Translations under genes and position numbers: made by a program
Part shown: piece by piece, positions 1 to 64,000 of the stretch
Position numbering within the stretch: position 1 is the first letter of the stretch
Layout: each line of letters opens with the position of its first letter
Source of the DNA: an uncultured Cellvibrionales bacterium
Lineage (GTDB): Bacteria; Pseudomonadota; Gammaproteobacteria; Pseudomonadales; GM7GCV1
DNA: 64,000 bases
Direction: 5' to 3'
Assembly: GCA_913063225.1 (NCBI GenBank)
Contig: CAJXYP010000006.1
Span: 5,607 to 69,606 of the forward strand
Notes under the pieces: model-generated
The model's input: only the letters and a program-made list of their open reading frames with translations
Databases searched by the model: none
Told to the model about the DNA's origin: nothing

Positions 1-1
1 C

Positions 2-331
2 ACGTCCTATTTTAGCGTTCAGTTTCAAACGGAAAACGCCCTGGGGTTTGGAGAGTACGCCGATGGCTTTGCTCCAGAAAATGTGACCGATCTAGGTGCT
101 GTCAGCATACCCGGCTGTGGCGTGGCAGACGATTTTGACAATGTCTTGGGTGACCCGAACGAATCGATGTTAGCTACCGCATTGGCCTATCGAGAAACTG
201 GTAGCTGCCAGGTAATCTCCAAAACTGCGACAGGTTCCCTTGAAGGTCAGTTAGATCCCCTGTCTACTCCTGCGATAACACCAAAACCAATTTGGTTGCA
301 GAACCGCACTCTGGACATACCCAATGACTAA
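2..331 (+). CDS. 3' end of a CDS entering from the left edge (hypothetical protein)
   Basis: The frame of the listed 83..331 ORF stays open back to nt 2, so the GTG at 83 is probably internal. The stop at 329-331 overlaps the next start (ATGACTAA). Confidence 0.5.
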   Translation, partial: TSYFSVQFQTENALGFGEYADGFAPENVTDLGAVSIPGCGVADDFDNVLGDPNESMLATALAYRETGSCQVISKTATGSLEGQLDPLSTPAITPKPIWLQNRTLDIPND

Positions 332-677
332 GCAAATTTATTTAGGATTACTTGCGATATTACTGGTCAGTGCCTGTAGCGCCTTAAACCCTAGCTTAGA
401 TCGACCGGCAATTATTTCGGATGCAAATGAAATGTCTAACCAGTTGATTACTCATGCCATCGCAAACTTGCTGCACGGCGCTAGGGTCGAGGTCGCGGAA
501 GATGTTTTTACGCAATCTAGCTCGATAGTGGTGCATCGAAGCCTTTTAGCAGGAAGAGATCTCGGGGTGGTGGACAATTTTCGGCTCGTCATCAACAAAA
601 AAGTGCTTTTTAGTCCATCAAAATACCTTGAACAGAGAAGCGATGCCCGATTTAACATGCCAAGAATTGGGCCCTAG
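324..677 (+). CDS. hypothetical lipoprotein
   Basis: N-terminus MTKQIYLGLLAILLVSAC carries a lipobox (LVSAC). The start overlaps the upstream stop, suggesting translational coupling. Confidence 0.55.
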   Translation: MTKQIYLGLLAILLVSACSALNPSLDRPAIISDANEMSNQLITHAIANLLHGARVEVAEDVFTQSSSIVVHRSLLAGRDLGVVDNFRLVINKKVLFSPSKYLEQRSDARFNMPRIGP

Positions 678-686
678 TGATCAGGA

Positions 687-2639
687 CTAGCTAGCCGCTT
701 CCGATTCTTCGGTTAAGAGTAGCCAGTTTTCTTCTAACGACTCCAGATCCTGTTTTGCTGTGGCTTGCCGATGAATAAGCTCCGTCAGTTCATCCTTTCG
801 CTCAGCGTCATAGAGTCCGGAATCCGCAAGCAGAGTTTCTACTTCTTTTAGAGTACGATTAGCTTCTTCAATTTTTTGTTCTACCCTTCGCAACCTATTA
901 CTGCTATTGGATTTTTCCTTGCGTTCGTCTGCAGACCGCTGACGGATTTGCTTCTTGCTTAATCCAGCATTTGCTTTGGATTTTTCGGCCCCAGTCTTAA
1001 CGCTAACCGCAGCGCTAATTTCAGCTTTGGCTGGCGCTGGCTTAGATTTCTTCGAACCCTTGGCGCCGGTATCTTTGGCACTTATCCAACGATGGTAGTC
1101 CTCGAGGGTTCCGTCGAATTCATTCAATTGACCTTCATGAGCCAGAATATATTCATCGACACTGTGTCGCAGTAAATGGCGATCATGGGATACGACTATT
1201 AACGCACCGGTGAATTCTTGAAGTGCCATAGTTAGGGCACTACGCATATCCAAATCCAGATGGTTGGTCGGCTCATCAAGCAAAAGCACGTTCGGTTTTT
1301 CCCAAACAATAAGCGCAAGAGCTAAACGTGCTTTTTCTCCCCCGGAAAAAGGAGCTATAGGCTCGACGGCCTTATCACCATGAAAATCAAATCCACCTAA
1401 GAAGTTACGGATTTGCTGCTCGGTAGCTTTGGGATTGATGCGCTGCAAATGCAGCAGCGCACTGGCTTCAACATCTAATGCCTCGAGCTGGTGCTGGGCA
1501 AAGTAACCAATCTTGCAGTGCTCACCTTGAGTAATTTCTCCACTCAAGGGTTTCAGATCACCGGTCAAACACTTGATAAGGGTAGATTTACCGGCGCCGT
1601 TTACACCCAATAGCCCTAGACGGTCACCGGGGTTTAGGCTAAAAGTAACATCGCTCAATACGCGATTATCCTCGTAGCCCAGTTCAATCCCCCTCAGAGA
1701 CATCAAAGGATTAGACACTTTGTTATTTTCCAAAAACCGAAAGTGGAATGGACTGTCCACTTGGGCACTGGCGATCATTTCCATATTGCCGAGTTGCTTA
1801 ACCCGGCTCTGAGCCTGTTTGGCCTTACTGGCCTTGGCTTTGAAGCGGGTAATAAAACTCTGAATATGTTTTATTTCGCGCTGCTGCTTTGCGTAATTGG
1901 ATTGCTGCAATGCAAGCCGTTCTGCTCGCTGTCGTTCAAAGGCGGAGTAGTTTCCCTTGTATAGATTCAGTTGTTTTTGTTCGATATGCACAATTTCATT
2001 GGCGACGTTATCGATAAAGTCCCGGTCATGCGAGATCAATATCAAGGTGCCTTGATAGCGCTTAAGACGCTGCTCTAGCCAATAGGTGGTATCCATATCC
2101 AAGTGGTTGGTGGGCTCATCAAGCAGCATGATGTCTGATGGCATCATCAGAGCTTGCGCAAGATTCAGTCGAATACGCCAACCACCGGAAAAGGAACTTA
2201 CCGGCTTGGAAATTTCGTCGTTAGTAAAACCCAACCCATGCAGTAGCTCTGCTGCTTGGTACTCGGCGGAATAACCACCGGCTGTGTCAAGCGCTTCGTA
2301 GAGATGACTCAGCGCGTGGTTGTCGTCAGCTGCTTCTGCTGCGCGAATTTCCGACTCCAACCTTCTTAAGACCTTATGCCCGTCCAGCACATAGTCTAAT
2401 GCGGTTCGATCAATGTGCCCAACTTCTTGAGCCATATGCGATATGCGGCTTCCTGGCGGAATACCAACGTCACCGGATTCTGAGGTTATCCTGCCCATCA
2501 GAAGCGCGAACAAACTCGATTTACCGCAGCCATTACGCCCAATAAGTGCCAGTCGACGGCGCTCAAGAATTACCAGAGAGGTGTCGACAAGAAGGTTTTC
2601 GCGGCCCCGTTGAAGGGTTATATTGGTTAAAGTAATCAC
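687..2639 (-). CDS. yheS: ABC-F family ATPase (YheS-like translation factor type)
   Basis: 650 aa with two ABC cassettes (GRNGCGKSS, GVNGAGKST; LSGGW/FSGGEK signatures) and a charged C-terminal coiled coil. Co-linear with E. coli YheS as I remember it. Confidence 0.85.
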   Translation of the reverse strand: MITLTNITLQRGRENLLVDTSLVILERRRLALIGRNGCGKSSLFALLMGRITSESGDVGIPPGSRISHMAQEVGHIDRTALDYVLDGHKVLRRLESEIRAAEAADDNHALSHLYEALDTAGGYSAEYQAAELLHGLGFTNDEISKPVSSFSGGWRIRLNLAQALMMPSDIMLLDEPTNHLDMDTTYWLEQRLKRYQGTLILISHDRDFIDNVANEIVHIEQKQLNLYKGNYSAFERQRAERLALQQSNYAKQQREIKHIQSFITRFKAKASKAKQAQSRVKQLGNMEMIASAQVDSPFHFRFLENNKVSNPLMSLRGIELGYEDNRVLSDVTFSLNPGDRLGLLGVNGAGKSTLIKCLTGDLKPLSGEITQGEHCKIGYFAQHQLEALDVEASALLHLQRINPKATEQQIRNFLGGFDFHGDKAVEPIAPFSGGEKARLALALIVWEKPNVLLLDEPTNHLDLDMRSALTMALQEFTGALIVVSHDRHLLRHSVDEYILAHEGQLNEFDGTLEDYHRWISAKDTGAKGSKKSKPAPAKAEISAAVSVKTGAEKSKANAGLSKKQIRQRSADERKEKSNSSNRLRRVEQKIEEANRTLKEVETLLADSGLYDAERKDELTELIHRQATAKQDLESLEENWLLLTEESEAAS

Positions 2640-2763
2640 GGCGGTTACGGCTAATTAGATTGGCTGGTTATTCAGGGGCGGCATAATACGTTGCTGAGCA
2701 TTAAAATGTTGGGGGAATTTAACAGATAGGCCTTATTAATCTGGCTGTCATATACTCAGTATC

Positions 2764-4184
2764 ATGATTTCACTTCGCAATAAGATCATCTTGTCTCTGA
2801 TTGGCACGAGCTTTCTAGCTATTGCCTTTACAGCGCTGATTGCCCGCATACTTATGGTGAGCGAGTTTGACCACTTGGTTGAGAATCGCGCTGCTGAAGA
2901 GTTTATGCAGGGAGCCCTGGAGTTTTATCAACTTTACGGCTCGTGGGAAACCGCCTTTGCGACGGAACCACTTTTTGAGTTTGCTCAAAGACGAAGACGA
3001 GAAAATCAACTATCCGAGCTTGATACTGCTGATGAAACCGCTCTCCGGTTAACTCCTGATGGCTATATCGCCCCGCAATCTCCGCCGACCTGGGTTGCAG
3101 AAGACTTTCCTGTAGGTGGACCTCCGCCTAACGCACCTCCTTGGGCCAGCCTTCCTGGGCAGCCTTCCTGGGCAGCCTTCCTGGGCAGCCTCCCGGTGGC
3201 CCACCTCCACCGCCCTATGTTTTGGTGGACCTGAACGGCATGGTTCTGGCGCCCTCACTGGAAACGCAATACGGTCAGATAATTCCGCAAGGTAAGTTAA
3301 AGCGAGCCCTACCCATTATGGACGGCAACCAAACCGTGGGATACCTGTTAACCGAGGTAACCATTGCCCTTACTTTAGTGGAAAGCCAGTTCCTCGCAGC
3401 CATCAAAAATTCCTGGTGGCTGGCCTTATTGCTGGTCGCGGTCTTTGCAGTGCCCCTAGGTATTTTGTTGGGCAATAGACTAGCATCACCCATCGAAAAG
3501 CTTAGTAGCGCGATACAAGCAATGAATCCCAGAGCTATTCAGCAAAAAGTGCCTATCATCTCCAAAGACGAATTGGGTCAGCCTTCTCAGCGCTTTAACC
3601 AGATGAGCGAAGAACTTTCATCGGCTTACGATGAACTCGAAAAATCGCGCATGCAGTTGACCGAATACGGTCAGCAAATGAAAGAAATAAGCCTGCAAGA
3701 CCCGCTGACTCTGCTGCCAAATCGCCGAGCCTTCAATGAGAAGGCTCCAGTTATCTTGGCTCAGAACGCTAGACATGGCCGAACCAGCATATTGGGCATA
3801 ATCGATCTTGGTAATTTCAAACGCATCAATGATGAATATTCTCACGCTATTGGTGATGACGTGCTGCGCCGATTAGGGCTGATTATGAAATCTAATCTAC
3901 GCGAAATGGACCTAATAGCCCGCTATGGTGGCGAAGAGTTTGTGGTTTTATTCCCGGAAACCGATTTACATACCAGTGTTGACTTAATTGAACGCCTGCG
4001 TAATCTAATTGCTGATACTGCATGGCAAGATATCGATCCGGATTTGCAGATAACCATGAGCACCGGCCTAGTTGAAGTCGCTCATGGAGAACCTTCGGAG
4101 GAGTCTCTCAAAACAGCCCTCGCCGCTGCGGACCAAAAGTTGTATCAAGCCAAAAATAGCGGACGCAACTGCACTAAAACCTAA
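2764..4184 (+). pseudogene. membrane sensor diguanylate cyclase (TM-periplasmic-TM-HAMP-GGDEF), frame broken by a 13-bp tandem repeat
   Basis: ORF 2764..3234 (TM plus periplasmic N-terminus) and ORF 3141..4184 (TM, HAMP, RYGGEEF active site) lie in different frames. Removing two of the three 13-bp repeat copies fuses them into one ORF reading ...PPWASLPGQPPGGPPPPPYVLVD... Confidence 0.8.
3147..3185. repeat. perfect tandem repeat (CAGCCTTCCTGGG) x3 plus a partial 4th copy to ~3191
   Basis: Copies at 3147-3159, 3160-3172 and 3173-3185 are identical. The unit length of 13 is not a multiple of 3. Confidence 0.95.
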
Positions 4185-4198
4185 TACGGCAGAAACAT

Positions 4199-5155
4199 AT
4201 GCTCTCTGAATTTGTTACCTTGCTGGGATTTTCCTTCGGCGTGACTGGCCCTATCTTTGCGTTGGTTTTTCTCGGTATTATGCTGAAAAAGCTTCGCGTA
4301 GTTGACGACACATTCACCCATAGCGCATCGAAACTGGTGTTTTTGGTGGCCATGCCAACCATGCTGTTTATGAGCATGATCACTACCGATATTCGTTCAC
4401 TTATTGATGCCAGCTATCTGCTCTACGCGCTGACCGGAACCCTAGTTCTGTTTGTACTTTTTTCCCTAGTGACACCATTGATAGTCAAAGAGCGCAGAGA
4501 TCGTGGCGTTTTTATTCAGGGAGCCTTTCGCGGCAATCTAGCCATTGTAGGGCTGGCATTCAGCTTTAATGCCTATGGTGCTCTCGGGCTGGCCAAAGCA
4601 TCTATTCTGATGTCAGTAATGACCATCCTCTACAACCTACTGTCGGTTTATACCCTGACTGCAAGCCTTAGCAATGATCGAGTTAAGATCTCGCAGTTGC
4701 TAATAAACATCGCCAAGAACCCACTAATCATTGCTTTGGTTATTGGTATCCCCTGTAGCTTACTAGCTATACCTTTCCCGACAGTGTTAACCACAGCCGG
4801 CGACTACGTAGCGCGCATGACACTCCCCCTAGCACTTATCTGTATCGGTGCCGCTATGTCTTTGGGAGAGCTGAAGAACTCCAGTTCGGTTTCAGGCATC
4901 GCGGTATTTGCCAAACTGATAGTTGTGCCGATCGCGATGATATATCCGGCCTACTTGTTCGGCTTCGAATCAACAGATCTGGGGGTTCTGTTTTTAATGG
5001 TTAGCGCGCCGACAGCTGCGGCGAGCTACATTATGGTTCAAGGTATGGGCGGCAATGGAAATCTGGCGGCCAATATTGTCGTGATCAGCACACTAGCTTC
5101 GGTAATCACTGTGAGTTTTGGTTTAGCGATCTTGAAGCAACTGGGAATTATTTAA
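4199..5155 (+). CDS. AEC (auxin efflux carrier) family transporter
   Basis: 318 aa with ~10 TM segments. The N- and C-terminal halves are typical of AEC/membrane transport family proteins. Confidence 0.7.
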   Translation: MLSEFVTLLGFSFGVTGPIFALVFLGIMLKKLRVVDDTFTHSASKLVFLVAMPTMLFMSMITTDIRSLIDASYLLYALTGTLVLFVLFSLVTPLIVKERRDRGVFIQGAFRGNLAIVGLAFSFNAYGALGLAKASILMSVMTILYNLLSVYTLTASLSNDRVKISQLLINIAKNPLIIALVIGIPCSLLAIPFPTVLTTAGDYVARMTLPLALICIGAAMSLGELKNSSSVSGIAVFAKLIVVPIAMIYPAYLFGFESTDLGVLFLMVSAPTAAASYIMVQGMGGNGNLAANIVVISTLASVITVSFGLAILKQLGII

Positions 5156-5200
5156 GCTTGCCTTTTATGGGTAGAAAATTTTGGGCGGACCATCCCTAAG

Positions 5201-7018
5201 CTAGCTGTGCTGACGAATCACCTCAAGAAAAATGGCGCCAAACCGCTCTAACTTGGCCTCGCCCACACCATTAATATTTAGCAAAGCGGCTTCCGTAGTC
5301 GGTTGCAGCTCCATCATTTCCATTAAGGCCGCATCGTGAAACACCATATAGGGTGCGATATTGTGTTCATCTGCTAGGGCTTTGCGGCAGGCTCGCAGCG
5401 CGTCCCAAAGAGCATGATCTGAATTTGATACACCGGATTTCTTACGTGCAGGCTTGGTTAATCGCGGCTCTTTAGTATCTTCGCGCAACAACAGCTGTAT
5501 CTGCCCTTTTAATACTTCACGGGATTGCTCCGTTAGGCGCAGGGCACCGTAACGCTCTGCATCGGATATGAGAAAACCGCGCACAATAAGTTGGCGTATG
5601 ACCGAGCGCCATTGCGCTAGAGAAAGTTCTTTCCCTATGCCAAAAGTACTTAGTGCATGGTGGCCGTTTTGCTGAATCTTTTCGCTGTCTTTACCTCGCA
5701 GCAGGTCAATGACATAACCCGCGCCAAAGCGCTGACCCGATCTATAGACACAGGACAGTAATTTTTGGGCTGCCTCAGTGGCATCCCAGGTAACCGGTTT
5801 AACCTGGCAGGTATCGCAGTTACCGCAGGGCTCTGGCATTCGATCACCAAAATAATCCAGCAGGGCCTGACGACGGCAGCTGGTGACTTCGCACCAACCT
5901 AAAAGCGAATCCAGCTTGGCCCGTTCGTTTCTTTTGTGCAGATCGCTGGCGTCAGATTTTTCTAAAAACTGATTACGCTGAACCACATCATTGAGGCCAT
6001 ATACCATCCAGGCCTGTGCAGGATCTCCGTCGCGGCCCGCTCGGCCGGTTTCTTGATAATAGGCCTCCATGCTGCTCGGTAAGTCCATATGGGCAACAAA
6101 GCGCACGTCAGGCTTATCTATGCCCATACCAAACGCGATAGTTGCCACCATGATTACCGCATCTTCGCGCAAAAATCGCGCTTGATTATCCGCACGCTCG
6201 CTGGCGGGAAGCCCAGCGTGGTAGGGCATTGCTTCCAAACCGCGAGTACAGAGCCATTCGGCCGTTGATTCCACTTTCTTGCGCGACAGACAGTAAACAA
6301 TACCGCTGCTTTCTTTGTGAGCCTGCAGGAATCGAATTAGCTGTTTTTTGGCGTCATCTTTAGGCGCAACCGCATAGTGAATATTTGGGCGATCAAAACC
6401 ACTAACAAAAATCTTCGGGTCGGTCAGTTGAAGGTTATGAACAATTTCGACTTTGGTGCGGGAAGTAGCCGTCGCCGTAAGTGCCATTCGTGGCACTCCA
6501 GCAAAGGCATGCTCAAGCTGATTAAGTAGCAGGTAGTCTTTACGGAAATCATGCCCCCACTGAGAAACACAATGCGCTTCATCGATAGCGATTAGGGATA
6601 TTTGAAACTGCTGCAACCATTCTAAAGTGCCCGACTGTAATAATCTTTCCGGAGCAATATAGAGCATATCCATCTCGCCCTTATGCATAGCGGAAGCCAC
6701 TTCGCGCTTTGCGTCCGCAGACAGAGTGGAATTTAGAAAGGCAGCTCTAATTCCCAGCTGTTTTAATGCCGAGACCTGATCTTGCATAAGCGCTATAAGA
6801 GGCGACACCACAAGGCCAATGCCCGGGCGCACCATGGCGGGGATTTGATAGCAGAGAGACTTGCCGCCGCCAGTTGGCATAAGCACCAGGGAATCGCTGC
6901 CAGCGATAGCGGATTCAATTACTTGCTCTTGCTCACCACGGAACTTTTGGTAACCGTAGGTATGTTGCAGAATTTCTTTAGCGGGGGAATTAACCACTTG
7001 GTTCCTTGTGCGTTGCAC
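5201..7018 (-). CDS. recQ: ATP-dependent DNA helicase RecQ
   Basis: 605 aa with YGYQKFRGEQEQVI, PTGGGKSLCYQIPA, DEAH (IDEAHCVSQWGHDFR), a RecQ-C zinc-finger Cys cluster and a C-terminal HRDC-like region. Confidence 0.95.
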   Translation of the reverse strand: MQRTRNQVVNSPAKEILQHTYGYQKFRGEQEQVIESAIAGSDSLVLMPTGGGKSLCYQIPAMVRPGIGLVVSPLIALMQDQVSALKQLGIRAAFLNSTLSADAKREVASAMHKGEMDMLYIAPERLLQSGTLEWLQQFQISLIAIDEAHCVSQWGHDFRKDYLLLNQLEHAFAGVPRMALTATATSRTKVEIVHNLQLTDPKIFVSGFDRPNIHYAVAPKDDAKKQLIRFLQAHKESSGIVYCLSRKKVESTAEWLCTRGLEAMPYHAGLPASERADNQARFLREDAVIMVATIAFGMGIDKPDVRFVAHMDLPSSMEAYYQETGRAGRDGDPAQAWMVYGLNDVVQRNQFLEKSDASDLHKRNERAKLDSLLGWCEVTSCRRQALLDYFGDRMPEPCGNCDTCQVKPVTWDATEAAQKLLSCVYRSGQRFGAGYVIDLLRGKDSEKIQQNGHHALSTFGIGKELSLAQWRSVIRQLIVRGFLISDAERYGALRLTEQSREVLKGQIQLLLREDTKEPRLTKPARKKSGVSNSDHALWDALRACRKALADEHNIAPYMVFHDAALMEMMELQPTTEAALLNINGVGEAKLERFGAIFLEVIRQHS

Positions 7019-7088
7019 TCAAAGTGATATTGAAACTTCCTAAAAACCTATTTAACGGCCTATTACCGTCGCATATAACGTTTTTCAA

Positions 7089-7250
7089 TTAGGCAGCTTT
7101 AATATCACCTTGAGTGCTTTTATTTACCAAATTCGATTTAAATTTGATGTACCCGCGCTTTGCGGCTTTTTTCCGATCTGTATGCACCTGAGCTTTATTA
7201 AAGCTTTTGGCGTGCTTAGCCACCGGGTTTTTGGTTTTTGGAGTTTTCAT
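7089..7250 (-). CDS. small lysine-rich basic protein (53 aa), unknown function
   Basis: Below the ORF-track size cutoff. ATG at 7250 is preceded by GGAGGA 6 nt upstream. Translation: MKTPKTKNPVAKHAKSFNKAQVHTDRKKAAKRGYIKFKSNLVNKSTQGDIKAA. Stop at 7089-7091. Confidence 0.55.
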   Translation of the reverse strand: MKTPKTKNPVAKHAKSFNKAQVHTDRKKAAKRGYIKFKSNLVNKSTQGDIKAA

Positions 7251-7309
7251 AATAGGTCCTCCGACCATAGATTACGGGCGCGCATATTAGACCTATACAG
7301 CTGTTTTCT

Positions 7310-7897
7310 CTAGCTTTTCCCAAAAATTCTAGGAATAAACCTCAGACATTCAACTAGGCACAAACCAGCCAAACATATATACGCGGCTCTGGGATCTATG
7401 GATGTAAGTATCCAATGCGCAAAAGTCAGACCAGCGGCTAGATAGACGGTTCTATGTAGATGCTGCCAGTTTCGCCGAAGCACTCTGACCGACTTATTAT
7501 TGCTGGTAACCGCAAGAATTAAGAAAATAGCAAAGGCTATCCAGCCGACTAACAAATCGGCATTTTTTGCTTCCTCAAGAATATAACCATAGCCCCATTT
7601 CCGCTCCAGATAGACGAAGGTATGGAAGGCGGCATAACCAAAGCTGGTAACGCCAATCGCGCGGCGATGGGTTATCAGCCAACGAGATAGACCGACCCTT
7701 GGAAACAGCTTTCTAAATGGAGTTATCGCCATTACGACAAATAAAAAACCAACACTCCAATTTCCTGTCTCAAGAATTACCTGCCCATAACTTATCGCAT
7801 CAGTGAGAAATCGCACCAGAATATATATTCCTGGAATCGCGAATATTGCCCAAACTATGTATTTACGTGATGTAAAAAGGAATTTTTGTAAAACCAT
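7310..7897 (-). CDS. ferric-reductase-like transmembrane haem-binding protein (MsrQ/YedZ-like)
   Basis: 195 aa with ~6 TM segments and conserved His positions (HRRAIG, AAFH, WQHLHRTVY, AHW) resembling E. coli MsrQ. There is no adjacent msrP. Confidence 0.65.
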   Translation of the reverse strand: MVLQKFLFTSRKYIVWAIFAIPGIYILVRFLTDAISYGQVILETGNWSVGFLFVVMAITPFRKLFPRVGLSRWLITHRRAIGVTSFGYAAFHTFVYLERKWGYGYILEEAKNADLLVGWIAFAIFLILAVTSNNKSVRVLRRNWQHLHRTVYLAAGLTFAHWILTSIDPRAAYICLAGLCLVECLRFIPRIFGKS

Positions 7898-7966
7898 CTA
7901 TTTTTCTCAGTAGCGCGGTGCTATCTTGCCGTTCACACATTTAATAGTCTTTTAGGGAATACAACA

Positions 7967-8569
7967 ATGTCAGTCAAATTAATTTATGGAATTACTCTCG
8001 CATCTATATTGTTGCTAACCACAGCCTGTAGCCAGCAAGAGGAAGCAGCAGAAGCGCAAATACCCGACGCTGCTGAAGCTATGGCTGAAACATTAGCCGA
8101 AGCGGTGCCAGAGCTTAGCCAACAGGAGCGACGCGCAATAGCAAGGGTAGAACGAATGGCTGTGTCAGAAGCCACGGACTTCAATATGAACCCGCTGCTC
8201 GATCCAAATACAGCCACTGAAGAACAGCTAGCGGCAGTTCCGGGATTATCCGACGCGCAAGTACAGGCAATCATCGCTGGTCGTCCATTCGCCACCCCCT
8301 CTGAATTACATGCAGTCATTGGCGAAGGTATGGAATACGTAGATATGTTCGATATCTACAGCGCTGTCTTTGTGAAGGTGAACATTAATCAGGGCGAGAC
8401 AGAGGACTATATGATGATTCCTACTACCCTGACTCCAGAGCACATTGCTCGAGAAGTTGAAGAGTACCGCCCATACGGAGATATCCAGGCTGATTTTAGT
8501 CGTGAGATGATGAAGTATGTCGCGCCAAAAGAAGTGGCCTTTCTAGAGCGTTTTGTTCGAATCGACTAA
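7967..8569 (+). CDS. hypothetical lipoprotein with helix-hairpin-helix-like motif
   Basis: Lipobox LLLTTAC, followed by ATEEQLAAVPGLSDAQVQAIIAGRPF (ComEA-type HhH motif). Confidence 0.6.
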   Translation: MSVKLIYGITLASILLLTTACSQQEEAAEAQIPDAAEAMAETLAEAVPELSQQERRAIARVERMAVSEATDFNMNPLLDPNTATEEQLAAVPGLSDAQVQAIIAGRPFATPSELHAVIGEGMEYVDMFDIYSAVFVKVNINQGETEDYMMIPTTLTPEHIAREVEEYRPYGDIQADFSREMMKYVAPKEVAFLERFVRID

Positions 8570-8593
8570 TATTAGTCAAGAAAGCTAAACCTA

Positions 8594-8624
8594 AAGGGCT
8601 GAGAATTTTCTCAGCCCTTTTTTG
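8594..8624 (+). terminator. Rho-independent terminator downstream of 7967..8569; its stem overlaps the dinB stop codon
   Basis: 11-bp stem AAGGGCTGAGA / TCTCAGCCCTT (8594-8604 / 8609-8619), followed by TTTTTT. Confidence 0.75.
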
Positions 8625-9753
8625 TGGGTTCTATTTGGTGGTTCGGTGCGTCTCCCCACAAATCTCCGGTAATCCCCTCTTTCCTAACAGCGTCTTGCAA
8701 ATCTTTCCGGTTTTTCAGATTCGAAACACTTAGACCCAGCAGCCGGCAAGGTCGTTGCCCCAGTTCAGTTTTCTCTATCAAGGCTGGAATACTCTCGATC
8801 ATCTCCGCCGCGCTTTGAATGTAGTTCTTATGAGAGTGCGCCCGAGTAATTTGGGTAAAGTCGTTGTACTTAACTTTTAGGGTCAGTGTCTTACCCAATA
8901 CCTCCCGCTTTTGTAGAAGCTCAGCAATTTTTTCGGCGATACCTTCCAGCTTTTGTTGGATTTCTTGGAGATCTGCTAGATCGGTACCAAAGGTATTTTC
9001 TTTGCCGATGGATTTACGAATGCGGTTTGATCGAACGGGACGCTCATCTATCCCTCTGGCGATTCGGTAGTAATAGCCGCCGGATTTACCAAAGGTCATA
9101 TTAAGATCGGCTTCGGTCCATTGACGTAAATCACCGCCGGTTTGGATACCATGCTTATGCATTTTCTGCTCGGTGACTTTGCCAACCCCGTTGAACTTAC
9201 GAATAGGCAAGGTGGTAATAAACCCCTCAGCTTGCTCCGGACGTATCACATAGAGCCCATCGGGCTTGTCCATATCCGAGGCGATCTTCGCCAGAAATTT
9301 GTTGTATGACACACCGGCCGAGCAAACAAGATTCATACGCTCCTGCACCTTCTGCTTTATCTCTTTTGCAATAAGCGTGGCTGATCCCTGGCATTGTTCG
9401 CAATCTGACACGTCCAAAAAGGCCTCATCTAAAGATAGGGGTTCTATGAGGTCTGTGTATTCTCTGAAAATTTGGTGCAACTGTTGGGAGCATTCCCGGT
9501 AGGCATCAAATCGTGCTTTTACAAAGATGGCGTTGGGGCAAAGTCTGGCAGCCCGGGATGAGGGCATGGCGGAATGTATTCCAAAGGTTCGAGCTTCATA
9601 GCTGCAAGCTGCAACAACACCCCGGCTATTCGGCTGCCCGCCAACGATTACCGGCTTGCCACGTAATTCCGGGAAATCGCGCTGCTCTACAGATGCGTAG
9701 AATGCATCCATATCCACATGAATAATTTTTCTTTGAGCGGGAGGGCTTTCCAC
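8611..9753 (-). CDS. dinB: DNA polymerase IV
   Basis: 380 aa with KIIHVDMDAFYASVEQ, SLDEAFLDV and a Y-family palm/little-finger layout. GTG start. Confidence 0.93.
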   Translation of the reverse strand: MESPPAQRKIIHVDMDAFYASVEQRDFPELRGKPVIVGGQPNSRGVVAACSYEARTFGIHSAMPSSRAARLCPNAIFVKARFDAYRECSQQLHQIFREYTDLIEPLSLDEAFLDVSDCEQCQGSATLIAKEIKQKVQERMNLVCSAGVSYNKFLAKIASDMDKPDGLYVIRPEQAEGFITTLPIRKFNGVGKVTEQKMHKHGIQTGGDLRQWTEADLNMTFGKSGGYYYRIARGIDERPVRSNRIRKSIGKENTFGTDLADLQEIQQKLEGIAEKIAELLQKREVLGKTLTLKVKYNDFTQITRAHSHKNYIQSAAEMIESIPALIEKTELGQRPCRLLGLSVSNLKNRKDLQDAVRKEGITGDLWGDAPNHQIEPTKKG

Positions 9754-9821
9754 GATGGTTCGTTTTGTTCTTGCTGAGATTTGCCCTATTGAAACACTGG
9801 CAGAGGCAAGCGAAGAAAATG

Positions 9822-10052
9822 TCAGCCAAGAATTTGCAGAAGCTTTTGACCATATTCTGCGGCCTTTTGGCCCAGGCTAGTTAGGTATCCGCCATCGATT
9901 TGTGATATTAATCCCTTATCAAAGAGCCGCTGAGTAGCCTCAATCACAGAGGGTTCGGCGGAGGAATGGATTTTTAATCCTTCCTGAGTGGAATCGAGAT
10001 TGTAGCGAGCGAGAATATTTAGCTCTTCAACAATTTCTGCTTTATAGGGCAT
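9822..10052 (-). CDS. small conserved hypothetical protein (resembles the TIGR02647 family, from memory)
   Basis: 76 aa: MPYKAEIVEELNILARYNL...DGGYLTSLG. Confidence 0.5.
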   Translation of the reverse strand: MPYKAEIVEELNILARYNLDSTQEGLKIHSSAEPSVIEATQRLFDKGLISQIDGGYLTSLGQKAAEYGQKLLQILG

Positions 10053-10141
10053 GTAGCGACCTTTTAATAATTTTGGGAATTAGACCCATTCTAGATTACC
10101 AATCCAAAAAATGTCGGAGTAATCTCAGGTAAAATTGCCTT

Positions 10142-10150
10142 TGTTAGAAT
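10142..10150 (+). promoter_or_regulatory. candidate extended -10 promoter element (TGTTAGAAT) for the VIT-family gene
   Basis: TGnTAnAAT motif 32 nt upstream of the ATG at 10183. It lies inside the longer 10135 ORF call, which argues for the 10183 start. Confidence 0.4.
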
Positions 10151-10182
10151 TTAGTATCTGCCGAGAATTAAAAGAGAGATTC

Positions 10183-10872
10183 ATGATCCACAATGAAACC
10201 CACAAATCACACCGTATTGGCTGGCTTAGAGCCGCAGTTTTAGGCGCCAACGATGGCATCGTATCCACCGCCAGCTTAATTATTGGCGTAGCCGCTGCTC
10301 AGGCAGCAACTGGCGACATTTTGCTGGCAGGCATGGCCGGTTTGGTGGCTGGCGCAATGTCTATGGCGGCTGGAGAATATGTGTCTGTTAGCTCACAAGC
10401 TGATACGGAAAATGCAGACCTCAAACTCGAAAAACAACATTTGAAGGAGCATCCTGAGTTTGAACTGGAAGAGCTGGCAACTATCTATCGTGAACGTGGC
10501 TTAGACCATGATCTAGCTCGTCAAGTTGCTGCAAGCCTTACGGAATATGATGCATTAAGCGCGCACGCCCGAGATGAACTGGGTATTTTGGATACCGCCA
10601 GGGCACAGCCTTTCCAAGCCGCTGGTTATTCTGCCGTTACCTTTAGTTTGGGCGCAGCACTACCCCTGCTTGCAGCTTATCTAGCACCACAAGAGCAGTT
10701 GATTCCATTGGTGGCATCCTGCGCCCTAGTGTTTCTCGCCGGCTTAGGTGTGCTTGCGGCCAAGGCTGGCGGAGCATCTATGCTAATTGGCGCTGTGCGA
10801 GTAACCTTTTGGGGTTCCTTGGCAATGGCCATTACCGCTGGCGTGGGTACGCTTTTTGGCGCAGCTTTTTAG
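10183..10872 (+). CDS. VIT1/CCC1 family iron/manganese transporter
   Basis: LRAAVLGANDGIVSTASLIIGVAAA, MAAGEYVSVSSQ and C-terminal TM helices. I prefer the start at the internal Met (MIHNETHK) over 10135. Confidence 0.8.
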   Translation: MIHNETHKSHRIGWLRAAVLGANDGIVSTASLIIGVAAAQAATGDILLAGMAGLVAGAMSMAAGEYVSVSSQADTENADLKLEKQHLKEHPEFELEELATIYRERGLDHDLARQVAASLTEYDALSAHARDELGILDTARAQPFQAAGYSAVTFSLGAALPLLAAYLAPQEQLIPLVASCALVFLAGLGVLAAKAGGASMLIGAVRVTFWGSLAMAITAGVGTLFGAAF

Positions 10873-10968
10873 GCCAAAGAGCTCATCTGCAAGCCACATA
10901 ACCTAGATCAACTATGTTGCCAGTAAGTTCTGTCATTCTTGCTCTAATCTCTTGTTCGACTAAATTCA

Positions 10969-12219
10969 ATGTCTGATTTTATGACAACGCGGCCTCTGGC
11001 TCGTCGCATCGGTTTACCTCTCCTTACCTGCTATGGCCTTGGAACCATTCTCGGTGCCGGCGTATATGTGCTGATAGGAAAGGTGGCTGGAAGTGCAGGA
11101 ATGCTGGCACCCCTAGCGTTCTTGGTAGCCGCTATTGTTGCCGGAATAACCGCCTTAAGTTACTGTCAACTGGTAGTTCTTTTCCCGCGTAGCTCAGGTG
11201 AGGCCTATTACGTTGAGGCGGGATTTAACCATTTATTACTTACCAAGTTAGTCGGCTATTTAGTAGTTTTTACCGGCATTGTTTCTGCGGCCACTTTGGC
11301 CAACGGATTCCTCGGCTACCTATCGGCATTCGTTGATTTATCCCCTGTGCTAGTTCTTCTATTAGTGATTGGACTAACAGGCACTATCGCACTCTGGGGT
11401 ATTGTCGAGTCGCTCTGGATTGCTGCCTCTATCACCGTGCTCGAAGTAGCCGGGTTGTTATTGGTTATTTTTCTTGCCGGAGAAAACCTTCTGCAGATAC
11501 CACAAAATTTGGACGCCTTGGCAATACCCGAAAACGGCCAATGGATAGGCTTAATGGCCGGCGCTTTCTTGGCTTTCTACGCTTTCATCGGCTTTGAAGA
11601 TATGGTTAATATCGTCGAGGAAGTAAAGCAGCCTGAAGTTAATATGCCGGTGGGTATAGTGCTGGCGTTGGTAATTTCTACTCTGCTGTATTTTCTAATA
11701 GCCTTGATTGCCGTGCTTGGCTTACCACTGTCTGAATTGAGCGCATCCGATGCCCCTATTTACGATTTATTGCGTGGAGATCACGCACAGGCCGCAATCT
11801 GGATTGCGCTGATCAGCCTATTCGCCATAGTTAACGGAGTACTTACTCAAATCATTATGGCGTCTCGTGTTCTTTATGGCATGTCAGTAAAAATGCAAGC
11901 ACCTTCCGTATTTTCCGCGGTATCAGAGGTAACTCGAACACCCTGGCTGGCAACCATATTTGTCAGCGGCTTAACCGCTGCTTTTGCGATCTGGTTGCCG
12001 CTGGAACAGTTAGTCAAAACTACCAGCTTCGTCATTCTCTGTGTTTTTACACTGGTTAACCTTGCCCTATGGAGAGTAAAGCAAACGCATGCGACTGAGA
12101 TCGCCAACCTGCCAGTAAAAACCCCTGCCTTGCCAATTACCGGAGCAGTACTTTGCCTTATTCTAATAATTTTTCAGCTAATTAGCGTATTCTGCCCCCC
12201 TGCAAAAAGCCTAGAGTAA
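10969..12219 (+). CDS. APC superfamily amino acid permease
   Basis: 416 aa with ~12 TM segments, an N-terminal GAGVYVLIG motif and FIGFEDM. Confidence 0.75.
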   Translation: MSDFMTTRPLARRIGLPLLTCYGLGTILGAGVYVLIGKVAGSAGMLAPLAFLVAAIVAGITALSYCQLVVLFPRSSGEAYYVEAGFNHLLLTKLVGYLVVFTGIVSAATLANGFLGYLSAFVDLSPVLVLLLVIGLTGTIALWGIVESLWIAASITVLEVAGLLLVIFLAGENLLQIPQNLDALAIPENGQWIGLMAGAFLAFYAFIGFEDMVNIVEEVKQPEVNMPVGIVLALVISTLLYFLIALIAVLGLPLSELSASDAPIYDLLRGDHAQAAIWIALISLFAIVNGVLTQIIMASRVLYGMSVKMQAPSVFSAVSEVTRTPWLATIFVSGLTAAFAIWLPLEQLVKTTSFVILCVFTLVNLALWRVKQTHATEIANLPVKTPALPITGAVLCLILIIFQLISVFCPPAKSLE

Positions 12220-12221
12220 AT

Positions 12222-12512
12222 ATGTCGAACGAAGTCGGAGCAATAGCGAAGGGATGGCACTTATCCGCAGACAACAAAGAAATTGCCAGGGATTTCGAAT
12301 TTGTAGATTTTAGATCTGCCTTTGCCTTTATGGCCCGCGTGGCAGAGCAGGCTGAGGATATGGACCACCACCCGGATTGGAGTAATAGCTACAACAAGGT
12401 ACAGATTCGGTTGTCGACCCATTCAAAAGACGGGTTAACCCAGTTGGACACCGAGCTTTCCAACCGTATCAATCGTATCTATTCAGATATGCGCGCCGAG
12501 CAATCCCGATAG
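12222..12512 (+). CDS. phhB: 4a-hydroxytetrahydrobiopterin (pterin-4-alpha-carbinolamine) dehydratase
   Basis: 96 aa with FEFVDFRSAFAFMARVAEQAEDMDHHPDWSNSYNKVQIRLSTH, the canonical PCD motif. Confidence 0.88.
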   Translation: MSNEVGAIAKGWHLSADNKEIARDFEFVDFRSAFAFMARVAEQAEDMDHHPDWSNSYNKVQIRLSTHSKDGLTQLDTELSNRINRIYSDMRAEQSR

Positions 12513-12620
12513 CGCTCAGCTAATAGAGAGCCCTCAGCCAATTAAAAACGCCCTTAGCGAATAGAGCCTTCAGCGTATAGTAAGCCCCTTCAGCTAATTA
12601 AAAGCTCCTTCAGCACGCTA
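12512..12620. repeat. six degenerate tandem units (~15-21 bp), each with a C(T)TCAGC/TTAGC core and an A/T-rich tail
   Basis: Cores at 12516-20, 12534-38, 12555-59, 12570-74, 12590-94 and 12610-14, in the convergent phhB/RND spacer. Confidence 0.7.
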
Positions 12621-15600
12621 CTGAGCCGCCTGCATCTCTTCTAACTCATGAGCCACAGCATCTGGCGACCCGGTATTTTTGGCGATCAAATGGTAAACCA
12701 TTGGCACCAAAAAGAGCGTGAACACTGAGGCAATGCTTACGCCGGAGAAAATCACTACACCCAATACGACACGGCTTTCAGAACCAGGGCCGACCGCAAG
12801 TATCAAGGGTACAGCGCCCATCACGGTGGAAATTGTAGTCATCAATACCGGGCGCAACCGAATTCGAGCAGCCTGAAGAATTGACTCTTTAAATTCGTGG
12901 CCAAGATCACGCATTTGATTGATAAATTCGACGATCAAAATACCATTTTTGGAGGCGATTCCAATTAGCATTACGATACCAATCTGGCTATAGATATTGA
13001 TAGTCGCTCCCGCAATATGTAATCCAAAAAGAGCACCCGCAATTGCCAGCGGCACCGTAACCAGAATTACCACTGGATGAATAAAGCTTTCAAACTGCGC
13101 TGCCAATACAAAGAAAAGCACCATCATTGCGATGCCAAAGGTTAGCCATATCTGACTAGATGAGTCTTTGTATTCCAAAGACTGGCCTTTGTAGTCGACT
13201 ATGGCGGTGCTGGGAAGTTCTGCCTCAACTACAGATTCAAGAAACGCTAGCGCATCGCCCAAGCTGTAACCAGGCTCAACGGAGCCCGTGAGGGTAACTG
13301 CCCGCAATCGGTTATATCGGTTTAGATTTGCGATACCGGCCTCATTGCGAATCGTTATTAGATTTGAAAGAGGAATCAGCTGACCACTTGAAGAGCGCAC
13401 AAATATATTTTTCAAATCATCCGGACTGGCTCGTTGTTCGGTCCTGGCCTGCATCATCACCGCATATTCTTCGCCACCCAAAACGTACGTGGATACTTCA
13501 CGTTCGCTCATCATGGTTTGCAAAGTTTGTCCGACTACTTGAGCGGAGATGCCCAGCGACGCAGCCCGATCACGATCTATATCCACCAGAATCTGCGATT
13601 GTGTTTCTTTCAGATCCGAATCTAAGCGAGCGATTCCGGGGTAACTATTCGCTGCCTGTAAAACAATATCTCGCCATTCGGCTAATTCTTCGTAGTTGAG
13701 CCCCTGCAATACAAATTCGATAGGTTGTCCGGAGCCCCTTGAAAGCCCCTGCCGCATAAAAGCGAAAGTGCGCAAATCGGGCAATTGGTTCCACTGCTCA
13801 ACCATATCCCGCATAACCTCGGTAGTGTCTGATTCAGTTTCACCCCATGGAGCCAATGCGATGAATAATAAGGCGCTGTTAGGTGCCGGAGTAAAAAAGG
13901 AAGGAACACGAAACAAATAGGAGTCCACCTCTCCGGTTTCCAAATAAGGGGCAAGGGGTGCTTCAATCTCATCTTGCCTACTGACCATTTTGTTATAACT
14001 AGTGCCTTCTGGGGCGGTTACACTAGCAATAAACATGCGCTGATCTTCCTGAGGCGCATATTCAGCCGGCAAATTAGAGAATAATAATCCCACCATAAAA
14101 AACACAAATACAATGACAGGGATTGCCAACCAGGACTTGTCCAAAGCCCTAGTCAATCCAGCCTGATATCGATCCGCCAGCCAACCAAATAACTGATCCG
14201 ATTTTTTACTGAGCCTTGTTTCATTGCGTCCGGCAGGCTTTAGTAATTTTGAACAAAGCATCGGAGCCAATGACAGCGCCAGCACGCTGGAAAAAATCAC
14301 GGCAGCACAAACTGCCACAGCAAGCTCAGAAAATATCAATCCGATGTTGTCGGTTAAAAACATGATTGGAGTAAATACAGCCACCACCACCGCGGTAGTA
14401 GCTATTACCGCAAAACCTACTTGGCGCGTGCCTTTATATGCAGCCAAGAGAGGCGGCTCGCCTTTCTCGATGCGTCGGTAAATATTCTCCAAAACAACAA
14501 TGGAGTCATCTACTACCAAACCAATTGCTAGTACCAACGCCAGTAATGTAATCAGGTTGATGCTGTAGCCCAGCGCACTCAGAGCGATAAAGGAGGAGAT
14601 GAGACAAACCGGCACAGTGATCACCGGAATGATCATGGCTCTATAGGAGCCCAAAAATAGGAATATCACTAAGCCCACCAAACCCGTCGTAATAAGAATG
14701 GTTTGGTACACGCTTTTGATTGCACCGTTGATAAATATTGAGGAATCGGCCGCTGTATCCACGGACATGCCCTCGGGCAAGCGGTTGCTCAGACTGCCTA
14801 TAGCTTCGTTCACCCCTGAAGTAACTTCCAATGTATTAGCTGTGGACTGTTTTACAATACCAAGGGCTACGGAGCTCTCACCATTAATTAGAAAAAGGCT
14901 GCGGAAATCTTCCGGGCCGAGTTCTACCAAGGCTACCTCAGACAACCTAACCAATTGCCCATCGTCGCCTTGCCTAATAACAAGCTGCTGAAAGTCTTCC
15001 GGCGTTGTGTAACCACGGGAAACACGCACCGGGAACTCCCGGTCAACCGAGTCCACGCGACCCGCTGGAAGCTCTAGATTTTCACGACGCAATGCACTTT
15101 CAACATCGGTTACCGTTAGGCCACGCGCCGCCATTTCCAGTCGATCCAACCAAATACGTACTGAAGGACGACCTGGACCAAATACGTTAACCTGAGATAC
15201 TCCGGGCAATACCGAAAATTGGTCTACGATAATTCGATCAACAAAATCCCGCAGTTCAGTGGGTTCCAAGTTCGCGCTGGATATCGTCACGAACATCACT
15301 GGTTGAGCATCAGAATCCTGCTTGGCGATGGTGATTGAATCCAGTTCTTGAGGCAGTAGTCGCTCAGTTCGGGACACTCTATCCCTTACATCGTTGGCTG
15401 CCTCATCAATATTACGATTTAGGTCAAAACTTATATTGATGGTAGAGCGGCCGTCAGAGCTAGTAGACCTAAGGCTTTCGATACCCTCGATGCCACTGAT
15501 CGCATCTTCGAGAACCTGAGTAACCTGGGTTTCCATAACCGCTGCCGCGGCACCGGGGTAGATCGAATTTATTGAAAGCGTTGCCGATTGGATATCCGGA

Positions 15601-15710
15601 TATTCACGCACTTGTAGCGTCTGAAAAGACAATACACCAAAGCCCACCAATAGCATGCTAATTACTGATGCAAAAACCGGTCTCTTAACTGAAGTATCTG
15701 ATAGCCACAT
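12618..15710 (-). CDS. RND efflux transporter permease (AcrB/MdtB family)
   Basis: 1030 aa with a 12-TM, two-large-loop architecture and an N-terminus MWLSDTSVKRPVFASVISMLL typical of HAE1 pumps. Confidence 0.92.
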   Translation of the reverse strand: MWLSDTSVKRPVFASVISMLLVGFGVLSFQTLQVREYPDIQSATLSINSIYPGAAAAVMETQVTQVLEDAISGIEGIESLRSTSSDGRSTINISFDLNRNIDEAANDVRDRVSRTERLLPQELDSITIAKQDSDAQPVMFVTISSANLEPTELRDFVDRIIVDQFSVLPGVSQVNVFGPGRPSVRIWLDRLEMAARGLTVTDVESALRRENLELPAGRVDSVDREFPVRVSRGYTTPEDFQQLVIRQGDDGQLVRLSEVALVELGPEDFRSLFLINGESSVALGIVKQSTANTLEVTSGVNEAIGSLSNRLPEGMSVDTAADSSIFINGAIKSVYQTILITTGLVGLVIFLFLGSYRAMIIPVITVPVCLISSFIALSALGYSINLITLLALVLAIGLVVDDSIVVLENIYRRIEKGEPPLLAAYKGTRQVGFAVIATTAVVVAVFTPIMFLTDNIGLIFSELAVAVCAAVIFSSVLALSLAPMLCSKLLKPAGRNETRLSKKSDQLFGWLADRYQAGLTRALDKSWLAIPVIVFVFFMVGLLFSNLPAEYAPQEDQRMFIASVTAPEGTSYNKMVSRQDEIEAPLAPYLETGEVDSYLFRVPSFFTPAPNSALLFIALAPWGETESDTTEVMRDMVEQWNQLPDLRTFAFMRQGLSRGSGQPIEFVLQGLNYEELAEWRDIVLQAANSYPGIARLDSDLKETQSQILVDIDRDRAASLGISAQVVGQTLQTMMSEREVSTYVLGGEEYAVMMQARTEQRASPDDLKNIFVRSSSGQLIPLSNLITIRNEAGIANLNRYNRLRAVTLTGSVEPGYSLGDALAFLESVVEAELPSTAIVDYKGQSLEYKDSSSQIWLTFGIAMMVLFFVLAAQFESFIHPVVILVTVPLAIAGALFGLHIAGATINIYSQIGIVMLIGIASKNGILIVEFINQMRDLGHEFKESILQAARIRLRPVLMTTISTVMGAVPLILAVGPGSESRVVLGVVIFSGVSIASVFTLFLVPMVYHLIAKNTGSPDAVAHELEEMQAAQ

Positions 15711-15713
15711 GGT

Positions 15714-16844
15714 TTAGTTTCCGCCAGCCGCTGGTCGCTGTGTACCCGGACCCGGAGCCCTGGGAGCACCAGAGCCAGGACCAGAAGGTGGTGCACCCGC
15801 AACTCTTACTTCGGCTCCATTTCGCATACTCATAATTCCGTCAACAACGAGCATCTCGCCGGGCCGCAAACCTTCAGCGATAATTACCTCACCACGTAAG
15901 CGACGCTCAATAACCACATCGCGCTCGGACACGACCATTTCCGCATTTGCCACATAAACTAAAGAACGATTGCCCTTTTGCAGCAGCGAGGCCTCTGGAA
16001 TAACAATGGATTCTGTTTCGGAGGCAATTAGGGATAGAGTCATCAGCATACCGGGCCGCAGCTGCCTGTCTTTGTTAGACAAAATAGCCCGGACCTGAAC
16101 CGTGCGAGTTACAGGATCGACACGTGAGCCAACGGAAGAGACTTCAGCGATAAAGCTCAGTCCCCTATAAGCAGCACTGTTGGCTTCCACTCGATTGCCA
16201 GGTCGCACTCCGCCAAAGGCGGTTTCTGGAATACTGAAATCCAATTTAAGTGTATCGATATCATCTAGGGTGGTTATTCGGGTATTGGGCGAAACTAAAG
16301 CCCCTGGACTAACTTCGCGAAATCCCAACATGCCGGAAAATGGAGCTCGAATTAAGCGATCTTCCAATCGAGAAATAGTGGCATCCAATCTCCCTTGGTT
16401 TGCCTCGTAGCGTGCGCGGGCCTCATCTATCTGTGAGGCAGAAGCCACGTTTGAGCCCAGGATTTCTAAGCGATCCAGCTGAAGCTTTGTATCCCACAAG
16501 TTTGCTTGGGCTTCGGCCAGCAGCGCTGACTGCTCTTGGTTAGTTAGCTCCACCAAGACATCGCCAGCTTGTACTAGGTCGCCGTCTTCAAAATGCAGCG
16601 CACTAATGGTATCGCTGACTTTGGAAGTGATGATTACCGACTCATTTGCGACTAGCGTACCAACAGCTTCTACTCGGTCAGCAACAATCTCCATTCTCAC
16701 AGGCTCTAAGGACACCAAAGCGGCACCGCCTCCAAGCTCGGGGACTCCGGCCTGACCGGAGCCCTGAGAAAAATAGACCCAGGTACCAACCGCGACTGCT
16801 ACAAGTGCGAGAATAAAAATGACTGGCGAGATACTGTTTTTCAT
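15714..16844 (-). CDS. RND efflux periplasmic adaptor (MFP)
   Basis: 376 aa with a signal anchor and lipoyl/coiled-coil/beta-barrel pattern. Located 3 nt upstream of the RND permease. Gly/Pro-rich tail. Confidence 0.88.
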   Translation of the reverse strand: MKNSISPVIFILALVAVAVGTWVYFSQGSGQAGVPELGGGAALVSLEPVRMEIVADRVEAVGTLVANESVIITSKVSDTISALHFEDGDLVQAGDVLVELTNQEQSALLAEAQANLWDTKLQLDRLEILGSNVASASQIDEARARYEANQGRLDATISRLEDRLIRAPFSGMLGFREVSPGALVSPNTRITTLDDIDTLKLDFSIPETAFGGVRPGNRVEANSAAYRGLSFIAEVSSVGSRVDPVTRTVQVRAILSNKDRQLRPGMLMTLSLIASETESIVIPEASLLQKGNRSLVYVANAEMVVSERDVVIERRLRGEVIIAEGLRPGEMLVVDGIMSMRNGAEVRVAGAPPSGPGSGAPRAPGPGTQRPAAGGN

Positions 16845-16954
16845 AGAATACGATCGAGGCTTCTGTCGGGCGGGATGATACTTGAAGCGCCCAAGGCAGC
16901 GTATGGAGAGCTGTTAAATTTTATTAAGTTAAAATCTAATCAGCAACGCGGCTG

Positions 16955-17950
16955 CTACCAGGCTGAACTAGTTCGAACCTCGAATCCAAAGTCAGTTCGC
17001 AATACGAAATAAACTGCCAAACTTTGCTCTTCAGCCATGGCAAAGCCACGCTCTGCACCCATCGCTAACAATGTCGTCGCCCAACCATCGGCCCAGAGGG
17101 TCGATTCGTGAACTACCGTGACCGAGGCCAACCGCTGCGGTACCGGGTAGCCAGTCTGCGGATCTATCACATGAGAATAACGAATCCCCTCATGCAAGAA
17201 GTAATTTCGGTAGTCACCCGAAGTAGCCAGTGCACCACTGTCCATCTTAACCAGATCCTGAATTGTATCTGCCGAAGGAGCAAACATATTGTCTATCGGA
17301 GTTTCAATTCCAATACGCCATTTTTGGTCATCCTGATTCAAACCCGAGACTCGAACCTCGCCACCAACTTCCACTAAGTAGCGATCGAGTCCCTGTGATT
17401 CTAGATATTCTGAAACTAGATCAACCCCGTAACCTTTTGCCGTTGCGGATAAATTTAGAAACAGCTCGCCGATATCTTTACAGAGTTCCTGATCACTCAG
17501 CCGCAAGTTTTGATAGCCAATCACTCTAAGGAGCGCCTCAACTTCGGATTGTTCGGGTATCTGATCTGCAGTGAAATCGGTACCAAAGCCCCAAAGCTCA
17601 ATTAGTGGCCCGACCGTTGCATCAAATTTACCGGCACTTAAGAGAGACAGCTCTTGAGACACGCTTACCACTGCAGCGGTCTCTGAAGATATTGGATAAC
17701 AACCAGCGGCAGACGCATTAAATGTGGAAACTTCTGAAGCGGAATCCCAATTGGACATCTTGGTATTCACTAAATCCAAAACCCGCTGAGCACCCTGCTG
17801 AATATTTTCTTGATCAATCGCGTCATTCGTGACCACTTTCACTGACCAAGTGGTACCCATCGTGCCGCCTTGAAACGCGTATTCGTGCGGCCCAATATCG
17901 CACGCCGCGAGAGCAAAAATTAGACCAACCAAGCAAGCTTTTAGATGCAT
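16955..17950 (-). CDS. apbE: FAD:protein FMN transferase (ApbE family lipoprotein)
   Basis: Lipobox LAAC. Also MGTTWSVKV, ATAKGYGVD, ALATSGDYRNYF and HVIDPQTGYP motifs. Confidence 0.88.
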   Translation of the reverse strand: MHLKACLVGLIFALAACDIGPHEYAFQGGTMGTTWSVKVVTNDAIDQENIQQGAQRVLDLVNTKMSNWDSASEVSTFNASAAGCYPISSETAAVVSVSQELSLLSAGKFDATVGPLIELWGFGTDFTADQIPEQSEVEALLRVIGYQNLRLSDQELCKDIGELFLNLSATAKGYGVDLVSEYLESQGLDRYLVEVGGEVRVSGLNQDDQKWRIGIETPIDNMFAPSADTIQDLVKMDSGALATSGDYRNYFLHEGIRYSHVIDPQTGYPVPQRLASVTVVHESTLWADGWATTLLAMGAERGFAMAEEQSLAVYFVLRTDFGFEVRTSSAW

Positions 17951-18135
17951 ATATTTGTTGAAATAAAATCGGTAAAGAACTTTAACCCGGTATTTTACAT
18001 CCTTGGCGGCTCCTCGATAGAACCCCTTTCATCTGTCCCAAATAATTGACTTATATCAGCCGAAGAAAGCTCTAATCTCATTACCATTTTGAAAGAATTC
18101 TTAACATAGACAGGGTTAGCGGCGATCGGGCGCTT

Positions 18136-18144
18136 TGTTAGAAT
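18136..18144 (+). promoter_or_regulatory. extended -10 element TGTTAGAAT upstream of paralogue 1
   Basis: TTTGTTAGAATG, 30 nt upstream of the ATG at 18175. Homologous motif in all five spacers. Confidence 0.45.
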
Positions 18145-18174
18145 GCCGCGCATTCAAGACCTACCGGAATTACC

Positions 18175-20406
18175 ATGACCAAATCAGCGAAGGAGTTAGT
18201 AAAGCTAGCTACGATTGCCTCGCTTATTTTGAATGTTGGCGTCGCCATTGCTCAAAATACCCCAGAGCAAGCCGGCAAACATTTTACTGCAGCAAGAACT
18301 GATCAAGCCCCTCAAATCGACGGCGATATTTCTGACGCTGCGTGGGCAGATGCCGCACATATTGACGACTGGCTGCAAGTTCAGCCCTTGGAATATCGAA
18401 CCGCTTCAGAGCGCACTGAGGTCTACATTATGTATGACGAAAATGCGCTTTATTTTGGTTTTTACGTTCACGACAGCAAACCGGACGAAATAACTGCGAA
18501 TGTTCTGCAGCAGGGCACAGTTACGCGCTTTGATGACAAAGTCTCGGTGATTATTGACCCTTTCAACATGCAGCGTGGCGGTTATACCTTCCAGTTAAAC
18601 CCTAATGGAGTGCGCGTAGAGGCAATTTATATCAGCGGCACCCGGGGCTCTCCTGATTGGGAGGGAGTTTGGAATGGTGCCACGAAGATGCAAGACGACG
18701 GTTGGACCGCGGAATTTGAGATTCCCTTCAAATCCTTGTCCTTTGATCCCAACAACGATACATGGGGCGTAAATTTCTCTCGTAATTTGCAGCGTAATCA
18801 AGAAAGTATGGCCTGGTACTCTCGAAACGGTACCTACAATCCTGCCAGCTCCGGCAAAATGGATGGCATCACTAATCTGACTCAGGGGTTTGGATTAGAT
18901 GTGGTGCCGGCGCTTAGTGGAAATTCATTTGAAGATCACGTTGTCGGAAACACCGTATCGGACGTACAGCCATCTGTGGATTTGTTCTATAAGGTGACGC
19001 CGCAAATTAATCTTGCTGTCACCATAAATACTGATTTTTCGGCTACGGAAGCGGATACCAATACCCTGAACGCATCTCGATTTAGACGGTTTTTTTCCGA
19101 GAAACGCGCGTTTTTTCTAAACGACTTTGATGCCTTCAAATTTGGCCTTACCGATCTTCGCTTAAACGGTAGAAGTTCAGGTAACAATGCATTGGCGTTC
19201 TATTCTCGGCGCATCGGCTTAAGTGAAGATGGTCAACCGGTAGACATTGTCGGCGGTATCAAACTTAGCGGGCGCTTAGGCAAAACCGAATTCGGCGCGT
19301 TAGCGATACGCCAAGACGAAACCACGGTTACTTCCGGCGGAGTTACAGAAATCATTGATCCAACTAACGCCATCGTCGCCAGAGTCTCACAATCAATTTT
19401 TAGTGAATCGAAAATCGGCCTCATATTTACGGATGGGAACCCCGCCGAGAATCAGAGCAACTCTCTCTACGGTGCAGATTTTCAATATCGGGATACTGAT
19501 TTCTATGCTGGCAAAAGTCTTGATGCGGTAATGCTGTATCAGCAAACCGAAGACCCCGACTTTAATGACAACCAAGCTAGCTACAGCGCTGCAGTATCTA
19601 TCAGTTCGAACGAAGGGTTTTACGGTGGCGCGCAATATTTTGTTGTCGAAGATAACTATAGTCCCGGCCTAGGTTTCACCCAGCGCACAAATGCCAAACT
19701 TATCTCCAGTAATCTTTCCTACCGATGGCTACTTGAAGGGTCTTTCATTGAGCAAGTCAGCACACATATAAATACCATTAGCTGGACAGTATTAGATACT
19801 GGTGATGTGGATTTTGATCAAATCGCCTGGACGCCATTTAATATTCAGCTTCGACGCGGTGATAGCCTCCAGTTTAAGATCGAGAAAAAGACTAGAGTTG
19901 CCAGAGCAGGTGAGCGATCGACGGGCGATCTGGGGATAGCAGTGCCCCTAGGCGAGCATAGCAATTCTAACTATGAAATTAGCTATAAAACGCCAAACTA
20001 CTTAGATCTTAGCGGCGAAGTGAATATAGACCTAGGCGATTACTATGATGGCGATTTCACCACTATTAACCCCAAAATCAGCTGGCAGGCGAACCGTCAT
20101 ATTCTGATCAGCAGCGGATATAAATATACTAAGTATGAAATGCCCGACGAAACGGTTTTTGCTCGAGAGGTAGAACTTGACGTCAATATCGCATTTAACT
20201 CTAAAGTATCTCTGACCTCGGCCATTGAGTACGACAACATTAGACGGCAGGCGTCATTTAATAACCGCCTCAGATGGAATATCAAACCCGGACAAGACCT
20301 ATGGGTGGTATTTAACCAAGGACTCGTTGATCAGGATCAAGACTATAACTTTGCAGTTGAAAGCACCTCAGCTGCCTTCAAACTCAGGTATACACTGCGT
20401 TTCTAG
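18175..20406 (+). CDS. secreted CBM9/DOMON-like + DUF5916-type outer-membrane protein, paralogue 1
   Basis: 743 aa. Signal peptide ends AIA/QNTPEQA. N-terminal APQIDGDISD..W, ALYFGF and GWTAEFEIPFKSLSF. C-terminus ends FKLRYTLRF. Confidence 0.85.
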   Translation: MTKSAKELVKLATIASLILNVGVAIAQNTPEQAGKHFTAARTDQAPQIDGDISDAAWADAAHIDDWLQVQPLEYRTASERTEVYIMYDENALYFGFYVHDSKPDEITANVLQQGTVTRFDDKVSVIIDPFNMQRGGYTFQLNPNGVRVEAIYISGTRGSPDWEGVWNGATKMQDDGWTAEFEIPFKSLSFDPNNDTWGVNFSRNLQRNQESMAWYSRNGTYNPASSGKMDGITNLTQGFGLDVVPALSGNSFEDHVVGNTVSDVQPSVDLFYKVTPQINLAVTINTDFSATEADTNTLNASRFRRFFSEKRAFFLNDFDAFKFGLTDLRLNGRSSGNNALAFYSRRIGLSEDGQPVDIVGGIKLSGRLGKTEFGALAIRQDETTVTSGGVTEIIDPTNAIVARVSQSIFSESKIGLIFTDGNPAENQSNSLYGADFQYRDTDFYAGKSLDAVMLYQQTEDPDFNDNQASYSAAVSISSNEGFYGGAQYFVVEDNYSPGLGFTQRTNAKLISSNLSYRWLLEGSFIEQVSTHINTISWTVLDTGDVDFDQIAWTPFNIQLRRGDSLQFKIEKKTRVARAGERSTGDLGIAVPLGEHSNSNYEISYKTPNYLDLSGEVNIDLGDYYDGDFTTINPKISWQANRHILISSGYKYTKYEMPDETVFAREVELDVNIAFNSKVSLTSAIEYDNIRRQASFNNRLRWNIKPGQDLWVVFNQGLVDQDQDYNFAVESTSAAFKLRYTLRF

Positions 20407-20473
20407 GTTATAAGTCTCCTAAGCTTTCGAAATAAAAATTTACCCTCCTATGGCCAAATAGGCGCAGCGGCTT

Positions 20474-20482
20474 TGCTAGAAT
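20474..20482 (+). promoter_or_regulatory. extended -10 element TGCTAGAAT upstream of paralogue 2
   Basis: TTTGCTAGAATG, 28 nt upstream of the ATG at 20511. It overlaps the 20481 ATG of the ORF track, which argues against that start. Confidence 0.45.
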
Positions 20483-20510
20483 GCCCCATTCAAAAACCAC
20501 CGGAACCATC

Positions 20511-22745
20511 ATGATCCATTCAGCGAAGGAGTTAGTAAAACTAGCTGCATTTGTCTCGCTTTTCACGCATGCCGGCTTTGCCCTTTCTCAAAATACTGCT
20601 GAGCAGGCAGGCAAAAAATTCGCAGCTGCAAAAACTGACCAGGCCCCTCAAATTGACGGTGATATATCCGATGCTTCCTGGGCGAATGCTGTGCGCGTTG
20701 ACGATTGGCTCCAGCTTTCGCCCATCGAATACCGAACTCCTTCGGAACATACCGAAGTGTGGATGATGTACGACGAGGACGCGTTGTACTTTGGTTTTTA
20801 CGCCCACGATAGCGCTCCGGATCAAATCACTAACAATGTGCTACAGCAGGGCACCACCACCCGCGATGAAGATAAAGTAGGCTTGGTTCTAGACCCCTTT
20901 AATAATCAGAGAAGCGGATACCGATTTGAGCTAAATGCAAATGGAGTGCGCTCAGAGGCCATTTATATTAGTGGCACCCGACCCTCCTTTGATTGGGAAG
21001 GCATTTGGAATGCAAGCGCAAAATTTGTTGAAGACGGCTGGACCGCCGAATTCGAGATTCCATTTAAATCTCTGTCTTTTGATCCCTCCAACGAGATCTG
21101 GGGCGTAAACTTCACGCGTAACCTCCAACGCAACCAAGAGGTTATGGCTTGGTATTCGTTTAACGGCGTATACAGCCCCACCAGCGCGGGCAAGATGACC
21201 GGTATCACCGAGACAACTCAAGGGATAGGCCTTGATGTTATTCCCGCCCTCAGCGGCAACTCTTTTGACGACAGTGTCGTAGGGGATTCAACTTCAGAGA
21301 TTCAGCCTTCCGTTGATATTTTTTACAAAATCACTCCGCAAATTAATCTTGCAGCAACAGTTAACACTGATTTTTCAGCAACCGAGGCAGACAGCAACTC
21401 GCTAAATCTCTCTCGTTTCCGGAGGTTCTTTCAGGAAAAGCGCGCATTTTTTCTAAACGATTTTGACGCTTTCAATTTTGGCCTGGCCAATTTGAGAATG
21501 CAGGGGGTCGAGTCGGGTAACAATGCGCTGGCTTTCTATTCGCGTCGTATCGGCTTGAACGACAACGGCCAGCCAGTAGATATTGTCGGCGGTATAAAAG
21601 TCAGCGGGCAGGCGGGAAATACCGAATTGGGGGCTCTAGTAATGCGCCAAGATGAGGCTGATGTTGAACTCCGTAGTGGCGGCACAGAAACTATTGCTGC
21701 GACGAATGCCATCGTTGCGCGCGTTTCCCAATCCATTTTGGGTGAATCAAAGGTCGGCTTAATTTTTACTGATGGCAACCCCACCGAAAATCAAAGTAAC
21801 TCGCTCTATGGAGTCGATTTTCAGTATCGCGATACTAGTTTCTACCAAGGTAAAACCCTTGATGCGGTTCTGATGTACCAACAATCCGTAGACCCTGACT
21901 TTGATAACAAACAAAGTAGCTATAGCGCTGCCTTTAGTGTTGGCGCGCAGGAAGGCTGGTATGGCGGTGCCCAGTATTTTGCCGTTGAAGAGAACTACAG
22001 TCCCGGGCTAGGCTTTACCCAACGAACTGATGCCGAGCTTTTATCTAGTAAATTGATTCACAGGTGGCTTTTCGACGATTCCATAATCAATTTTAGTCAA
22101 ATACAGCTCACCACCATTAGCTGGAAGGATTTAGATAGTGGCGATTTGGATTTTGAAAAGATTACTTTCATGCCGGTCGATATACATTTCCGTCGCGGCG
22201 ACTCCGTGCATTTCTTCGTTGACCACGAAAAACAATCGGTCGCCGCTGGAGACAGAGTTACCGGCGATTTAGGAATAGCCATTCCGGCAGGCATCTACGA
22301 AGATGTTATCTATAATCTTAACTACGGATCACCAGGCTATTACGATATTTCCGGTGAAATTCATATATCTAAGGGTGATTACTTTACCGGAAGTTTTACC
22401 GAGGTTAGTCCCGAGATTAGCTGGCAGGCGAATCGACATGTCGTCTTGGAGCTCGGTTACGAGCTTACAAAATACGAACTACCTGGCGAAACGATTTTCA
22501 CCAGAGAAGTGAATTTTGATTTAACCATCGCCTTTAACTCCAAAGTATCCCTAACTTCGCAAATCGAATATGACAATGTGCGCAGAGAAGCTTCGTTCAA
22601 TAACCGCTTGCGATGGAACATCGAGCCGGGTCAGGATTTGTGGGTAGTGTTTAACCAAGGATTAGTGGACCAGGATGAAGACTATAGCTTCGCAGTAGAA
22701 GACACGTCCGCAGCCTTTAAACTGCGATATACCCTACGTTTCTAA
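20511..22745 (+). CDS. CBM9/DOMON-like + DUF5916-type outer-membrane protein, paralogue 2
   Basis: Start chosen at MIHSAKELVKLAAF, which aligns with MTKSAKELVKLATI of paralogue 1. Co-linear homology throughout. Ends FKLRYTLRF. Confidence 0.85.
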   Translation: MIHSAKELVKLAAFVSLFTHAGFALSQNTAEQAGKKFAAAKTDQAPQIDGDISDASWANAVRVDDWLQLSPIEYRTPSEHTEVWMMYDEDALYFGFYAHDSAPDQITNNVLQQGTTTRDEDKVGLVLDPFNNQRSGYRFELNANGVRSEAIYISGTRPSFDWEGIWNASAKFVEDGWTAEFEIPFKSLSFDPSNEIWGVNFTRNLQRNQEVMAWYSFNGVYSPTSAGKMTGITETTQGIGLDVIPALSGNSFDDSVVGDSTSEIQPSVDIFYKITPQINLAATVNTDFSATEADSNSLNLSRFRRFFQEKRAFFLNDFDAFNFGLANLRMQGVESGNNALAFYSRRIGLNDNGQPVDIVGGIKVSGQAGNTELGALVMRQDEADVELRSGGTETIAATNAIVARVSQSILGESKVGLIFTDGNPTENQSNSLYGVDFQYRDTSFYQGKTLDAVLMYQQSVDPDFDNKQSSYSAAFSVGAQEGWYGGAQYFAVEENYSPGLGFTQRTDAELLSSKLIHRWLFDDSIINFSQIQLTTISWKDLDSGDLDFEKITFMPVDIHFRRGDSVHFFVDHEKQSVAAGDRVTGDLGIAIPAGIYEDVIYNLNYGSPGYYDISGEIHISKGDYFTGSFTEVSPEISWQANRHVVLELGYELTKYELPGETIFTREVNFDLTIAFNSKVSLTSQIEYDNVRREASFNNRLRWNIEPGQDLWVVFNQGLVDQDEDYSFAVEDTSAAFKLRYTLRF

Positions 22746-22800
22746 GGGTTATATCGCAATAAAACTTTACTCTTTCAGAGCTTAAACCGGACAGCCATTT

Positions 22801-22809
22801 TGATAGAAT
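22801..22809 (+). promoter_or_regulatory. extended -10 element TGATAGAAT upstream of paralogue 3
   Basis: TTTGATAGAATG, 30 nt upstream of the ATG at 22840. Confidence 0.45.
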
Positions 22810-22839
22810 GCCGCCAAATTTACATGGATAGCATTTTTA

Positions 22840-25071
22840 ATGGAATTGAATCAATTTAGATTGTTCAAACTGGTTCTCAGTCTCTTGCTGGTTGCACAAG
22901 CAGGGTTTGTTTTTGCCCAAAATACTCCTGAACAGGCAAATAAGAACTTCAGCATCCCCCATACAAGCCAAGCACCGCAAATCGACGGTGATTTATCTGA
23001 CCCTATGTGGCAAAACGCTGCCCATATTACTGACTTTCTTCAAGCATCGCCCTTAGAGTACCGGGCTCCATCAGAGCGCACAGAAGCTTATATCGCCTAT
23101 GATGAAGACGCTATTTATGTGGGCTTTTTTGTGCACGACAGCCGTCCAGACGAGATGACGGCGAATGTTTTAGAGCAAGAAGGCAATCTGGCCAATGAAG
23201 ATAAAGTTATCATCATTCTCGACCCTTTTGACAATCAACGTAGCGGTTACCTTTTTCAAATCAATCCCAATGGGGTTCGCAAGCAGGCGATATTTCTCTC
23301 CGGCACCCAAGCTTCTTATAGCTGGGCCGGAATTTGGAATGGCACCTCGAAAATAGTTGAGGGCGGTTGGACTGCAGAGCTTGAGATTCCCTTCAAGTCC
23401 ATATCCTTTGACCCTGAAAACCCCACTTGGGGAGTAAATTTTGGCCGCGAACTTCAGCGCACTCAAGAAGAGATGGCTTGGTATTCGCAAAACGGCGCCT
23501 TTACCCCCGTTAGTTCCGGCAAGATGACCGGAATTACCGGAGCTAGCCAAGGCATGGGATTGGATGTAGTTCCAGCCATTAGCGGCAGCTCGTTCGAAGA
23601 TAGCGTTGTTGGCAATGAGACATCCGAGATTCAACCCTCCGTAGATATCTTTTATAAAATCACACCACAAATCAATTTGGCGGTGACCCTTAACACTGAC
23701 TTTTCCGCAACCGAAGCGGATACCAATGCCCTGAATAACTCCAAGTTCAGACGCTTCTTTGAGGAAAAACGCGCCTTCTTCTTGAATGACTTTGATGCCT
23801 TTAATTTCGGTCTAGCGGAGGTAGACTTAGATGGGGTTAAATCCGACAACAATGCGCTTGCCTTCTATTCACGACGAATCGGCTTGAGTGACGATGGCAC
23901 ACCGGTAGACATTGTTGGCGGCGCCAAAATTAGTGGCCGTTCAGGAAACACAGAATTTGGCGCACTAATTATGCGACAGGATGAGACCACCCTAACCCGC
24001 GGCGGCATCACTGAAATAATTGATCCCACCAATGCGATTGTTGCTCGTGTCTCTCAAACTATTTTTTCTGAATCAAAAATCGGCGTTATTTTTACCGATG
24101 GCAACCCCGCTGAAAACGAAAGTAACTCACTTTATGGGGCAGATTTTCATTACCGAAACACCGATTTTTATAACGGCAAGAGCCTCGACGTAGTCTTGAT
24201 GGGCCAGCAGACCCAAGATCCGGACTACAACGACAATCAAGGCAGTTATAGCGCGGCCTTATCGTTTAGTGACGACGAAGGCTTTACTGGTGGAGCGCAG
24301 TATTTTGCAGTCGAAGAAAATTATCATGCCGGACTAGGCTTTACCCAGCGTACGAATTCAGAGCTGATTTCCGGACAAATCCGACATGGTCAAAACTATG
24401 AAAATAGCATTGTACAAAGGACGGTTTCTCAGATCGAAATTATTCGGTGGCAAGATTTAGATACTGGAGAGCTGGATTCAGAAGAAATCAGCTTGGTACC
24501 CCGTTGGTATAGATTTGTGCGCGGTGACACAGCCCGTTTAAAAATTGTCCAACGAAAAGAGTCCGTAAGTTTAGGTGATAACCCTTCCGGCGATTTGGGA
24601 TTTGCTATACCTATCGGAGAGTACACAGATACCAGCTATGACCTCAGATATACATCTCCTACTCATTGGGATGTTTTCGGTGAAGTTGATCTGAAGTGGG
24701 GGGACTATTTCACCGGCACCTTTACCAATACGAACCCGGAAGTAAGTTGGCAGGCAAACCAACATGTTTTGATCGGCATTGGATATGACTACACTAGGTA
24801 CGAATTTGGTACCGATTCAATCTTTACTCGAGAAGTAGAGTTCAGTCTGGATATCGCATTCAATGCTTCTTGGTCTCTTGCCTCTAAAATTGAATACGAC
24901 AATGTTCGAAGACAAGCAGCCTTCACCAACCGGCTTCGCTGGAACATGCGGCCAGGTCAAGATCTCTGGATCGTATTCAACCAAGGCCTAGTGGACGCAG
25001 ATGATGACTACAAGTTTGTAGTCGAAAATACTGCAGCGGCCTTTAAGCTGAGATATACCTTTCGATATTAG
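22840..25071 (+). CDS. CBM9/DOMON-like + DUF5916-type outer-membrane protein, paralogue 3
   Basis: 743 aa. Signal peptide ends VFA/QNTPEQA. Ends FKLRYTFRY. Confidence 0.85.
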   Translation: MELNQFRLFKLVLSLLLVAQAGFVFAQNTPEQANKNFSIPHTSQAPQIDGDLSDPMWQNAAHITDFLQASPLEYRAPSERTEAYIAYDEDAIYVGFFVHDSRPDEMTANVLEQEGNLANEDKVIIILDPFDNQRSGYLFQINPNGVRKQAIFLSGTQASYSWAGIWNGTSKIVEGGWTAELEIPFKSISFDPENPTWGVNFGRELQRTQEEMAWYSQNGAFTPVSSGKMTGITGASQGMGLDVVPAISGSSFEDSVVGNETSEIQPSVDIFYKITPQINLAVTLNTDFSATEADTNALNNSKFRRFFEEKRAFFLNDFDAFNFGLAEVDLDGVKSDNNALAFYSRRIGLSDDGTPVDIVGGAKISGRSGNTEFGALIMRQDETTLTRGGITEIIDPTNAIVARVSQTIFSESKIGVIFTDGNPAENESNSLYGADFHYRNTDFYNGKSLDVVLMGQQTQDPDYNDNQGSYSAALSFSDDEGFTGGAQYFAVEENYHAGLGFTQRTNSELISGQIRHGQNYENSIVQRTVSQIEIIRWQDLDTGELDSEEISLVPRWYRFVRGDTARLKIVQRKESVSLGDNPSGDLGFAIPIGEYTDTSYDLRYTSPTHWDVFGEVDLKWGDYFTGTFTNTNPEVSWQANQHVLIGIGYDYTRYEFGTDSIFTREVEFSLDIAFNASWSLASKIEYDNVRRQAAFTNRLRWNMRPGQDLWIVFNQGLVDADDDYKFVVENTAAAFKLRYTFRY

Positions 25072-25138
25072 ATGCGCTATAGGGATCCCAACCCTAAACA
25101 ACTCTTAATCCTAAGAAGCACTGATTAATCCCGCTTTT

Positions 25139-25147
25139 TGCTAAAAT
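25139..25147 (+). promoter_or_regulatory. extended -10 element TGCTAAAAT upstream of paralogue 4
   Basis: TTTGCTAAAATC. The spacer is homologous to the paralogue-5 spacer. An 8-bp-stem hairpin at 25160-25180 lies in the putative leader. Confidence 0.4.
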
Positions 25148-25207
25148 CGTTTTTCCAATAAACAGCCAAGTAGGCTGTTTCAATTCCCGCCCAAAAATGG
25201 ATCTAAG

Positions 25208-27466
25208 TTGATTAACCGAAGTCTCTCGCGTCAAAAATATTTCACTCAAGTAAAACTAGCAGTTTCGCTATTGATCCTTCTCCAAGCAAGTAGCCTTTTA
25301 GCCCAAAATGCGCCAGACCAGGCCGATAAAGATTTCACTGCGGCTAGAACTGATCGAGCACCTCTAATCGATGGGGATTTGTCCGACGCAGTTTGGGCGA
25401 ACGCCGTCAGAATCGATGACTTTCTTGAGTTAAGTCCCATTGAATACCGGCCTGCCTCTGAGCATACCGAAGTCTATGTGCTCTATGACGACAATGCTCT
25501 TTATGTCGGATTCTATGTTCGCGATAGCAAACCCGATGGAATTACGGCCAATGCATTGCGCCCGGATGCTCCCTTGCGAGACGATGATAAGGTCAACCTG
25601 ATTATCGATCCGTTTAATGCTCAGCGCACTGGCTATCAATTCCAGCTCAATCCTAATGGCTCACGAAGTGAAGCAATATATGTCACGGGAACACGACCGT
25701 CTTATGACTGGGAAGGTATCTGGAATGGTGGCTCAAAAATAGTTGAGGACGGCTGGACAGCCGAGATGGAGATTCCTTTCAAATCTCTATCTTTCGACCC
25801 GGATAATGAAACTTGGGGGTTCAACGTTTTTCGAAATATACAGAGGAATCAAGCCAGTACAGCTTGGTTTTCCCGCAACGGACAACCTCACCCGACAAGT
25901 GCTGGAACGATGCGCGGTATGCGAGGGCTATCACAAGGAGCCGGATTAGATATTGTTCCTGCTCTGGCTGGCAATTCTTTTGACGATAAAGTTAGCGGTA
26001 ACAGCGAATCTCAAATAGAGCCCTCGGTCGACATCTTCTACAAGATCAACCCGCAGATTAATCTTGCGGTTACGCTAAATACGGACTTTTCTGCTACAGA
26101 AGCCGATAGTAATGCCATAAACAACACCAGATTCCGACAGTTCTTTGAAGAGCAGCGTGCCTTTTTCTTGAACGATTTTGATGCCTTTAAATATGGCTTG
26201 ACCGACTTACAGTTACAGGTCGATGAGACAGGCAATAACGCACTTGCATTCTACTCTCGAAGAATCGGCATTAGCGAAGATGGCACGCCAGTAAACATCG
26301 TCGGCGGAGCCAAAATTAGCGGTCGATTCGGTGGGACAGAGTTCGGTGCCCTCGTTATGCGTCAAGACGAGTTTGAGGTTAGAGATAGCGCAGGAAACCT
26401 TACCGGTGTGATCGATCCAACTAACGCCTTTGTTGCCCGTGTCAGCCAGCCCGTTTTTGCCGAATCAAAAGTCGGCTTTATCATCACGGATGGCAACCCA
26501 GCTGAAAACCAAGACAACTCGCTATATGGGCTGGATTTCCAATACAGAGATACCGAGTTTTATGGAGGCAAAAGCCTGAATGCGATTTTCTTGGCACAAA
26601 AAACTAATGATCCGGATTTTGATGATAAGCAGGGCAGCTTTACTGCAGTTGTTTCCGTATCGGATCAAAACGGCTGGCAAGGTGGCGCTGAATACTTTGC
26701 TGTTGAAGAAAATTACAGCCCTGGTTTAGGTTTTACCCAGCGCCACAATGCGAAGCTTTTTGCAGGAAATGTTTCTTATACTTGGTTGTTTGACGATTCA
26801 TTATATTGGCAAGAGATCAGTTCGAGCCTAGACGCCCATCAGTGGAATTTTCTCGAAAGTGGTGAACTCGACGCTTCAGAGATCAGCTGGACTATTGCTG
26901 AGGCCACTAATCAGCGCGGTGATGAGTTCGGCATAGAGATTTCAAGAGAAAAAGAAAATGTGCTCCCCGGGCAGAACCCTACAGGCCAACTAGGTTTCAA
27001 TATTCCGGTCGGCACCTATACCCAAGACCTATTTGAACTAAGCTATGAAGCTCCCAGATATTGGGATTTATCCGGGAGCATGATGCTCCGCACCGGCGAT
27101 TTTTATACTGGAACGAGAACTTTTTTACGCCCCCAGCTTAGCTGGCAAATGAATAGACATGTCGAATTGAGCGGAGGCTATCGCTTCAATCGATATAGCC
27201 TCCCCGAAGGCACGACCTATACTCGTGAGCTTAACGCCGAGATGATTATTGCCTTCAGTTCAAAGGTTTCGCTTACCTCTCAGATCGAATACGACAATGT
27301 CCGCCATGAACTGATATTCAACAATCGCCTGCGCTGGGAGATCGAACCGGGTCAAGACCTCTGGGTTGTCTTTAATCAGGGCATGATCGACGAAGATGAG
27401 GATTACAAATTTGCGGTTCAGAATACCGCAGCGGCTTTTAAGCTGAGATATACCTTTCGATACTAG
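25208..27466 (+). CDS. CBM9/DOMON-like + DUF5916-type outer-membrane protein, paralogue 4
   Basis: 752 aa. TTG is the only in-frame start upstream of the signal peptide (..SSLLA/QNAPDQA). Ends FKLRYTFRY. Confidence 0.8.
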   Translation: MINRSLSRQKYFTQVKLAVSLLILLQASSLLAQNAPDQADKDFTAARTDRAPLIDGDLSDAVWANAVRIDDFLELSPIEYRPASEHTEVYVLYDDNALYVGFYVRDSKPDGITANALRPDAPLRDDDKVNLIIDPFNAQRTGYQFQLNPNGSRSEAIYVTGTRPSYDWEGIWNGGSKIVEDGWTAEMEIPFKSLSFDPDNETWGFNVFRNIQRNQASTAWFSRNGQPHPTSAGTMRGMRGLSQGAGLDIVPALAGNSFDDKVSGNSESQIEPSVDIFYKINPQINLAVTLNTDFSATEADSNAINNTRFRQFFEEQRAFFLNDFDAFKYGLTDLQLQVDETGNNALAFYSRRIGISEDGTPVNIVGGAKISGRFGGTEFGALVMRQDEFEVRDSAGNLTGVIDPTNAFVARVSQPVFAESKVGFIITDGNPAENQDNSLYGLDFQYRDTEFYGGKSLNAIFLAQKTNDPDFDDKQGSFTAVVSVSDQNGWQGGAEYFAVEENYSPGLGFTQRHNAKLFAGNVSYTWLFDDSLYWQEISSSLDAHQWNFLESGELDASEISWTIAEATNQRGDEFGIEISREKENVLPGQNPTGQLGFNIPVGTYTQDLFELSYEAPRYWDLSGSMMLRTGDFYTGTRTFLRPQLSWQMNRHVELSGGYRFNRYSLPEGTTYTRELNAEMIIAFSSKVSLTSQIEYDNVRHELIFNNRLRWEIEPGQDLWVVFNQGMIDEDEDYKFAVQNTAAAFKLRYTFRY

Positions 27467-27518
27467 AGAAGCTCTAAACATCTCTTAATCATAAGAAACA
27501 CTGATTAAGACCGCTGTT

Positions 27519-27527
27519 TGCTAATAT
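27519..27527 (+). promoter_or_regulatory. extended -10 element TGCTAATAT upstream of paralogue 5
   Basis: TTTGCTAATATC, 43 nt upstream of the ATG at 27571. A weak 6-bp hairpin at 27537-27552 lies in the leader. Confidence 0.4.
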
Positions 27528-27570
27528 CGACCTCCCAAGAATTTCGATTCTTAAGTTAGTTGGTATTTTT

Positions 27571-29814
27571 ATGCAGCAAGATTTTTCCCGCCCAATAAAT
27601 TTAGCCGCATCGCTGTTGATCCTTCTTCAGGCGACTGGCCTAGTAGCTCAAAATACGCCCGACCAGGCAAGTAAAATATTTGAGATCAGCCGCACCGATA
27701 CCGCACCGCAAATTGACGGCGATTTATCAGACCCAGTTTGGGCAAACGCAGCGCGCCGGGACGACTTTTTGGAGTTTTTTCCTGTTGAATATCGAGCCGC
27801 CTCGGAACGCACTGAAGTCTATGTAATGTATGACGAGAACGCTCTCTACATAGGCTTCTATGTTTACGATAGCAAGCCGGATGAAATCACAGCCAATGTC
27901 TTCGCAGGGGAAGGAAATCATAGATACGAAGATAAGGTCATTCTGATGCTAGACCCAGGCAATACTCAGCGTGGCGGTTATTTGTTTCAGGTAACCGCAA
28001 ATGGCCTACAAAGCGAAGCCCTCTTTACTACAGGAAGCCAAGTGGCCCGTAATTGGGAAGCCATATGGCAAGGGAATGCAAAATTTGTCAAAGATGGCTG
28101 GACCGCTGAAATGGAAATTCCATTTAAGTCTCTGTCTTTTGATCCATACAACGATACCTGGGGTGTCAATTTCACCAGAGACCTGCAAAGAACCCAGGCC
28201 GAGTTCGGTTGGTACTCTCTTAACGGAGACGCAAATGTGGCAAACGCTGGGAAAATGACTGGGATCACCGGACTGTCTCAGGGTGCCGGCTTGGATATTG
28301 TTCCCGCCCTAAGTGGCACCTCATTTGACGATAAGGTAACTGGAAACAGTGAATCTGAAATCAAACCTTCGGTAGATATTTTTTACAAAATCACTCCGCA
28401 AATTAATCTCGCAGTAACCGTAAATACGGATTTCTCTGCTACCGAAGCGGATAGCAATACGCTAAACGCTTCCCGGTTCAGACGCTTCTTCCAGGAAAAG
28501 CGCGCTTTTTTCCTTAGCGACTTTGATATCTTTAATTTTGGATTAACCGGCCGACAGCTAAATGGTAGAGAATCCGGTAACAATGCTCGGGCCTTCTATT
28601 CACGCCGAATCGGATTGAGTGAGAATGGCACACCAGTGGACATCGAAGGTGGCATTAAACTAAGCGGCCAAGTTGGACGCACTGAGTTTGGCGCCCTTGT
28701 TATGAGGCAAGATGAGTTTGAGGTAACCGATAATACTGGAACTGTGACTGACGTCATTAACCCAACCAATGCCATAGTAGCCCGGGTTTCACAGTCAATT
28801 CTTACAGAATCCAAAATTGGATTTATCTTCACCGATGGTAACCCGGCGGAAAACCAAAGCAACTCATTGTATGGAGTGGATTTCAACTATCGCGACTCTG
28901 ACTTCTACGCTGGTAAAAGCTTGGATGCGGTAGTCGCCTATCAGCAATCTGAAGATCCGGACTTTGACGACAATCAGAGCAGCTATACAGCCGCTGTATC
29001 CTTTTCCGGCAGCAGCGGTTGGCAGGGTGGTATGCAGTACTTTGGTGTCGAGGAAAACTACAACCCGGGACTAGGCTTTACCCAGCGCACTAACTCCGAG
29101 TTATTCTCAAGCGAGCTTTTTTACGTTTGGATTTTTGAAAACTCTACTTGGTTGCAAGAGGTAGAAAGCGAAATTAGTACCACAAAGTGGAACGATTTGG
29201 ATACGGGGAGTTTGGACTCATCCGAACTGAGTATTACCCTGGCCAACATTACCTTCCTTCGCGGAGATCGAGTGCAAATTGAAGTCTCTAGAGAAAAGGA
29301 AGATGTCAGCCCGAATGATAGGAATCCAACGGGCGATTTAGGGTTCAGCATTCCCAATGGCACCTATACTCAAGACAGGTACGAAATAAGTTATTCATCC
29401 CCCGCCTTTTGGGACTTAAGCGGTGGCCTGGAGCTGAATTCCGGCGACTATTTCACAGGAACCAGCACCTCCCTGCAACAAAGCCTTAACTGGCAGGCGA
29501 ATCGATATATATCTTTAGGCGGCTCATATGAATTGACTAAATTTGAGCTGCCAGAAAGCAATATTTACACTCGGGAAGTAACTTTTGACCTCGGTGTTTC
29601 CTTCACACCCTCAATTTCACTAAGCTCGCAAATCGAATATGACAACGTGCGTAGAGAGGCTTCTTTTAACAATCGCCTTAGATGGGAAATTGAGGAAGGA
29701 CAAGATCTTTGGATTGTTTATAACCAAGGGCTGCTAGACGTTGATGAAGACTACAAGTTTGCGGTTCAAAACACCGCGGTGGCTTTCAAACTAAGATATA
29801 CATTACGGTTCTGA
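27571..29814 (+). CDS. CBM9/DOMON-like + DUF5916-type outer-membrane protein, paralogue 5
   Basis: 747 aa. Signal peptide ends GLVA/QNTPDQA. Ends FKLRYTLRF. Confidence 0.85.
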   Translation: MQQDFSRPINLAASLLILLQATGLVAQNTPDQASKIFEISRTDTAPQIDGDLSDPVWANAARRDDFLEFFPVEYRAASERTEVYVMYDENALYIGFYVYDSKPDEITANVFAGEGNHRYEDKVILMLDPGNTQRGGYLFQVTANGLQSEALFTTGSQVARNWEAIWQGNAKFVKDGWTAEMEIPFKSLSFDPYNDTWGVNFTRDLQRTQAEFGWYSLNGDANVANAGKMTGITGLSQGAGLDIVPALSGTSFDDKVTGNSESEIKPSVDIFYKITPQINLAVTVNTDFSATEADSNTLNASRFRRFFQEKRAFFLSDFDIFNFGLTGRQLNGRESGNNARAFYSRRIGLSENGTPVDIEGGIKLSGQVGRTEFGALVMRQDEFEVTDNTGTVTDVINPTNAIVARVSQSILTESKIGFIFTDGNPAENQSNSLYGVDFNYRDSDFYAGKSLDAVVAYQQSEDPDFDDNQSSYTAAVSFSGSSGWQGGMQYFGVEENYNPGLGFTQRTNSELFSSELFYVWIFENSTWLQEVESEISTTKWNDLDTGSLDSSELSITLANITFLRGDRVQIEVSREKEDVSPNDRNPTGDLGFSIPNGTYTQDRYEISYSSPAFWDLSGGLELNSGDYFTGTSTSLQQSLNWQANRYISLGGSYELTKFELPESNIYTREVTFDLGVSFTPSISLSSQIEYDNVRREASFNNRLRWEIEEGQDLWIVYNQGLLDVDEDYKFAVQNTAVAFKLRYTLRF

Positions 29815-29847
29815 TCCCTCGCTGCTAAACTATCCGTCCCTGCCGAG

Positions 29848-30885
29848 TTGGCATTGATAGTGAAACTGAAGGTGGAATTGAAAGTGGAGTTGCAGCCCTT
29901 AAAGCGTCAGTTAGTAAATATCCTTTATCGCAGTACCCTTTTTTCTCTGCTGATCTGTGTGCACTCCTTTGCCAGTGCGCAGTCAAACCAGTCGCCCTTG
30001 ATTTTTGCCAATACCAGTGACGATATTTTACTGGTTGGCGTTGTGCGTGCATTCGACTTTAATTCACCTGCGACAACAATCGAACTTGAGGTAGAAGGCT
30101 CTGGCGGACAATCCAGTATTTGGCGAGTGATTACTTCGTCCGCCACAGAATTGCGTCGATATGGCTGGACCAGCCAATCTTTGTTCGCGGGAGAACTTAT
30201 CCAGGTTAGTGGTACACCTGTCCCGAGAAGCCGCTTGGCGCTTCAACTAGATGGACTAGTGCGGGCCAATGGAGAGTCCTTGTTACCCGAGCGTGAATCC
30301 GTTTTTGACAACCTTGTGAGCGGTTCATATCAGCCTATTTCGTCGCAAGGTTCTATTCAGCTAAGCTTTGATCACTACGGCTTTTCCAGAACCACTTTTT
30401 ACGTTAATAACTTTGACGCAAGCCTAATACTAGATGCGGATGAGTTAAACCAAAGTAGTTTTCAATTGGATTTGTTAACGGAAGAACTAGATAGCAGCTC
30501 AGCGGAACTGACCCGACTGCTTAAGAGCGGAGTCTTTTTTGATGCCTCAAATTTTCCGTTAATCTCTATTCAAGCGAATACCATACAACAGCTAGATGAT
30601 AAAAAGCTGTTAGTTCTAGCAGGTATTAGTATCAAAGGCATCAGTCACCCTGCTCAATTTGAAATAACGCTTAACGCTAGCGATGTGCATCCGGAATCTG
30701 GCACTCAGGCCATCGGCTTTTCCGGCAGTGGGCGGTTACTGCGATCCAATTGGGGATTTCTAGATTTTATTCCTGAAGTTAGTGATCAAATACGGATTGA
30801 ATTTCAAATGGAATTTGGACTAGCTCCTGAATCGCCGTTCTCAAATCCTTTTGTGGGTCCAGAATATCCGTATAACCAGCCGTAG
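29848..30885 (+). CDS. secreted two-domain protein: N-terminal DUF6152-like beta-sandwich (tentative) plus C-terminal YceI-like polyisoprenoid-binding domain
   Basis: Signal peptide ..LLICVHSFASA/QS. The C-terminal half has a YceI-type pattern (SGSYQPI..SIQLSFDH, FFDASNFPLISIQA, GISIKGISHPAQFEITL, RLLRSNWGF). The start is uncertain: GTG at 29884 has AAGGTGGA upstream. Confidence 0.7.
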   Translation: MALIVKLKVELKVELQPLKRQLVNILYRSTLFSLLICVHSFASAQSNQSPLIFANTSDDILLVGVVRAFDFNSPATTIELEVEGSGGQSSIWRVITSSATELRRYGWTSQSLFAGELIQVSGTPVPRSRLALQLDGLVRANGESLLPERESVFDNLVSGSYQPISSQGSIQLSFDHYGFSRTTFYVNNFDASLILDADELNQSSFQLDLLTEELDSSSAELTRLLKSGVFFDASNFPLISIQANTIQQLDDKKLLVLAGISIKGISHPAQFEITLNASDVHPESGTQAIGFSGSGRLLRSNWGFLDFIPEVSDQIRIEFQMEFGLAPESPFSNPFVGPEYPYNQP

Positions 30886-32045
30886 CGGTTAGCAATAATA
30901 GACTCAGCGCCCTGCCCCAACGAAGCCAAGGCCTTGAATGACAACCTGTCTTTGATACCTGAGGATTGGTGAAAGAAATTCAAATTGCCTTGAGCTACTT
31001 TCTGAACTTTACGGCAGCGAGAAATGCGTCTTTGCTCGTATTGCTGAAGTGCTTTTGGCGTATTGTTCTCGGAATGTAAAGCATGGGCAAGCTCTTCAGC
31101 ATCTTCCATCGCCATTACCGCGCCTTGGGCTAAACTAGGCAGCATTGCATGAGCTGCATCGCCTAGTAACGTCGCGCAACCCTGGCTCCAGCTAGACAGT
31201 ACAGGCCTCTCATAGAGCCCCCATTTAAGCGCATTCCCGGCAAGGGCGATTGTTGCCCTTACCTCGGGGCACCAGCTGCTAAATGCCTCAGATAGTCCAT
31301 CAGCAGAGCTATTGCCATGCCATTGTTCAGCTTCCTCTACATCGGTTTCTACGCAGGCCACTAAATTTAGTGCATCGCCAGCAGAGACTGGGTATTGCAC
31401 AAGATGGCGGCCCGGGCCAACCCATACTTTTGGCACTTGCCAGTTGACTGACTCAACCAACTTTGAAAGGGGGACAACCGCCCGCCAGGCAATATTGCCC
31501 GTATATTCTGCCGTACCATCTTCAAATAGAAGCTCTCTTGTACGCGAATGAATCCCGTCACAGCCCACTAGGGCTCGACCTTTGATTTGCTCACCAGAGT
31601 TGATGGTTACACTCAGGCTTTTATCATCCTGGTGAATTTCTTTTAGCTCTGAACCCAACCTTAGACAATTGGGTATCCGCTGCTTAACTGCCTCTACTAA
31701 TACGCGCTGCAGATCACCCCGATGAATTTGGTAATAGGGCAATTGGTAGCGCTTAAGAGAAGATTCGTTGAGCGGATAGGAGCAAATAGCTCGACCCGTT
31801 TGCCCATCCATCATCTGTCCTCGTGAAGGAGAGCTAGCGTATCGTTGTATAGCTTCCTGCAGACCAAGCTGGTGGATAATTCGACTGCCGTTTGCGCCGA
31901 TCTGAATACCCGCACCTACGTCAGCGAGTTCATCAGACTTTTCCAGGAGGATAGATTCAATACCGACGCGCTCTAGGCAAAGAGCTGCAAACAAGCCGCC
32001 AATACCGGCGCCAACTAGAATTACTGGTCCAGTGGAATCTGTCAT
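30804..32045 (-). CDS. FAD-dependent aromatic-ring monooxygenase (salicylate/3-hydroxybenzoate hydroxylase-like)
   Basis: VILVGAGIGGLFAALCL (GxGxxG), DGIHSRTR and LLGDAAHAMLPSLAQGAVMAMEDA motifs. The 3' end overlaps the convergent YceI-fusion gene by 82 nt. Confidence 0.85.
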   Translation of the reverse strand: MTDSTGPVILVGAGIGGLFAALCLERVGIESILLEKSDELADVGAGIQIGANGSRIIHQLGLQEAIQRYASSPSRGQMMDGQTGRAICSYPLNESSLKRYQLPYYQIHRGDLQRVLVEAVKQRIPNCLRLGSELKEIHQDDKSLSVTINSGEQIKGRALVGCDGIHSRTRELLFEDGTAEYTGNIAWRAVVPLSKLVESVNWQVPKVWVGPGRHLVQYPVSAGDALNLVACVETDVEEAEQWHGNSSADGLSEAFSSWCPEVRATIALAGNALKWGLYERPVLSSWSQGCATLLGDAAHAMLPSLAQGAVMAMEDAEELAHALHSENNTPKALQQYEQRRISRCRKVQKVAQGNLNFFHQSSGIKDRLSFKALASLGQGAESIIANRYGWLYGYSGPTKGFENGDSGASPNSI

Positions 32046-32114
32046 GAGACCTTAGAAGTAAACTCCAAAAGAAAGGAGTCTATAGCATTGGCCGAGTCAG
32101 TTTAAGCGGCCGAT

Positions 32115-32750
32115 TTAAGCAGCAGTGTGCAAGCCGCACTCGCGGCCGGACTCTACTTTAGTGGGGTCGAAGTAGTGACGGCACGACGGGAGGTCATGCT
32201 TAGTTAAATAGGTGGCCAAATCTTCATCAGTCCATCGGAATATAGGTGCGACCTTTACTATGTCGCGGCCGTCGACCGACAGAACATCCAAGTTTCGACG
32301 AAAATCAGTATCACCCTGACGAATACCGGATATCCATAGTTTTGGAGCCAAGCTGGCTAGTGCTTTCTCAAAAGGATCCAACTTCACAATGCGCGTAAAT
32401 TCAGCGTGCTTTTCTGGTTCATCTAACGTCGGTATTCCACCCATCAATACATTCAGTCGCTCGCTAGTGACCGTCGGAGTGTATATTTTCATATTCAGCC
32501 TCAGACGTTCCATAATCTCTTCCGCTACAACATAGGTATCTCTCATGTTGTAACCAGAATCTACCCAGATAATGGGAAGATCAGGCGCTACCTGACTTAT
32601 CAAATGTAGCATTGCCGCTGAGTTTGGTCCAAAGCTGGTAGAGGCAATCATGGGCTCGCCTGTTTCCACCGCCCAGCGGATAATAGCTTCAGGCGATAGC
32701 GATTGAAGCTTTTGGTTTAACTCTGGTATCGACTCTGCGATATTTTGCAA
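32115..32750 (-). CDS. cysH: phosphoadenosine phosphosulfate (PAPS) reductase family protein
   Basis: 211 aa with a PP-loop-like STSFGPNSAAML and a C-terminal ECGLH motif. TTG start. Confidence 0.75.
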   Translation of the reverse strand: MQNIAESIPELNQKLQSLSPEAIIRWAVETGEPMIASTSFGPNSAAMLHLISQVAPDLPIIWVDSGYNMRDTYVVAEEIMERLRLNMKIYTPTVTSERLNVLMGGIPTLDEPEKHAEFTRIVKLDPFEKALASLAPKLWISGIRQGDTDFRRNLDVLSVDGRDIVKVAPIFRWTDEDLATYLTKHDLPSCRHYFDPTKVESGRECGLHTAA

Positions 32751-32893
32751 AATTGCGAATCTCGGGCATTTATTACATTGGCGCGCACTATAAAGCGCCG
32801 TACTTATAATTAGAAATACTAAAAACTACTAAAACTAGATCATAAAGTTGTTAGCAGCGGCTCAACTAGCTTGAAGTTAAATTCTACAGACAC

Positions 32894-32922
32894 CTTGAAA
32901 ACAGAACCAATACCTCCAAAAT
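32894..32922 (+). promoter_or_regulatory. candidate sigma-32 (heat-shock) promoter of htpX
   Basis: CTTGAAA (32894-32900), then 12-13 nt, then CCTCCAAAAT. Compare the consensus CTTGAAA-N13-14-CCCCATNT. Located ~30 nt upstream of the htpX start. Confidence 0.35.
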
Positions 32923-32951
32923 GGTTAGAAATACTTTGTTAATCGAGTTTT

Positions 32952-33846
32952 TTGGTGTTCCGAATTTTCCTTTTTCTGCTTACTAACCTCGCTGTATTAG
33001 TCGTTGCCGGAATTGTCCTAAGCCTTCTTGGCGTTAGCTCTTATCTCGAACAAGGTGGCACAGACCTAAATTTACAGGCACTGCTTATTTTTTGCGGAGT
33101 CTTTGGCTTTTCCAGCTCTTTGATCTCTCTCCTAATTTCAAAATGGATGGCCAAACGATCTACTAAAGCGAGGGTTATCACCGAACCCTCCACCCCCGAA
33201 GAACGATGGCTGTTGGAAACCGTTACTGAACTTGCTCAACAAGCCAGAATTGGAATGCTTGAAGTTGCCATATTTCCTGCCCAACAATCCAACGCCTTTG
33301 CTACCGGTTGGAATAAAAATAAGGCACTGGTAGCGGTGAGTGAAGGTTTAATGCAGCGCTTCAAAAAAATGAAGTGCGGGCAGTGCTAGCGCATGAAATT
33401 GGCCATGTCGCCAACGGCGACATGATTACCCTCGCACTCTTACAGGGCGTGGTGAATACCTTTGTAATGTTTTTGCCCGGATAATTGGACACACAGTAGA
33501 TCGGGTTATATTCAAGACTGAGCGCGGTCACGGTATCGGCTTTTGGATTACCACAATAATTGCAGAAATTGTTCTGGGTATTCTGGCGTCCATGATAGTT
33601 TTTTGGTTTTCTCGCCGCAGGGAGTTTCGGGCAGATGTCGCAGGTGCTAATTTGGCTGGCAGAGAGTCAATGATAAGCGCTCTTCAGAGACTACAATCGG
33701 AGGTGCGGGCGCAGGTACCGAATCAAATGCCTGATACCCTCACGGCCTTTGCTATATCGCCGGGCTTTGGTAAAAAGGTTGGTAGAGCTTTTATGACGCA
33801 TCCACCTCTGGAAGAGCGCATTCAAGCGCTTCGATCCAGCTTTTAA
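32952..33846 (+). pseudogene. htpX: zinc metalloprotease HtpX, interrupted by two single-base frameshifts
   Basis: Three co-linear pieces match E. coli HtpX. Frame 0 runs to 33389, frame 2 covers 33371-33480 and carries HEIGH (33392-33406), and frame 1 runs from ~33475 to 33846. The junctions lie at an A7 run (33363-33369) and a T5 run (33470-33474). Confidence 0.9.
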
Positions 33847-33973
33847 GGACTTAGATCACACTTTTAGTCTAAATATGTGAGATAAACTGCACAAAGTCGC
33901 GTTTTCTGGGGTTTTTACTTAGGTTGAATACAAGGAGTTACTCGACAATTGTTAAGCGTCCAGGAGGACATTA

Positions 33974-34885
33974 ATGAATCTTACAGATTTTACCGATATG
34001 GTCGAACACAATAGCCCCGCATTGAAGCAGGTAATCGACCTGCTTCCGGCACCTATATACTTGAAAGATACTCAGGGTCGGTACCTCAACTGTAACAATG
34101 CTTTTGCCGAGCTCTGGAACCGGACGCCAAATGAAATTATTGGCCACCGGCTGATAGATCTTTCGGAGCACGTATTGGCAACCGAGCTGCACCATCGGGA
34201 TCTTGCCCTGTTAGACAATTTGGGCAGTCGTATTGAAGATTTTGACGCGACCGCGCTCGTCGACCGACATTGCATTTTGCATGTTCACGCCTGCGCTACC
34301 CTAGACGAGAATGGCAATCCCACAGGCATAGTTGGCATTGCCTTTGATATCACCGCTCGGGTAAATGTCGAGCAAGAATTGGAAGCACTCTCCCAAATCG
34401 ATGAATTAACCCAAATTCCAAATCGTCGACACGGTATGGCTAGCCTTGAAACACTCATAAGTCATTCTGGGCGCCACAAGTTTGAGTTTACTTTGTTAAT
34501 TTTGGATATTGATCTGTTCAAATCCGTAAACGATGAGCATGGACATAAAGCGGGAGACGAAATACTCATACAAATTGCGGCATTGCTCTCTGAAGTCGCT
34601 CGAGTCTCAGACACTGTGTTTCGCTATGGTGGTGAGGAGTTTGTAGTTATATTACCGAACACCAATCCAGAAGGCGGAATAGCTCTAGCAGAGCGGTTTA
34701 GAACTTCGGTGGAACAAACTAAATTTGATATTGGCGAGTATTCACAGATAAATCTGTCTACCAGTGTCGGCGTGGCCTTTTACCCGGAACACGGAGCCAC
34801 TATGGGTAAACTTTTCTTAGCTGCAGACCAAGCGCTCTATCGCGCAAAAAACAATGGCCGCAATCGCCTTGAACCTGCAATATAG
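33974..34885 (+). CDS. PAS-GGDEF diguanylate cyclase
   Basis: 303 aa with an N-terminal PAS-like region (YLKDTQGRYLNCNNAFAELW) and a C-terminal GGDEF domain (RYGGEEFVVILPNT, YRAKNNGRN). Confidence 0.88.
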   Translation: MNLTDFTDMVEHNSPALKQVIDLLPAPIYLKDTQGRYLNCNNAFAELWNRTPNEIIGHRLIDLSEHVLATELHHRDLALLDNLGSRIEDFDATALVDRHCILHVHACATLDENGNPTGIVGIAFDITARVNVEQELEALSQIDELTQIPNRRHGMASLETLISHSGRHKFEFTLLILDIDLFKSVNDEHGHKAGDEILIQIAALLSEVARVSDTVFRYGGEEFVVILPNTNPEGGIALAERFRTSVEQTKFDIGEYSQINLSTSVGVAFYPEHGATMGKLFLAADQALYRAKNNGRNRLEPAI

Positions 34886-34939
34886 TCCCACTTCCAAGTT
34901 TTTGAATTCTGAGAACTGAATAGAGAGCTGAGTAAAGAG

Positions 34940-35320
34940 TTGAGTAAAGAGCTAAGCAACGAAGAGAACCAAGAGCCTAACCAGGCAATCTGTAATACTT
35001 CTGATCTAAACGAAAATGGAGCTCGCGAATTTGAGCTCGACGGCCAGAGTATTATCATCATCAACTGGCTTGGAAATTGGCACGCCTATGTAAACAACTG
35101 CCCACATGCGAATTGGCCTCTAAATATTCAACCGGATGTGTTTTTTGATTCAGAGAATCAGTTCCTACAGTGCAGCAATCATATGGCGCTTTTTGATATT
35201 GAGACGGGCGAATGCAAAGCTGGCCCTTGCGTTGGCGACCGCTTAACTAAGGTAGCGCTAGAGGTTAAGAACAGCCAAATATTTGCAGTATTACCACCAG
35301 TAAAAGACCTCCAAAGCTAA
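34940..35320 (+). CDS. Rieske [2Fe-2S] domain protein
   Basis: CPH (CPHANWPL) and CSNH..C..GPC ligand motifs. The start is uncertain: TTG at 34940, or CTG at 34916/34928 inside a 12-bp repeat. Confidence 0.75.
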   Translation: MSKELSNEENQEPNQAICNTSDLNENGAREFELDGQSIIIINWLGNWHAYVNNCPHANWPLNIQPDVFFDSENQFLQCSNHMALFDIETGECKAGPCVGDRLTKVALEVKNSQIFAVLPPVKDLQS

Positions 35321-35330
35321 GCTACGCCCG

Positions 35331-36477
35331 TTAACTAATACCTTGTTTTTTCATCGCGCGCCAAAGTGTCATGCGACTAACGCCTAAACTCAAAGCAGTA
35401 CGGACACGACTTCCTTCATGCGAAGCCAAAGCCGCTAGTAGCTCTTCTTGGGACATTTCGGAAACGCCCTTATTGGAGTCATTTTTACGCCTAGATGGTC
35501 GCTGATCGCGAGCTCGACGAGAGAAATCAGAAGCGCGACGCCCATGACCAACTCCCTGATCCCCTGCCCGCTTTGAATTTTCGTCAGATTTGTCCGCATA
35601 ACGCCCAACGTCGGCGGGCAAGTCGGAAATTTCAATTTTTATACCATCACTCATAGCCATGGCATACAGAGCGGAATTCTGAAGTTGACGAATATTCCCT
35701 GGCCAATCGCACTTGGTTAATGCCTCAATAGCCTCAGCGGATATCACTACCTGATAAGGGCTCTTGATTGCCCTATTGCCGTCCATTGCTGCGGCTCCTT
35801 TTGTAATGCCCACTGCAGCACTCTTTGTGTCGCTAAGAAACTTTCGAAATAGAGGTAATATATCGCTGGACCGCTCTCGTAACGGCGGCAAATGGATATT
35901 GATTACTTCTAACCGGTAGCGAAGATCTGCTCTAAAAGTTCCATCTCGCACAGCTTGCTCTAGGGGAAGTTGAGATGCAGATAGAACCTGTTCCCGAAAG
36001 GGTATTGGATGAACGGAACCAATTTCGGAATACTCTCGTTCCTGCAAGACTCTCAGCAACTTGGCTTGCAAGCTAATATCCATGGTCGTTACTTCGTCCA
36101 TAAATAGTGTTCCATCATCAACCGCACCTAGCAATCCAGCCTGATCAGAAATGGCGCCTGTAAAGGAACCCTTTCGATGCCCAAATAATTGAGAGTCCAT
36201 CAAAGAATCGGAAAAATTTGCACAGTTATAGGAAAGAAAAGGCGAGGTTTTTCGTCCACTTTCTTCATGTAAAGCCCGAGCTGTTAACTCCTTACCAGTG
36301 CCAGTCTCTCCCCAAATATAGACCGGTACGTTTGCGGTTGCCGCTTTTTTTCAACCACTCGAGGATCTCCAACATAAGTGGCGAACAGGTATGCATCCCC
36401 CTAAAACTGACTAGGGCATCAGCGCTCCGAATTTCAGGAATTTTATTTTGTGGCATATCGGTAATACATTTAGTCAC
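35331..36477 (-). pseudogene. sigma-54-dependent transcriptional activator (PspF-like, no receiver/sensor domain), frameshifted
   Basis: ORF 35331..36203 carries the GAFTGA-type loop (GSFTGA), Walker B (LFMDEV) and a C-terminal HTH. The Walker A box (GETGTGKE) is only readable by shifting frame in the A7 run (T7 on the plus strand, 36345-36351), which joins it to ORF 36292..36477. Confidence 0.85.
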
Positions 36478-36518
36478 TAGTATATGACTAGAAACTAGCC
36501 AAACTTAATAAATCGCCT

Positions 36519-36533
36519 GCGACAATTTGTCGC
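36519..36533. promoter_or_regulatory. perfect palindrome GCGACAA-T-TTGTCGC upstream of the sigma-54 activator gene (possible operator)
   Basis: 7-1-7 inverted repeat located 42-56 nt upstream of the 36477 start. It is not followed by a T-tract on either strand. Confidence 0.3.
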
Positions 36534-36680
36534 AATTCGATTAGTTATCGACCACTTCCGGGAATACTCGAGGCCAAAGGAAGTCAGTCTGGGGAAATCT
36601 TAAAATTGAGAATGGGAAGCCCATAGTTTCTAGCGGGCCTATCATCCCGATCACTAGCAGAGCGATGCCTGTTCAAGGCT

Positions 36681-37349
36681 CTAAACTTTAGCGAGCTCCG
36701 CGCGCATAGAATCGATTACGGTAGCATAATTCGACTTTCCAAATATCGCCGATCCTGCGACAAAGGCATCTGCACCAGCGGCGGCGATTTCAGCAATATT
36801 GTCGGTGGTTACGCCACCATCGATCTCTAGCCGAATATCCTTGCCCGATTGATCAATCAGAGCACGGGCTTGGAGCAATTTATCGAGAGTAGAAGGAATA
36901 AATTTCTGCCCTCCAAAGCCTGGGTTTACAGACATCAGCAGAATAATATCCACATAATCCAAAACTGGCTTTACAAGGTTCAAGCCAGTGCCCGGGTTTA
37001 GCACCAAGCCGGTTTTAACTCCCAAGCTTGTTGCCAGCTGCAAAGATCGATGCACGTGACGACTGGCTTCCGGGTGGAAGGTGATATTAGTGGCACCGGC
37101 ATCCGCAAACATTCGAATACATTCATCTACCGGCTCTACCATTAGGTGCACATCAATAGGAGCAGTTACGCCATGCTTGCGCAACGCGTCGCATATCATA
37201 GGGCCGATAGTCAGGTTAGGCACATAGTGATTGTCCATCACATCAAAATGAACCCAATCGGCGCCAGCCTCTAGGACGGCATCAACTTCTTCGCCTAATC
37301 GGGCAAAATTGGCAGATAGTATCGAGGGGGCAATTAAATATGGTCGCAT
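36681..37349 (-). CDS. rpe: ribulose-phosphate 3-epimerase
   Basis: 222 aa with [31 protein letters not shown] and [13 protein letters not shown]. Confidence 0.95.
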
Positions 37350-37390
37350 CTAATAATCCGTTTTACGTTGTCTGATAATAAATTTGCCAG

Positions 37391-38092
37391 CTATTCTACT
37401 TCAAGCCGGTCTCGAATTGCTTGCAGCCGCTCCATGCTGCCGACGTCCGTCCATATTCCCCGATGCACTAGTCCACCTAACTTATTACCTTCAATAGCAG
37501 TAAACAGAGGTTCTCTAAGCGGAAAAGTACGGCCTAGCTGCCAGGATGATATCCATTCCGGGTCCAGCAAGGCAATGCCAGAGTAGGTATAGGTCGGGGA
37601 ATTACCATCTGGCATACGAATGCTTGGAAATTGGGTATTCGACTCTGTCTTTTCCAAAACAAAATCCCCCGTCGGGTTGTGCACAGGATTGTCGACTAAA
37701 ACAAGTCTTGCAACATCGCCGTCGGGCAATGGATGAGATACGAGTTGCTGATAGTCAAAATCAGTCCAGGTATCCGCGCTAACCAAAATAAATGGGTCGC
37801 TTCCAATTAGGGGTAACGCCTTTTTAAGGCCGCCACCAGTTTCCAGCAGCGTTACTTCATGAGACCAATGAATCTTAACGCCAAGGCTAGATCCGTCTCC
37901 TAGTTCCTGTTGAAGCTTCTCCGCCAGCCAATGAGTATTGATTATAAATTCCGTTACGCCCGCTTGTTTGAGTTGCCCAATATGTCGAACGATTAGCGGT
38001 ACACCGGCAACCGTAATGAGAGGCTTTGGTATGGTGTCCGTCAGCGGGCGAAGGCGTTTACCCATGCCAGCTGCCAATAAAAAGGCTTTCAT
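37391..38092 (-). CDS. murU: N-acetylmuramate alpha-1-phosphate uridylyltransferase (nucleotidyltransferase family)
   Basis: MKAFLLAAGMGKRLRPLTDTIPKPL (G-x-G-x-R NTP-transferase motif). The ATG overlaps the amgK stop (TGATG). Position downstream of amgK and divergent from lptD, as in Pseudomonas. Confidence 0.8.
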   Translation of the reverse strand: MKAFLLAAGMGKRLRPLTDTIPKPLITVAGVPLIVRHIGQLKQAGVTEFIINTHWLAEKLQQELGDGSSLGVKIHWSHEVTLLETGGGLKKALPLIGSDPFILVSADTWTDFDYQQLVSHPLPDGDVARLVLVDNPVHNPTGDFVLEKTESNTQFPSIRMPDGNSPTYTYSGIALLDPEWISSWQLGRTFPLREPLFTAIEGNKLGGLVHRGIWTDVGSMERLQAIRDRLEVE

Positions 38093-39246
38093 CACCAAAC
38101 CGTCTTTTCATTACCGGCGAGATGCCAGTCAACATACCAATCTTGTTTTTCGATTAGTGGTAAGAGCGCAGTTTTTATCCAATCGGCAAAATTTTGCAGC
38201 TCTGGATCTTGCTCACAGGTTTCCAGCAGATAGCGGAGTGCCAAGGGCATATCATTCAAATATTCAGTTTTGCCGTCTCGCAGACTCAGCCTTGCAAAAA
38301 TACCTAGAACCTTCAGATGGCGCTGCGCACTCATTGATTCAAACCAGATGGGGAAACTCGCTATCCCTTCCTCGTCGATTACTCCTCTTTCTAGCAATTT
38401 ATTAGCGAATTCATCTCTAACCGCTTCAACTTTAGATCGGTTCCATCGCAAATAAACGTCTCGACTAAGGGATACCAAATCGTATGTTACCGGACCCCAA
38501 ACGGCGTCTTGAAAATCTATTACCCCGGGACTATCCGAGCCGATATCTAACAAATTTCGACAATGATAATCACGATGAACTAGCACCTGAGGCTGCGCCA
38601 GAGATTGAGACACCAAATACTTGAACGCCGAGGCGATCAGCTCTGATTCGGAGGCATCTACTGGATAGTCCAGAAGTTGCTGCACAAACCAGGTCGGAAA
38701 CAACTCCATTTCCTGTAGCAACAACCCATCAGAATAGCGCGGTAACCAGGCCGGTCGATCCTCGCAATGCTGTATTTTCGTCAAGGCATTGATCGCATCG
38801 CGGTACAAGCGATCTGCATTATCCATATTGATCTGATCAAGAAGAGAGTTTTGGTATAGCTCATCCCCCAAATCTTCAATCACCAACATTCCTGCTCGCA
38901 AATCTGCTGTGTATATTTTTGGAACCCGTACTTCCAATGAATCCAAAAGATGCGATACCCGCATAAAGGACACCCAGTCTTCGTCACAGGTTTCCGCATA
39001 AACCCCTAGAACGCTCGGATGCGTCGACAATCGGAAATAATTTCGGAAACCCGCGTCGCCATGAAGTCTATGGGCAGTAATTTCTTTGTCCCGCTGAACT
39101 GCATCCGGCAGATACTTATCTGCAAGATTGATAATTTCTTGTTCAAGGAGGGAATTTTCGGCCAGCGTTCGCATGCGGATTACTTTACACTGTAACGCTT
39201 TAGTCATACCAGCTTCGAAACGCGGTTTGATGGTGTGATTCAACAA
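38092..39246 (-). CDS. amgK: aminoglycoside-phosphotransferase-fold sugar kinase (anomeric MurNAc/GlcNAc kinase)
   Basis: APH-type motifs (VLVHRDYHCRNLL, VIDFQDAVWGP). Divergent from lptD. The true start may be the internal Met at 39207 or 39174. Confidence 0.75.
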   Translation of the reverse strand: MLNHTIKPRFEAGMTKALQCKVIRMRTLAENSLLEQEIINLADKYLPDAVQRDKEITAHRLHGDAGFRNYFRLSTHPSVLGVYAETCDEDWVSFMRVSHLLDSLEVRVPKIYTADLRAGMLVIEDLGDELYQNSLLDQINMDNADRLYRDAINALTKIQHCEDRPAWLPRYSDGLLLQEMELFPTWFVQQLLDYPVDASESELIASAFKYLVSQSLAQPQVLVHRDYHCRNLLDIGSDSPGVIDFQDAVWGPVTYDLVSLSRDVYLRWNRSKVEAVRDEFANKLLERGVIDEEGIASFPIWFESMSAQRHLKVLGIFARLSLRDGKTEYLNDMPLALRYLLETCEQDPELQNFADWIKTALLPLIEKQDWYVDWHLAGNEKTVW

Positions 39247-39278
39247 AAACAGTCAAAACATATATCAAGATCAATTCA

Positions 39279-41819
39279 TTGAGTAGAGAGACTAATAAAC
39301 TAACTATTTTATTGATAGTCCCTATCTTAATAGGGCTGTTATTGGCTGGTGCTGCGTCGAATATTTGGGCACAGCAAGAGCAAGCATCTGGTGCCGCCGC
39401 ACTCGAATGGGTGACCCGAGAAAATCTCAGCCCAGAACTGCTGGCAAGCTGTCCCAGAAGCTGCAGTGGTATGTATCTGGAGCAACAGAGAGACTACGAG
39501 AACGTCGATCTCGATCCCCGCACCGCGAGCATTGAAGTTATTTCTGATTTATCAGAGATCGGTGGCAGCGACAATATCGCAACTATGGAAGGAAACGTAG
39601 AGTTAACTCAGGGGTGGAGATCAGTCGAGGCAGACCAGGTGCGCATTCTTCAGGCAGAAGATCGTATCGAGATGCTTGGCGATATCCGAATGCGAGAACC
39701 CGGTATGCTAATTACCGGTCGAGCCGCCTCAATAGAAAGTAGTTCTCAGGCTTTGCAATTCGACGAGGCGGAATTTGTTTTGCATGACATTGGAGTGCGA
39801 GGCACAGCGGATGAGGTGGGTCGTGACGCCAACGGCCGGTTTTATATTCTAAACGCTACATATAGCACCTGCGAACCGGGTCAAGACAATTGGTCTCTTT
39901 CCGCCAGTGAAATATCCATAGACGAAAATCAGCTGTTTGCTACTGCACGCAACATGACCATTCGAATCGGAAAAGTACCCGTATTCTATGCCCCATGGTT
40001 CGCCTTCCCTGTAGGCGAAGGCCGCCAAACCGGCATGCTTTATCCTTCTGTAAGCCACAGCACAGACAACGGTTTAGATGTTACACAACCTGTGTATCTA
40101 AACCTTGCTCCAAATTTCGACATGACTCTCGCTCCGCGCTACATTGAGAATCGCGGCAGCGGGCTGGAAGTTGAAGCGCGCTACCTCAATCAACGTTCTT
40201 TGAACCAAATAAATACCGCGCTGCTTCCAGATGACAAGGGCGGCGCAAACAACAGCAGAACCGGCAAAGACAGATGGCTCCTTGGTATAGCGCATCAGGG
40301 CGACTGGGGGTTTCCGCAAAGTTTTGTAGACTATAACCAGGTCAGTGATACCGATTACTTTGAAGATCTGGGTTCAGCAATTACCGAAGTTGATACAAGA
40401 ACCTACTTAAAACAGTTTGGCCAAGTTTCTGCAGATACCGAACATTGGTATATGTCTGCTTCGCTGTTGCGATATCAAACCATTGCAGATGACCTTGTGG
40501 ACTCCTATCGAGAGCTACCCAGCCTTTCTTTTAATGGAGATTATCAATGGGCCGGACTCAATTGGAAGCTAAATCACCAATTGGTAAATTTTGATCACCC
40601 GCTAAACAACGCGCTAAATTCAGCTCCCTTGTTACAGGGTGATGCAGATGGAACATGGATTACCGGGCAACGCGCGGGATTTGATTACAGCCTCGAAGAG
40701 CAATTCTCAGTCCCATGGGGCAAGCTAGACGCTGAAGTCTTGAGCATGCTGCGCCTATATCAACTCGACAACTCCGTGGCTGGATATCAAGACTCTAGCC
40801 CTCAAATCCAAGCCGGCGGCATACGCCTATATAGCGAAGTAAACTTTGAGCGTCGGGCTGAGCTCTTTGGATCTAGGTGGATTCAATCGCTTGAGCCGTC
40901 AATTCAGTATCTGAATGTCGACGCTCAGTCCCAAAATAACATTCCCGTATTTGATACCCGCGCTGCGTCTCCATCGTATAGCGGGCTTTTCAGGACAAAT
41001 CGATTCATGGGTGGAGACCGCATCAGTGACGCTAACCAGATTACCTTGGGTATTACGGGTCGTTTGATCGACCCGGTGCAGGGCAACCAAGTTGCTCGTT
41101 TTAGTCTCGGTCAAACATTTTATCTGGAAGATCGTGAAGTACACGCCAACGAGTTAATTCAGTTGGGCCTAGGCGACCCAAGCACCTTCCCCACTGACCA
41201 GCCACTCTATTTACTGGCGCTGGAAACCCAGGAAGAACTAGAGGAGCTGACTCGCGACAGATCCAATCTAATTGCCGAAGCGGAGTTGCGGCTAAGCTCA
41301 GAATGGATTTTTACCACTGACGCACATTTAAATACCTCTAGCAGTAATTTTGAACGTGGACACATCAACTTCTCCTATCTTGGAAGCGACGACCTCAGTG
41401 CTTTCAATGTGGGTTACCGGTACGCCTCTGACCTAACCACCTTTTCGGATATAAATGGCGATAATTTTATTCAATCCGAGGAACTCTTTAACGGTAATAC
41501 GAGTCAATATGATGTATCTGGAGTTAAAGCAGTAAATGAAAACTGGACCTTAGTGGCCCGTTGGCAGCAAGATATCGCCCTCGATCGAGCACTTGAGACT
41601 TTGGTAGGCGCTCGATATGACACTTGCTGCTGGAGCACTGGACTATACTGGCGACAATGGCTTAGGCGCGACGACGATGTCTTGGTTCCACAATCAGATT
41701 TGGAACAAGACAGTGGTATATTTATAAGCTTCGAATTAAAAGGCCTGGCCGGAGTTGGTCAGGGTATTGAATCATTGCTAGAAATCGGCATTCCCGGTTA
41801 CAACAGAGAGACTTTTTGA
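39279..41819 (+). CDS. lptD: LPS-assembly outer-membrane protein LptD
   Basis: 846 aa with a signal peptide, an OstA N-domain (GNVELTQG...ADQV) and a large beta-barrel. Followed by surA-pdxA-rsmA-apaG-apaH. Confidence 0.92.
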   Translation: MSRETNKLTILLIVPILIGLLLAGAASNIWAQQEQASGAAALEWVTRENLSPELLASCPRSCSGMYLEQQRDYENVDLDPRTASIEVISDLSEIGGSDNIATMEGNVELTQGWRSVEADQVRILQAEDRIEMLGDIRMREPGMLITGRAASIESSSQALQFDEAEFVLHDIGVRGTADEVGRDANGRFYILNATYSTCEPGQDNWSLSASEISIDENQLFATARNMTIRIGKVPVFYAPWFAFPVGEGRQTGMLYPSVSHSTDNGLDVTQPVYLNLAPNFDMTLAPRYIENRGSGLEVEARYLNQRSLNQINTALLPDDKGGANNSRTGKDRWLLGIAHQGDWGFPQSFVDYNQVSDTDYFEDLGSAITEVDTRTYLKQFGQVSADTEHWYMSASLLRYQTIADDLVDSYRELPSLSFNGDYQWAGLNWKLNHQLVNFDHPLNNALNSAPLLQGDADGTWITGQRAGFDYSLEEQFSVPWGKLDAEVLSMLRLYQLDNSVAGYQDSSPQIQAGGIRLYSEVNFERRAELFGSRWIQSLEPSIQYLNVDAQSQNNIPVFDTRAASPSYSGLFRTNRFMGGDRISDANQITLGITGRLIDPVQGNQVARFSLGQTFYLEDREVHANELIQLGLGDPSTFPTDQPLYLLALETQEELEELTRDRSNLIAEAELRLSSEWIFTTDAHLNTSSSNFERGHINFSYLGSDDLSAFNVGYRYASDLTTFSDINGDNFIQSEELFNGNTSQYDVSGVKAVNENWTLVARWQQDIALDRALETLVGARYDTCCWSTGLYWRQWLRRDDDVLVPQSDLEQDSGIFISFELKGLAGVGQGIESLLEIGIPGYNRETF

Positions 41820-43120
41820 TGTCTATATTTTTTCTGCGCTTGGGCGCACTGGCCCTGCTAAGTATTGTAGCGCTGCCCTTTACTAGCCCGGCTGTTAGCC
41901 AGGAATTAGATCGTATCGTTGCCATTGTTGATGACGGCGTCGTTATGCAAACACAACTTACCGAAAGGCTCGTAGCCATTCAGCAGCGTTTCGCTAACGA
42001 TCCCGATCAACTGCCACCCGCAGATGTATTAGAAGAACAGATTCTCGAACGACTCATCGTTGAAGAACTGCAGATGCAACTTGCGCGTCGCGGCGGTGTG
42101 CGGGTATCGGATGAGCAAATTGACCAGGCATTTTCTGAACTGGCTGTTTCCAATGGGATGGAGCCAACTCAGTTTCTTGAGGAGCTTTCTTCCTTCGGTG
42201 AATCTAGTGTCACCAAGGTAATTCGTGACCTTCAGAACGAGCTAATAATCCAACAGCTTCAGCAAATTCAGGTGCCTCAGCGTATTCAAATCACAGATGC
42301 CGAAGTCGAGAGCTTCCTCGTGTCTGCAGAAGGGAAAATGTGGTCTGCTCCCGAGTTACTCCTGCAGCATATCTTTTTGGAGCTGCCAAGCACGGCTGGC
42401 CCCAGTGAAGTATCGCTAGCGGAAGAAACCATGGCCAGAGTTATCCGTGAGTTCGATTCCGGAAGCGATTTTGGAAATCTTGCAGTCCAATATTCTACCT
42501 CTCCGACGTCGCTAGATGGCGGCCAGATCGGCTGGAGAAGAGGGATCGAATTCGCACCAGAAATTGGCGTTGTGCTTGAAGAAGTTAATCCCGGTGATAT
42601 CGCAGGCCCGGTGCGTGGTGCTGGCGGCATCCATCTATTTTTGGTGACAGATGTTCGCGGTGGTGATGAAGCTACCATGGTTCAGCAAACCAAAACTCGT
42701 CATATCCTGGTTCGACCAAATGAAATCCGTTCGGAGACAGATGCTCGCGAATTAATCGAGTTAATTGCAGCCAAGCTTGATGAAGGCGAAACATTTGAAG
42801 AACTCGCACGAACTTATTCTGACGACGTGGCAAATGCCCTCGACGGTGGTGATCTCGGATGGGTACTACCCGGTCAAATGGTTCCTGAGTTTGAGGCCGC
42901 AACCGACCTAACCCCCAATGGGGAGACGAGCGAGCCTGTATTGACTGCTTTTGGTTGGCATATTCTCTTGGTCGAAGATCGCCGCGATGTAGATATGAGC
43001 GACGATATCATGCGACAGCAGGCAACCAATGTAATTGGCAGCCAGCGCTTTGAAGAAGAGCTGGATTTGTGGATTCGAGAATTACGCAGTGAAGCCTTTA
43101 TCCAGATTCTAGAAAACTAA
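41816..43120 (+). CDS. surA: periplasmic chaperone / peptidyl-prolyl isomerase SurA
   Basis: 434 aa with a signal peptide, DRIVAIVDDGVV and two parvulin domains (GGQIGW.., GGDLGW..FGWHILLVEDRR). Confidence 0.92.
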   Translation: MMSIFFLRLGALALLSIVALPFTSPAVSQELDRIVAIVDDGVVMQTQLTERLVAIQQRFANDPDQLPPADVLEEQILERLIVEELQMQLARRGGVRVSDEQIDQAFSELAVSNGMEPTQFLEELSSFGESSVTKVIRDLQNELIIQQLQQIQVPQRIQITDAEVESFLVSAEGKMWSAPELLLQHIFLELPSTAGPSEVSLAEETMARVIREFDSGSDFGNLAVQYSTSPTSLDGGQIGWRRGIEFAPEIGVVLEEVNPGDIAGPVRGAGGIHLFLVTDVRGGDEATMVQQTKTRHILVRPNEIRSETDARELIELIAAKLDEGETFEELARTYSDDVANALDGGDLGWVLPGQMVPEFEAATDLTPNGETSEPVLTAFGWHILLVEDRRDVDMSDDIMRQQATNVIGSQRFEEELDLWIRELRSEAFIQILEN

Positions 43121-43152
43121 GTCTGTTTTCTTCTTAGCGGAGATATACCAAA

Positions 43153-44133
43153 ATGCGCGTCGTTGTCACTCCTGGTGAACCTTCGGGTATTGGCCCAGAC
43201 GTTCTCATTGGAGCCTGCCATCGGGATTGGCCTACGCAGCTAGTGACCATTGGAGATTCCGCGCTTTTAGAGGCTCGAGCTTCTGACTTAGGTATTGCGC
43301 TGGATATTCAACCCTTTGATGCATCGGATCCACACCGAAGTCACACAAAAGGAAGAATTGAAATTGTTGAACACCCCTGCAGATACCCGGTTTCCTGTGG
43401 CCAACTGGAAGTTGGCAACGCGGGATGGATAATAGATACGCTTAGGCTTGCCGCTCAGGGCTGTATGAACAATAGCTTTGCCGCTGTTACTACCGCTCCG
43501 GTAAATAAGGGAATAATTAACGATAGCGGTTTGGCTTTTTCAGGGCATACGGAATACTTTGCTGAAATAGCGGGAATTGATCGAGTAGTCATGATGTTGG
43601 CTACTTCATCCTTACGAGTAGCTCTAGCGACCACTCACCTGCCCTTGCGGGAAGTACCAGACGCCATTACCAGAGACTCTCTTAGAGGAGTTATCTCAAT
43701 ACTGATAGACGAACTTCAAAACAAATTTGATATAGCCAATCCTCGGATATTAGTCGCCGGCTTAAATCCGCACGCAGGTGAAATGGGCCATTTAGGTAGT
43801 GAAGAGATCGATATTATCCAGCCGGTTTTAGCGGAGTTCGAAGGATCGGCGGCAAGTATTATTGGGCCACTGCCTGCAGATACCCTCTTTACTCCAGAGT
43901 ACCTCAACACCGCAGATGCGGTATTGGCTATGTACCACGATCAGGGCTTGCCCGTACTCAAAAGCCAAGGGTTCGGAGAGGCCGTAAATATTACCTTAGG
44001 CCTGCCCTTTATCCGGACATCCGTAGACCATGGGACGGCACTACCCCTCGCAGGCACAGGCAAGGCAAAAGACACTAGTATGGTCGCAGCTATTCAACTG
44101 GCGTTCGATTTAGCGGCAAACAAAATTGCATAA
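43153..44133 (+). CDS. pdxA: 4-hydroxythreonine-4-phosphate dehydrogenase
   Basis: 326 aa with GEPSGIGPD, FSGHTEYFA, GLNPHAGE and DHGTA motifs. Confidence 0.95.
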   Translation: MRVVVTPGEPSGIGPDVLIGACHRDWPTQLVTIGDSALLEARASDLGIALDIQPFDASDPHRSHTKGRIEIVEHPCRYPVSCGQLEVGNAGWIIDTLRLAAQGCMNNSFAAVTTAPVNKGIINDSGLAFSGHTEYFAEIAGIDRVVMMLATSSLRVALATTHLPLREVPDAITRDSLRGVISILIDELQNKFDIANPRILVAGLNPHAGEMGHLGSEEIDIIQPVLAEFEGSAASIIGPLPADTLFTPEYLNTADAVLAMYHDQGLPVLKSQGFGEAVNITLGLPFIRTSVDHGTALPLAGTGKAKDTSMVAAIQLAFDLAANKIA

Positions 44134-44917
44134 ATCCGAGCAGCCCGAGCACAGAGCACGAAAACGTTTCGGCCAAAATTTTCTGGAAGACATCGGCGTA
44201 ATATCGGCTATAGGCAACGCCATATCACCACAACCTAATGAACACATTGTTGAAATTGGCCCTGGTTTAGGTGCACTCACATCGGAGCTTATTGGACGTG
44301 CCAAGCAATTAACCTTGATAGAGCTTGATAGGGATCTATTGCCAAAGCTAGAGCACAAATTTCAGGAGAAAGATGCTTGGTCAATTCTGTCTGCAGATGC
44401 CTTGGAAGTCGATTTCTCTGAGCTCGCAGGTGCCGGCCAAATTCGAGTAGTAGGAAATCTCCCTTACAATATTTCCACGCCCCTGATATTCCATTTGCTG
44501 GAATACGCAAATCAAATACAAGACATGCATTTTATGCTTCAAAAAGAAGTGGTTTTGCGGTTGACCGCAAAACCAGGCACCGGAGCCTGGGGCAGACTCA
44601 GTCTTATGGTGCAGTATTTCTGCGATGCTGAATTCTTGTTGGAAGTCCCGCCTGAGGCTTTTAATCCGGCTCCCAAAGTAGATTCGGCGGTTGTGCGCCT
44701 AACACCAAGGCCGCCACCCTACCCTGCCAAAGACCTGAATCAACTTGAGCTAGTGATTAAAACAGCCTTTGCCCAAAGACGTAAAACCTTGCGTAATACT
44801 CTGAAAAGCCTGTTCAATGCCGAGCAGCTAATCGAACTAGGTATTGATCCTAGCGCGAGAGCCGAAACTCTCCATTTGGAACAATACGTAATGCTATCCA
44901 ATAAACTTACCTCATGA
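44126..44917 (+). CDS. rsmA: 16S rRNA (adenine1518/1519-N6)-dimethyltransferase
   Basis: KRFGQNFL, EIGPGLGALT, GNLPYNISTP. Confidence 0.95.
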   Translation: MHKSEQPEHRARKRFGQNFLEDIGVISAIGNAISPQPNEHIVEIGPGLGALTSELIGRAKQLTLIELDRDLLPKLEHKFQEKDAWSILSADALEVDFSELAGAGQIRVVGNLPYNISTPLIFHLLEYANQIQDMHFMLQKEVVLRLTAKPGTGAWGRLSLMVQYFCDAEFLLEVPPEAFNPAPKVDSAVVRLTPRPPPYPAKDLNQLELVIKTAFAQRRKTLRNTLKSLFNAEQLIELGIDPSARAETLHLEQYVMLSNKLTS

Positions 44918-45288
44918 ATCAACCAATGATCCGCATCAGCGTAGCCCCGCGATTTATCGCCGAACAGTCCAATCCAGAAGTGGGCAAATACTTCTTTTCC
45001 TACACCATCACATTGGTCAACGCTGACACTCAAAGCTGCCAGCTAATTAGTCGACGCTGGCTTATCACTGATGGAGAAGGCAACGAACAAAAGGTAATGG
45101 GCGAAGGCGTTGTTGGTAAGCAACCCATAATCACAGCCGGTGAGTCTTTTACCTATACCAGTGGTGTCTTACTTGATTCTCCCGTTGGCACCATGGAAGG
45201 TAGCTATCAAATGGTTGATCAGGAAAATAGCGCTTTTGAAGTAATCATAGAGCCATTTCTTTTGGCTTTCCCCGGTGCGATCAACTAG
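44914..45288 (+). CDS. apaG: ApaG (DUF525) protein
   Basis: 124 aa with FSYTITLVN, RRWLITDG, GEGVVGKQP and a GTMEGSY motif pattern. Confidence 0.92.
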   Translation: MNQPMIRISVAPRFIAEQSNPEVGKYFFSYTITLVNADTQSCQLISRRWLITDGEGNEQKVMGEGVVGKQPIITAGESFTYTSGVLLDSPVGTMEGSYQMVDQENSAFEVIIEPFLLAFPGAIN

Positions 45289-45303
45289 GGCGGACGGACC
45301 TTC

Positions 45304-46122
45304 ATGGCTATTTATGCAATTGGGGACGTACAAGGCTGCTATGACGAACTGCAATTTCTTCTGGAAAAAGTTAAATTTAGCCCAGAGCAGGACGTACTTT
45401 GGTCATGCGGAGATTTGGTAAATCGTGGGCCAAAGTCTTTAAAAACTCTCCGCTTTTGCAAATCGCTCGGTGATTCCTTTATAAATGTTTTGGGCAATCA
45501 CGACCTGCATATGATGTCTGTTGCTAGAGGTCATCGAAAACCTCGCCCAGCCGACACCTTCCAAAATGTTTTTGATGCTCCGGATAGAGAAGAACTGCTT
45601 GAATGGATGCACAAAATGCCCCTATTCCATTACGACAAAAAACACCAAATTGCTATGGTGCACGCCGGAGTGCCACCCAACTGGGGACTTAAAAAGTGTC
45701 TTAAGTATTCCGCTGAGATTTCAGATGTTTTACGGTCTGATCGGTGCGATGCGTTTTTTGCAGCTATGTACGGTGATAAGCCAGACAGGTGGGACAAGAA
45801 TCTGAAAGGCACCGAACGCTGGCGCCTTATTACAAACTACTTTACTCGTATGAGATTCTGCGATGCCGAAGGTAGATTGGAGTTAACCAATAAATCCAGC
45901 CCAGACCATGCGCCAAAAGGATATGCCCCTTGGTACAGCCATGAGAGCAAACTGATGCAAAAAATGCCGCTGTTATTCGGCCATTGGGCCTCACTAATGG
46001 GGAAAACCGGCTATTCCAGAGCCATAGCATTGGATACCGGCTGTGCCTGGGGCGGAAAATTAACGGTCTGTGAGTTGACCAAGGGCTATCCGCGAACTTC
46101 TATCAAGGCGCTGCAACACTAG
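45304..46122 (+). CDS. apaH: bis(5'-nucleosyl)-tetraphosphatase (symmetrical)
   Basis: MAIYAIGDVQGCYDEL, GDLVNRGP, GNHD, GHWA metallophosphatase motifs. Confidence 0.95.
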   Translation: MAIYAIGDVQGCYDELQFLLEKVKFSPEQDVLWSCGDLVNRGPKSLKTLRFCKSLGDSFINVLGNHDLHMMSVARGHRKPRPADTFQNVFDAPDREELLEWMHKMPLFHYDKKHQIAMVHAGVPPNWGLKKCLKYSAEISDVLRSDRCDAFFAAMYGDKPDRWDKNLKGTERWRLITNYFTRMRFCDAEGRLELTNKSSPDHAPKGYAPWYSHESKLMQKMPLLFGHWASLMGKTGYSRAIALDTGCAWGGKLTVCELTKGYPRTSIKALQH

Positions 46123-46472
46123 TGGCCGATGATAGCTGCACAAATTGCGGTATGTTGTTGAACCCCGAAAACACTAATTGTCCAAAATGCGACGAGCATC
46201 GTTACGCAAAAAACCGCAAACTGACTCTTAGTATCGATATCGCTCACGCACGGCAGACTCTCGCTCAGGCGGAGCAGCAGCTAGATCAAGCCATAGAACA
46301 GGCGATGACAGAACAATTTGGCAACCTAAAAATAATTGTGGGCCGCGGTTTGATTCGCGATGAAATTCATCGTTCACTAGACGCTGCGCAATGGCAAAAT
46401 CGTATTCGTGACTACCAGCCGGAAAAATACAACCAAGGTGCATACGTCATTCAAATGCATCCTTGTACCTAG
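46122..46472 (+). CDS. zinc-ribbon + Smr-like domain protein (tentative)
   Basis: N-terminal CTNCG...CPKC. The C-terminal region resembles Smr (LSIDIAH..A...L...I......LKIIVGRG). The GTG start overlaps the apaH stop (TAGTG). Confidence 0.55.
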   Translation: MADDSCTNCGMLLNPENTNCPKCDEHRYAKNRKLTLSIDIAHARQTLAQAEQQLDQAIEQAMTEQFGNLKIIVGRGLIRDEIHRSLDAAQWQNRIRDYQPEKYNQGAYVIQMHPCT

Positions 46473-46484
46473 GGTCAGGGTCAT

Positions 46485-47583
46485 ATGAATAAATTTGTAG
46501 CCTTACTATTTTGCGTTCTTGTCGCCTTCACAGCGCAGGCTCAGGAACCTAGTAGTATTGAAGCACTGGAGTCGGAGCTCTCAAACTTTGAGCGCTGTAT
46601 TCTATTCAGCACCCTAAATGCACCAAATACAAAGACCGCTGCTGAGATAAAAAGTGAGTGTCACGCTTTGGTTTCGGTAGAGAATACTGAAGTCTATTTG
46701 CAACGACTGGATTGGAGATCCATTGATTGGGAAAACACCGATTTTCCGCGAACTTCTCGCTATCAATCAGCCTACTGAACCCGGTGCCATCACTCAGCGA
46801 GGCGAACTTGAAAATATAAGTAAAAACAGCTCTTTTGTTATTACTCCTCACAAGCCCAACTATCTGCTGCCTGCGGCCTTCACTAGCGACACTAACCTCT
46901 CGCCCTTTGAGGGTCCTGGAGTTGACGCAGGGGAACTAGATCACGCCGAAATGCAGTTTCAGCTGAGCCTGAAATTCCCTCTTGCGGACGATTTTCTAAT
47001 CGACGATTCCAGTATCTGGATGGGTTATACGATTCGAGCTTTTTGGCAGGCCTACAACTCCGATATATCCCGGCCCTTTCGCGAAACTAACCACGAACCG
47101 GAAATATTCTGGAACATACCAAGCACCATTAGCATGCTCGGTATACGCAATGTCTCAAACGAATTGGTTTTTAACCACCAGTCCAACGGTCAATCAGGTA
47201 CCAGATCCCGAAGCTGGAATCGCATTAAGCTCGCCAGCTACTGGGAAAAGGGTAATCTTGGTGTGATTTTTAAACCCTGGTATCGCATACCGGAGGGTCT
47301 GGCTCTAGGAGATCCGGACGAAAATCCAGATATTGAAGATTATATGGGTAACTTAGAGCTGCTTACCAATTACCAGATTCGCGGCCATAGCTTTAGCATG
47401 CTGCTGCGCAATAATCTGAGTAAAGAGAATAAGGGGGCTGCAGAACTATCTTACAGCTTCCCTTGGTTATCCAAAGTGGACGGCACCATCAAATATTTTA
47501 ATGGCTATGGTGAAAGCTTGGTAGACTACAACCGGCACACAGAACGGTTATCATTTGGCATTCAAATAACAGATTGGTTTTAG
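46485..47583 (+). pseudogene. pldA: outer-membrane phospholipase A, frameshifted
   Basis: The signal peptide and N-terminus lie in frame 0 (46485..46778). The barrel with ITPHKPNYLLP, FQLS, PFRETNHEPE, HQSNGQSG..SRSWNR and GYGESLVDYN lies in frame 1 (open from 46681). Confidence 0.85.
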
Positions 47584-47625
47584 AGCGGTTTTCTTAAAAT
47601 GCGCACAGATAATTAGAGGTGAATT

Positions 47626-48180
47626 ATGAGCATTGATCCATTCGAAGGAGCCATTCCCAGCGGTGATTCGACAGAGAAAGTCATCGAATCAAAACAAGAA
47701 GTGCAATACGCAGGCTTTTGGATACGTTTCTTGGCTTCGGTCATCGATTCATTTCTGGTTTTGCTAATAATCGCGCCGATTATTGACATCTTTTACGGTG
47801 AGAAAAGCGCCGTAACTACCAGCTTTTTCGATTCCAGCGGCTTTAGCTCCTATAATTTCGAAAGTATGTCCACGCTTACCGATACTGGTCAGGTCGCCTA
47901 CTTTGTTTTAGTTTTAGCCGTAGTAATGCTGTTTTGGATTTATAGATCAGCAACCCCTGGAAAAATGCTTTTAAGGTTAAAAATTGTTGACGCTACTAGC
48001 GGAGGTCACATATCAAAACGGCAAGGCCTGTTCCGTTATTTCGGCTACTACGTTTCTACTGTATTTTTTTTGCTGGGGTTTATCTGGGCTGGCTTTGATC
48101 CCCGCAAACAGGCATGGCACGACAAAATGGCTGGCACGCTAGTGATACATACCAACAAGGCAGAAAAAAACCCGGAATAA
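47626..48180 (+). CDS. RDD family membrane protein
   Basis: YAGFWIRFLASVIDSFLV..., a later R..D..AGT pattern (WHDKMAGTLVI), and 3 TM segments. Confidence 0.75.
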   Translation: MSIDPFEGAIPSGDSTEKVIESKQEVQYAGFWIRFLASVIDSFLVLLIIAPIIDIFYGEKSAVTTSFFDSSGFSSYNFESMSTLTDTGQVAYFVLVLAVVMLFWIYRSATPGKMLLRLKIVDATSGGHISKRQGLFRYFGYYVSTVFFLLGFIWAGFDPRKQAWHDKMAGTLVIHTNKAEKNPE

Positions 48181-48192
48181 CCGGGCTTTTTA
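48164..48192. terminator. short bidirectional terminator-like hairpin between the RDD gene and rhlB
   Basis: A7, then CCCGG-AATAA-CCGGG (48171-48185), then CTTTTT. The 5-bp GC stem is flanked by A and T tracts. It contains the RDD gene stop codon. Confidence 0.5.
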
Positions 48193-48250
48193 TAATTGCG
48201 CTTTCTTTCTAAGCTTTTTTAGCGCTTAACTAAAACTAAAGATCAAAGTC

Positions 48251-49549
48251 TTAGCTGTGCTCAGCTGGGGGAACCACACATTCCAGCTTACGGCCCAAAA
48301 GTTTTTCAATTGGCTCCAATCGGAACGAATCGTCTTCACAGGCAAAACTAATAGAAACACCTGTTTTTCCCGCACGGCCAGTTCGACCAATTCGATGCAC
48401 GTAGTCTTCAGGTTCTTCCGGCAAGGTGTAGTTGACCACGTGACTAATATTATCAACGTGAATACCACGACCGGCAACGTCGGTGGCGACCAGTACTTTG
48501 ATCTGACCTGACTTAAACCGTTCCAAAGTGGACACGCGTTTTTGCTGAGGTACCTCTCCAGACAGAATGCCCACGGCGATTCCATCGCGCTTTAATTTTT
48601 CGTAGAGGCGTTTCACCTCATCTCTACGGTTGGCAAAGACTATCAGACTCTCAGCATTTTCGTTGGCGATTACCCGCTTCAACAGCGCAAATTTTTCATC
48701 GCTGGATAGGATATAGACCCGTTGCTCAACTGAATCAGCAGCCATATTGTCTGGCTCGATTTCGATGCGAATAGGCTCATGCAACCATCGTTCAACCAGA
48801 CGTTCAACGTCCGGTGTAAATGTTGCCGAGAAGAACAATGTCTGACGGTTATGGTTGCGAGGTGTCATTTGAACAATGCGTCTTACCTGGGGAATAAACC
48901 CCATATCCAACATGCGATCGGCTTCATCAATGACCATTACTTCGATTTGATCCAGGTGAACATCATTGCTGCCCGCAAAATCTATAAGTCGTCCCGGGGT
49001 AGCGACAAGAATGTCCACTAATTCTGTTTCAAGTTTCTGGCGTTGCTTATGTTGATCCATTCCGCCAACCAGTACCTGAACACTCAGGCCGGCATATTTG
49101 GCGAGTAGTTTGGCGTCTTCCGCTATCTGCATTACCAATTCGCGTGTTGGCGCGATGATAAGCCCGCGGGGTTCACCCATATAGCGTTTTTCTTCAATCG
49201 GGTTGCGTAGAAAGTCGTCCATCATGGCGATCAAAAAAGCAGCGGTTTTACCTGTGCCAGTTTGCGCTTTACCTACGACGTCATGACCACTCAGGCTATG
49301 GGGTAAAGCTTCAGCCTGGATAGGCGAGCAATACTCGAAGCCAAGGTCAGCAATCGCGTGCATCAGGGATTCAGGCAAATCTAGGTCGTGAAAACGAACT
49401 TTGCCCGGGGCTGGCTCAACTTTAAAATCACTAACATCCCAAGGCTTGGAACTAGGTGATTGGTCATTGCGGTTTCGTCCGGATCGATTGCGGCGTCGAC
49501 CAGAGGTTTTTGCGCCGGAAGCAGCGTCATTTGAAGGATCAGAAGTCAA
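48251..49549 (-). CDS. rhlB: DEAD-box ATP-dependent RNA helicase (RhlB-like)
   Basis: 432 aa with a Q-motif region (FHDLDL...CSPIQ), [29 protein letters not shown] and an Arg-rich N-terminus. Confidence 0.85.
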
Positions 49550-49810
49550 AGAATATCTACGGTGTGGGAATGAAAGGGCGCGCAGTATAGCAAGGCTTTG
49601 ATAGCACAGCGAACTACATGATTTTCAAAGGGATTTCAAATTTACATGCAAAGAACTAGGCTTCATAGCTAACCCTATAGATAGCGCCCGCGCAGCCATC
49701 GAATAGAAGCACTGCCAAATAAGTTACGAAGATTGGATAGCGTTTATTCATTCCGCTTTGGAGGATTCTAGATTTTAGATGAATTTGGCCCTCACTCGAC
49801 CAAAATAATC

Positions 49811-51130
49811 TCAGAGGATAAAAAGCCCCAAAACTTCGGTATGCATACTTTGTGGAAACATATCCACTAACCCTAGGGATTGGAGCCTATATCCCTTTGA
49901 TACCAGCATTTCGGCGTCGCGGACAAAAGTAGCCGGGTGACAAGAAACATAAAGAATTCTATTTGGCTTAGGCTTACAGAGCTCAGCAACAACCGCTTCG
50001 GCTCCTGACCGAGGTGGGTCCAAGATAACGGCAGAGGCTTTGCGAAAAATAGCGCGTAGGTTTTTTAACGCATCAGAATCAAATAAGTCCGCCGCGAGGA
50101 AAGTCAGATGTTCCGACCCCTGTGCCTGACTACGAGCAGAATCAACCGCCTGCCCCTGAATATCTATCCCGGTTACCTGTCCCGCTTGGGAGGCCATCAC
50201 AAAAGAAAAATTACCTGCACCGCAAAATAAATCCAATAGATGATCGGATTTCTGTAAATTCAACAACTGCTCTATTTTTTCTGAAATACCCTTATTTATC
50301 TCTGCGTTGGCCTGCATAAATCCCGGCGGGGTAGATTTCTTTTTAGTCGGGTCGGGAGTATAAATAAGCGTCGCATTGCCTTTTTTAGGACGATACCAAA
50401 TATCGCAATGCTGCATCGCTTCGGGCGGATCTTGCAGGGAAGTAGAAGGCCCCGCCTGATCGGCAATAAGGATAAGAGATGTGCATTCCCCGTCAAAGCT
50501 TAGCTCAAGCTCACAAATACTATTGCCCTGTTGATTGCTTATCCGATCCACTAAGGCTGGTATATGAGGGATCAACAGATTCAACTCAGGGATAAGCACA
50601 GCGCATTGATCTATTGAGACGATTTGAGCGGAAGCCCTGTGTTTAAATCCGACTATTTGTTCAGGAGATTTCTTCGAAGTTCTACTAATGGAAAGCCGCG
50701 CTCGGCGCCGGTAAGTAAGGGGGTTGGATAAGAGTGGTTGCAACCAGATTTCCGGCTGAATACCTTTATGCTTTAGCGCGCTTTCAAGACGTGCTTGCTT
50801 GGCTTGCACCTGCGCAGAATAGCTGAGATGTTGTAGCTGACAGCCACCGCAGATACCAAAATATTCGCAACTAGGTTGAACGCGATCAGGGCTGGACTGC
50901 AGAACCGATTCTAGTCTACCTTCATCAAACTGACGCTGACTTTTAGTGAGAACCCAGCTAACTCTCTCACCGGGCAAAGCGCCCTCAACGAAGCAGGCTT
51001 TGCCATCATGGTGACCTACACCACGACCATCATGGGTTAGATCGTGAATTTCTATTTCGTTGGCTGGCAAAAGATAAGTCTCAGTCGAGAAAGCCGACAT
51101 ATTGCCGACCAAAGGCTTTTTACGCACCAA
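49811..51130 (-). CDS. rlmD: 23S rRNA (uracil1939-C5)-methyltransferase
   Basis: TRAM-like N-terminus (HDGRGVG..GALPGERV), Fe-S Cys cluster CEYFGICGGCQLQH, a SAM fold (DLFCGAGNFS, DPPRSGA) and VSCHP. Confidence 0.88.
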   Translation of the reverse strand: MVRKKPLVGNMSAFSTETYLLPANEIEIHDLTHDGRGVGHHDGKACFVEGALPGERVSWVLTKSQRQFDEGRLESVLQSSPDRVQPSCEYFGICGGCQLQHLSYSAQVQAKQARLESALKHKGIQPEIWLQPLLSNPLTYRRRARLSISRTSKKSPEQIVGFKHRASAQIVSIDQCAVLIPELNLLIPHIPALVDRISNQQGNSICELELSFDGECTSLILIADQAGPSTSLQDPPEAMQHCDIWYRPKKGNATLIYTPDPTKKKSTPPGFMQANAEINKGISEKIEQLLNLQKSDHLLDLFCGAGNFSFVMASQAGQVTGIDIQGQAVDSARSQAQGSEHLTFLAADLFDSDALKNLRAIFRKASAVILDPPRSGAEAVVAELCKPKPNRILYVSCHPATFVRDAEMLVSKGYRLQSLGLVDMFPQSMHTEVLGLFIL

Positions 51131-51158
51131 AAATTACGCATTTTTTCCTGTTAAAGGA

Positions 51159-51839
51159 CTAATCCAGTTTGTAACCGACGCCGTATATTGAGTGAATTAG
51201 ATCGCCTTCAGTAGATATTTCATTCAGCTTTCTCCGAAGGTTTTTAATATGGCTATCAATGGTTCGATCACTCACCACACGTCGATCGGTATATACCAAA
51301 TCCATAAGTTGATCGCGACTAAATACATTCCCTGGCCTTCGAACCATTGCCAGGATTAGTCGGAACTCAACTCTCGTTAACTCCACCTTTGTACCGCCGA
51401 CTTCACAAGAAAACCGGGATTCGTCCAAGCTTATACTTCGATAGCTTAGTTCCGATTGCTCTGACTCAGGCTCCGCTTCGACGCGTCTCAATACAGTGGC
51501 AACACGTGCTACCACTTCTCGGGGACTGTAGGGCTTGCAGATGTAATCATCTGCTCCCAGCTGTAACCCCAAAAGCCTGTCAATTTCATCAACCTTCGCT
51601 GTCATCATAATTATAGGGACTGAAGAAAAAGCGCGGATTTCTTTGCAAAGCTCCAAGCCATCCTTGCCCGGTAGCATAAGGTCCAAAAGTATTAGCCTTG
51701 GGCTATTTATCTGCACCCAGGACACAACGTCTAACCCATTGGCAATCATATGCGTCTTGTATTGGGATTGGATTAAGTAGTCTCTTAACAACTCAGCCAA
51801 CTTCGGCTCATCTTCAACGATTAATATTTCTTCGCTCAT
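51159..51839 (-). CDS. baeR: OmpR-family response regulator (BaeR-like)
   Basis: ILIVEDEPKL, LLDLMLPGKDGLELC, GADDYICKPYSPREVVARV, TIDSHIKNLRRKL. Closely co-linear with E. coli BaeR as I remember it. Confidence 0.85.
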   Translation of the reverse strand: MSEEILIVEDEPKLAELLRDYLIQSQYKTHMIANGLDVVSWVQINSPRLILLDLMLPGKDGLELCKEIRAFSSVPIIMMTAKVDEIDRLLGLQLGADDYICKPYSPREVVARVATVLRRVEAEPESEQSELSYRSISLDESRFSCEVGGTKVELTRVEFRLILAMVRRPGNVFSRDQLMDLVYTDRRVVSDRTIDSHIKNLRRKLNEISTEGDLIHSIYGVGYKLD

Positions 51840-53320
51840 TATTTATCTCCTATTTCTCGACGATGCAGGGACATGGTCAAAGTCATTTTGAGTCCGCCTA
51901 GATCTGAATGACTGACCTCTAAGGTAGCGCCATGGGCTACGGCAATGTTACGGCAAATAGACAGGCCTAACCCCGACCCGCCGGTGGCACGATTTCTTGA
52001 TTTTTCAACACGGTATAGCCGATCAAAAAGTTGCGGTAGTTCGGCGTCGGTGACCCCCGGTGCCGAATCCGAGACGGATATCACCGCCTGGCCAGCTAGA
52101 CAATTTAGCTGGATAAGCATTTTGCCGGGTCCATCGGTATAACGACAAGAGTTTTCAAGTAAATTACTAAACAGCTGAATTAAGCGCGATTCGTCTCCGA
52201 ATATCAGGGCATTTTCCTGATCAAGCTGAAGTTCGCAGGCCAAATCAGCCTCTTGCATACGTCTGTCAAACGTCTGCCTAGCCTGTTCTAGAACTTTTCT
52301 GACCTCAAGTGGCTCCATGCGATAACTAAGATCGCCCGCATCGGACTTAGACAGTTGATGCAGATCACTAATCAATCTACCCAATCTTTTAACCTCAGCC
52401 GCTAAAGACTCCATCTCTTTTGTATCCGGCTTTCGAAGACCATCCAATATCGCGTATATCTCGCCTTCCAAAACAGCGACCGGGGTTCTCAGCTCGTGGG
52501 ATATATCAGAAATCCACCTTTGCTGTGCCGTCTGATTAGCATGCAAGGTACTAGATAGCTTATTGAAGTCTCGAGCCAACTGACCCAATTCATCGTCTCG
52601 CTCTATATTGATACGAGAACCATAGTCTCCGCGCGTAAGGTTGTGTACACCTCGGGTCAATCCCCTAATAGGCGCCAGCAACCTAGCAGCTATATAAAGA
52701 GCCAACGGCAATACAAACGCGAGGGAAAGGATAGCGATCCAAATGGATATACGTAATTGACCTTCAACGAAAGTGCGATCCAATTCAGCTTCGATACCCG
52801 CGGCCCTAGGAGTAACAAGATACCCCACCGTCTCCCCCATATGCTCTACAGTAGTACTAAGTATTTCGCCTTCATCCGCGTTCAGGCGTCTGCCGCCAAC
52901 CCAACTCGAGTCCGTGTCCAGCAAAGTTAGGTTTGAAGGAGTGGCATCCAGAGCATTCTCTGTGCCGATGGAGGGCCGGATTAAAGTATCGAACTGAGCC
53001 TGTCCCTCCAAAAACCCGGATGGATCGAATCGCTCCGGTAGAAGTTGATCTATAGGCCGTTGTCGGGGTCTTCGACGAACTTCTACAACTTCACGCCACA
53101 GCGTTGCATTACCCACAAGCTCGTCCCAACTTTCTGATTCACTATAGAGTTCGGCAAGCATTACTGAGACGCGATCCATATTCTGGGTAGTCTGCAAATT
53201 CAGATAGGTTACAAAGCCTTTCTGAAAAGCCACTCTGGTCATCCAGACAGTCGAGATAACAAGCACAACCGCCAAAAGAGCGAAGGTAACGAGTAGACGA
53301 GCACGCATGGAATGTTTCAT
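51839..53320 (-). CDS. baeS: HAMP sensor histidine kinase (BaeS-like)
   Basis: 2 TM segments, a HAMP domain, H-box SHELRTPVAV, N-box LLENSCRYT and G-box GGSGLGLSIC. Overlaps the response regulator start by 1 nt. Confidence 0.85.
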   Translation of the reverse strand: MKHSMRARLLVTFALLAVVLVISTVWMTRVAFQKGFVTYLNLQTTQNMDRVSVMLAELYSESESWDELVGNATLWREVVEVRRRPRQRPIDQLLPERFDPSGFLEGQAQFDTLIRPSIGTENALDATPSNLTLLDTDSSWVGGRRLNADEGEILSTTVEHMGETVGYLVTPRAAGIEAELDRTFVEGQLRISIWIAILSLAFVLPLALYIAARLLAPIRGLTRGVHNLTRGDYGSRINIERDDELGQLARDFNKLSSTLHANQTAQQRWISDISHELRTPVAVLEGEIYAILDGLRKPDTKEMESLAAEVKRLGRLISDLHQLSKSDAGDLSYRMEPLEVRKVLEQARQTFDRRMQEADLACELQLDQENALIFGDESRLIQLFSNLLENSCRYTDGPGKMLIQLNCLAGQAVISVSDSAPGVTDAELPQLFDRLYRVEKSRNRATGGSGLGLSICRNIAVAHGATLEVSHSDLGGLKMTLTMSLHRREIGDK

Positions 53321-53497
53321 GGCAGTTACTATAACCTTGGGAATTTATTTAGCCAAAGGGGTCACAAAACTTATTGAAAAGCGTCACATAAATCCACATT
53401 GAGTGCACAGTTAACTCTGGATTAATTCGTAATATCTGCACGATTCCTGCACGCTAGGGGTCCAGTCTGAAACCTTCGGATTTCTTGGGAAGCTTCG

Positions 53498-55117
53498 ATG
53501 AAAAGTAACAATTTGAACCTAAGTATAATTTCTTGCTGGATTCAATCTAGAGCTTTAACTCTAGTATTGGCCATATCAACACTTTTAGTCGCCTGCGGCG
53601 GCTCGGGCGGAAGTACAGCGAACCTGCCGGTGAATCCGGTAACCCCTCCAGCGGCCGCGCCAAACCCCGCCGCTGATCCGGACCCACAACCAGACCCCGT
53701 TCTCGACAATGTCGATCAGCAATTGCAGGCAATTATTTTGGAGCAGGGGTTAACGGGCAATCCGGAAACCGGACGAGATTTGCCATCAATTAATGATGCC
53801 TTACCTCAACTTGGGAAACTTTTGTTTTTCTCAAAAAGCCTGGGTGGCGATATGGACGCCGCATGCGTAAGTTGCCATCACCCCTTATTAGGCGGTGCTG
53901 ATGACTTATCTCTCGCTATTGGTGTTGGCGCACTAAATCCAGACTTACTAGGACAGGGCCGCACAGATGCCGACAACCTGCCGGACGTTCCTAGGAATAC
54001 ACCTAGTATTTTTAATGTTGGGTTGTGGGACCGTGGACTATTTATGGACTCTCGAGTTGAAAGCCTAAACCCTACCGCTCTAGCAAATGGAACCAACGGA
54101 GGAATTAGCACGCCCGATACGGCTTTTAACGTCACAGACGTGAACGCAGGCGCCGATCTTCCAGCCGCTCAAGCGAAGTTTCCTGTTACGTCCAACGCTG
54201 AGATGAAAGGTACTATTTTTGAAAATGGTAGTAGCGGAGATACGATTAGGGCTCATCTAGCCGAACGAATCGGCGGCTACGGGAGTGGCTCTGGCGAGTT
54301 GACTACAAACAACTGGATTAGTGAATTTCAGATCGCCTTTGATTCTACTCAGGACGCGACCCAACTTATTAGTTTTGAGTCCATCTCTCTTGCCATAGGT
54401 GAATACGAGCGATCGATGGTCTTTGTGAACAATCCCTGGTTTAACTATATAAATGGTGACCTAGACGCACTAACTCCTCAGCAGAAAGATGGTGCAGTGC
54501 TATTTTATTCTAGTGTGGCAGACGGCGGTGGAGGTTGCTCCGAATGCCATAGCGGAGATCTATTTTCTGATGAGCTATTTCAAGTAGTCGCCTTCCCGCA
54601 GATCGGGCCGGGCAAAGGTCATGACACCACTGGCACCGGAGATTTTGGCCGCGAAGGCATAAGTGGTGCGAGAGAGGATCGTTTTGCATTCCGCACACCG
54701 AGCTTACTAAATATTGAGGCAACAGCGCCCTACGGGCATGCAGGCGCATACGAGAGCCTGAATGAAGTGCTCGACCACTACGACAACCCTACCGACAATA
54801 TCAGAGCCTTTTTAAACAATGAGGAATGGTGCGATTTGGATCAGTTTCAAGGTGTTGCTAATTGCGAGGGCCTATACCCAAATGCTCGCGAAAACTCTGA
54901 AGCAGCCTTGGATGAATTGGGCGCAGAACGGCTTGCTGGAACCAGTTTATTTGAAAACATCAACATCGGTAACAGAGAAGAAGAGCAGATTGTCTCTTTC
55001 CTTCGCGCCCTTACGGATCCCTGTATCTTAGATGATGACTGCGTCGCTCCCTGGATAGCAGATACCGGATCTACCGGGCCAGATGGCAATCAATTGAATG
55101 CCATTTTTTCGAACTAG
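53498..55117 (+). CDS. di-haem cytochrome c peroxidase family lipoprotein
   Basis: Lipobox LLVAC. Two CxxCH motifs (CVSCHH, CSECHS). PSLLNIEATAPYGHAG is typical of the CCP/MauG family. Confidence 0.82.
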   Translation: MKSNNLNLSIISCWIQSRALTLVLAISTLLVACGGSGGSTANLPVNPVTPPAAAPNPAADPDPQPDPVLDNVDQQLQAIILEQGLTGNPETGRDLPSINDALPQLGKLLFFSKSLGGDMDAACVSCHHPLLGGADDLSLAIGVGALNPDLLGQGRTDADNLPDVPRNTPSIFNVGLWDRGLFMDSRVESLNPTALANGTNGGISTPDTAFNVTDVNAGADLPAAQAKFPVTSNAEMKGTIFENGSSGDTIRAHLAERIGGYGSGSGELTTNNWISEFQIAFDSTQDATQLISFESISLAIGEYERSMVFVNNPWFNYINGDLDALTPQQKDGAVLFYSSVADGGGGCSECHSGDLFSDELFQVVAFPQIGPGKGHDTTGTGDFGREGISGAREDRFAFRTPSLLNIEATAPYGHAGAYESLNEVLDHYDNPTDNIRAFLNNEEWCDLDQFQGVANCEGLYPNARENSEAALDELGAERLAGTSLFENINIGNREEEQIVSFLRALTDPCILDDDCVAPWIADTGSTGPDGNQLNAIFSN

Positions 55118-55136
55118 ATCGTTCTGCAAGACTATT

Positions 55137-55925
55137 CTAGAGGGGGAGCATGGTGGTGTAACCACCGCGCTCTTCTAACTTTAGACGCATATCAAACAAG
55201 TCAGACATCCTTTGTGGAGTTAGTATCTCCTCTCGAGGCCCTTGAGCGAAGACCCGCCCCTCCTTCAACAATACAATCCACTCTACTTTTGCTGGAACCT
55301 CTTCTAAATGATGGGTCACCAATACCACCTTTTTACCCTGATCTATTAGGCCTTCAATGATTTTCAAATAGGTATGAGTGGCATTTACATCAAGAGCAGC
55401 AGTCGGCTCATCGAGAATCAAAAACTCAGGATCATTGATCAATGCTTTTGCCAGTAGAGCGCGACGCTGCTGGCCGGTAGAAAGCGTGCCAATTTCGCGC
55501 TCGGCCAAGTGCGCGATATCCAAGACTTCCATCTGAGAATATGCAGCATCAAGTTGATCTGAACTATATCTTTGATGCGCCCATGTCGTGACACTCGCAT
55601 AAAAACCGGAAACCACCACCTGGAGTAGGGACGCGTCTGCAATAAATCTACTTTGGTGCTCCTGAGACACCACTCCCATTCGTTGGCGCAATTCGTCAAC
55701 ATGCCAGAGCGGTCTTCCCAGTATTTTAAATTCAGTACCCGAATCTGGCATTGGATAAAGCTCTCTGTTTATTAGCTTTAGTAAGGTAGATTTTCCCGAA
55801 CCGTTAGGGCCTATCACCGCCGAACTTCGATCTGCCGGAAGACTCATTGTCAAATCCGAGAAGACCTGGCTTTCACCGCGCTTAACCCGAACACTGGTCA
55901 TTTCTAATAATGCTGAATTATTCAT
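55137..55925 (-). CDS. orphan ABC transporter ATP-binding protein (ModF-like)
   Basis: GPNGSGKST, LSTGQQRR, LILDEPTAALD. There is no adjacent permease gene. Confidence 0.8.
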   Translation of the reverse strand: MNNSALLEMTSVRVKRGESQVFSDLTMSLPADRSSAVIGPNGSGKSTLLKLINRELYPMPDSGTEFKILGRPLWHVDELRQRMGVVSQEHQSRFIADASLLQVVVSGFYASVTTWAHQRYSSDQLDAAYSQMEVLDIAHLAEREIGTLSTGQQRRALLAKALINDPEFLILDEPTAALDVNATHTYLKIIEGLIDQGKKVVLVTHHLEEVPAKVEWIVLLKEGRVFAQGPREEILTPQRMSDLFDMRLKLEERGGYTTMLPL

Positions 55926-56056
55926 TTATTTTTTTTGTAGAGAAGCTAGCAATAGTTTCTCCTGCAAACGGGCACCTGTATAGTTGGTTTTTGAAAGAAA
56001 GGCCCAAAAAAGGCACAAAGTTTGGCAAATCCACATAACTCACTTCTGGTTTTTCG

Positions 56057-56872
56057 ATGAAAGGCAAAATAATAGGCGCTATGGTCGGCGCTTGGATAAT
56101 GAATATTCCTGGCTTCTTTTTGGGGTTAATGGCTGGTCATTTTTATGACTCATTCCAAAAGATGACCCGCGGACACTTTGTTCATCTCTCAAGCCATGAA
56201 CGTGCTGAAATACAGCGGGCCTATTTTGAGACCAGCTTTAAACTCCTGGGTTATCTAGCCAAGGTCGACGGCCATGTCTCTGAAGCTGAGGTATCTCACA
56301 CTGAACAACTAATGAATCGCATGGGTTTGTCTGCCGCCCAGCGCACACAAGCGATCAATTTATTCAAAGAAGGCGCCGCATCGGGCTTTTCTATTTCAGA
56401 GACACTAGACCGTTTTAATCAAATCTGCGGACGTCAGCCGCGACTCAAACAAACTTTGATTAGCTATTTGATTACCCTCGCCATGGCGGACGGTAATATC
56501 GATAACAGCGAAATTCAGGCCTTGCGCCAAATTGCAGAAGGGTTGAGCATCCCCTCATTTGTTTTCGAGCAGCTGGTTAGTATGATTCAGGCGCAAGCCA
56601 GTTTTCATCAACAAGGTAGCTACTCAGGAGCTGTAGGACAATCACAGGCTGGAGCTCTGGATACTGCTTATCAAGCACTGGGCGTCGAATCCTCCGCTAC
56701 AGACGCAGAAATCAAAAAGGCTTTCCGAAAGCTTATTAGCGAAAATCACCCGGACAAATTAATTGGTCAGGGCATGCCAGAAGAAATGATTAAACTGGCC
56801 ACCGAACGATCGCAGGAAATCAGTAGTGCCTACGATCTTATTCAAAAATCCCGGGCCAACAAAAACCTCTAA
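56057..56872 (+). CDS. djlA: co-chaperone DjlA
   Basis: N-terminal TM segment, a TerB-like middle region and a C-terminal J-domain (AYQALGVESSATDAEIKKAFRKLISENHPDK). Confidence 0.9.
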   Translation: MKGKIIGAMVGAWIMNIPGFFLGLMAGHFYDSFQKMTRGHFVHLSSHERAEIQRAYFETSFKLLGYLAKVDGHVSEAEVSHTEQLMNRMGLSAAQRTQAINLFKEGAASGFSISETLDRFNQICGRQPRLKQTLISYLITLAMADGNIDNSEIQALRQIAEGLSIPSFVFEQLVSMIQAQASFHQQGSYSGAVGQSQAGALDTAYQALGVESSATDAEIKKAFRKLISENHPDKLIGQGMPEEMIKLATERSQEISSAYDLIQKSRANKNL

Positions 56873-56979
56873 ATACGGAAAACGATCCTATAGATGAAGA
56901 AATACAACAATTACAACTTATCTCTGACGCCATTACTCAGTACCTGATCGATAACGGTTTACAGATCGTAGTCACTTTA

Positions 56980-57717
56980 GTGATTTTAGCTGTCGGCTAT
57001 GTAATAGCAAAAAAACTCGGCAAAGTAGTCGAAGGGCTGATGATTACAAAGAAAGTTGACGTCACGCTCAGCCGCTTCGTTGGAAACTCTGCTCACCTGG
57101 TTATTCTCGCCTTTGTAATCATGATGGTTTTGGGTCGCCTGGGCATAAGTGTTACTCCACTAATTGCCATTGTCGGTGCCTTATCTCTGGGCGCTGGTTT
57201 AGCCCTTCAGGGCATGCTGGCAAACTACGCAGCAGGTTTCACCATCATCATCACTCGGCCATTTGTTGTTGGCGATACGTTGAGCGTGCAGGGCCAAACC
57301 GGTTTAGTTGAGAGCGTGCATCTTGCCTATACCATTTTGGTGGACGAGGACGGGGTACGAATTCAGATACCCAATCGTCTGGTTGTCGGCGAAATCATGC
57401 ATAACTCAAAAGAATCGAAATTGATCGAGCTATCCGCAGGGGTAGCTTACGATTCTGATCCGCATCAGGTAGTTAGGATCGTCACTAAAGCCATTGAAGG
57501 GATTGAAGGACTAGATGCTTTGCGAGCACCAACCGTCGGCATTGAGGCGTTTGGCGATAGCAGCATTAACATTGGCGCTAGGTTCTCCGCATCGACAGAC
57601 AAGTATTTTGAATTTTTGTATGCGGCTAACATGGCTATTCACGACGCGCTTAAAGAAAACCGCATCGAAATACCCTTTCCACAGCGTGAGATTAAACTTA
57701 CTCAGACCAACAGCTAG
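56980..57717 (+). CDS. small-conductance mechanosensitive channel (MscS family); N-terminus apparently truncated or frameshifted
   Basis: MscS core (GALSLGAGLALQG, RPFVVGDTL, IPN, FPQREI). The open frame extends upstream to ~56872 and encodes the rest of TM1 without any ATG/GTG/TTG. The ATG at 56894 is in the adjacent frame. Confidence 0.8.
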   Translation: MILAVGYVIAKKLGKVVEGLMITKKVDVTLSRFVGNSAHLVILAFVIMMVLGRLGISVTPLIAIVGALSLGAGLALQGMLANYAAGFTIIITRPFVVGDTLSVQGQTGLVESVHLAYTILVDEDGVRIQIPNRLVVGEIMHNSKESKLIELSAGVAYDSDPHQVVRIVTKAIEGIEGLDALRAPTVGIEAFGDSSINIGARFSASTDKYFEFLYAANMAIHDALKENRIEIPFPQREIKLTQTNS

Positions 57718-57730
57718 TCCAGCCAGAAAT

Positions 57731-57754
57731 ATGAGCGCGAGTTTCCGCGCTCAT
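57731..57754 (+). terminator. hairpin downstream of the MscS gene (probable terminator, weak U-tract)
   Basis: 9-bp stem ATGAGCGCG / CGCGCTCAT with a 6-nt loop, followed by TAATCTTTAT. Confidence 0.45.
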
Positions 57755-57835
57755 TAATCTTTATACGATTCCACTTAAGAATTTTCGAAGTAGTGACGAA
57801 TCTATCTTTCAGTAACTATCTTTTCGGTATTCTGA

Positions 57836-58930
57836 ATGAAGCGGTTGGCGTTGGTTTGTCTGGCTACTTTGATCATATTATCTGGCTGCGGTGGCGGTGG
57901 CTCGTCACAGTCCGCGACCAGTAACGCTTTCTCTTCTAAAATCCCGGAAGTTACTCCTGCAGCAGTTTCTCAACCACTAGATACCAAATTCAATAAATCC
58001 TGGAGCTTTGGAGACAATGAGTTTCTATTAGTCTCCACAGAGAAAGCTCTGTGGATGTCTAATAACACAACTCAAAATTGCTATCTGGTAGAAAAACTAG
58101 ATGTGGTCTCCAGTAGCGAATCGTCGATTGCGTTAGAAAACCCCCTAGGCGAGTTATCGCAACTGCACTTCACAGATAACGGCGATACTGAGGCGATTGT
58201 AAATATTGATGGAAGTGAGCGATTGGCTAGTTCAGCTCCCACTGAGTTGATTTCTTTTTCCGCAGGTTTGCCTCTTTGCACCGCAAGTTCAGCAGCCGGC
58301 AAAATCGAAGCAATATTAGATCTGGTTGAAGTTCCTACAATAGTGAAGGTGGATCGCGAGGCGTCGGCGATGATCACCACAGAATTAGACTGGTCGGTTA
58401 GTTTTGATATCAACGACTCTGGGCAGATCGACGCTGGAGATGTCTCCCTTCACCTTTCTAATATTAAGCACCCAAATAAATCTGAAGCGGTTGTCCCGCT
58501 TGTCCACCTTGAAAGCCGCTTAGTTATATATACATCTGCAGAAATGGGATACAGTATTTTAGACGCAGCAAATATTTCTGCCGATGCAAACGGGTTGATG
58601 TTCTCCGTCGATGCCAGCACTCACCCCCTGCTAAGCCTGATCACCGAAAATACCGGGGTATATGCCACTTCCTCAATTTTTTATGAATCACCAGAAACCG
58701 ATGACCTTTGGGCAGGGGCAGTCGACGGCCCTTGGAATTGGACGTCGTCCTTTCACAAAGATGAGTTCCCGGATGAACCCGAGACTAATGGGTTTTCAAA
58801 AAGTCAGGGAGAGCAACATATCTATAGCCCCATTTATCAGGTCAATGCTTTAACCGATGGGGTAAACGACATAGTCGGCGAAGCAAATTGGATTGATATT
58901 CTTGATCTAGAGATCAATCTCAGTCTTTAG
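57836..58930 (+). CDS. hypothetical lipoprotein
   Basis: Lipobox ILSGCGGGG. 364 aa, acidic, with no family I can recognise. The 3' end overlaps the convergent prmC by 11 nt. Confidence 0.6.
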   Translation: MKRLALVCLATLIILSGCGGGGSSQSATSNAFSSKIPEVTPAAVSQPLDTKFNKSWSFGDNEFLLVSTEKALWMSNNTTQNCYLVEKLDVVSSSESSIALENPLGELSQLHFTDNGDTEAIVNIDGSERLASSAPTELISFSAGLPLCTASSAAGKIEAILDLVEVPTIVKVDREASAMITTELDWSVSFDINDSGQIDAGDVSLHLSNIKHPNKSEAVVPLVHLESRLVIYTSAEMGYSILDAANISADANGLMFSVDASTHPLLSLITENTGVYATSSIFYESPETDDLWAGAVDGPWNWTSSFHKDEFPDEPETNGFSKSQGEQHIYSPIYQVNALTDGVNDIVGEANWIDILDLEINLSL

Positions 58931-59762
58931 GCGCTCTCGCCAGAACCGCCCGATCTAATCCAGATAGATCTTTAAGACCATTTACGGACAGATATCGATG
59001 TTTTTCTAGCTCGCTGCTTACGCTGTTTTTTTGATTAAATCCATGCTCGATCAACAGATACCCCCCATCAACTAAATAGTCTATCGCGAACTCTGCAATC
59101 AGCTTTATATCCTGCATACCGTCTCTACCAGCAGTTAAAGCCGTTCGGGGTTCAAACCGAACATCCCCCTCTTTTAAACAAGGGCTATGTTCCTCCACAT
59201 ATGGAGGATTGGTGATAATCAGGTCAAATAGAGTATCGTTCCCAATAGGCTCAAACCAGCTACCCTGCAGCCAATCCACGGACAATATGTTCAAATTACG
59301 GGCATTACTTTGCGCCAATTCGAAGGCTGATTCCGACAGCTCAACCGCCGTAATATCCCAGCTTGGCCGTTCCAGAGCTAAAGCCAGTGCAATTGCCCCG
59401 GTTCCGGTGCCTAAATCCAGTATCTTGGCGCAATCTGGCAGATCTAGGCTAAGTGCCCGCTCCACCAACAATTCGGTTTCAGGTCGAGGTATTAAGGTTG
59501 ATGCATTGCATTCCAAACTCAGCCCCCAAAATTCTCGCCGGGACAAGATGTAGGCAATCGGCTCACCCTCGATGCGTCGCGCGATCAGTTTTTGGAATTC
59601 GGAAATTTCTTCTGAGCTGGGCTGATATTCCGGCCAGGTAAATAGCCAAGTTCGGTCGCGGCCTAATACATGCGCCCAAATTAGCTCTGCGTCGAGCCGA
59701 GCGGAATCAGAATCTGTTAGCTTTTGGGAAGCCGAGATTATGATATCGCTAAGACTGTTCAT
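58920..59762 (-). CDS. prmC: peptide chain release factor N5-glutamine methyltransferase
   Basis: [14 protein letters not shown] and the NPPY motif (ITNPPYV). Overlaps the prfA stop by 4 nt. Confidence 0.92.
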
Positions 59763-60847
59763 TCGTCCTGAGAAAGCGCAGCCAATAAATCAGCCTGATG
59801 CTCATTGATAAGAGGCTGAATAACTATATCGACACTACCTTCCATAAACTCGTCGAGCTTATAGAGCGTAAGGTTAATTCGATGATCCGTGACGCGACCC
59901 TGTGGAAAATTATAGGTCCGTATTCGTTCAGAGCGATCGCCACTACCTACAAGATTGCGACGTGCATCTGCTTGTTCTTTTTCAGCGGCGTCCCGCTGCG
60001 CATTATTCAATCTGGCTTGCAGTAAGGACATCGCGCGCGCGCGGTTTTTGTGCTGAGACCGTTCGTCCTGACACTCAACCACTATTCCGGATGGCAGGTG
60101 AGTAAGCCGAATGGCTGAATCAGTCTTATTTACGTGCTGACCGCCCGAACCGGAAGCCCTGAAGGTATCCACCCGCAGATCCTCTTTACGAACATTGATC
60201 TCTTCCACTTCATCGGGCTCTGCCATTACGGCAACTGTGCAGGCGGATGTATGAACACGCCCTTGGGATTCCGTTTCAGGCACTCGCTGAACTCTATGCG
60301 CTCCCGATTCGAATTTCAGGTTTGCAAATACATCCTTTCCGGAAATACGAGAGATGATTTCTTTGAATCCCCCGTGATCCCCCTGACGTTCGGAAAGAAC
60401 TTCCACCTTCCACTTTTTTGACTCGGCATATTTGGAATACATGCGAAAAAGATTTCCAGAAAATATTGCCGCTTCATCGCCTCCTGTGCCCGCACGAATT
60501 TCCAAAAATACATTGGCGCGATCTTCCGGGTCTTTGGGAAGGAGTAATTTTTGTAAATCCAACTCAAGGGAATCTATTTTAGATTGCGCGGAGTCCAGCT
60601 CTTCTTTTGCCATCTCGCGCATAGAAGTGTCTGAATCCAGAAGCATTTCGCGCGCTTCATCGGCATCTTGAACGCAGCTTTGATATTGCTCAAAACACTT
60701 CACCACTTCTTCAATTTCAGAGTATTCACGAGACAAATCTCGAAACCGATTCTGATTAGTAATTACTTCTGCATCGCTCAGCAGTGCACCGATCTCTTCG
60801 TAACGATCAACCAACAAAACCAGCTTGTGCTGAATAGACTCTTTCAT
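59759..60847 (-). CDS. prfA: peptide chain release factor 1
   Basis: 362 aa with [21 protein letters not shown] (GGQ) and a PET-type tripeptide region ([13 protein letters not shown]). Confidence 0.96.
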
Positions 60848-60989
60848 GGGGTAGGGGTATTAGTCAGGGGTTCTCATCGGGCGGATGATATACAGATTCA
60901 ATATCACTTGTTCGCGAAGTCTAACAGGTAATATGTTGTAAATTCCATTGCCCCTTCTCAGTCCACCTGATGGGAAATCCGGGCTGCAG

Positions 60990-62360
60990 CTAGGGCTCGT
61001 CTTTGTCGACGAATTGATTTTCTAACGGAATATCTAATGGAATGTCTTTGGCCAAACTTTCAGTACTCTCATTCGGAAATGTCTCCTCACCGGAACCCTG
61101 CTGTGCATCAATCTTGTCCAGACCCAAAAGCCTGCTAGCCATCTTGATCAGTTCAAGATCACCGGACTGAGTCACCCACTTCAGTTGAGCGGTTGAATGA
61201 TGAATCATTTTATTGGTTAGATTGTTCGAGAAACGCTGCATTACTTCTTCGGCTGATTGGCCAGCCTCAAGCATGGCAAGTGCCTTTTGCAGCTCTTTAT
61301 TTCTGACGGTCTCAGCAGATTCCCTATATAGGCGAATTAAATCGGAATGCCCGGACGCCGCTCGTTCCTGTTTCCAGCGCTGTAAGCATTCTTGAATTAG
61401 AGTTTCAGCCTCTTCTGCTGCCTGAGCTCTGGACCGGCGGCTCTCCTCGATTACTTCGCGAAGATCATCGACGGTGTAAAGATAAATATCCTCTAATGTG
61501 CCTACTTCCACTTCGATATCTCGCGGCACCGCTAAATCCACCATAAACATCATCCGGCGCTTGCGTTGTCGAAGCGCAGATTCCACCGCGCCCTTACCCA
61601 AAAGCGGTAATTGACTGGCGGTAGAAGAAAAAAGAATGTCCATCTCGTGTAATACCGACGGAATATCCGAAAGCAAGATGGTTTCTGCTCCTAAGGTTGT
61701 CGCCACTTCATCAGCTCGGGCCAATGTCCGATTGGCGATAACAATTCGCTCAACGCCTTGTTCTTTAAGATGCCTGCCGACCAAAGCAATAGTCTCGCCC
61801 GCTCCGATAAGCAAAACCGTCTTATCCTTGAGATCCGCAAATATCTGTTTCGCTAAGGACACTGCAGCATAGGCAACGGATACCGGGTTCTGGCCAATAG
61901 CAGTCTCAGATCTAACGCGTTTGGCACTGGAAAAAGTGTGCTGAAAGGCCTGATGTAATCCGGAATTTAGCGTGCCTGCTTGCTCAGCCACAGCATAAGC
62001 AGATTTGAGTTGCCCTAATATCTGAGGCTCGCCTAAGACCATCGAGTCTAGGCCGGAAGCAACTCGCATCAAGTGCACTGCAGCATCCTGATCCAGATGC
62101 TGATAGATACAATCGGAAAGCTGATCTACCGACAGGTTGTGCCACTGCGCCAGCCAGGCCAGCACCCTATCCAAGGCAATATTGCTTCCGTCTAAATATA
62201 TCTCTGTGCGATTACAGGTTGAGAGAATCGCGATGCCGTCTGCGCCTAAATCAAAACTCGCAGCAGTGAGCGCAGAGGCTATTTGCTCTGGCGCAAAAGC
62301 TACTTTTTCTCGCACTTCAATGGGCGCGGTGTTGTGATTTATTCCAAGAAGGCTAAACAC
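60990..62360 (-). CDS. hemA: glutamyl-tRNA reductase
   Basis: LGINHNTAPIEVREKVAF, STCNRTEIY, LIGAGETIALVGRHL. GTG start. 456 aa with an acidic C-terminal tail. Confidence 0.93.
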   Translation of the reverse strand: MFSLLGINHNTAPIEVREKVAFAPEQIASALTAASFDLGADGIAILSTCNRTEIYLDGSNIALDRVLAWLAQWHNLSVDQLSDCIYQHLDQDAAVHLMRVASGLDSMVLGEPQILGQLKSAYAVAEQAGTLNSGLHQAFQHTFSSAKRVRSETAIGQNPVSVAYAAVSLAKQIFADLKDKTVLLIGAGETIALVGRHLKEQGVERIVIANRTLARADEVATTLGAETILLSDIPSVLHEMDILFSSTASQLPLLGKGAVESALRQRKRRMMFMVDLAVPRDIEVEVGTLEDIYLYTVDDLREVIEESRRSRAQAAEEAETLIQECLQRWKQERAASGHSDLIRLYRESAETVRNKELQKALAMLEAGQSAEEVMQRFSNNLTNKMIHHSTAQLKWVTQSGDLELIKMASRLLGLDKIDAQQGSGEETFPNESTESLAKDIPLDIPLENQFVDKDEP

Positions 62361-62449
62361 AGGAGATTTTTTTGACGGAAAGCGCTATTGTCGGTTTCTG
62401 ACCGTCAGCTTACAAGCGGCTCGGCCGCAAAGCCCTGTTTTGGGTAAAA

Positions 62450-62723
62450 TTTCTGACCTGTTAACGTTCATTTAATAATCTCTGTTGTGGCTAAAATGTT
62501 GCCAATCAAGGCGCGAGGAGCGTAATCTAGTGAATCTAAATAGGCGAAGAGCCACGCATAGTGGCGCTATTTTAGCCACAACCCCAAGGGCCGGTACTAT
62601 TTTTACCCCTGACGGAGTTATCATTCACTCATGTAGAATAACCGCATCACGCTCATTCTGCCTTGTCAGACGTAAAAATAGTTTCCGGCAGTGATTGTTA
62701 AATGAACGTTAACAGGTCAATAA
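62450..62723. other. ~270-nt element built of nested near-perfect inverted repeats (structured RNA or MITE-like foldback element)
   Basis: P1 is 62455-62475 / 62698-62718 (21/21 bp). P2 is 62484-62497 / 62569-62582 (14/14 bp). P3 is 62590-62606 / 62672-62689 plus 62609-62613 / 62665-62669. An inner hairpin lies at 62551-62565. Confidence 0.6.
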
Positions 62724-62900
62724 AAAATATGATTAAAGACCGGTGAAATTGGCTATTCTATGGTCTATTGACTATCCATCTGATGGCTATAGGGAATTTT
62801 TACTAATATATCGAGTCAGAGCTCCCTGATACTAACCTCAACAACCAAGCCAGTCTCTAACTCTATCTCTAACTAAGAGAGTCATCCAAACCGGAACGCA

Positions 62901-64000
62901 ATGCGATATTTTTCCCAGTCCAAATCTTCTTTCATCGCGCTTATGGCGATTTGCGCTCTAATACTAAGCGCTTGTGGGTCTGCACCATCCCAACCCTCAA
63001 ACTCGGAGGGCTATGGCAGCCAAGTTCTTTCCGAATCAGAATATTCAGAAATAATCGCTGCACTTCCAGAGCGCCCAATGAGTCCCTCAACATTAGAGAA
63101 ACTCTTGGAAGCCGAGTTTTCTGGCTATAGAGGAGACACTGCCAGAGTGGTAGAACTCTACCTTCGAGCAGCGCGCGAAACCCAAGACGCACAGCTGCTC
63201 GCAAGGACCGTTCAACTAGCTGTTGAAATGGGTGATTTGGACCGCGCCATGCAGGCAGCAGTACTCTGGTATGAAACTGAGCCTGAAAATATTGAAGCCC
63301 AAGCGCTTACTGTGCAAATGCTTGCACGCAATGGCGAATCCGAAGCCGCTTGGCTGATCGCAAAAGGTGCAAATAATCCAAGACTACTGCGACTTGTAGC
63401 TGCGGAAACTGCTGCCAGCGGCAACGTTCCCCAAATACTTTGGCTAGGCCAGGAAATTGAGCTTTTTGGTGTTGATAAAGCACCCCATTCCGAGCTCTAC
63501 ACGGCACAGGCCATTCTACTAAATCAACTTGAACGCGAGCAGCAAGCGGCAGAATTAGCTCGACAGGCCTTGATACTTGACCCAACTAATATCAGTGCCG
63601 TGCTGGTCCGCATCGAGGCACTCATTAAGCTGGAGCGCGACCAAGAAGCCGCTACGACATTAGAGAGCTGGCTTCTGGGGAATTGGAACCGTGTGGAAGA
63701 CAGGGCTTCTCTACTGGCTATTTTTATGAGAATGGACACCAACGCGGCAGATGCCAGCCTAAGTCGTTTATTTGAATTACATCCAGACTCAGCAGAGATA
63801 CTGATGCCTATTGCCGAGATTAAGCTAAATACCCGCCAGCTAATAGCCGCAGAAATGCTCTACCGGCAGGCTGCTCAATTACCGGATCATGAGGATATGG
63901 CCCACCTACAGCTAGGCCGTATTTACCACCTGAATGAGGATGTCGAGGCAGCCTTCCAATGGTATTCGATGGTGCCATTTGGCCCCTACTATCAATATGC
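62901..64000 (+). CDS. TPR-repeat lipoprotein, 5' part (runs off the right edge)
   Basis: Not in the ORF track because it has no stop inside the window. ATG at 62901, lipobox LILSAC, and I read the frame as open to 64000. Helical repeats are TPR-like. Its position opposite hemA matches the Pseudomonas arrangement. Confidence 0.75.
   Translation, partial: MRYFSQSKSSFIALMAICALILSACGSAPSQPSNSEGYGSQVLSESEYSEIIAALPERPMSPSTLEKLLEAEFSGYRGDTARVVELYLRAARETQDAQLLARTVQLAVEMGDLDRAMQAAVLWYETEPENIEAQALTVQMLARNGESEAAWLIAKGANNPRLLRLVAAETAASGNVPQILWLGQEIELFGVDKAPHSELYTAQAILLNQLEREQQAAELARQALILDPTNISAVLVRIEALIKLERDQEAATTLESWLLGNWNRVEDRASLLAIFMRMDTNAADASLSRLFELHPDSAEILMPIAEIKLNTRQLIAAEMLYRQAAQLPDHEDMAHLQLGRIYHLNEDVEAAFQWYSMVPFGPYYQY

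What the first reader, a model, noticed from the sequence alone, without database searches (positions are those of the whole stretch)
3147..3185. 13-bp x3 tandem repeat switches a sensor diguanylate cyclase out of frame (phase-variation-like)
CAGCCTTCCTGGG occurs three times in perfect tandem, with a partial fourth copy, inside the periplasmic Pro-rich linker of a TM-HAMP-GGDEF gene. With three copies the N-terminal part (2764-3234) and the catalytic part (3141-4184) lie in different frames. With one copy, or with four, the frames join. One copy gives ...PPWASLPGQPPGGPPPPPYVLVDLNGMV.... Four copies insert 13 aa. A repeat unit that is not a multiple of three, inside a signalling gene, is the classic substrate for slipped-strand ON/OFF switching. 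It cannot be explained as a homopolymer base-calling error. In the present state the cell would make at most a truncated sensor fragment. It might also make an N-terminally truncated cyclase from an internal start.
Basis: seen in the sequence. Interest (0 to 1): 0.62.

Follow-up and report, generated by a model that had tools for sequence, protein, structure and literature searches.

The report
Diguanylate cyclase broken by 13-bp duplication
A membrane sensor gene that makes the signal c-di-GMP was recently knocked out of frame by two successive 13-base tandem duplications; every public copy carries the same broken form and other genes in this genome are broken the same way, so it looks like an ordinary young pseudogene and not an on/off switch.

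Summary
CAGCCTTCCTGGG stands three times in perfect tandem at 3147-3185. It separates the N-terminal part (2764-3234) of a TM-sensor-TM-HAMP-GGDEF gene from its catalytic part (3141-4184). One or four copies restore a single frame of 464 or 477 aa.

Syntenic orthologues in two congeners and a sister species are single intact genes of 448-485 aa and lack the repeat. The lesion is therefore lineage-specific and needs at least two slippage steps (1 to 2 to 3).

There is no sign of switching. Only the three-copy product exists among about 15 billion public proteins, on 4 contigs. Products of the 0, 1, 2, 4, 5 and 6-copy alleles are absent.

The same genome has a kefB-like antiporter and a TPR/beta-barrel gene broken at perfect short tandem duplications. 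The window also holds broken htpX and pspF-like genes. The HAMP domain scores 11 or more bits below all eight homologues.

Best reading: a young, apparently fixed pseudogene (about 0.75). It could revert in principle, but nothing marks it as an evolved contingency locus (about 0.1).

The scan reached the same verdict twice before on other DNA (E. coli dgcE; a Falkowbacteria GGDEF gene).

The parts
2764..3234 (+). N-terminal fragment ORF (156 aa). It holds TM1 (2785-2859) and the first part of the periplasmic sensor. After the repeat it reads out of frame and ends at TGA 3232-3234.
   Evidence: orthologous to residues 1 to about 126 of the intact G003 and G002 genes
3142..3191 (+). Whole tandem array as TRF sees it (3.8 copies). 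Partial copies TGGGC (3142-3146) and CAGCCT (3186-3191) flank the perfect copies. They supply the microhomology that would seed slippage.
3147..3185 (+). Three perfect copies of CAGCCTTCCTGGG. This is the frameshifting lesion (+26 nt relative to a one-copy state).
3141..4184 (+). C-terminal open frame. It holds the rest of the periplasmic sensor, TM2 (3414-3473), HAMP (3465-3620), a signalling helix and GGDEF (3693-4169). GGEEF is intact at 3927-3941 and an RxxD site (REMD) lies at 3900-3911.
3240..4184 (+). The ORF that public gene callers annotate (314 aa, P0001). Its ATG lies 5 nt after the TGA of the N-terminal fragment.
3582..3584 (+). CCT (Pro) where all ten homologues have Leu in the HAMP motif DELGxL. 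It goes with a HAMP score of 27.6 bits against 38.9-51.1 bits in the eight homologues scanned.
3810..3812 (+). GGT (Gly) in place of the second Asp of the DxDxFK motif of the GGDEF domain. That Asp is invariant in the ten homologues and present in the three best-matching solved cyclases.
687..2639 (-). Divergent ABC-F ATPase gene, a conserved left neighbour that fixes orthology by synteny.
4199..5155 (+). Mem_trans (AEC-type) transporter gene, a conserved right neighbour.

Best explanation
The gene at 2764-4184 encoded a membrane-bound sensor diguanylate cyclase: TM1, periplasmic sensor with a Pro/Gly-rich loop, TM2, HAMP, GGDEF. In this lineage, replication slippage duplicated a 13-bp unit twice (1 to 2 to 3 copies). 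The slippage was seeded by a short imperfect direct repeat already present in the Pro/Gly codons. Each step adds 13 nt, so both the two-copy and the three-copy states are out of frame. The cell can make at most a 156-aa N-terminal stub and possibly an N-terminally truncated 314-aa product. The second expansion went away from the in-frame state, which implies that the gene was not being selected for function. It is a young pseudogene, apparently fixed in the only known population of this organism. It is one of several genes in this genome broken by small indels, including other perfect short tandem duplications. Losing two units or gaining one would restore the frame, so reversion at mutational frequency is physically possible, but nothing indicates an evolved switch.

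Shown: the repeat, the frames, intact syntenic orthologues without the repeat, a single allele in public data, and parallel lesions elsewhere in the genome.

Inferred: the order of events, slippage as the mechanism, fixation, and loss of function.
For: (1) Syntenic orthologues are single ORFs without the repeat: G003 457 aa and G002 448 aa, and sister species P0002 485 aa at 65% identity, identical on the three contigs read, of the 8 that carry it.

(2) Only 1 or 4 copies are in frame. Three copies therefore need at least 2 events from the one-copy state.

(3) Only the three-copy allele is known. The 156-aa product and P0001 are each on 4 contigs from NCBI, JGI, ENA and GEM. Products of 0, 1, 2, 4, 5 and 6 copies are absent from about 15 billion proteins. 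No full-length relative above 65% identity exists. An ENA assembly with a 1.98-Mb contig is identical over 4945 bp, including the three copies.

(4) The same lesion type occurs elsewhere in the genome. A kefB-like CPA2 antiporter is split exactly at a 13-bp x2.6 perfect duplication: the Pfam Na_H_Exchanger profile is matched at positions 4-104 on one side and 102-374 on the other, while G003 has one 643-aa frame. A TPR plus beta-barrel gene carries three frameshifts, two of them at 7-bp and 11-bp duplications, while G002 and G003 have single frames of 509 and 492 aa.

(5) Perfect tandem duplications with a unit that is not a multiple of three are depleted in ORFs (10 of 29) compared with those whose unit is a multiple of three (47 of 58). 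That is the pattern expected if selection removes them except in dispensable genes.

(6) The window also has htpX and a pspF-like gene in pieces, unchanged in the ENA assembly.

(7) The HAMP score is the lowest of nine by at least 11 bits, and the GGDEF score is also the lowest. There are four unique, radical changes at otherwise invariant columns: L to P, D to G, R to C and E to K.

(8) The gene is dispensable in the group. No orthologue was found in congener G001 (99% complete) or in the other seven family genomes searched.
Against: No reads could be examined, so minority alleles cannot be excluded. The public assemblies are the same strain, with 0 differences in 11.9 kb, and may share a sample, so they are not independent populations. 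Apart from the repeat, both halves are fully open, GGEEF and RxxD are intact, and relative-rate tests against the sister species show no consistent acceleration. The gene was therefore constrained until very recently, which also fits a switch caught in the OFF state. The insertion site is a loop that tolerates length change. Two successive changes at one tract show that it is slippage-prone.
Confidence: 0.75

Rival explanations
1. True phase-variable (contingency) locus. The 13-bp tract gains and loses units at a useful rate, toggling the sensor cyclase between ON (1 or 4 copies) and OFF (2 or 3 copies). The assemblies merely caught the OFF majority.
For: The unit is not a multiple of three and the copies are perfect. 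The tract has changed at least twice. It sits in a length-tolerant loop. The rest of the gene is open with its catalytic motifs intact. Reversible switching by tandem duplication and precise loss is documented for pneumococcal cap3A (Waite et al. 2001, as summarised in PMC11163986).
Against: Only one allele is in public data. The repeat is absent from all orthologues. Three units is short for a contingency tract (own knowledge). The last step moved away from the in-frame state. There are radical substitutions in the HAMP and DxD motifs. The same lesion occurs in a housekeeping-type antiporter and in a multiply broken barrel gene, which are plain pseudogenes.
Confidence: 0.12
2. The split gene is still used. 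The 314-aa C-terminal product (TM2-HAMP-GGDEF, ATG at 3240) is translated, perhaps by reinitiation after the TGA at 3232-3234, and acts as a sensor-less cyclase.
For: The ATG lies 5 nt after the stop of the upstream fragment, and gene callers annotate this ORF. GGEEF and RxxD are intact.
Against: The stop-start spacing is a by-product of the frameshift, and the Met is an ordinary internal residue not conserved in orthologues. Only a weak, distant GGTGGA precedes it. The product would lack TM1 and would have to export a stretch of about 58 aa without a signal. The HAMP score is degraded. No expression data could be obtained.
Confidence: 0.06
3. Assembly artefact: the true copy number is 4 or 1, and the assemblers miscounted a short repeat.
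For: Tandem repeats can be miscounted by de Bruijn assemblers at small k (own knowledge). The assemblies may derive from the same reads.
Against: The array is only about 50 bp, shorter than a read and than the final k of common assemblers (own knowledge). Assemblies of different contiguity carry it: a 118-kb contig in G000, a 1.98-Mb contig in ENA, and another contig of 2.33 Mb. The first two are identical and all carriers encode the three-copy-specific product. A one-copy state has no repeated k-mers from which an assembler could invent copies. Two-copy lesions elsewhere, such as the kefB-like one, cannot arise by collapse.
Confidence: 0.04
4. Programmed -1 ribosomal frameshifting within 3141-3234 fuses the two frames.
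For: The two frames overlap by 94 nt, and the needed shift is -1.
Against: Reading the N-terminal frame codon by codon shows no X XXY YYZ slippery heptamer in the overlap. Orthologues need no frameshift. The fused protein would carry a junk segment.
Confidence: 0.01

Closest known systems
lacI (CTGG)3 spontaneous frameshift hotspot of E. coli (Farabaugh et al. 1978; own knowledge, also named in earlier scan notes e1-065418 and e1-1132926)
   Same: A short unit that is not a multiple of three, present in three tandem copies inside a coding region, gains or loses a unit by slipped-strand mispairing and inactivates the gene. It is a mutational hotspot, not a regulatory device.
   Different: The unit here is 13 bp, not 4 bp. 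The present state is two steps from the in-frame ancestor. The gene is a membrane sensor cyclase in an uncultured marine gammaproteobacterium.
Tandem-duplication phase variation of pneumococcal capsule gene cap3A (Waite et al. 2001, as summarised in PMC11163986)
   Same: Perfect tandem duplications of more than ten bases inside an ORF switch the gene off, and precise loss of the duplication switches it on again.
   Different: In cap3A, switching was shown by experiment and populations are mixed. Here only one allele is known, the tract has expanded further from the in-frame state, and no phenotype or heterogeneity is available.
Simple-sequence-repeat contingency loci, such as the gonococcal opa CTCTT repeats (Murphy et al. 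1989) and the Bordetella bvgS C-run (Stibitz et al. 1989); both appear in the reference list of PMC8115180
   Same: An intragenic repeat whose unit is not a multiple of three puts the gene in or out of frame. bvgS shows that a signalling gene can be the target.
   Different: Contingency tracts are usually long, with many units, conserved as repeats among strains, and polymorphic (own knowledge). This tract has 3 units, is absent from all orthologues and is monomorphic in public data.
E. coli dgcE broken by a 7-bp x3 repeat, and a Falkowbacteria GGDEF gene broken by a 7-bp x3 repeat
   Same: GGDEF genes frameshifted by short tandem duplication and judged to be inherited pseudogenes rather than switches.
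   Different: Different organisms, unit lengths and domain architectures. Here the same genome shows further genes broken in the same way.

Membership tests
GGDEF diguanylate cyclase with TM-sensor-TM-HAMP input | GGDEF domain above the Pfam threshold with a GG(D/E)EF active-site motif | tested here: met
   PF00990 scores 125.3 bits against a cut-off of 23.8. GGEEF lies at 3927-3941 and RxxD at 3900-3911. The domain aligns to solved cyclases at E about 1e-28.
GGDEF diguanylate cyclase with TM-sensor-TM-HAMP input | One continuous reading frame encoding sensor, HAMP and GGDEF | tested here: not met
   The gene is split into 2764-3234 and 3141-4184 in different frames. Orthologues are continuous.
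GGDEF diguanylate cyclase with TM-sensor-TM-HAMP input | Conserved HAMP and metal/substrate-site residues | tested here: inconclusive
   HAMP scores 27.6 bits against 38.9-51.1 in the eight homologues scanned, with L to P in DELGxL (invariant in all ten aligned). The second Asp of DxDxFK is Gly. The effect on activity is untested.
Phase-variable contingency locus (slipped-strand SSR switch) | Intragenic or promoter repeat whose unit is not a multiple of three, so that copy number sets the frame | tested here: met
   13-bp unit; 1 or 4 copies are in frame and 0, 2, 3, 5 or 6 are out of frame.
Phase-variable contingency locus (slipped-strand SSR switch) | Copy-number polymorphism within a population or among strains | tested here: not met
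   Only the three-copy product is in the collection, on 4 contigs. All other allele products are absent. No match in metagenome or genome contigs. Caveat: the assemblies are the same strain, and reads were not testable.
Phase-variable contingency locus (slipped-strand SSR switch) | Repeat tract conserved at the same site in related strains or species | tested here: not met
   No repeat in sister species P0002, in the G002 and G003 orthologues or in P0003-P0009.
Phase-variable contingency locus (slipped-strand SSR switch) | Measured high, reversible switching rate | not testable with these tools
Young pseudogene by short tandem duplication | Perfect direct duplication absent from orthologues, disrupting a frame that orthologues keep open | tested here: met
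Young pseudogene by short tandem duplication | Signs of relaxed constraint or dispensability | tested here: inconclusive
   For: radical changes in motifs and the lowest domain scores; the orthologue is missing in G001 and most of the family; the tract expanded away from the in-frame state. Against: no consistent rate acceleration against the sister species, and no further stops.

The most novel reading that the evidence does not exclude
The 13-bp tract is a working low-copy, long-unit slippage switch for a c-di-GMP sensor in a free-living marine gammaproteobacterium. It may be one of a set of tandem-repeat loci in this genome (the kefB-like gene, outer-membrane barrel genes, and the 8-bp x9.5 and 10-bp x6.6 arrays next to gene starts) that together diversify the envelope and lifestyle within a population.
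Probability: 0.08. Interest if true: 0.55.

Novelty: new member of a known kind. Interest (0 to 1): 0.15.

Why it matters
There is little beyond correct annotation. The locus should be labelled a frameshifted (pseudo)gene of a sensor diguanylate cyclase, not two genes (a 156-aa hypothetical protein and a 314-aa GGDEF protein) as public gene calls have it.

It adds one data point to a pattern: GGDEF genes are often lost through short tandem duplications, and this small marine genome is shedding genes. An earlier scan note reports a deletion of the type IV pilus genes. Broken htpX, pspF-like, kefB-like and barrel genes were seen here.

If deep sequencing did show mixed copy numbers, it would be a rare case of phase variation of c-di-GMP signalling outside pathogens. 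The present evidence makes that unlikely.

Tried and rejected

(2) Other strains: exact flank patterns found nothing in genome contigs or in metagenome contigs (both scans used). The tool warns that records very near the window's genome may be left out.

Two loci of it obtained through the look-up of encoding contigs were identical to the window. The assemblies are therefore the same strain and do not count as independent populations.

(4) Repair-defect hypothesis for the tandem-duplication lesions: mutS, recJ and sbcB are present. xseA was not found in G000 although it is present in all 10 family relatives. However, the syntenic region runs off the end of contig C10, and the neighbouring guaB and guaA are missing too. 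This is an assembly gap, not a loss, so the hypothesis was rejected.

(5) Long-term relaxed selection: Tajima-type relative-rate counts against the sister species with six outgroups gave no consistent excess. Only one outgroup was significant. Only recent inactivation is therefore claimed.

(6) Exact look-up of my guessed kefB-like fragment products found nothing, probably because the gene caller chose another start. This is uninformative.

(7) The promoter/terminator scan of 2550-4300 gave counts no higher than shuffles.

(8) The search for the ABC-F neighbour in G001 and G007 at E of 1e-100 or lower returned nothing. The threshold was probably too strict, and this was not pursued.

Full report
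OBSERVATION

The window reads CAGCCTTCCTGGG three times without a mismatch at 3147-3185. Tandem Repeats Finder reports a single array at 3142-3191 with period 13, 3.8 copies, 97% matches and score 91. This is the best-scoring array in the window. The partial copies are TGGGC before the first unit and CAGCCT after the third. The next 13 bases, CAGCCTCCCGGTG, match the unit at 10 of 13 positions. The 13-mer with at most one mismatch is expected 0.11 times in the window, and no shuffle gave four matches.

The ORF 2764-3234 (156 aa) has no Pfam hit. The frame 3141-4184 (347 aa) has HAMP and GGDEF. Rebuilding the gene with 0 to 6 copies shows that only 1 copy (464 aa) and 4 copies (477 aa) give one open frame.

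WHAT THE GENE IS

The window is G000:C6:5607-69606 of a 2.26-Mb, 32-contig genome that is 96.8% complete. Earlier notes of this scan describe it as an uncultured marine gammaproteobacterium.

Two congeners carry a single gene at the same place, between a divergent ABC-F ATPase gene and a Mem_trans transporter gene. These are G003 (457 aa) and G002 (448 aa), about 50% identical. A sister species has a 485-aa gene that is 65% identical in the same neighbourhood (ABC-F, cyclase, Mem_trans, RecQ). Eight contigs from JGI, NCBI and ENA carry it, and the three read are identical in sequence.

The alignment shows the architecture: TM1, a helical periplasmic segment, a Pro/Gly-rich loop, a beta-rich periplasmic segment, TM2, HAMP, a signalling helix and GGDEF. 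The loop ranges from almost nothing (P0007) to about 70 residues (P0004). The repeat lies inside that loop. None of the orthologues has the repeat. The sister species reads ...GGPPPGAPQFGGPPPEGFSPDGGPDGGTPGGQPPPPFVLVD... with unrelated DNA. The one-copy reconstruction (...GGPPPNAPPWASLPGQPPGGPPPPPYVLVD...) has the composition of the homologous loops. The four-copy version adds QPSWAAFLGSLPG, which is more hydrophobic than any homologue's loop, though the site clearly tolerates length change.

HOW THE LESION AROSE (inference)

In the one-copy state the sequence already holds CAGCCT twice, 13 nt apart, and TGGGC/TGGG twice. Slipped-strand mispairing on that microhomology gives two copies, and a second slip gives three. 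Three copies cannot be reached from one copy in a single simple slip. The present allele is therefore at least two events from the in-frame ancestor, or one event from a four-copy state that itself needs two events through an out-of-frame intermediate. The step from two to three copies went away from the frame-restoring direction. That is what one expects if function was no longer selected.

IS IT SWITCHING?

The proxies all point one way.
- The 156-aa product, whose sequence is specific to three copies, and the 314-aa downstream product are each on 4 contigs from NCBI, JGI/IMG, ENA and GEM. The longest contig is 2.33 Mb.
- The predicted products of the 0, 1, 2, 4, 5 and 6-copy alleles are not among about 15 billion public proteins.
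- A homology search found no full-length protein between 65% and 100% identity.
- Exact flank searches of genome and metagenome contigs found nothing further.

There is a caveat. An ENA assembly (ERZ534234, a 1.98-Mb contig) is identical to the window over 4945 bp around this gene and over 6912 bp thirty kilobases away. The public assemblies are therefore one strain and possibly one sample. They show that the sequence is reproducible, not that independent populations agree.

CONTEXT IN THE GENOME

A scan of the whole genome for perfect tandem duplications with a unit that is not a multiple of three found 29. In several of them two frames of one gene abut at the repeat.
- A kefB-like CPA2 antiporter (G000:C26) is split at AGCCTTGGACCGT x2.6. 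The Pfam Na_H_Exchanger profile is matched at positions 4-104 on one side and 102-374 plus TrkA_N on the other. G003 has a single 643-aa frame at 83% identity.
- A TPR plus outer-membrane barrel gene (G000:C7:100382-101884) lies in four frame pieces. The lesions are a 7-bp x3.4 repeat, an 11-bp x2.1 repeat and a third site next to a T-run. G002 and G003 have single frames of 509 and 492 aa.
- Two more candidates (C20:38834 and C13:37475-37542) were not resolved.

Across the genome, perfect duplications whose unit is a multiple of three lie mostly in long ORFs (47 of 58). Those whose unit is not a multiple of three mostly do not (10 of 29). This is the ordinary signature of selection removing frameshifting duplications except where the gene is dispensable.

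Inside this same window, htpX and a pspF-like activator are also in pieces, as earlier notes said. Those lesions are unchanged in the ENA assembly. The cyclase has no orthologue in congener G001 (99% complete) or in the other seven family genomes searched. The genome keeps other GGDEF genes, with 9 domain-level matches. The cyclase is therefore an accessory gene in a lineage that is losing genes.

STATE OF THE REST OF THE GENE

Both halves are open and GGEEF and RxxD are intact. Relative-rate counts against the sister species show no consistent acceleration. Inactivation is therefore recent.

Even so, the HAMP domain scores 27.6 bits against 38.9-51.1 in eight homologues, and GGDEF is the lowest of nine. 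At columns invariant in all ten homologues the window has four unique, radical changes:
- Leu to Pro in DELGxL.
- Asp to Gly at the second Asp of DxDxFK, which is also Asp in the three best-matching solved cyclases.
- Arg to Cys in the C-terminal GRNRTE motif.
- Glu to Lys in the same motif.

The count of unique changes is not exceptional, since other sequences have 0-11. Their nature is suggestive but does not prove decay.

ALTERNATIVES

A repair defect as the cause of the tandem duplications was tested and rejected. mutS, recJ and sbcB are present. The apparent lack of xseA is an assembly gap, because contig C10 ends in the syntenic region and guaB and guaA are missing too.

An assembly artefact is unlikely. 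The array is about 50 bp, assemblies of different contiguity agree, and a one-copy locus offers no repeated k-mers from which copies could be invented.

Programmed frameshifting lacks a slippery site in the 94-nt overlap.

A truncated cyclase from the ATG at 3240, five bases after the upstream stop, cannot be excluded. However, the spacing is a by-product of the shift, the Met is not conserved, and the product would lack TM1.

COMPARISON WITH WHAT IS KNOWN

The mechanism is that of the lacI (CTGG)3 hotspot (own knowledge). The nearest true switch of this kind is pneumococcal cap3A, where tandem duplications turn the gene off and their precise loss turns it on (Waite 2001, as summarised in PMC11163986). 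Classical contingency loci and the bvgS frameshift are cited in PMC8115180.

The defining features of a contingency locus were tested where possible. The frame-setting repeat is met. Polymorphism is not met, with the caveat above. Conservation of the tract in relatives is not met. The switching rate is not testable. A full-text search for diguanylate cyclase together with phase variation and slipped-strand gave four papers (three listed). From its title and abstract or the passages read, none appears to describe such a locus.

This scan reached the same verdict on two earlier GGDEF genes broken by 7-bp triplicated repeats.

VERDICT

This is a real feature, correctly seen, but most likely an ordinary young pseudogene made by two rounds of 13-bp slippage (confidence 0.75). 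A working switch remains possible at roughly one in ten, and deep sequencing across the tract would settle it. Interest is low.

Noticed in passing
G000:C26:11904-11937 (other contig of the window's genome): A kefB-like CPA2 K+/H+ antiporter is frameshifted by a perfect 13-bp tandem duplication (AGCCTTGGACCGT x2.6). One copy restores a 628-aa protein. G003 has an intact 643-aa frame, and an intact paralogue sits at G000:C1:113561.
   Followed up: yes
G000:C7:100382-101884: A TPR plus outer-membrane beta-barrel gene (weak SlipAM / Phenol_MetA_deg hits) is broken into four frame pieces. The lesions are at CCTGAGC x3.4 (101648-101671), TACGCCGACTC x2.1 (100920-100942) and a third site near a T-run at about 101500. 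It is intact in G002 and G003.
   Followed up: yes
G000:C20:2747-2822: (ATTGAACC) x9.5, perfect, lies between an upstream 271-aa ORF (not identified) and the probable TTG start of a 165-aa ORF. Every frame of the array contains TGA, so it is non-coding and sits directly upstream of the start. It is a better candidate for copy-number-dependent expression than the cyclase repeat.
   Followed up: partly
G000:C20:11122-11187; G000:C2:132946-132973; G000:C11:12308-12335: The same 10-mer array (TGAGAATACA / CATGAGAATA, 6.6, 2.8 and 2.8 copies), followed by a shared tail CATGAGAAGCTATACCGA, occurs at three loci. At C2 it bounds an insert of about 1.2 kb that splits a comM/yifB-like Mg-chelatase ATPase gene and carries two acetyltransferase-like genes (named from reading the sequence). 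At C20 it lies in the spacer between a sulfatase-like gene and a prfC-like gene (both named by eye). It looks like the end of a small mobile element.
   Followed up: partly
G000:C19:2683-2751: (GGCAAA) x11.5, perfect, lies inside what looks like a universal-stress-protein (Usp) gene, named by eye. The N-terminal part reads the array as KG repeats and the C-terminal part reads it as AK repeats, so the gene changes frame at or near a hexamer array that by itself cannot shift the frame.
   Followed up: no
G000:C20:38834-38853 and G000:C13:37475-37542: Two further places where same-strand frames abut at perfect short repeats: TATCAGA x2.9, and CTATTCGA x3.5 next to AGCC x5 in a signal-peptide-bearing protein. 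None of the fragments has a Pfam hit. It was not resolved whether these are single broken genes.
   Followed up: partly
window 32952-33846 and 35331-36477: htpX (145-aa and 84-aa pieces) and a pspF-like sigma-54 activator (290-aa and 61-aa pieces) are split, as earlier notes said, at homopolymer runs. The sequence is identical in the independent ENA assembly, so these look like real lesions and raise the pseudogene count of this window to at least three.
   Followed up: partly
end of G000:C10 (about 94350): The assembly breaks just before the xseA-guaB-guaA region that relatives have. guaB, guaA and xseA are therefore missing from G000 through an assembly gap, a caution for any absence call in this genome.
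   Followed up: yes

Follow-up and report, generated by a model that had tools for sequence, protein, structure and literature searches.

Gene content and antiquity of the array

The window, by which we mean the entire 64,000-nucleotide stretch of DNA analysed here, carries between positions 18175 and 29814 five co-linear genes, all on the + strand and each coding for 743–752 aa. As defined by their ORFs, HMM matches and alignment, these are: copy 1 (18175–20406; 743 aa), copy 2 (20511–22745; 744 aa, with another possible start upstream at 20481), copy 3 (22840–25071; 743 aa), copy 4 (25208–27466; 752 aa when counted from a TTG at 25208, although the public call, at 731 aa, would put the start at 25271) and copy 5 (27571–29814; 747 aa), with spacers of 94–136 bp between them. 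Their end-to-end alignment yields protein identities of 58–69% over all pairs of copies (60–69% against copy 1) and DNA identities of 60–68%, bearing out the first-pass annotation of this DNA, which had described five head-to-tail, co-linear paralogues with about 60–70% protein identity and clear divergence at the DNA level.

The direct-repeat period of the array is 2326–2395 bp and even the most similar DNA stretches of the copies are only 62–77% identical, which together exclude chance and duplication in assembly; a DNA comparison of the five copies recovered no long identical tracts. Independent assemblies of related Porticoccaceae-like genomes also display 4–5 copies, with orthogroup order and flanks the same as here, further upholding the earlier claim that the array is no assembly artefact. 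The identity matrix and tree show the five orthogroups to be common to other genomes and colinear, and the dN/dS of orthologs is 0.05–0.07. Thus, as had been surmised from the single sequence, the array is old, real and maintained, being under strong purifying selection. It originated within the Porticoccaceae-like lineage and has since experienced gene birth and death with retention of the orthogroup order, and is frequently absent or duplicated among relatives. The locus is a tandem set of five anciently diverged paralogues belonging to one outer-membrane protein family. Clustering of this family at 50% identity gives about 36,000 clusters; our literature search found no paper on it and no published function, in keeping with the annotation's statement that its members have no experimentally defined role, and no close solved structure was found for the array proteins.

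Domain architecture and predicted structure

Every copy opens with a signal peptide, continues through a CBM9-like beta-sandwich into a DUF5916 barrel of some 24 predicted strands, and closes on an aromatic beta-signal at the C-terminus. In copy 1, the signal peptide spans residues 1–27, the sandwich residues ~28–235 (nucleotides 18256–18879, + strand) and the barrel residues ~241–739, with the sandwich and barrel joined by a strictly conserved linker of the form QGxGLDVVP. The alignment of the five copies displays a signal peptide ending in A-x-A/S followed by QN(T/A)(P/A)(E/D)QA and, in all five, the C-terminus FKLRYT(L/F)R(F/Y) recognized in the first reading. The CBM9-like plus DUF5916 architecture proposed in that reading is likewise recovered in every copy: for copies 1–5, respectively, the CBM9_1 HMM (PF06452) scores 37.9, 26.7, 31.2, 43.3 and 30.5 bits (Pfam gathering threshold 23.4 bits) and the DUF5916 HMM (PF19313) 40.2, 37.7, 24.3, 42.2 and 41.9 bits (threshold 22.6 bits). 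The latter model is aligned only in its N-terminal part (positions ~6–345 of 572), and such a partial fit at about 40 bits points to a diverged gammaproteobacterial branch of the family.

The AlphaFold2 model of copy 1 (pLDDT 85.4, pTM 0.79) shows a beta-sandwich and a large barrel of ~24 strands, in line with the domain-plus-barrel arrangement for which a structure prediction had been suggested as a test, and its Foldseek matches are exclusively outer-membrane barrels. With their signal peptides, even-stranded predicted barrels and terminal F/Y, the proteins have the hallmarks of outer-membrane beta-barrels and are predicted to localize accordingly. The number of barrel strands is even and the CBM9-like domain comes before the first of them; this strand order, together with conservation, suggests that the domain is most likely periplasmic or lumenal rather than displayed on the cell surface. 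We also considered a haem-binding DOMON/EB_dh identity for this domain. The conserved sandwich positions listed for the wide alignment include no Met, His or Lys that might serve as a haem ligand; in the closer 77-sequence alignment the sole nearly invariant candidate of this kind is K35, which marks the N-terminal margin of the domain. Lacking conserved axial ligands, and with the EB_dh HMM below its cut-off (E = 0.033; 14.7 bits versus 33.3), this identity was rejected.

A conserved loop and a tolerant wall sector

In the predicted topology, the even-numbered junctions between strands are only 2–6 aa long and the long loops fall among the odd-numbered junctions. One of these, the loop L2 between barrel strands 3 and 4 (71 aa; residues 287–357 of copy 1, nucleotides 19033–19245, + strand), bears the motif NTDFSATEAD...RFRRFFxEKRAFFLNDFDAFxFG...YSRRIG and surpasses every other segment of the family in conservation, L2 and the inter-domain linker being the most conserved peptides. 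Across 141 representatives that are 26–43% identical to copy 1, 24 of the 71 positions of L2 are at least 90% conserved, the residues invariant in the wide alignment including D287, D294, E309, R311, D317, S344 and R345. The dN/dS of L2 is 0.026, and its residues 289–311 are modelled by AlphaFold2 at low confidence (pLDDT < 50). More generally, conservation in the protein is highest in long predicted external junctions, i.e., L2 itself together with residues 421–429, 460–467 and 492–506.

Variability sits in strands 13–19 of the predicted topology, on both faces, and so falls within a single sector of the wall, which in copy 1 covers residues 524–671 (predicted strands 13–20; nucleotides 19744–20187, + strand). 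The variable stretch that the first-pass annotation had placed at residues ~520–620 is therefore real, although wider than was thought, with identities among the paralogues of 32–49% over residues ~524–671. The dN/dS of this sector is 0.09, with no higher value anywhere in the protein, and there are few positions at which the orthogroups have fixed different residues, most of these substitutions being conservative.

Gene neighborhoods

Each of the five copies keeps its own extended −10-like element on the + strand: TTTGTTAGAAT (18134–18144), situated 31 nt upstream of the copy 1 ATG, and TTTGCTAGAAT (20472–20482), TTTGATAGAAT (22799–22809), TTTGCTAAAAT (25137–25147) and TTTGCTAATAT (27517–27527) upstream of copies 2, 3, 4 and 5, respectively. 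A search for Fur, Zur or riboswitch signals found none. Starting 34–70 bp 3′ of copy 5 is a gene on the same strand for a secreted protein (29884–30885; 333 aa from a GTG at 29884, the longest ORF running from 29848), in which a signal peptide is followed by an OB-fold (DUF6152) domain fused to a YceI domain. In light of the short gap and the lack of a promoter-like element of its own, this gene is probably part of one transcript with copy 5. The YceI domain scores 68.0 bits against a Pfam threshold of 23.7, matches PDB 7bwl in sequence with E = 6.5e-8, and in Foldseek attains a TM-score of 0.87 to 7bwl and 1y0g and of 0.75–0.87 over YceI/BcnA-type structures; the DUF6152 domain is devoid of the His-His and NPH motifs that its family usually has. 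Only 22 homologues of this fusion protein were found, several of them sharing a contig with array copies, and it occurs only with such arrays.

On the other side, the array is flanked by a divergent block of conserved neighbors on the − strand (12618–17950), comprising genes for an RND permease (12618–15710), an RND adaptor (15714–16844) and an ApbE flavin transferase (16955–17950). Synteny of the block with the array is seen in related genomes too, the adjacency of ApbE being confined to the clade of the window. ApbE flavinylates the motif Dxx(S/T)(S/G)A(S/T) in FMN-bind-type extracytoplasmic domains. HMM searches detected no FMN_bind domain in the array proteins, and we rejected them as ApbE substrates, as the N-T-D-F-S-A-T segment of L2 fits only the last three motif positions and S289 is not conserved in the family. 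Genes for a VIT1 protein and a ferric-reductase-type membrane protein also lie within 10 kb in the window.

Across the family, the gene contexts are heterogeneous and feature TonB receptors, Zn/Ni/Mn-type transporters, beta-lactamases and aromatic catabolism, as well as HupE/UreJ, ZnuA/ABC-3 and cytochrome b561. The most recurrent neighbors are DUF6152-type genes, found at 19 of 77 loci (9 of the 26 with at least 5 kb of both flanks). In the nearest outgroup, the family gene heads an apparent operon with genes for an MFS transporter, an Nramp-like transporter, a TPP enzyme and two DUF6152 proteins, adjoining extradiol dioxygenases. Many of the recurrent neighbors come from one conserved outgroup locus and thus represent few independent events.

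Proposed function and alternatives

We tentatively propose, in the knowledge that this may well prove wrong, that the array proteins serve as outer-membrane ports which operate independently of TonB and in concert with DUF6152-type periplasmic proteins, and through which small solutes pass that are hydrophobic or aromatic and possibly bound to metal. In such ports L2, folded into the lumen, could constitute a constriction or gate, as the strand order and conservation would suggest, and the beta-sandwich might be positioned at the periplasmic mouth or partly within the lumen. Barrel and periplasm would exchange the cargo by way of a DUF6152-type carrier, which in the lineage of the window would be fused to the YceI lipocalin-like domain, and this fusion would indicate a hydrophobic, isoprenoid or aromatic cargo. 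The direction of uptake is argued from the nearest-outgroup operon with its MFS and Nramp-like transporters and the adjoining extradiol dioxygenases. Also in favor of the port are the fold and topology, the conservation of L2 and the linker, the DUF6152-YceI partner with the recurrence of DUF6152-type genes across the family, and the failure of HMM searches to yield a Plug, TonB-receptor or LptD match. Counting against it are the heterogeneous gene contexts, the low model confidence in part of L2 and the missing His-His and NPH motifs in the DUF6152 domain of the window.

An improbable alternative reverses the flow: as an LptD-like exporter or inserter, the sandwich would take over from the YceI carrier some hydrophobic constituent of the envelope, be it a glycolipid, an isoprenoid or a lipid of the quinone type, and the barrel would deliver it into or across the outer membrane. 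The best Foldseek matches being LptD chains, the polyisoprenoid-binding YceI fold of the partner, the location of the sandwich before strand 1, hence probably on the periplasmic side, and the conserved linker could all be read this way. However, the TM-scores are only about 0.3, with TonB receptors, ushers and MtrB scoring equally; neither an LptD/OstA HMM match nor an LptE-like lipoprotein gene was found; five copies with frequent absence and duplication do not resemble a core biogenesis machine; and the outgroup operon contains inner-membrane importers.

Of comparably low probability is a metal-acquisition or redox port, in which the barrel would admit a metal ion or chelate for transfer to a His-His/NPH site at the N-terminus of the DUF6152 OB-fold proteins. 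Indeed, the mature chain begins with HH(S/G/A) in 17 of 46 typical DUF6152 neighbors and an RNPH motif occurs in many, invariant acidic residues abound in L2 (D287, D294, E309 and D317), and the Nramp-like, HupE/UreJ, ZnuA/ABC-3, cytochrome b561 and TonB receptor neighbors, along with VIT1 and the ferric-reductase-type protein in the window, would fit such a role. Yet, in the window the DUF6152 domain no longer has these histidines and has acquired a YceI domain of lipid-binding type, the similarity to Nramp is weak (45 bits, below the cut-off), the Nramp, HupE and cytochrome b561 neighbors stem mostly from the one outgroup locus, and no Fur, Zur or riboswitch signal was found.

Less probable still are surface lectins or decoys, with copies diversified in ligand specificity or for evasion of phages and grazers. 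The first-pass annotation had favored sub-functionalization of this kind, and the CBM9-like domain and five diverged copies with a variable stretch might seem to invite it. Our results lend it little support: conservation peaks in the predicted external loops, the variable residues lie in both faces of transmembrane strands 13–19, dN/dS nowhere exceeds 0.09, only a few and conservative substitutions are specific to an orthogroup, the sandwich, being N-terminal to a barrel with an even number of strands, is most likely periplasmic, and one stacking Trp of CBM9 aligns with Arg or Ala. The least likely alternative is an outer-membrane enzyme like PagP, OMPLA or OmpT, with the CBM9-like domain as a binding module and an active site formed by charged and aromatic residues of L2, whose extreme conservation (D287, D294, E309, R311, S344 and R345 being invariant in representatives as little as 26–43% identical to copy 1) and low model confidence despite it would be consistent with catalysis, were it not that the proteins resemble no enzyme family in Pfam, NCBIfam or the PDB, present no recognizable catalytic motif and exceed the 8–12-strand barrels of known outer-membrane enzymes.

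Returning to the TonB-independent port that we prefer, its copies would share a common core and differ mainly in the tolerant wall sector and in their promoters, from which it appears more likely that the retention of all five serves capacity or differential expression rather than the handling of distinct ligands. The five copies, members of a very widespread family for which our search found no characterization, have the look of a small-molecule transport port.

Comparison with known systems

LptD, the LPS translocon, has an N-terminal beta-jellyroll and a 26-strand barrel. The array proteins recall it in that an N-terminal sandwich runs straight into a very large barrel, in their best Foldseek E-values and in having a partner with a lipid-binding fold. 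The low TM-score, the lack of any OstA/LptD HMM match or LptE-like gene at the locus, and the ~24 predicted strands led us to reject this identity; moreover, the array is multi-copy and probably non-essential. TonB-dependent transporters possess a 22-strand barrel, an N-terminal plug (PF07715) and a TonB box; they are similar in placing a globular domain before a large barrel, and uptake-type genes lie near some relatives of the array. However, the N-terminal domain of the array proteins is a CBM9/DOMON-type sandwich, no Plug or TonB_dep_Rec HMM match was obtained even at E-values up to 10, and the TM-scores are 0.22–0.34, on which grounds this identity too was rejected; reading by eye revealed no TonB-box-like segment in the mature N-terminus.

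The N-terminal domain is homologous to the true CBM9 of Thermotoga maritima Xyn10A (CBM9-2, PDB 1i82; profile E = 2e-4 over residues 43–202), but is joined to a membrane barrel rather than a glycoside hydrolase. The Trp in NPWEQD of 1i82 aligns with R118 (Ala in copy 3) and the second Trp lies outside the aligned stretch; we take this tryptophan pair to be the ligand-stacking residues of CBM9 sugar binding. The C-terminal half of the downstream protein shares its fold with YceI/BcnA-type lipocalin-like proteins (1y0g, 7bwl, 5ixg/5ixh and 1wub), from which it differs in its fusion to an N-terminal DUF6152 OB-fold domain and in being genetically tied to a barrel array instead of a cytochrome b561 gene. 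Finally, the domain order and length of ~720–750 aa are shared with thousands of CBM9_1/DUF5916 homologues, which NCBI labels “carbohydrate binding family 9 domain-containing protein” or “DUF5916 domain-containing protein”, whereas the 4–5-copy arrays and their OB-YceI partner are confined to the clade of the window.

The array and its antiquity

The array consists of five head-to-tail genes on the + strand: copy 1 (18175-20406), copy 2 (20481/20511-22745), copy 3 (22840-25071), copy 4 (25208-27466) and copy 5 (27571-29814), with the start codon ambiguous in copies 2 and 4 and spacers of 94-136 bp between the genes. The first-pass annotation had proposed that these are co-linear, full-length homologues with a CBM9-like plus DUF5916 architecture, and on both counts it holds: the products align end to end, with 60-69% protein identity to copy 1 and 58-69% over all pairs, and all five exceed the Pfam gathering scores for CBM9_1 (residues ~48-212; residue numbers are those of copy 1) and DUF5916 (residues ~243-585). 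Copies 3 and 4 further display a sub-threshold match to the DUF2490 barrel at the C-terminus, while the NCBIfam models matched none of the five. Every copy begins with a signal peptide (A-x-A/S, followed by QN(T/A)(P/A)(E/D)QA) and ends in FKLRYT(L/F)R(F/Y). At the DNA level the direct repeats have a period of 2326-2395 bp, and their best-matching stretches are just 62-77% identical, a divergence that confirms the array as observed.

Homologues with 53-87% identity sort into five orthogroups, each uniting one copy of the window with members from other genomes, and all five fall within a single clade relative to a Woeseiaceae-type outgroup. Independent assemblies contain syntenic arrays with the same flanks, namely divergently oriented genes for an RND permease, an RND adaptor and ApbE on one side, and genes for a DUF6152-YceI fusion, an FAD monooxygenase and a PAPS-reductase-like protein on the other, downstream side. 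The order of the orthogroups is colinear among the loci compared: 1, 2, 3, 4, 5 in the window; 1, 2, 3, 5 in L006; 1, 2, 3, 4, 4' in L008; (1/2), 3, 4, 5 in L014; and ..., 3, 5 in L015 (L-numbers denote homologous loci in other genomes). Such a pattern reflects gene birth and death in an array whose ancestor had four copies or more. Given that the copies are only 60-68% identical in a codon alignment of their DNA and lack long identical tracts, we rejected recent gene conversion, as well as, in view of the same array in independent assemblies, recent amplification or an assembly artefact.

The earlier view of the array as old and maintained is likewise upheld by the dN/dS of 0.05-0.07 between orthologs; among paralogues the synonymous sites are saturated and the ratio is not computable. 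By region, it is 0.014 in the C-terminal strands, 0.026 in L2 (the loop between barrel strands 3 and 4, residues 287-357), 0.044 in the N-terminal CBM9/DOMON-type sandwich and 0.089 in a variable sector of the barrel wall, with no positive selection seen in the latter. In a family-wide set of loci spanning 12 kb or more, one copy is the rule (n=31), followed by two (n=9) and three (n=1), and arrays of 4-5 copies occur solely in the clade of the window. Of the named relatives, MAGs of Porticoccaceae and Pseudomonadales are the closest.

The surroundings of the array include several further features. On the - strand (12618-17950), ApbE (FAD:protein FMN transferase) is encoded directly upstream of the RND adaptor and permease on the same strand, an unusual pairing; the trio, which lacks a gene for an outer-membrane factor, keeps its synteny with the array in related genomes. 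Flavinylation by ApbE, whether of the barrels or the YceI protein, was considered and rejected, the motifs being partial and unconserved and the ApbE adjacency being confined to the window's clade. Further downstream, htpX is apparently split on the + strand into a 145-aa N-terminal fragment (32952-33389; HtpX profile positions 2-131 of 285) and an 84-aa ORF (33592-33846) that by eye resembles the HtpX C-terminal part, with ~200 nt out of frame between them; this is either a pseudogene or the result of sequencing frameshifts. A sigma-54 activator ORF (35331-36203, -) begins at position 66 of the Sigma54_activat profile with no receiver or Walker-A part upstream, and is either truncated or has a miscalled start.

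Promoter-like elements and a possible reason for five copies

An extended -10-like element, TTTGnTAnAAT, lies 31-61 nt before the start codon of all five copies in spacers that are otherwise diverged, and most of the orthologous spacers in L006 and L008 have retained it. The window holds six matches to it against 1.8 expected. The sixth, at 10140-10150 (+), reads TTTGTTAGAAT, as before copy 1, and is followed after 33 nt by the likely start codon of a VIT1-family gene (ATG, 10184); hence, the motif is probably the general strong promoter type of this organism rather than an array-specific signal. In several spacers a GC-rich hairpin is situated just 5' of the element, and alignment also brings out a shared upstream AATAAAAcTTTAC-like element, which is not statistically distinct in the window. 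A consensus scan of the window for intrinsic terminators and classical -35/-10 promoters gave no signal beyond chance, and a search for RNA elements in the leaders detected neither an Rfam family nor a tRNA within it. The longer spacer before copy 4 bears an inverted repeat, AAACAGCC-AAGTA-GGCTGTTT, at ~25160-25180 (+), just downstream of the -10-like element; of the five putative 5' leaders, that of copy 4 alone contains it.

With a separate promoter-like element for each gene, dosage or differential expression is a more economical reason for the five copies than distinct ligands. The divergence looks only weakly like the sub-functionalisation proposed earlier: positions conserved within but differing between orthogroups number 3 under strict and 53 under relaxed criteria, and most of the changes are conservative (e.g., Q/E, I/L/V, F/Y), so that a search for crisp specificity-determining positions yielded little.

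Predicted structure and conserved core

An AlphaFold2 model of copy 1, built from a 77-sequence family alignment (mean pLDDT 85.4, pTM 0.79), predicts a signal helix, a beta-sandwich (residues 36-230) and, from residue 241 to 739, 26 strand elements, in agreement with the earlier expectation of a sandwich joined to a large barrel. As bulges break two long hairpin strands, we read these elements as about 24 predicted transmembrane strands. If the N-terminal domain is taken as periplasmic, the even-numbered junctions of the model are 2-6 residues long and every long loop is odd-numbered, which, for a predicted topology, is the usual pattern of outer-membrane proteins. These proteins would reside in the outer membrane, with the sandwich in the periplasm or the barrel lumen. 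A search of a viral structure library returned generic porins only and was uninformative.

Across a wide alignment of 141 representatives, 26-43% identical to copy 1, L2 is far ahead as the most conserved segment, with 24 of its 71 positions conserved in at least 90% of the sequences. Those in or beside it conserved in at least 95% are N285, D287, F288, D294, R302, F303, P308, E309, R311, F313, F314, L315, F321, S344, R345 and G348. Conservation extends to the sandwich residues D49, G50, W57, D121, W162, W166, W177, E180, W197, R203 and W214. The two top-conserved peptides selected automatically for a metagenome scan, NTDF[SA]ATE and QGxGLD[VI][VI]P, come from the beginning of L2 and from the linker between the domains, respectively. 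Despite this conservation, residues 289-311 of L2 have a pLDDT below 50 in the copy 1 model. We infer a functional centre made up of L2, the linker and one sandwich face, in which L2 most likely folds into the barrel to constrict or gate it.

In the wide alignment, no Met, His or Lys is found among the sandwich positions that are conserved; in the closer 77-sequence alignment the sole nearly invariant residue of these types is K35, on the N-terminal margin of the sandwich. Together with a match to EB_dh that falls under its cut-off, this lack of conserved axial ligands argues against a haem-binding DOMON domain, and we rejected that reading.

The downstream partner and the neighborhoods of the family

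The gene 34 bp after copy 5 (29848/29884-30885, +) codes for a predicted secreted DUF6152-YceI fusion and would be co-transcribed with copy 5. Its AlphaFold2 model (pLDDT 78) combines an OB fold, similar to SSB-type OB domains (TM 0.5-0.69), with a YceI fold that matches P. aeruginosa PA0423 (7bwl) and E. coli YceI (1y0g), both at TM 0.87, as well as the BcnA/BcnB lipocalins and polyisoprenoid-binding proteins. Just 22 homologues of the fusion were recovered, several of them on contigs that also bear array copies.

When neighbors were clustered without prior assumptions in 77 non-redundant loci, DUF6152-type proteins emerged as the top recurrent neighbor family-wide (19/77 loci; 9/26 among those flanked by 5 kb or more on each side, 8/25 once the window's clade is left out), often in several copies together. 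In canonical DUF6152 proteins the mature chain opens with HH(S/G/A) and an RNPH motif is frequent; the partner in the window has neither. These motifs possibly constitute an N-terminal histidine-brace-type metal site in this uncharacterised periplasmic family.

Canonical members adjoin DUF5916 genes at L010:14580-15806, L032:2627-3655, L072:3584-4585, L081:10689-11744 and other loci. Their signal peptide ends in A with HH(S/G/A) next, so that the mature chain may start with His; RNPH follows ~25 residues later, on the OB fold predicted from the model of the window homologue. In many, an unannotated ~200-aa domain with the motif G.W.GDTLVV.T follows at the C-terminus. The family is locally expanded in some genomes, with about ten such genes clustered round the DUF5916 gene in L082 and five in L090.

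Apart from DUF6152, a Pfam tally of 281 neighboring ORFs is heterogeneous: TonB receptors (8), Beta-lactamase fold (6), Metallo-beta-lactamase (6), Nramp-like (5), MFS (4), and HupE/UreJ, Cytochrome b561, ZnuA, LigB and TPP enzymes (3 each), several of these families stemming from one conserved locus of the nearest, Woeseiaceae-type outgroup. There (L010:8001-16857, the same in L011 and similar in L018-L025), DUF5916 heads a tight same-strand cluster with an MFS transporter (lactate/OFA-like), a weakly matching Nramp-like protein, a TPP enzyme of the PRK08266 subfamily and a pair of DUF6152 proteins; upstream lie a divergent 220-aa membrane protein of unknown function, HupE/UreJ, cytochrome b561 and LigB-type extradiol dioxygenases, and an IclR regulator also adjoins the cluster. 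With the barrel gene at the head of such a cluster, this arrangement favors an uptake role, the cargo being either organic (aromatic or acid) or metal-associated.

Possible function and relation to known systems

We tentatively favor a reading of the array proteins as TonB-independent outer-membrane ports, in which a small hydrophobic or aromatic solute would be passed from the barrel to a periplasmic carrier. An LptD-like lipid exporter would also be conceivable for a large barrel next to a protein with a lipid-binding fold, and LptD is among the large outer-membrane barrels (with TonB-dependent receptors, the FimD usher and MtrB) that were the only Foldseek matches in the PDB; their TM-scores are just 0.2-0.42, so that neither profile nor Foldseek searches of the PDB found a close solved relative, and we regard this role as unlikely. 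A port for metal acquisition, which could accommodate the Nramp-like and ZnuA neighbors and the candidate metal site of canonical DUF6152 proteins, is similarly improbable, the partner in the window having neither motif of that site.

Still less probable is a surface lectin or decoy diversified against phages or grazers. The variable stretch on which the first-pass annotation drew does exist, but is wider than claimed (residues ~524-671, with 32-49% identity between paralogues); it comprises predicted strands 13-19 of the copy 1 topology, on both faces, and varies inside orthogroups too. The lowest entropy is seen in the long predicted external junctions (L2, 421-429, 460-467 and 492-506). Conserved external junctions with variable strands are the opposite of what surface diversification would produce. 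That the copies are outer-membrane enzymes is very improbable.

Returning to the port, we consider it rather doubtful that DUF5916 represents a new class of trans-envelope transport machine. In such a machine, a loop of invariant sequence folded into the ~24-strand barrel would be the gate, the DOMON/CBM9-type domain of the same protein would bind the ligand in the periplasm, and OB-fold proteins of the DUF6152 type, many maybe with an N-terminal histidine-brace-like metal site, would be its dedicated partners there. The lineage of the window would have multiplied the machine five-fold and linked it to a lipid carrier of the YceI type, so as to take up (or deliver) hydrophobic or aromatic compounds independently of TonB. 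The family is among the larger uncharacterised groups of big outer-membrane proteins (35,950 clusters at 50% identity with E <= 1e-3; 6,342 with E <= 1e-30), and, as previously supposed, no characterised member came to light in the literature searched (DUF5916, DUF6152 and CBM9/DOMON outer-membrane proteins). The locus is a good entry point into it, its handles being five array genes that are strongly conserved by purifying selection, a periplasmic partner of restricted lineage distribution whose lipid-binding fold is recognisable, and an invariant loop with sharp limits. Identification of the cargo would bring function to thousands of genes of marine and soil bacteria, and could expose a new TonB-free route for small molecules across the outer membrane.

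Set against known systems, the array proteins belong to families catalogued in Pfam and hence are no new kind of sequence; the 4-5-copy array with its OB-YceI partner is a lineage-restricted variant, and by itself is no evidence of a new mechanism. The N-terminal domain is homologous by sequence profile to CBM9-2 of Thermotoga Xyn10A (1i82; E = 2e-4), from which it differs at the tryptophan of the NPWEQD segment: this residue, a ligand-stacking one in CBM9-2, aligns to Arg118, or to Ala in copy 3.
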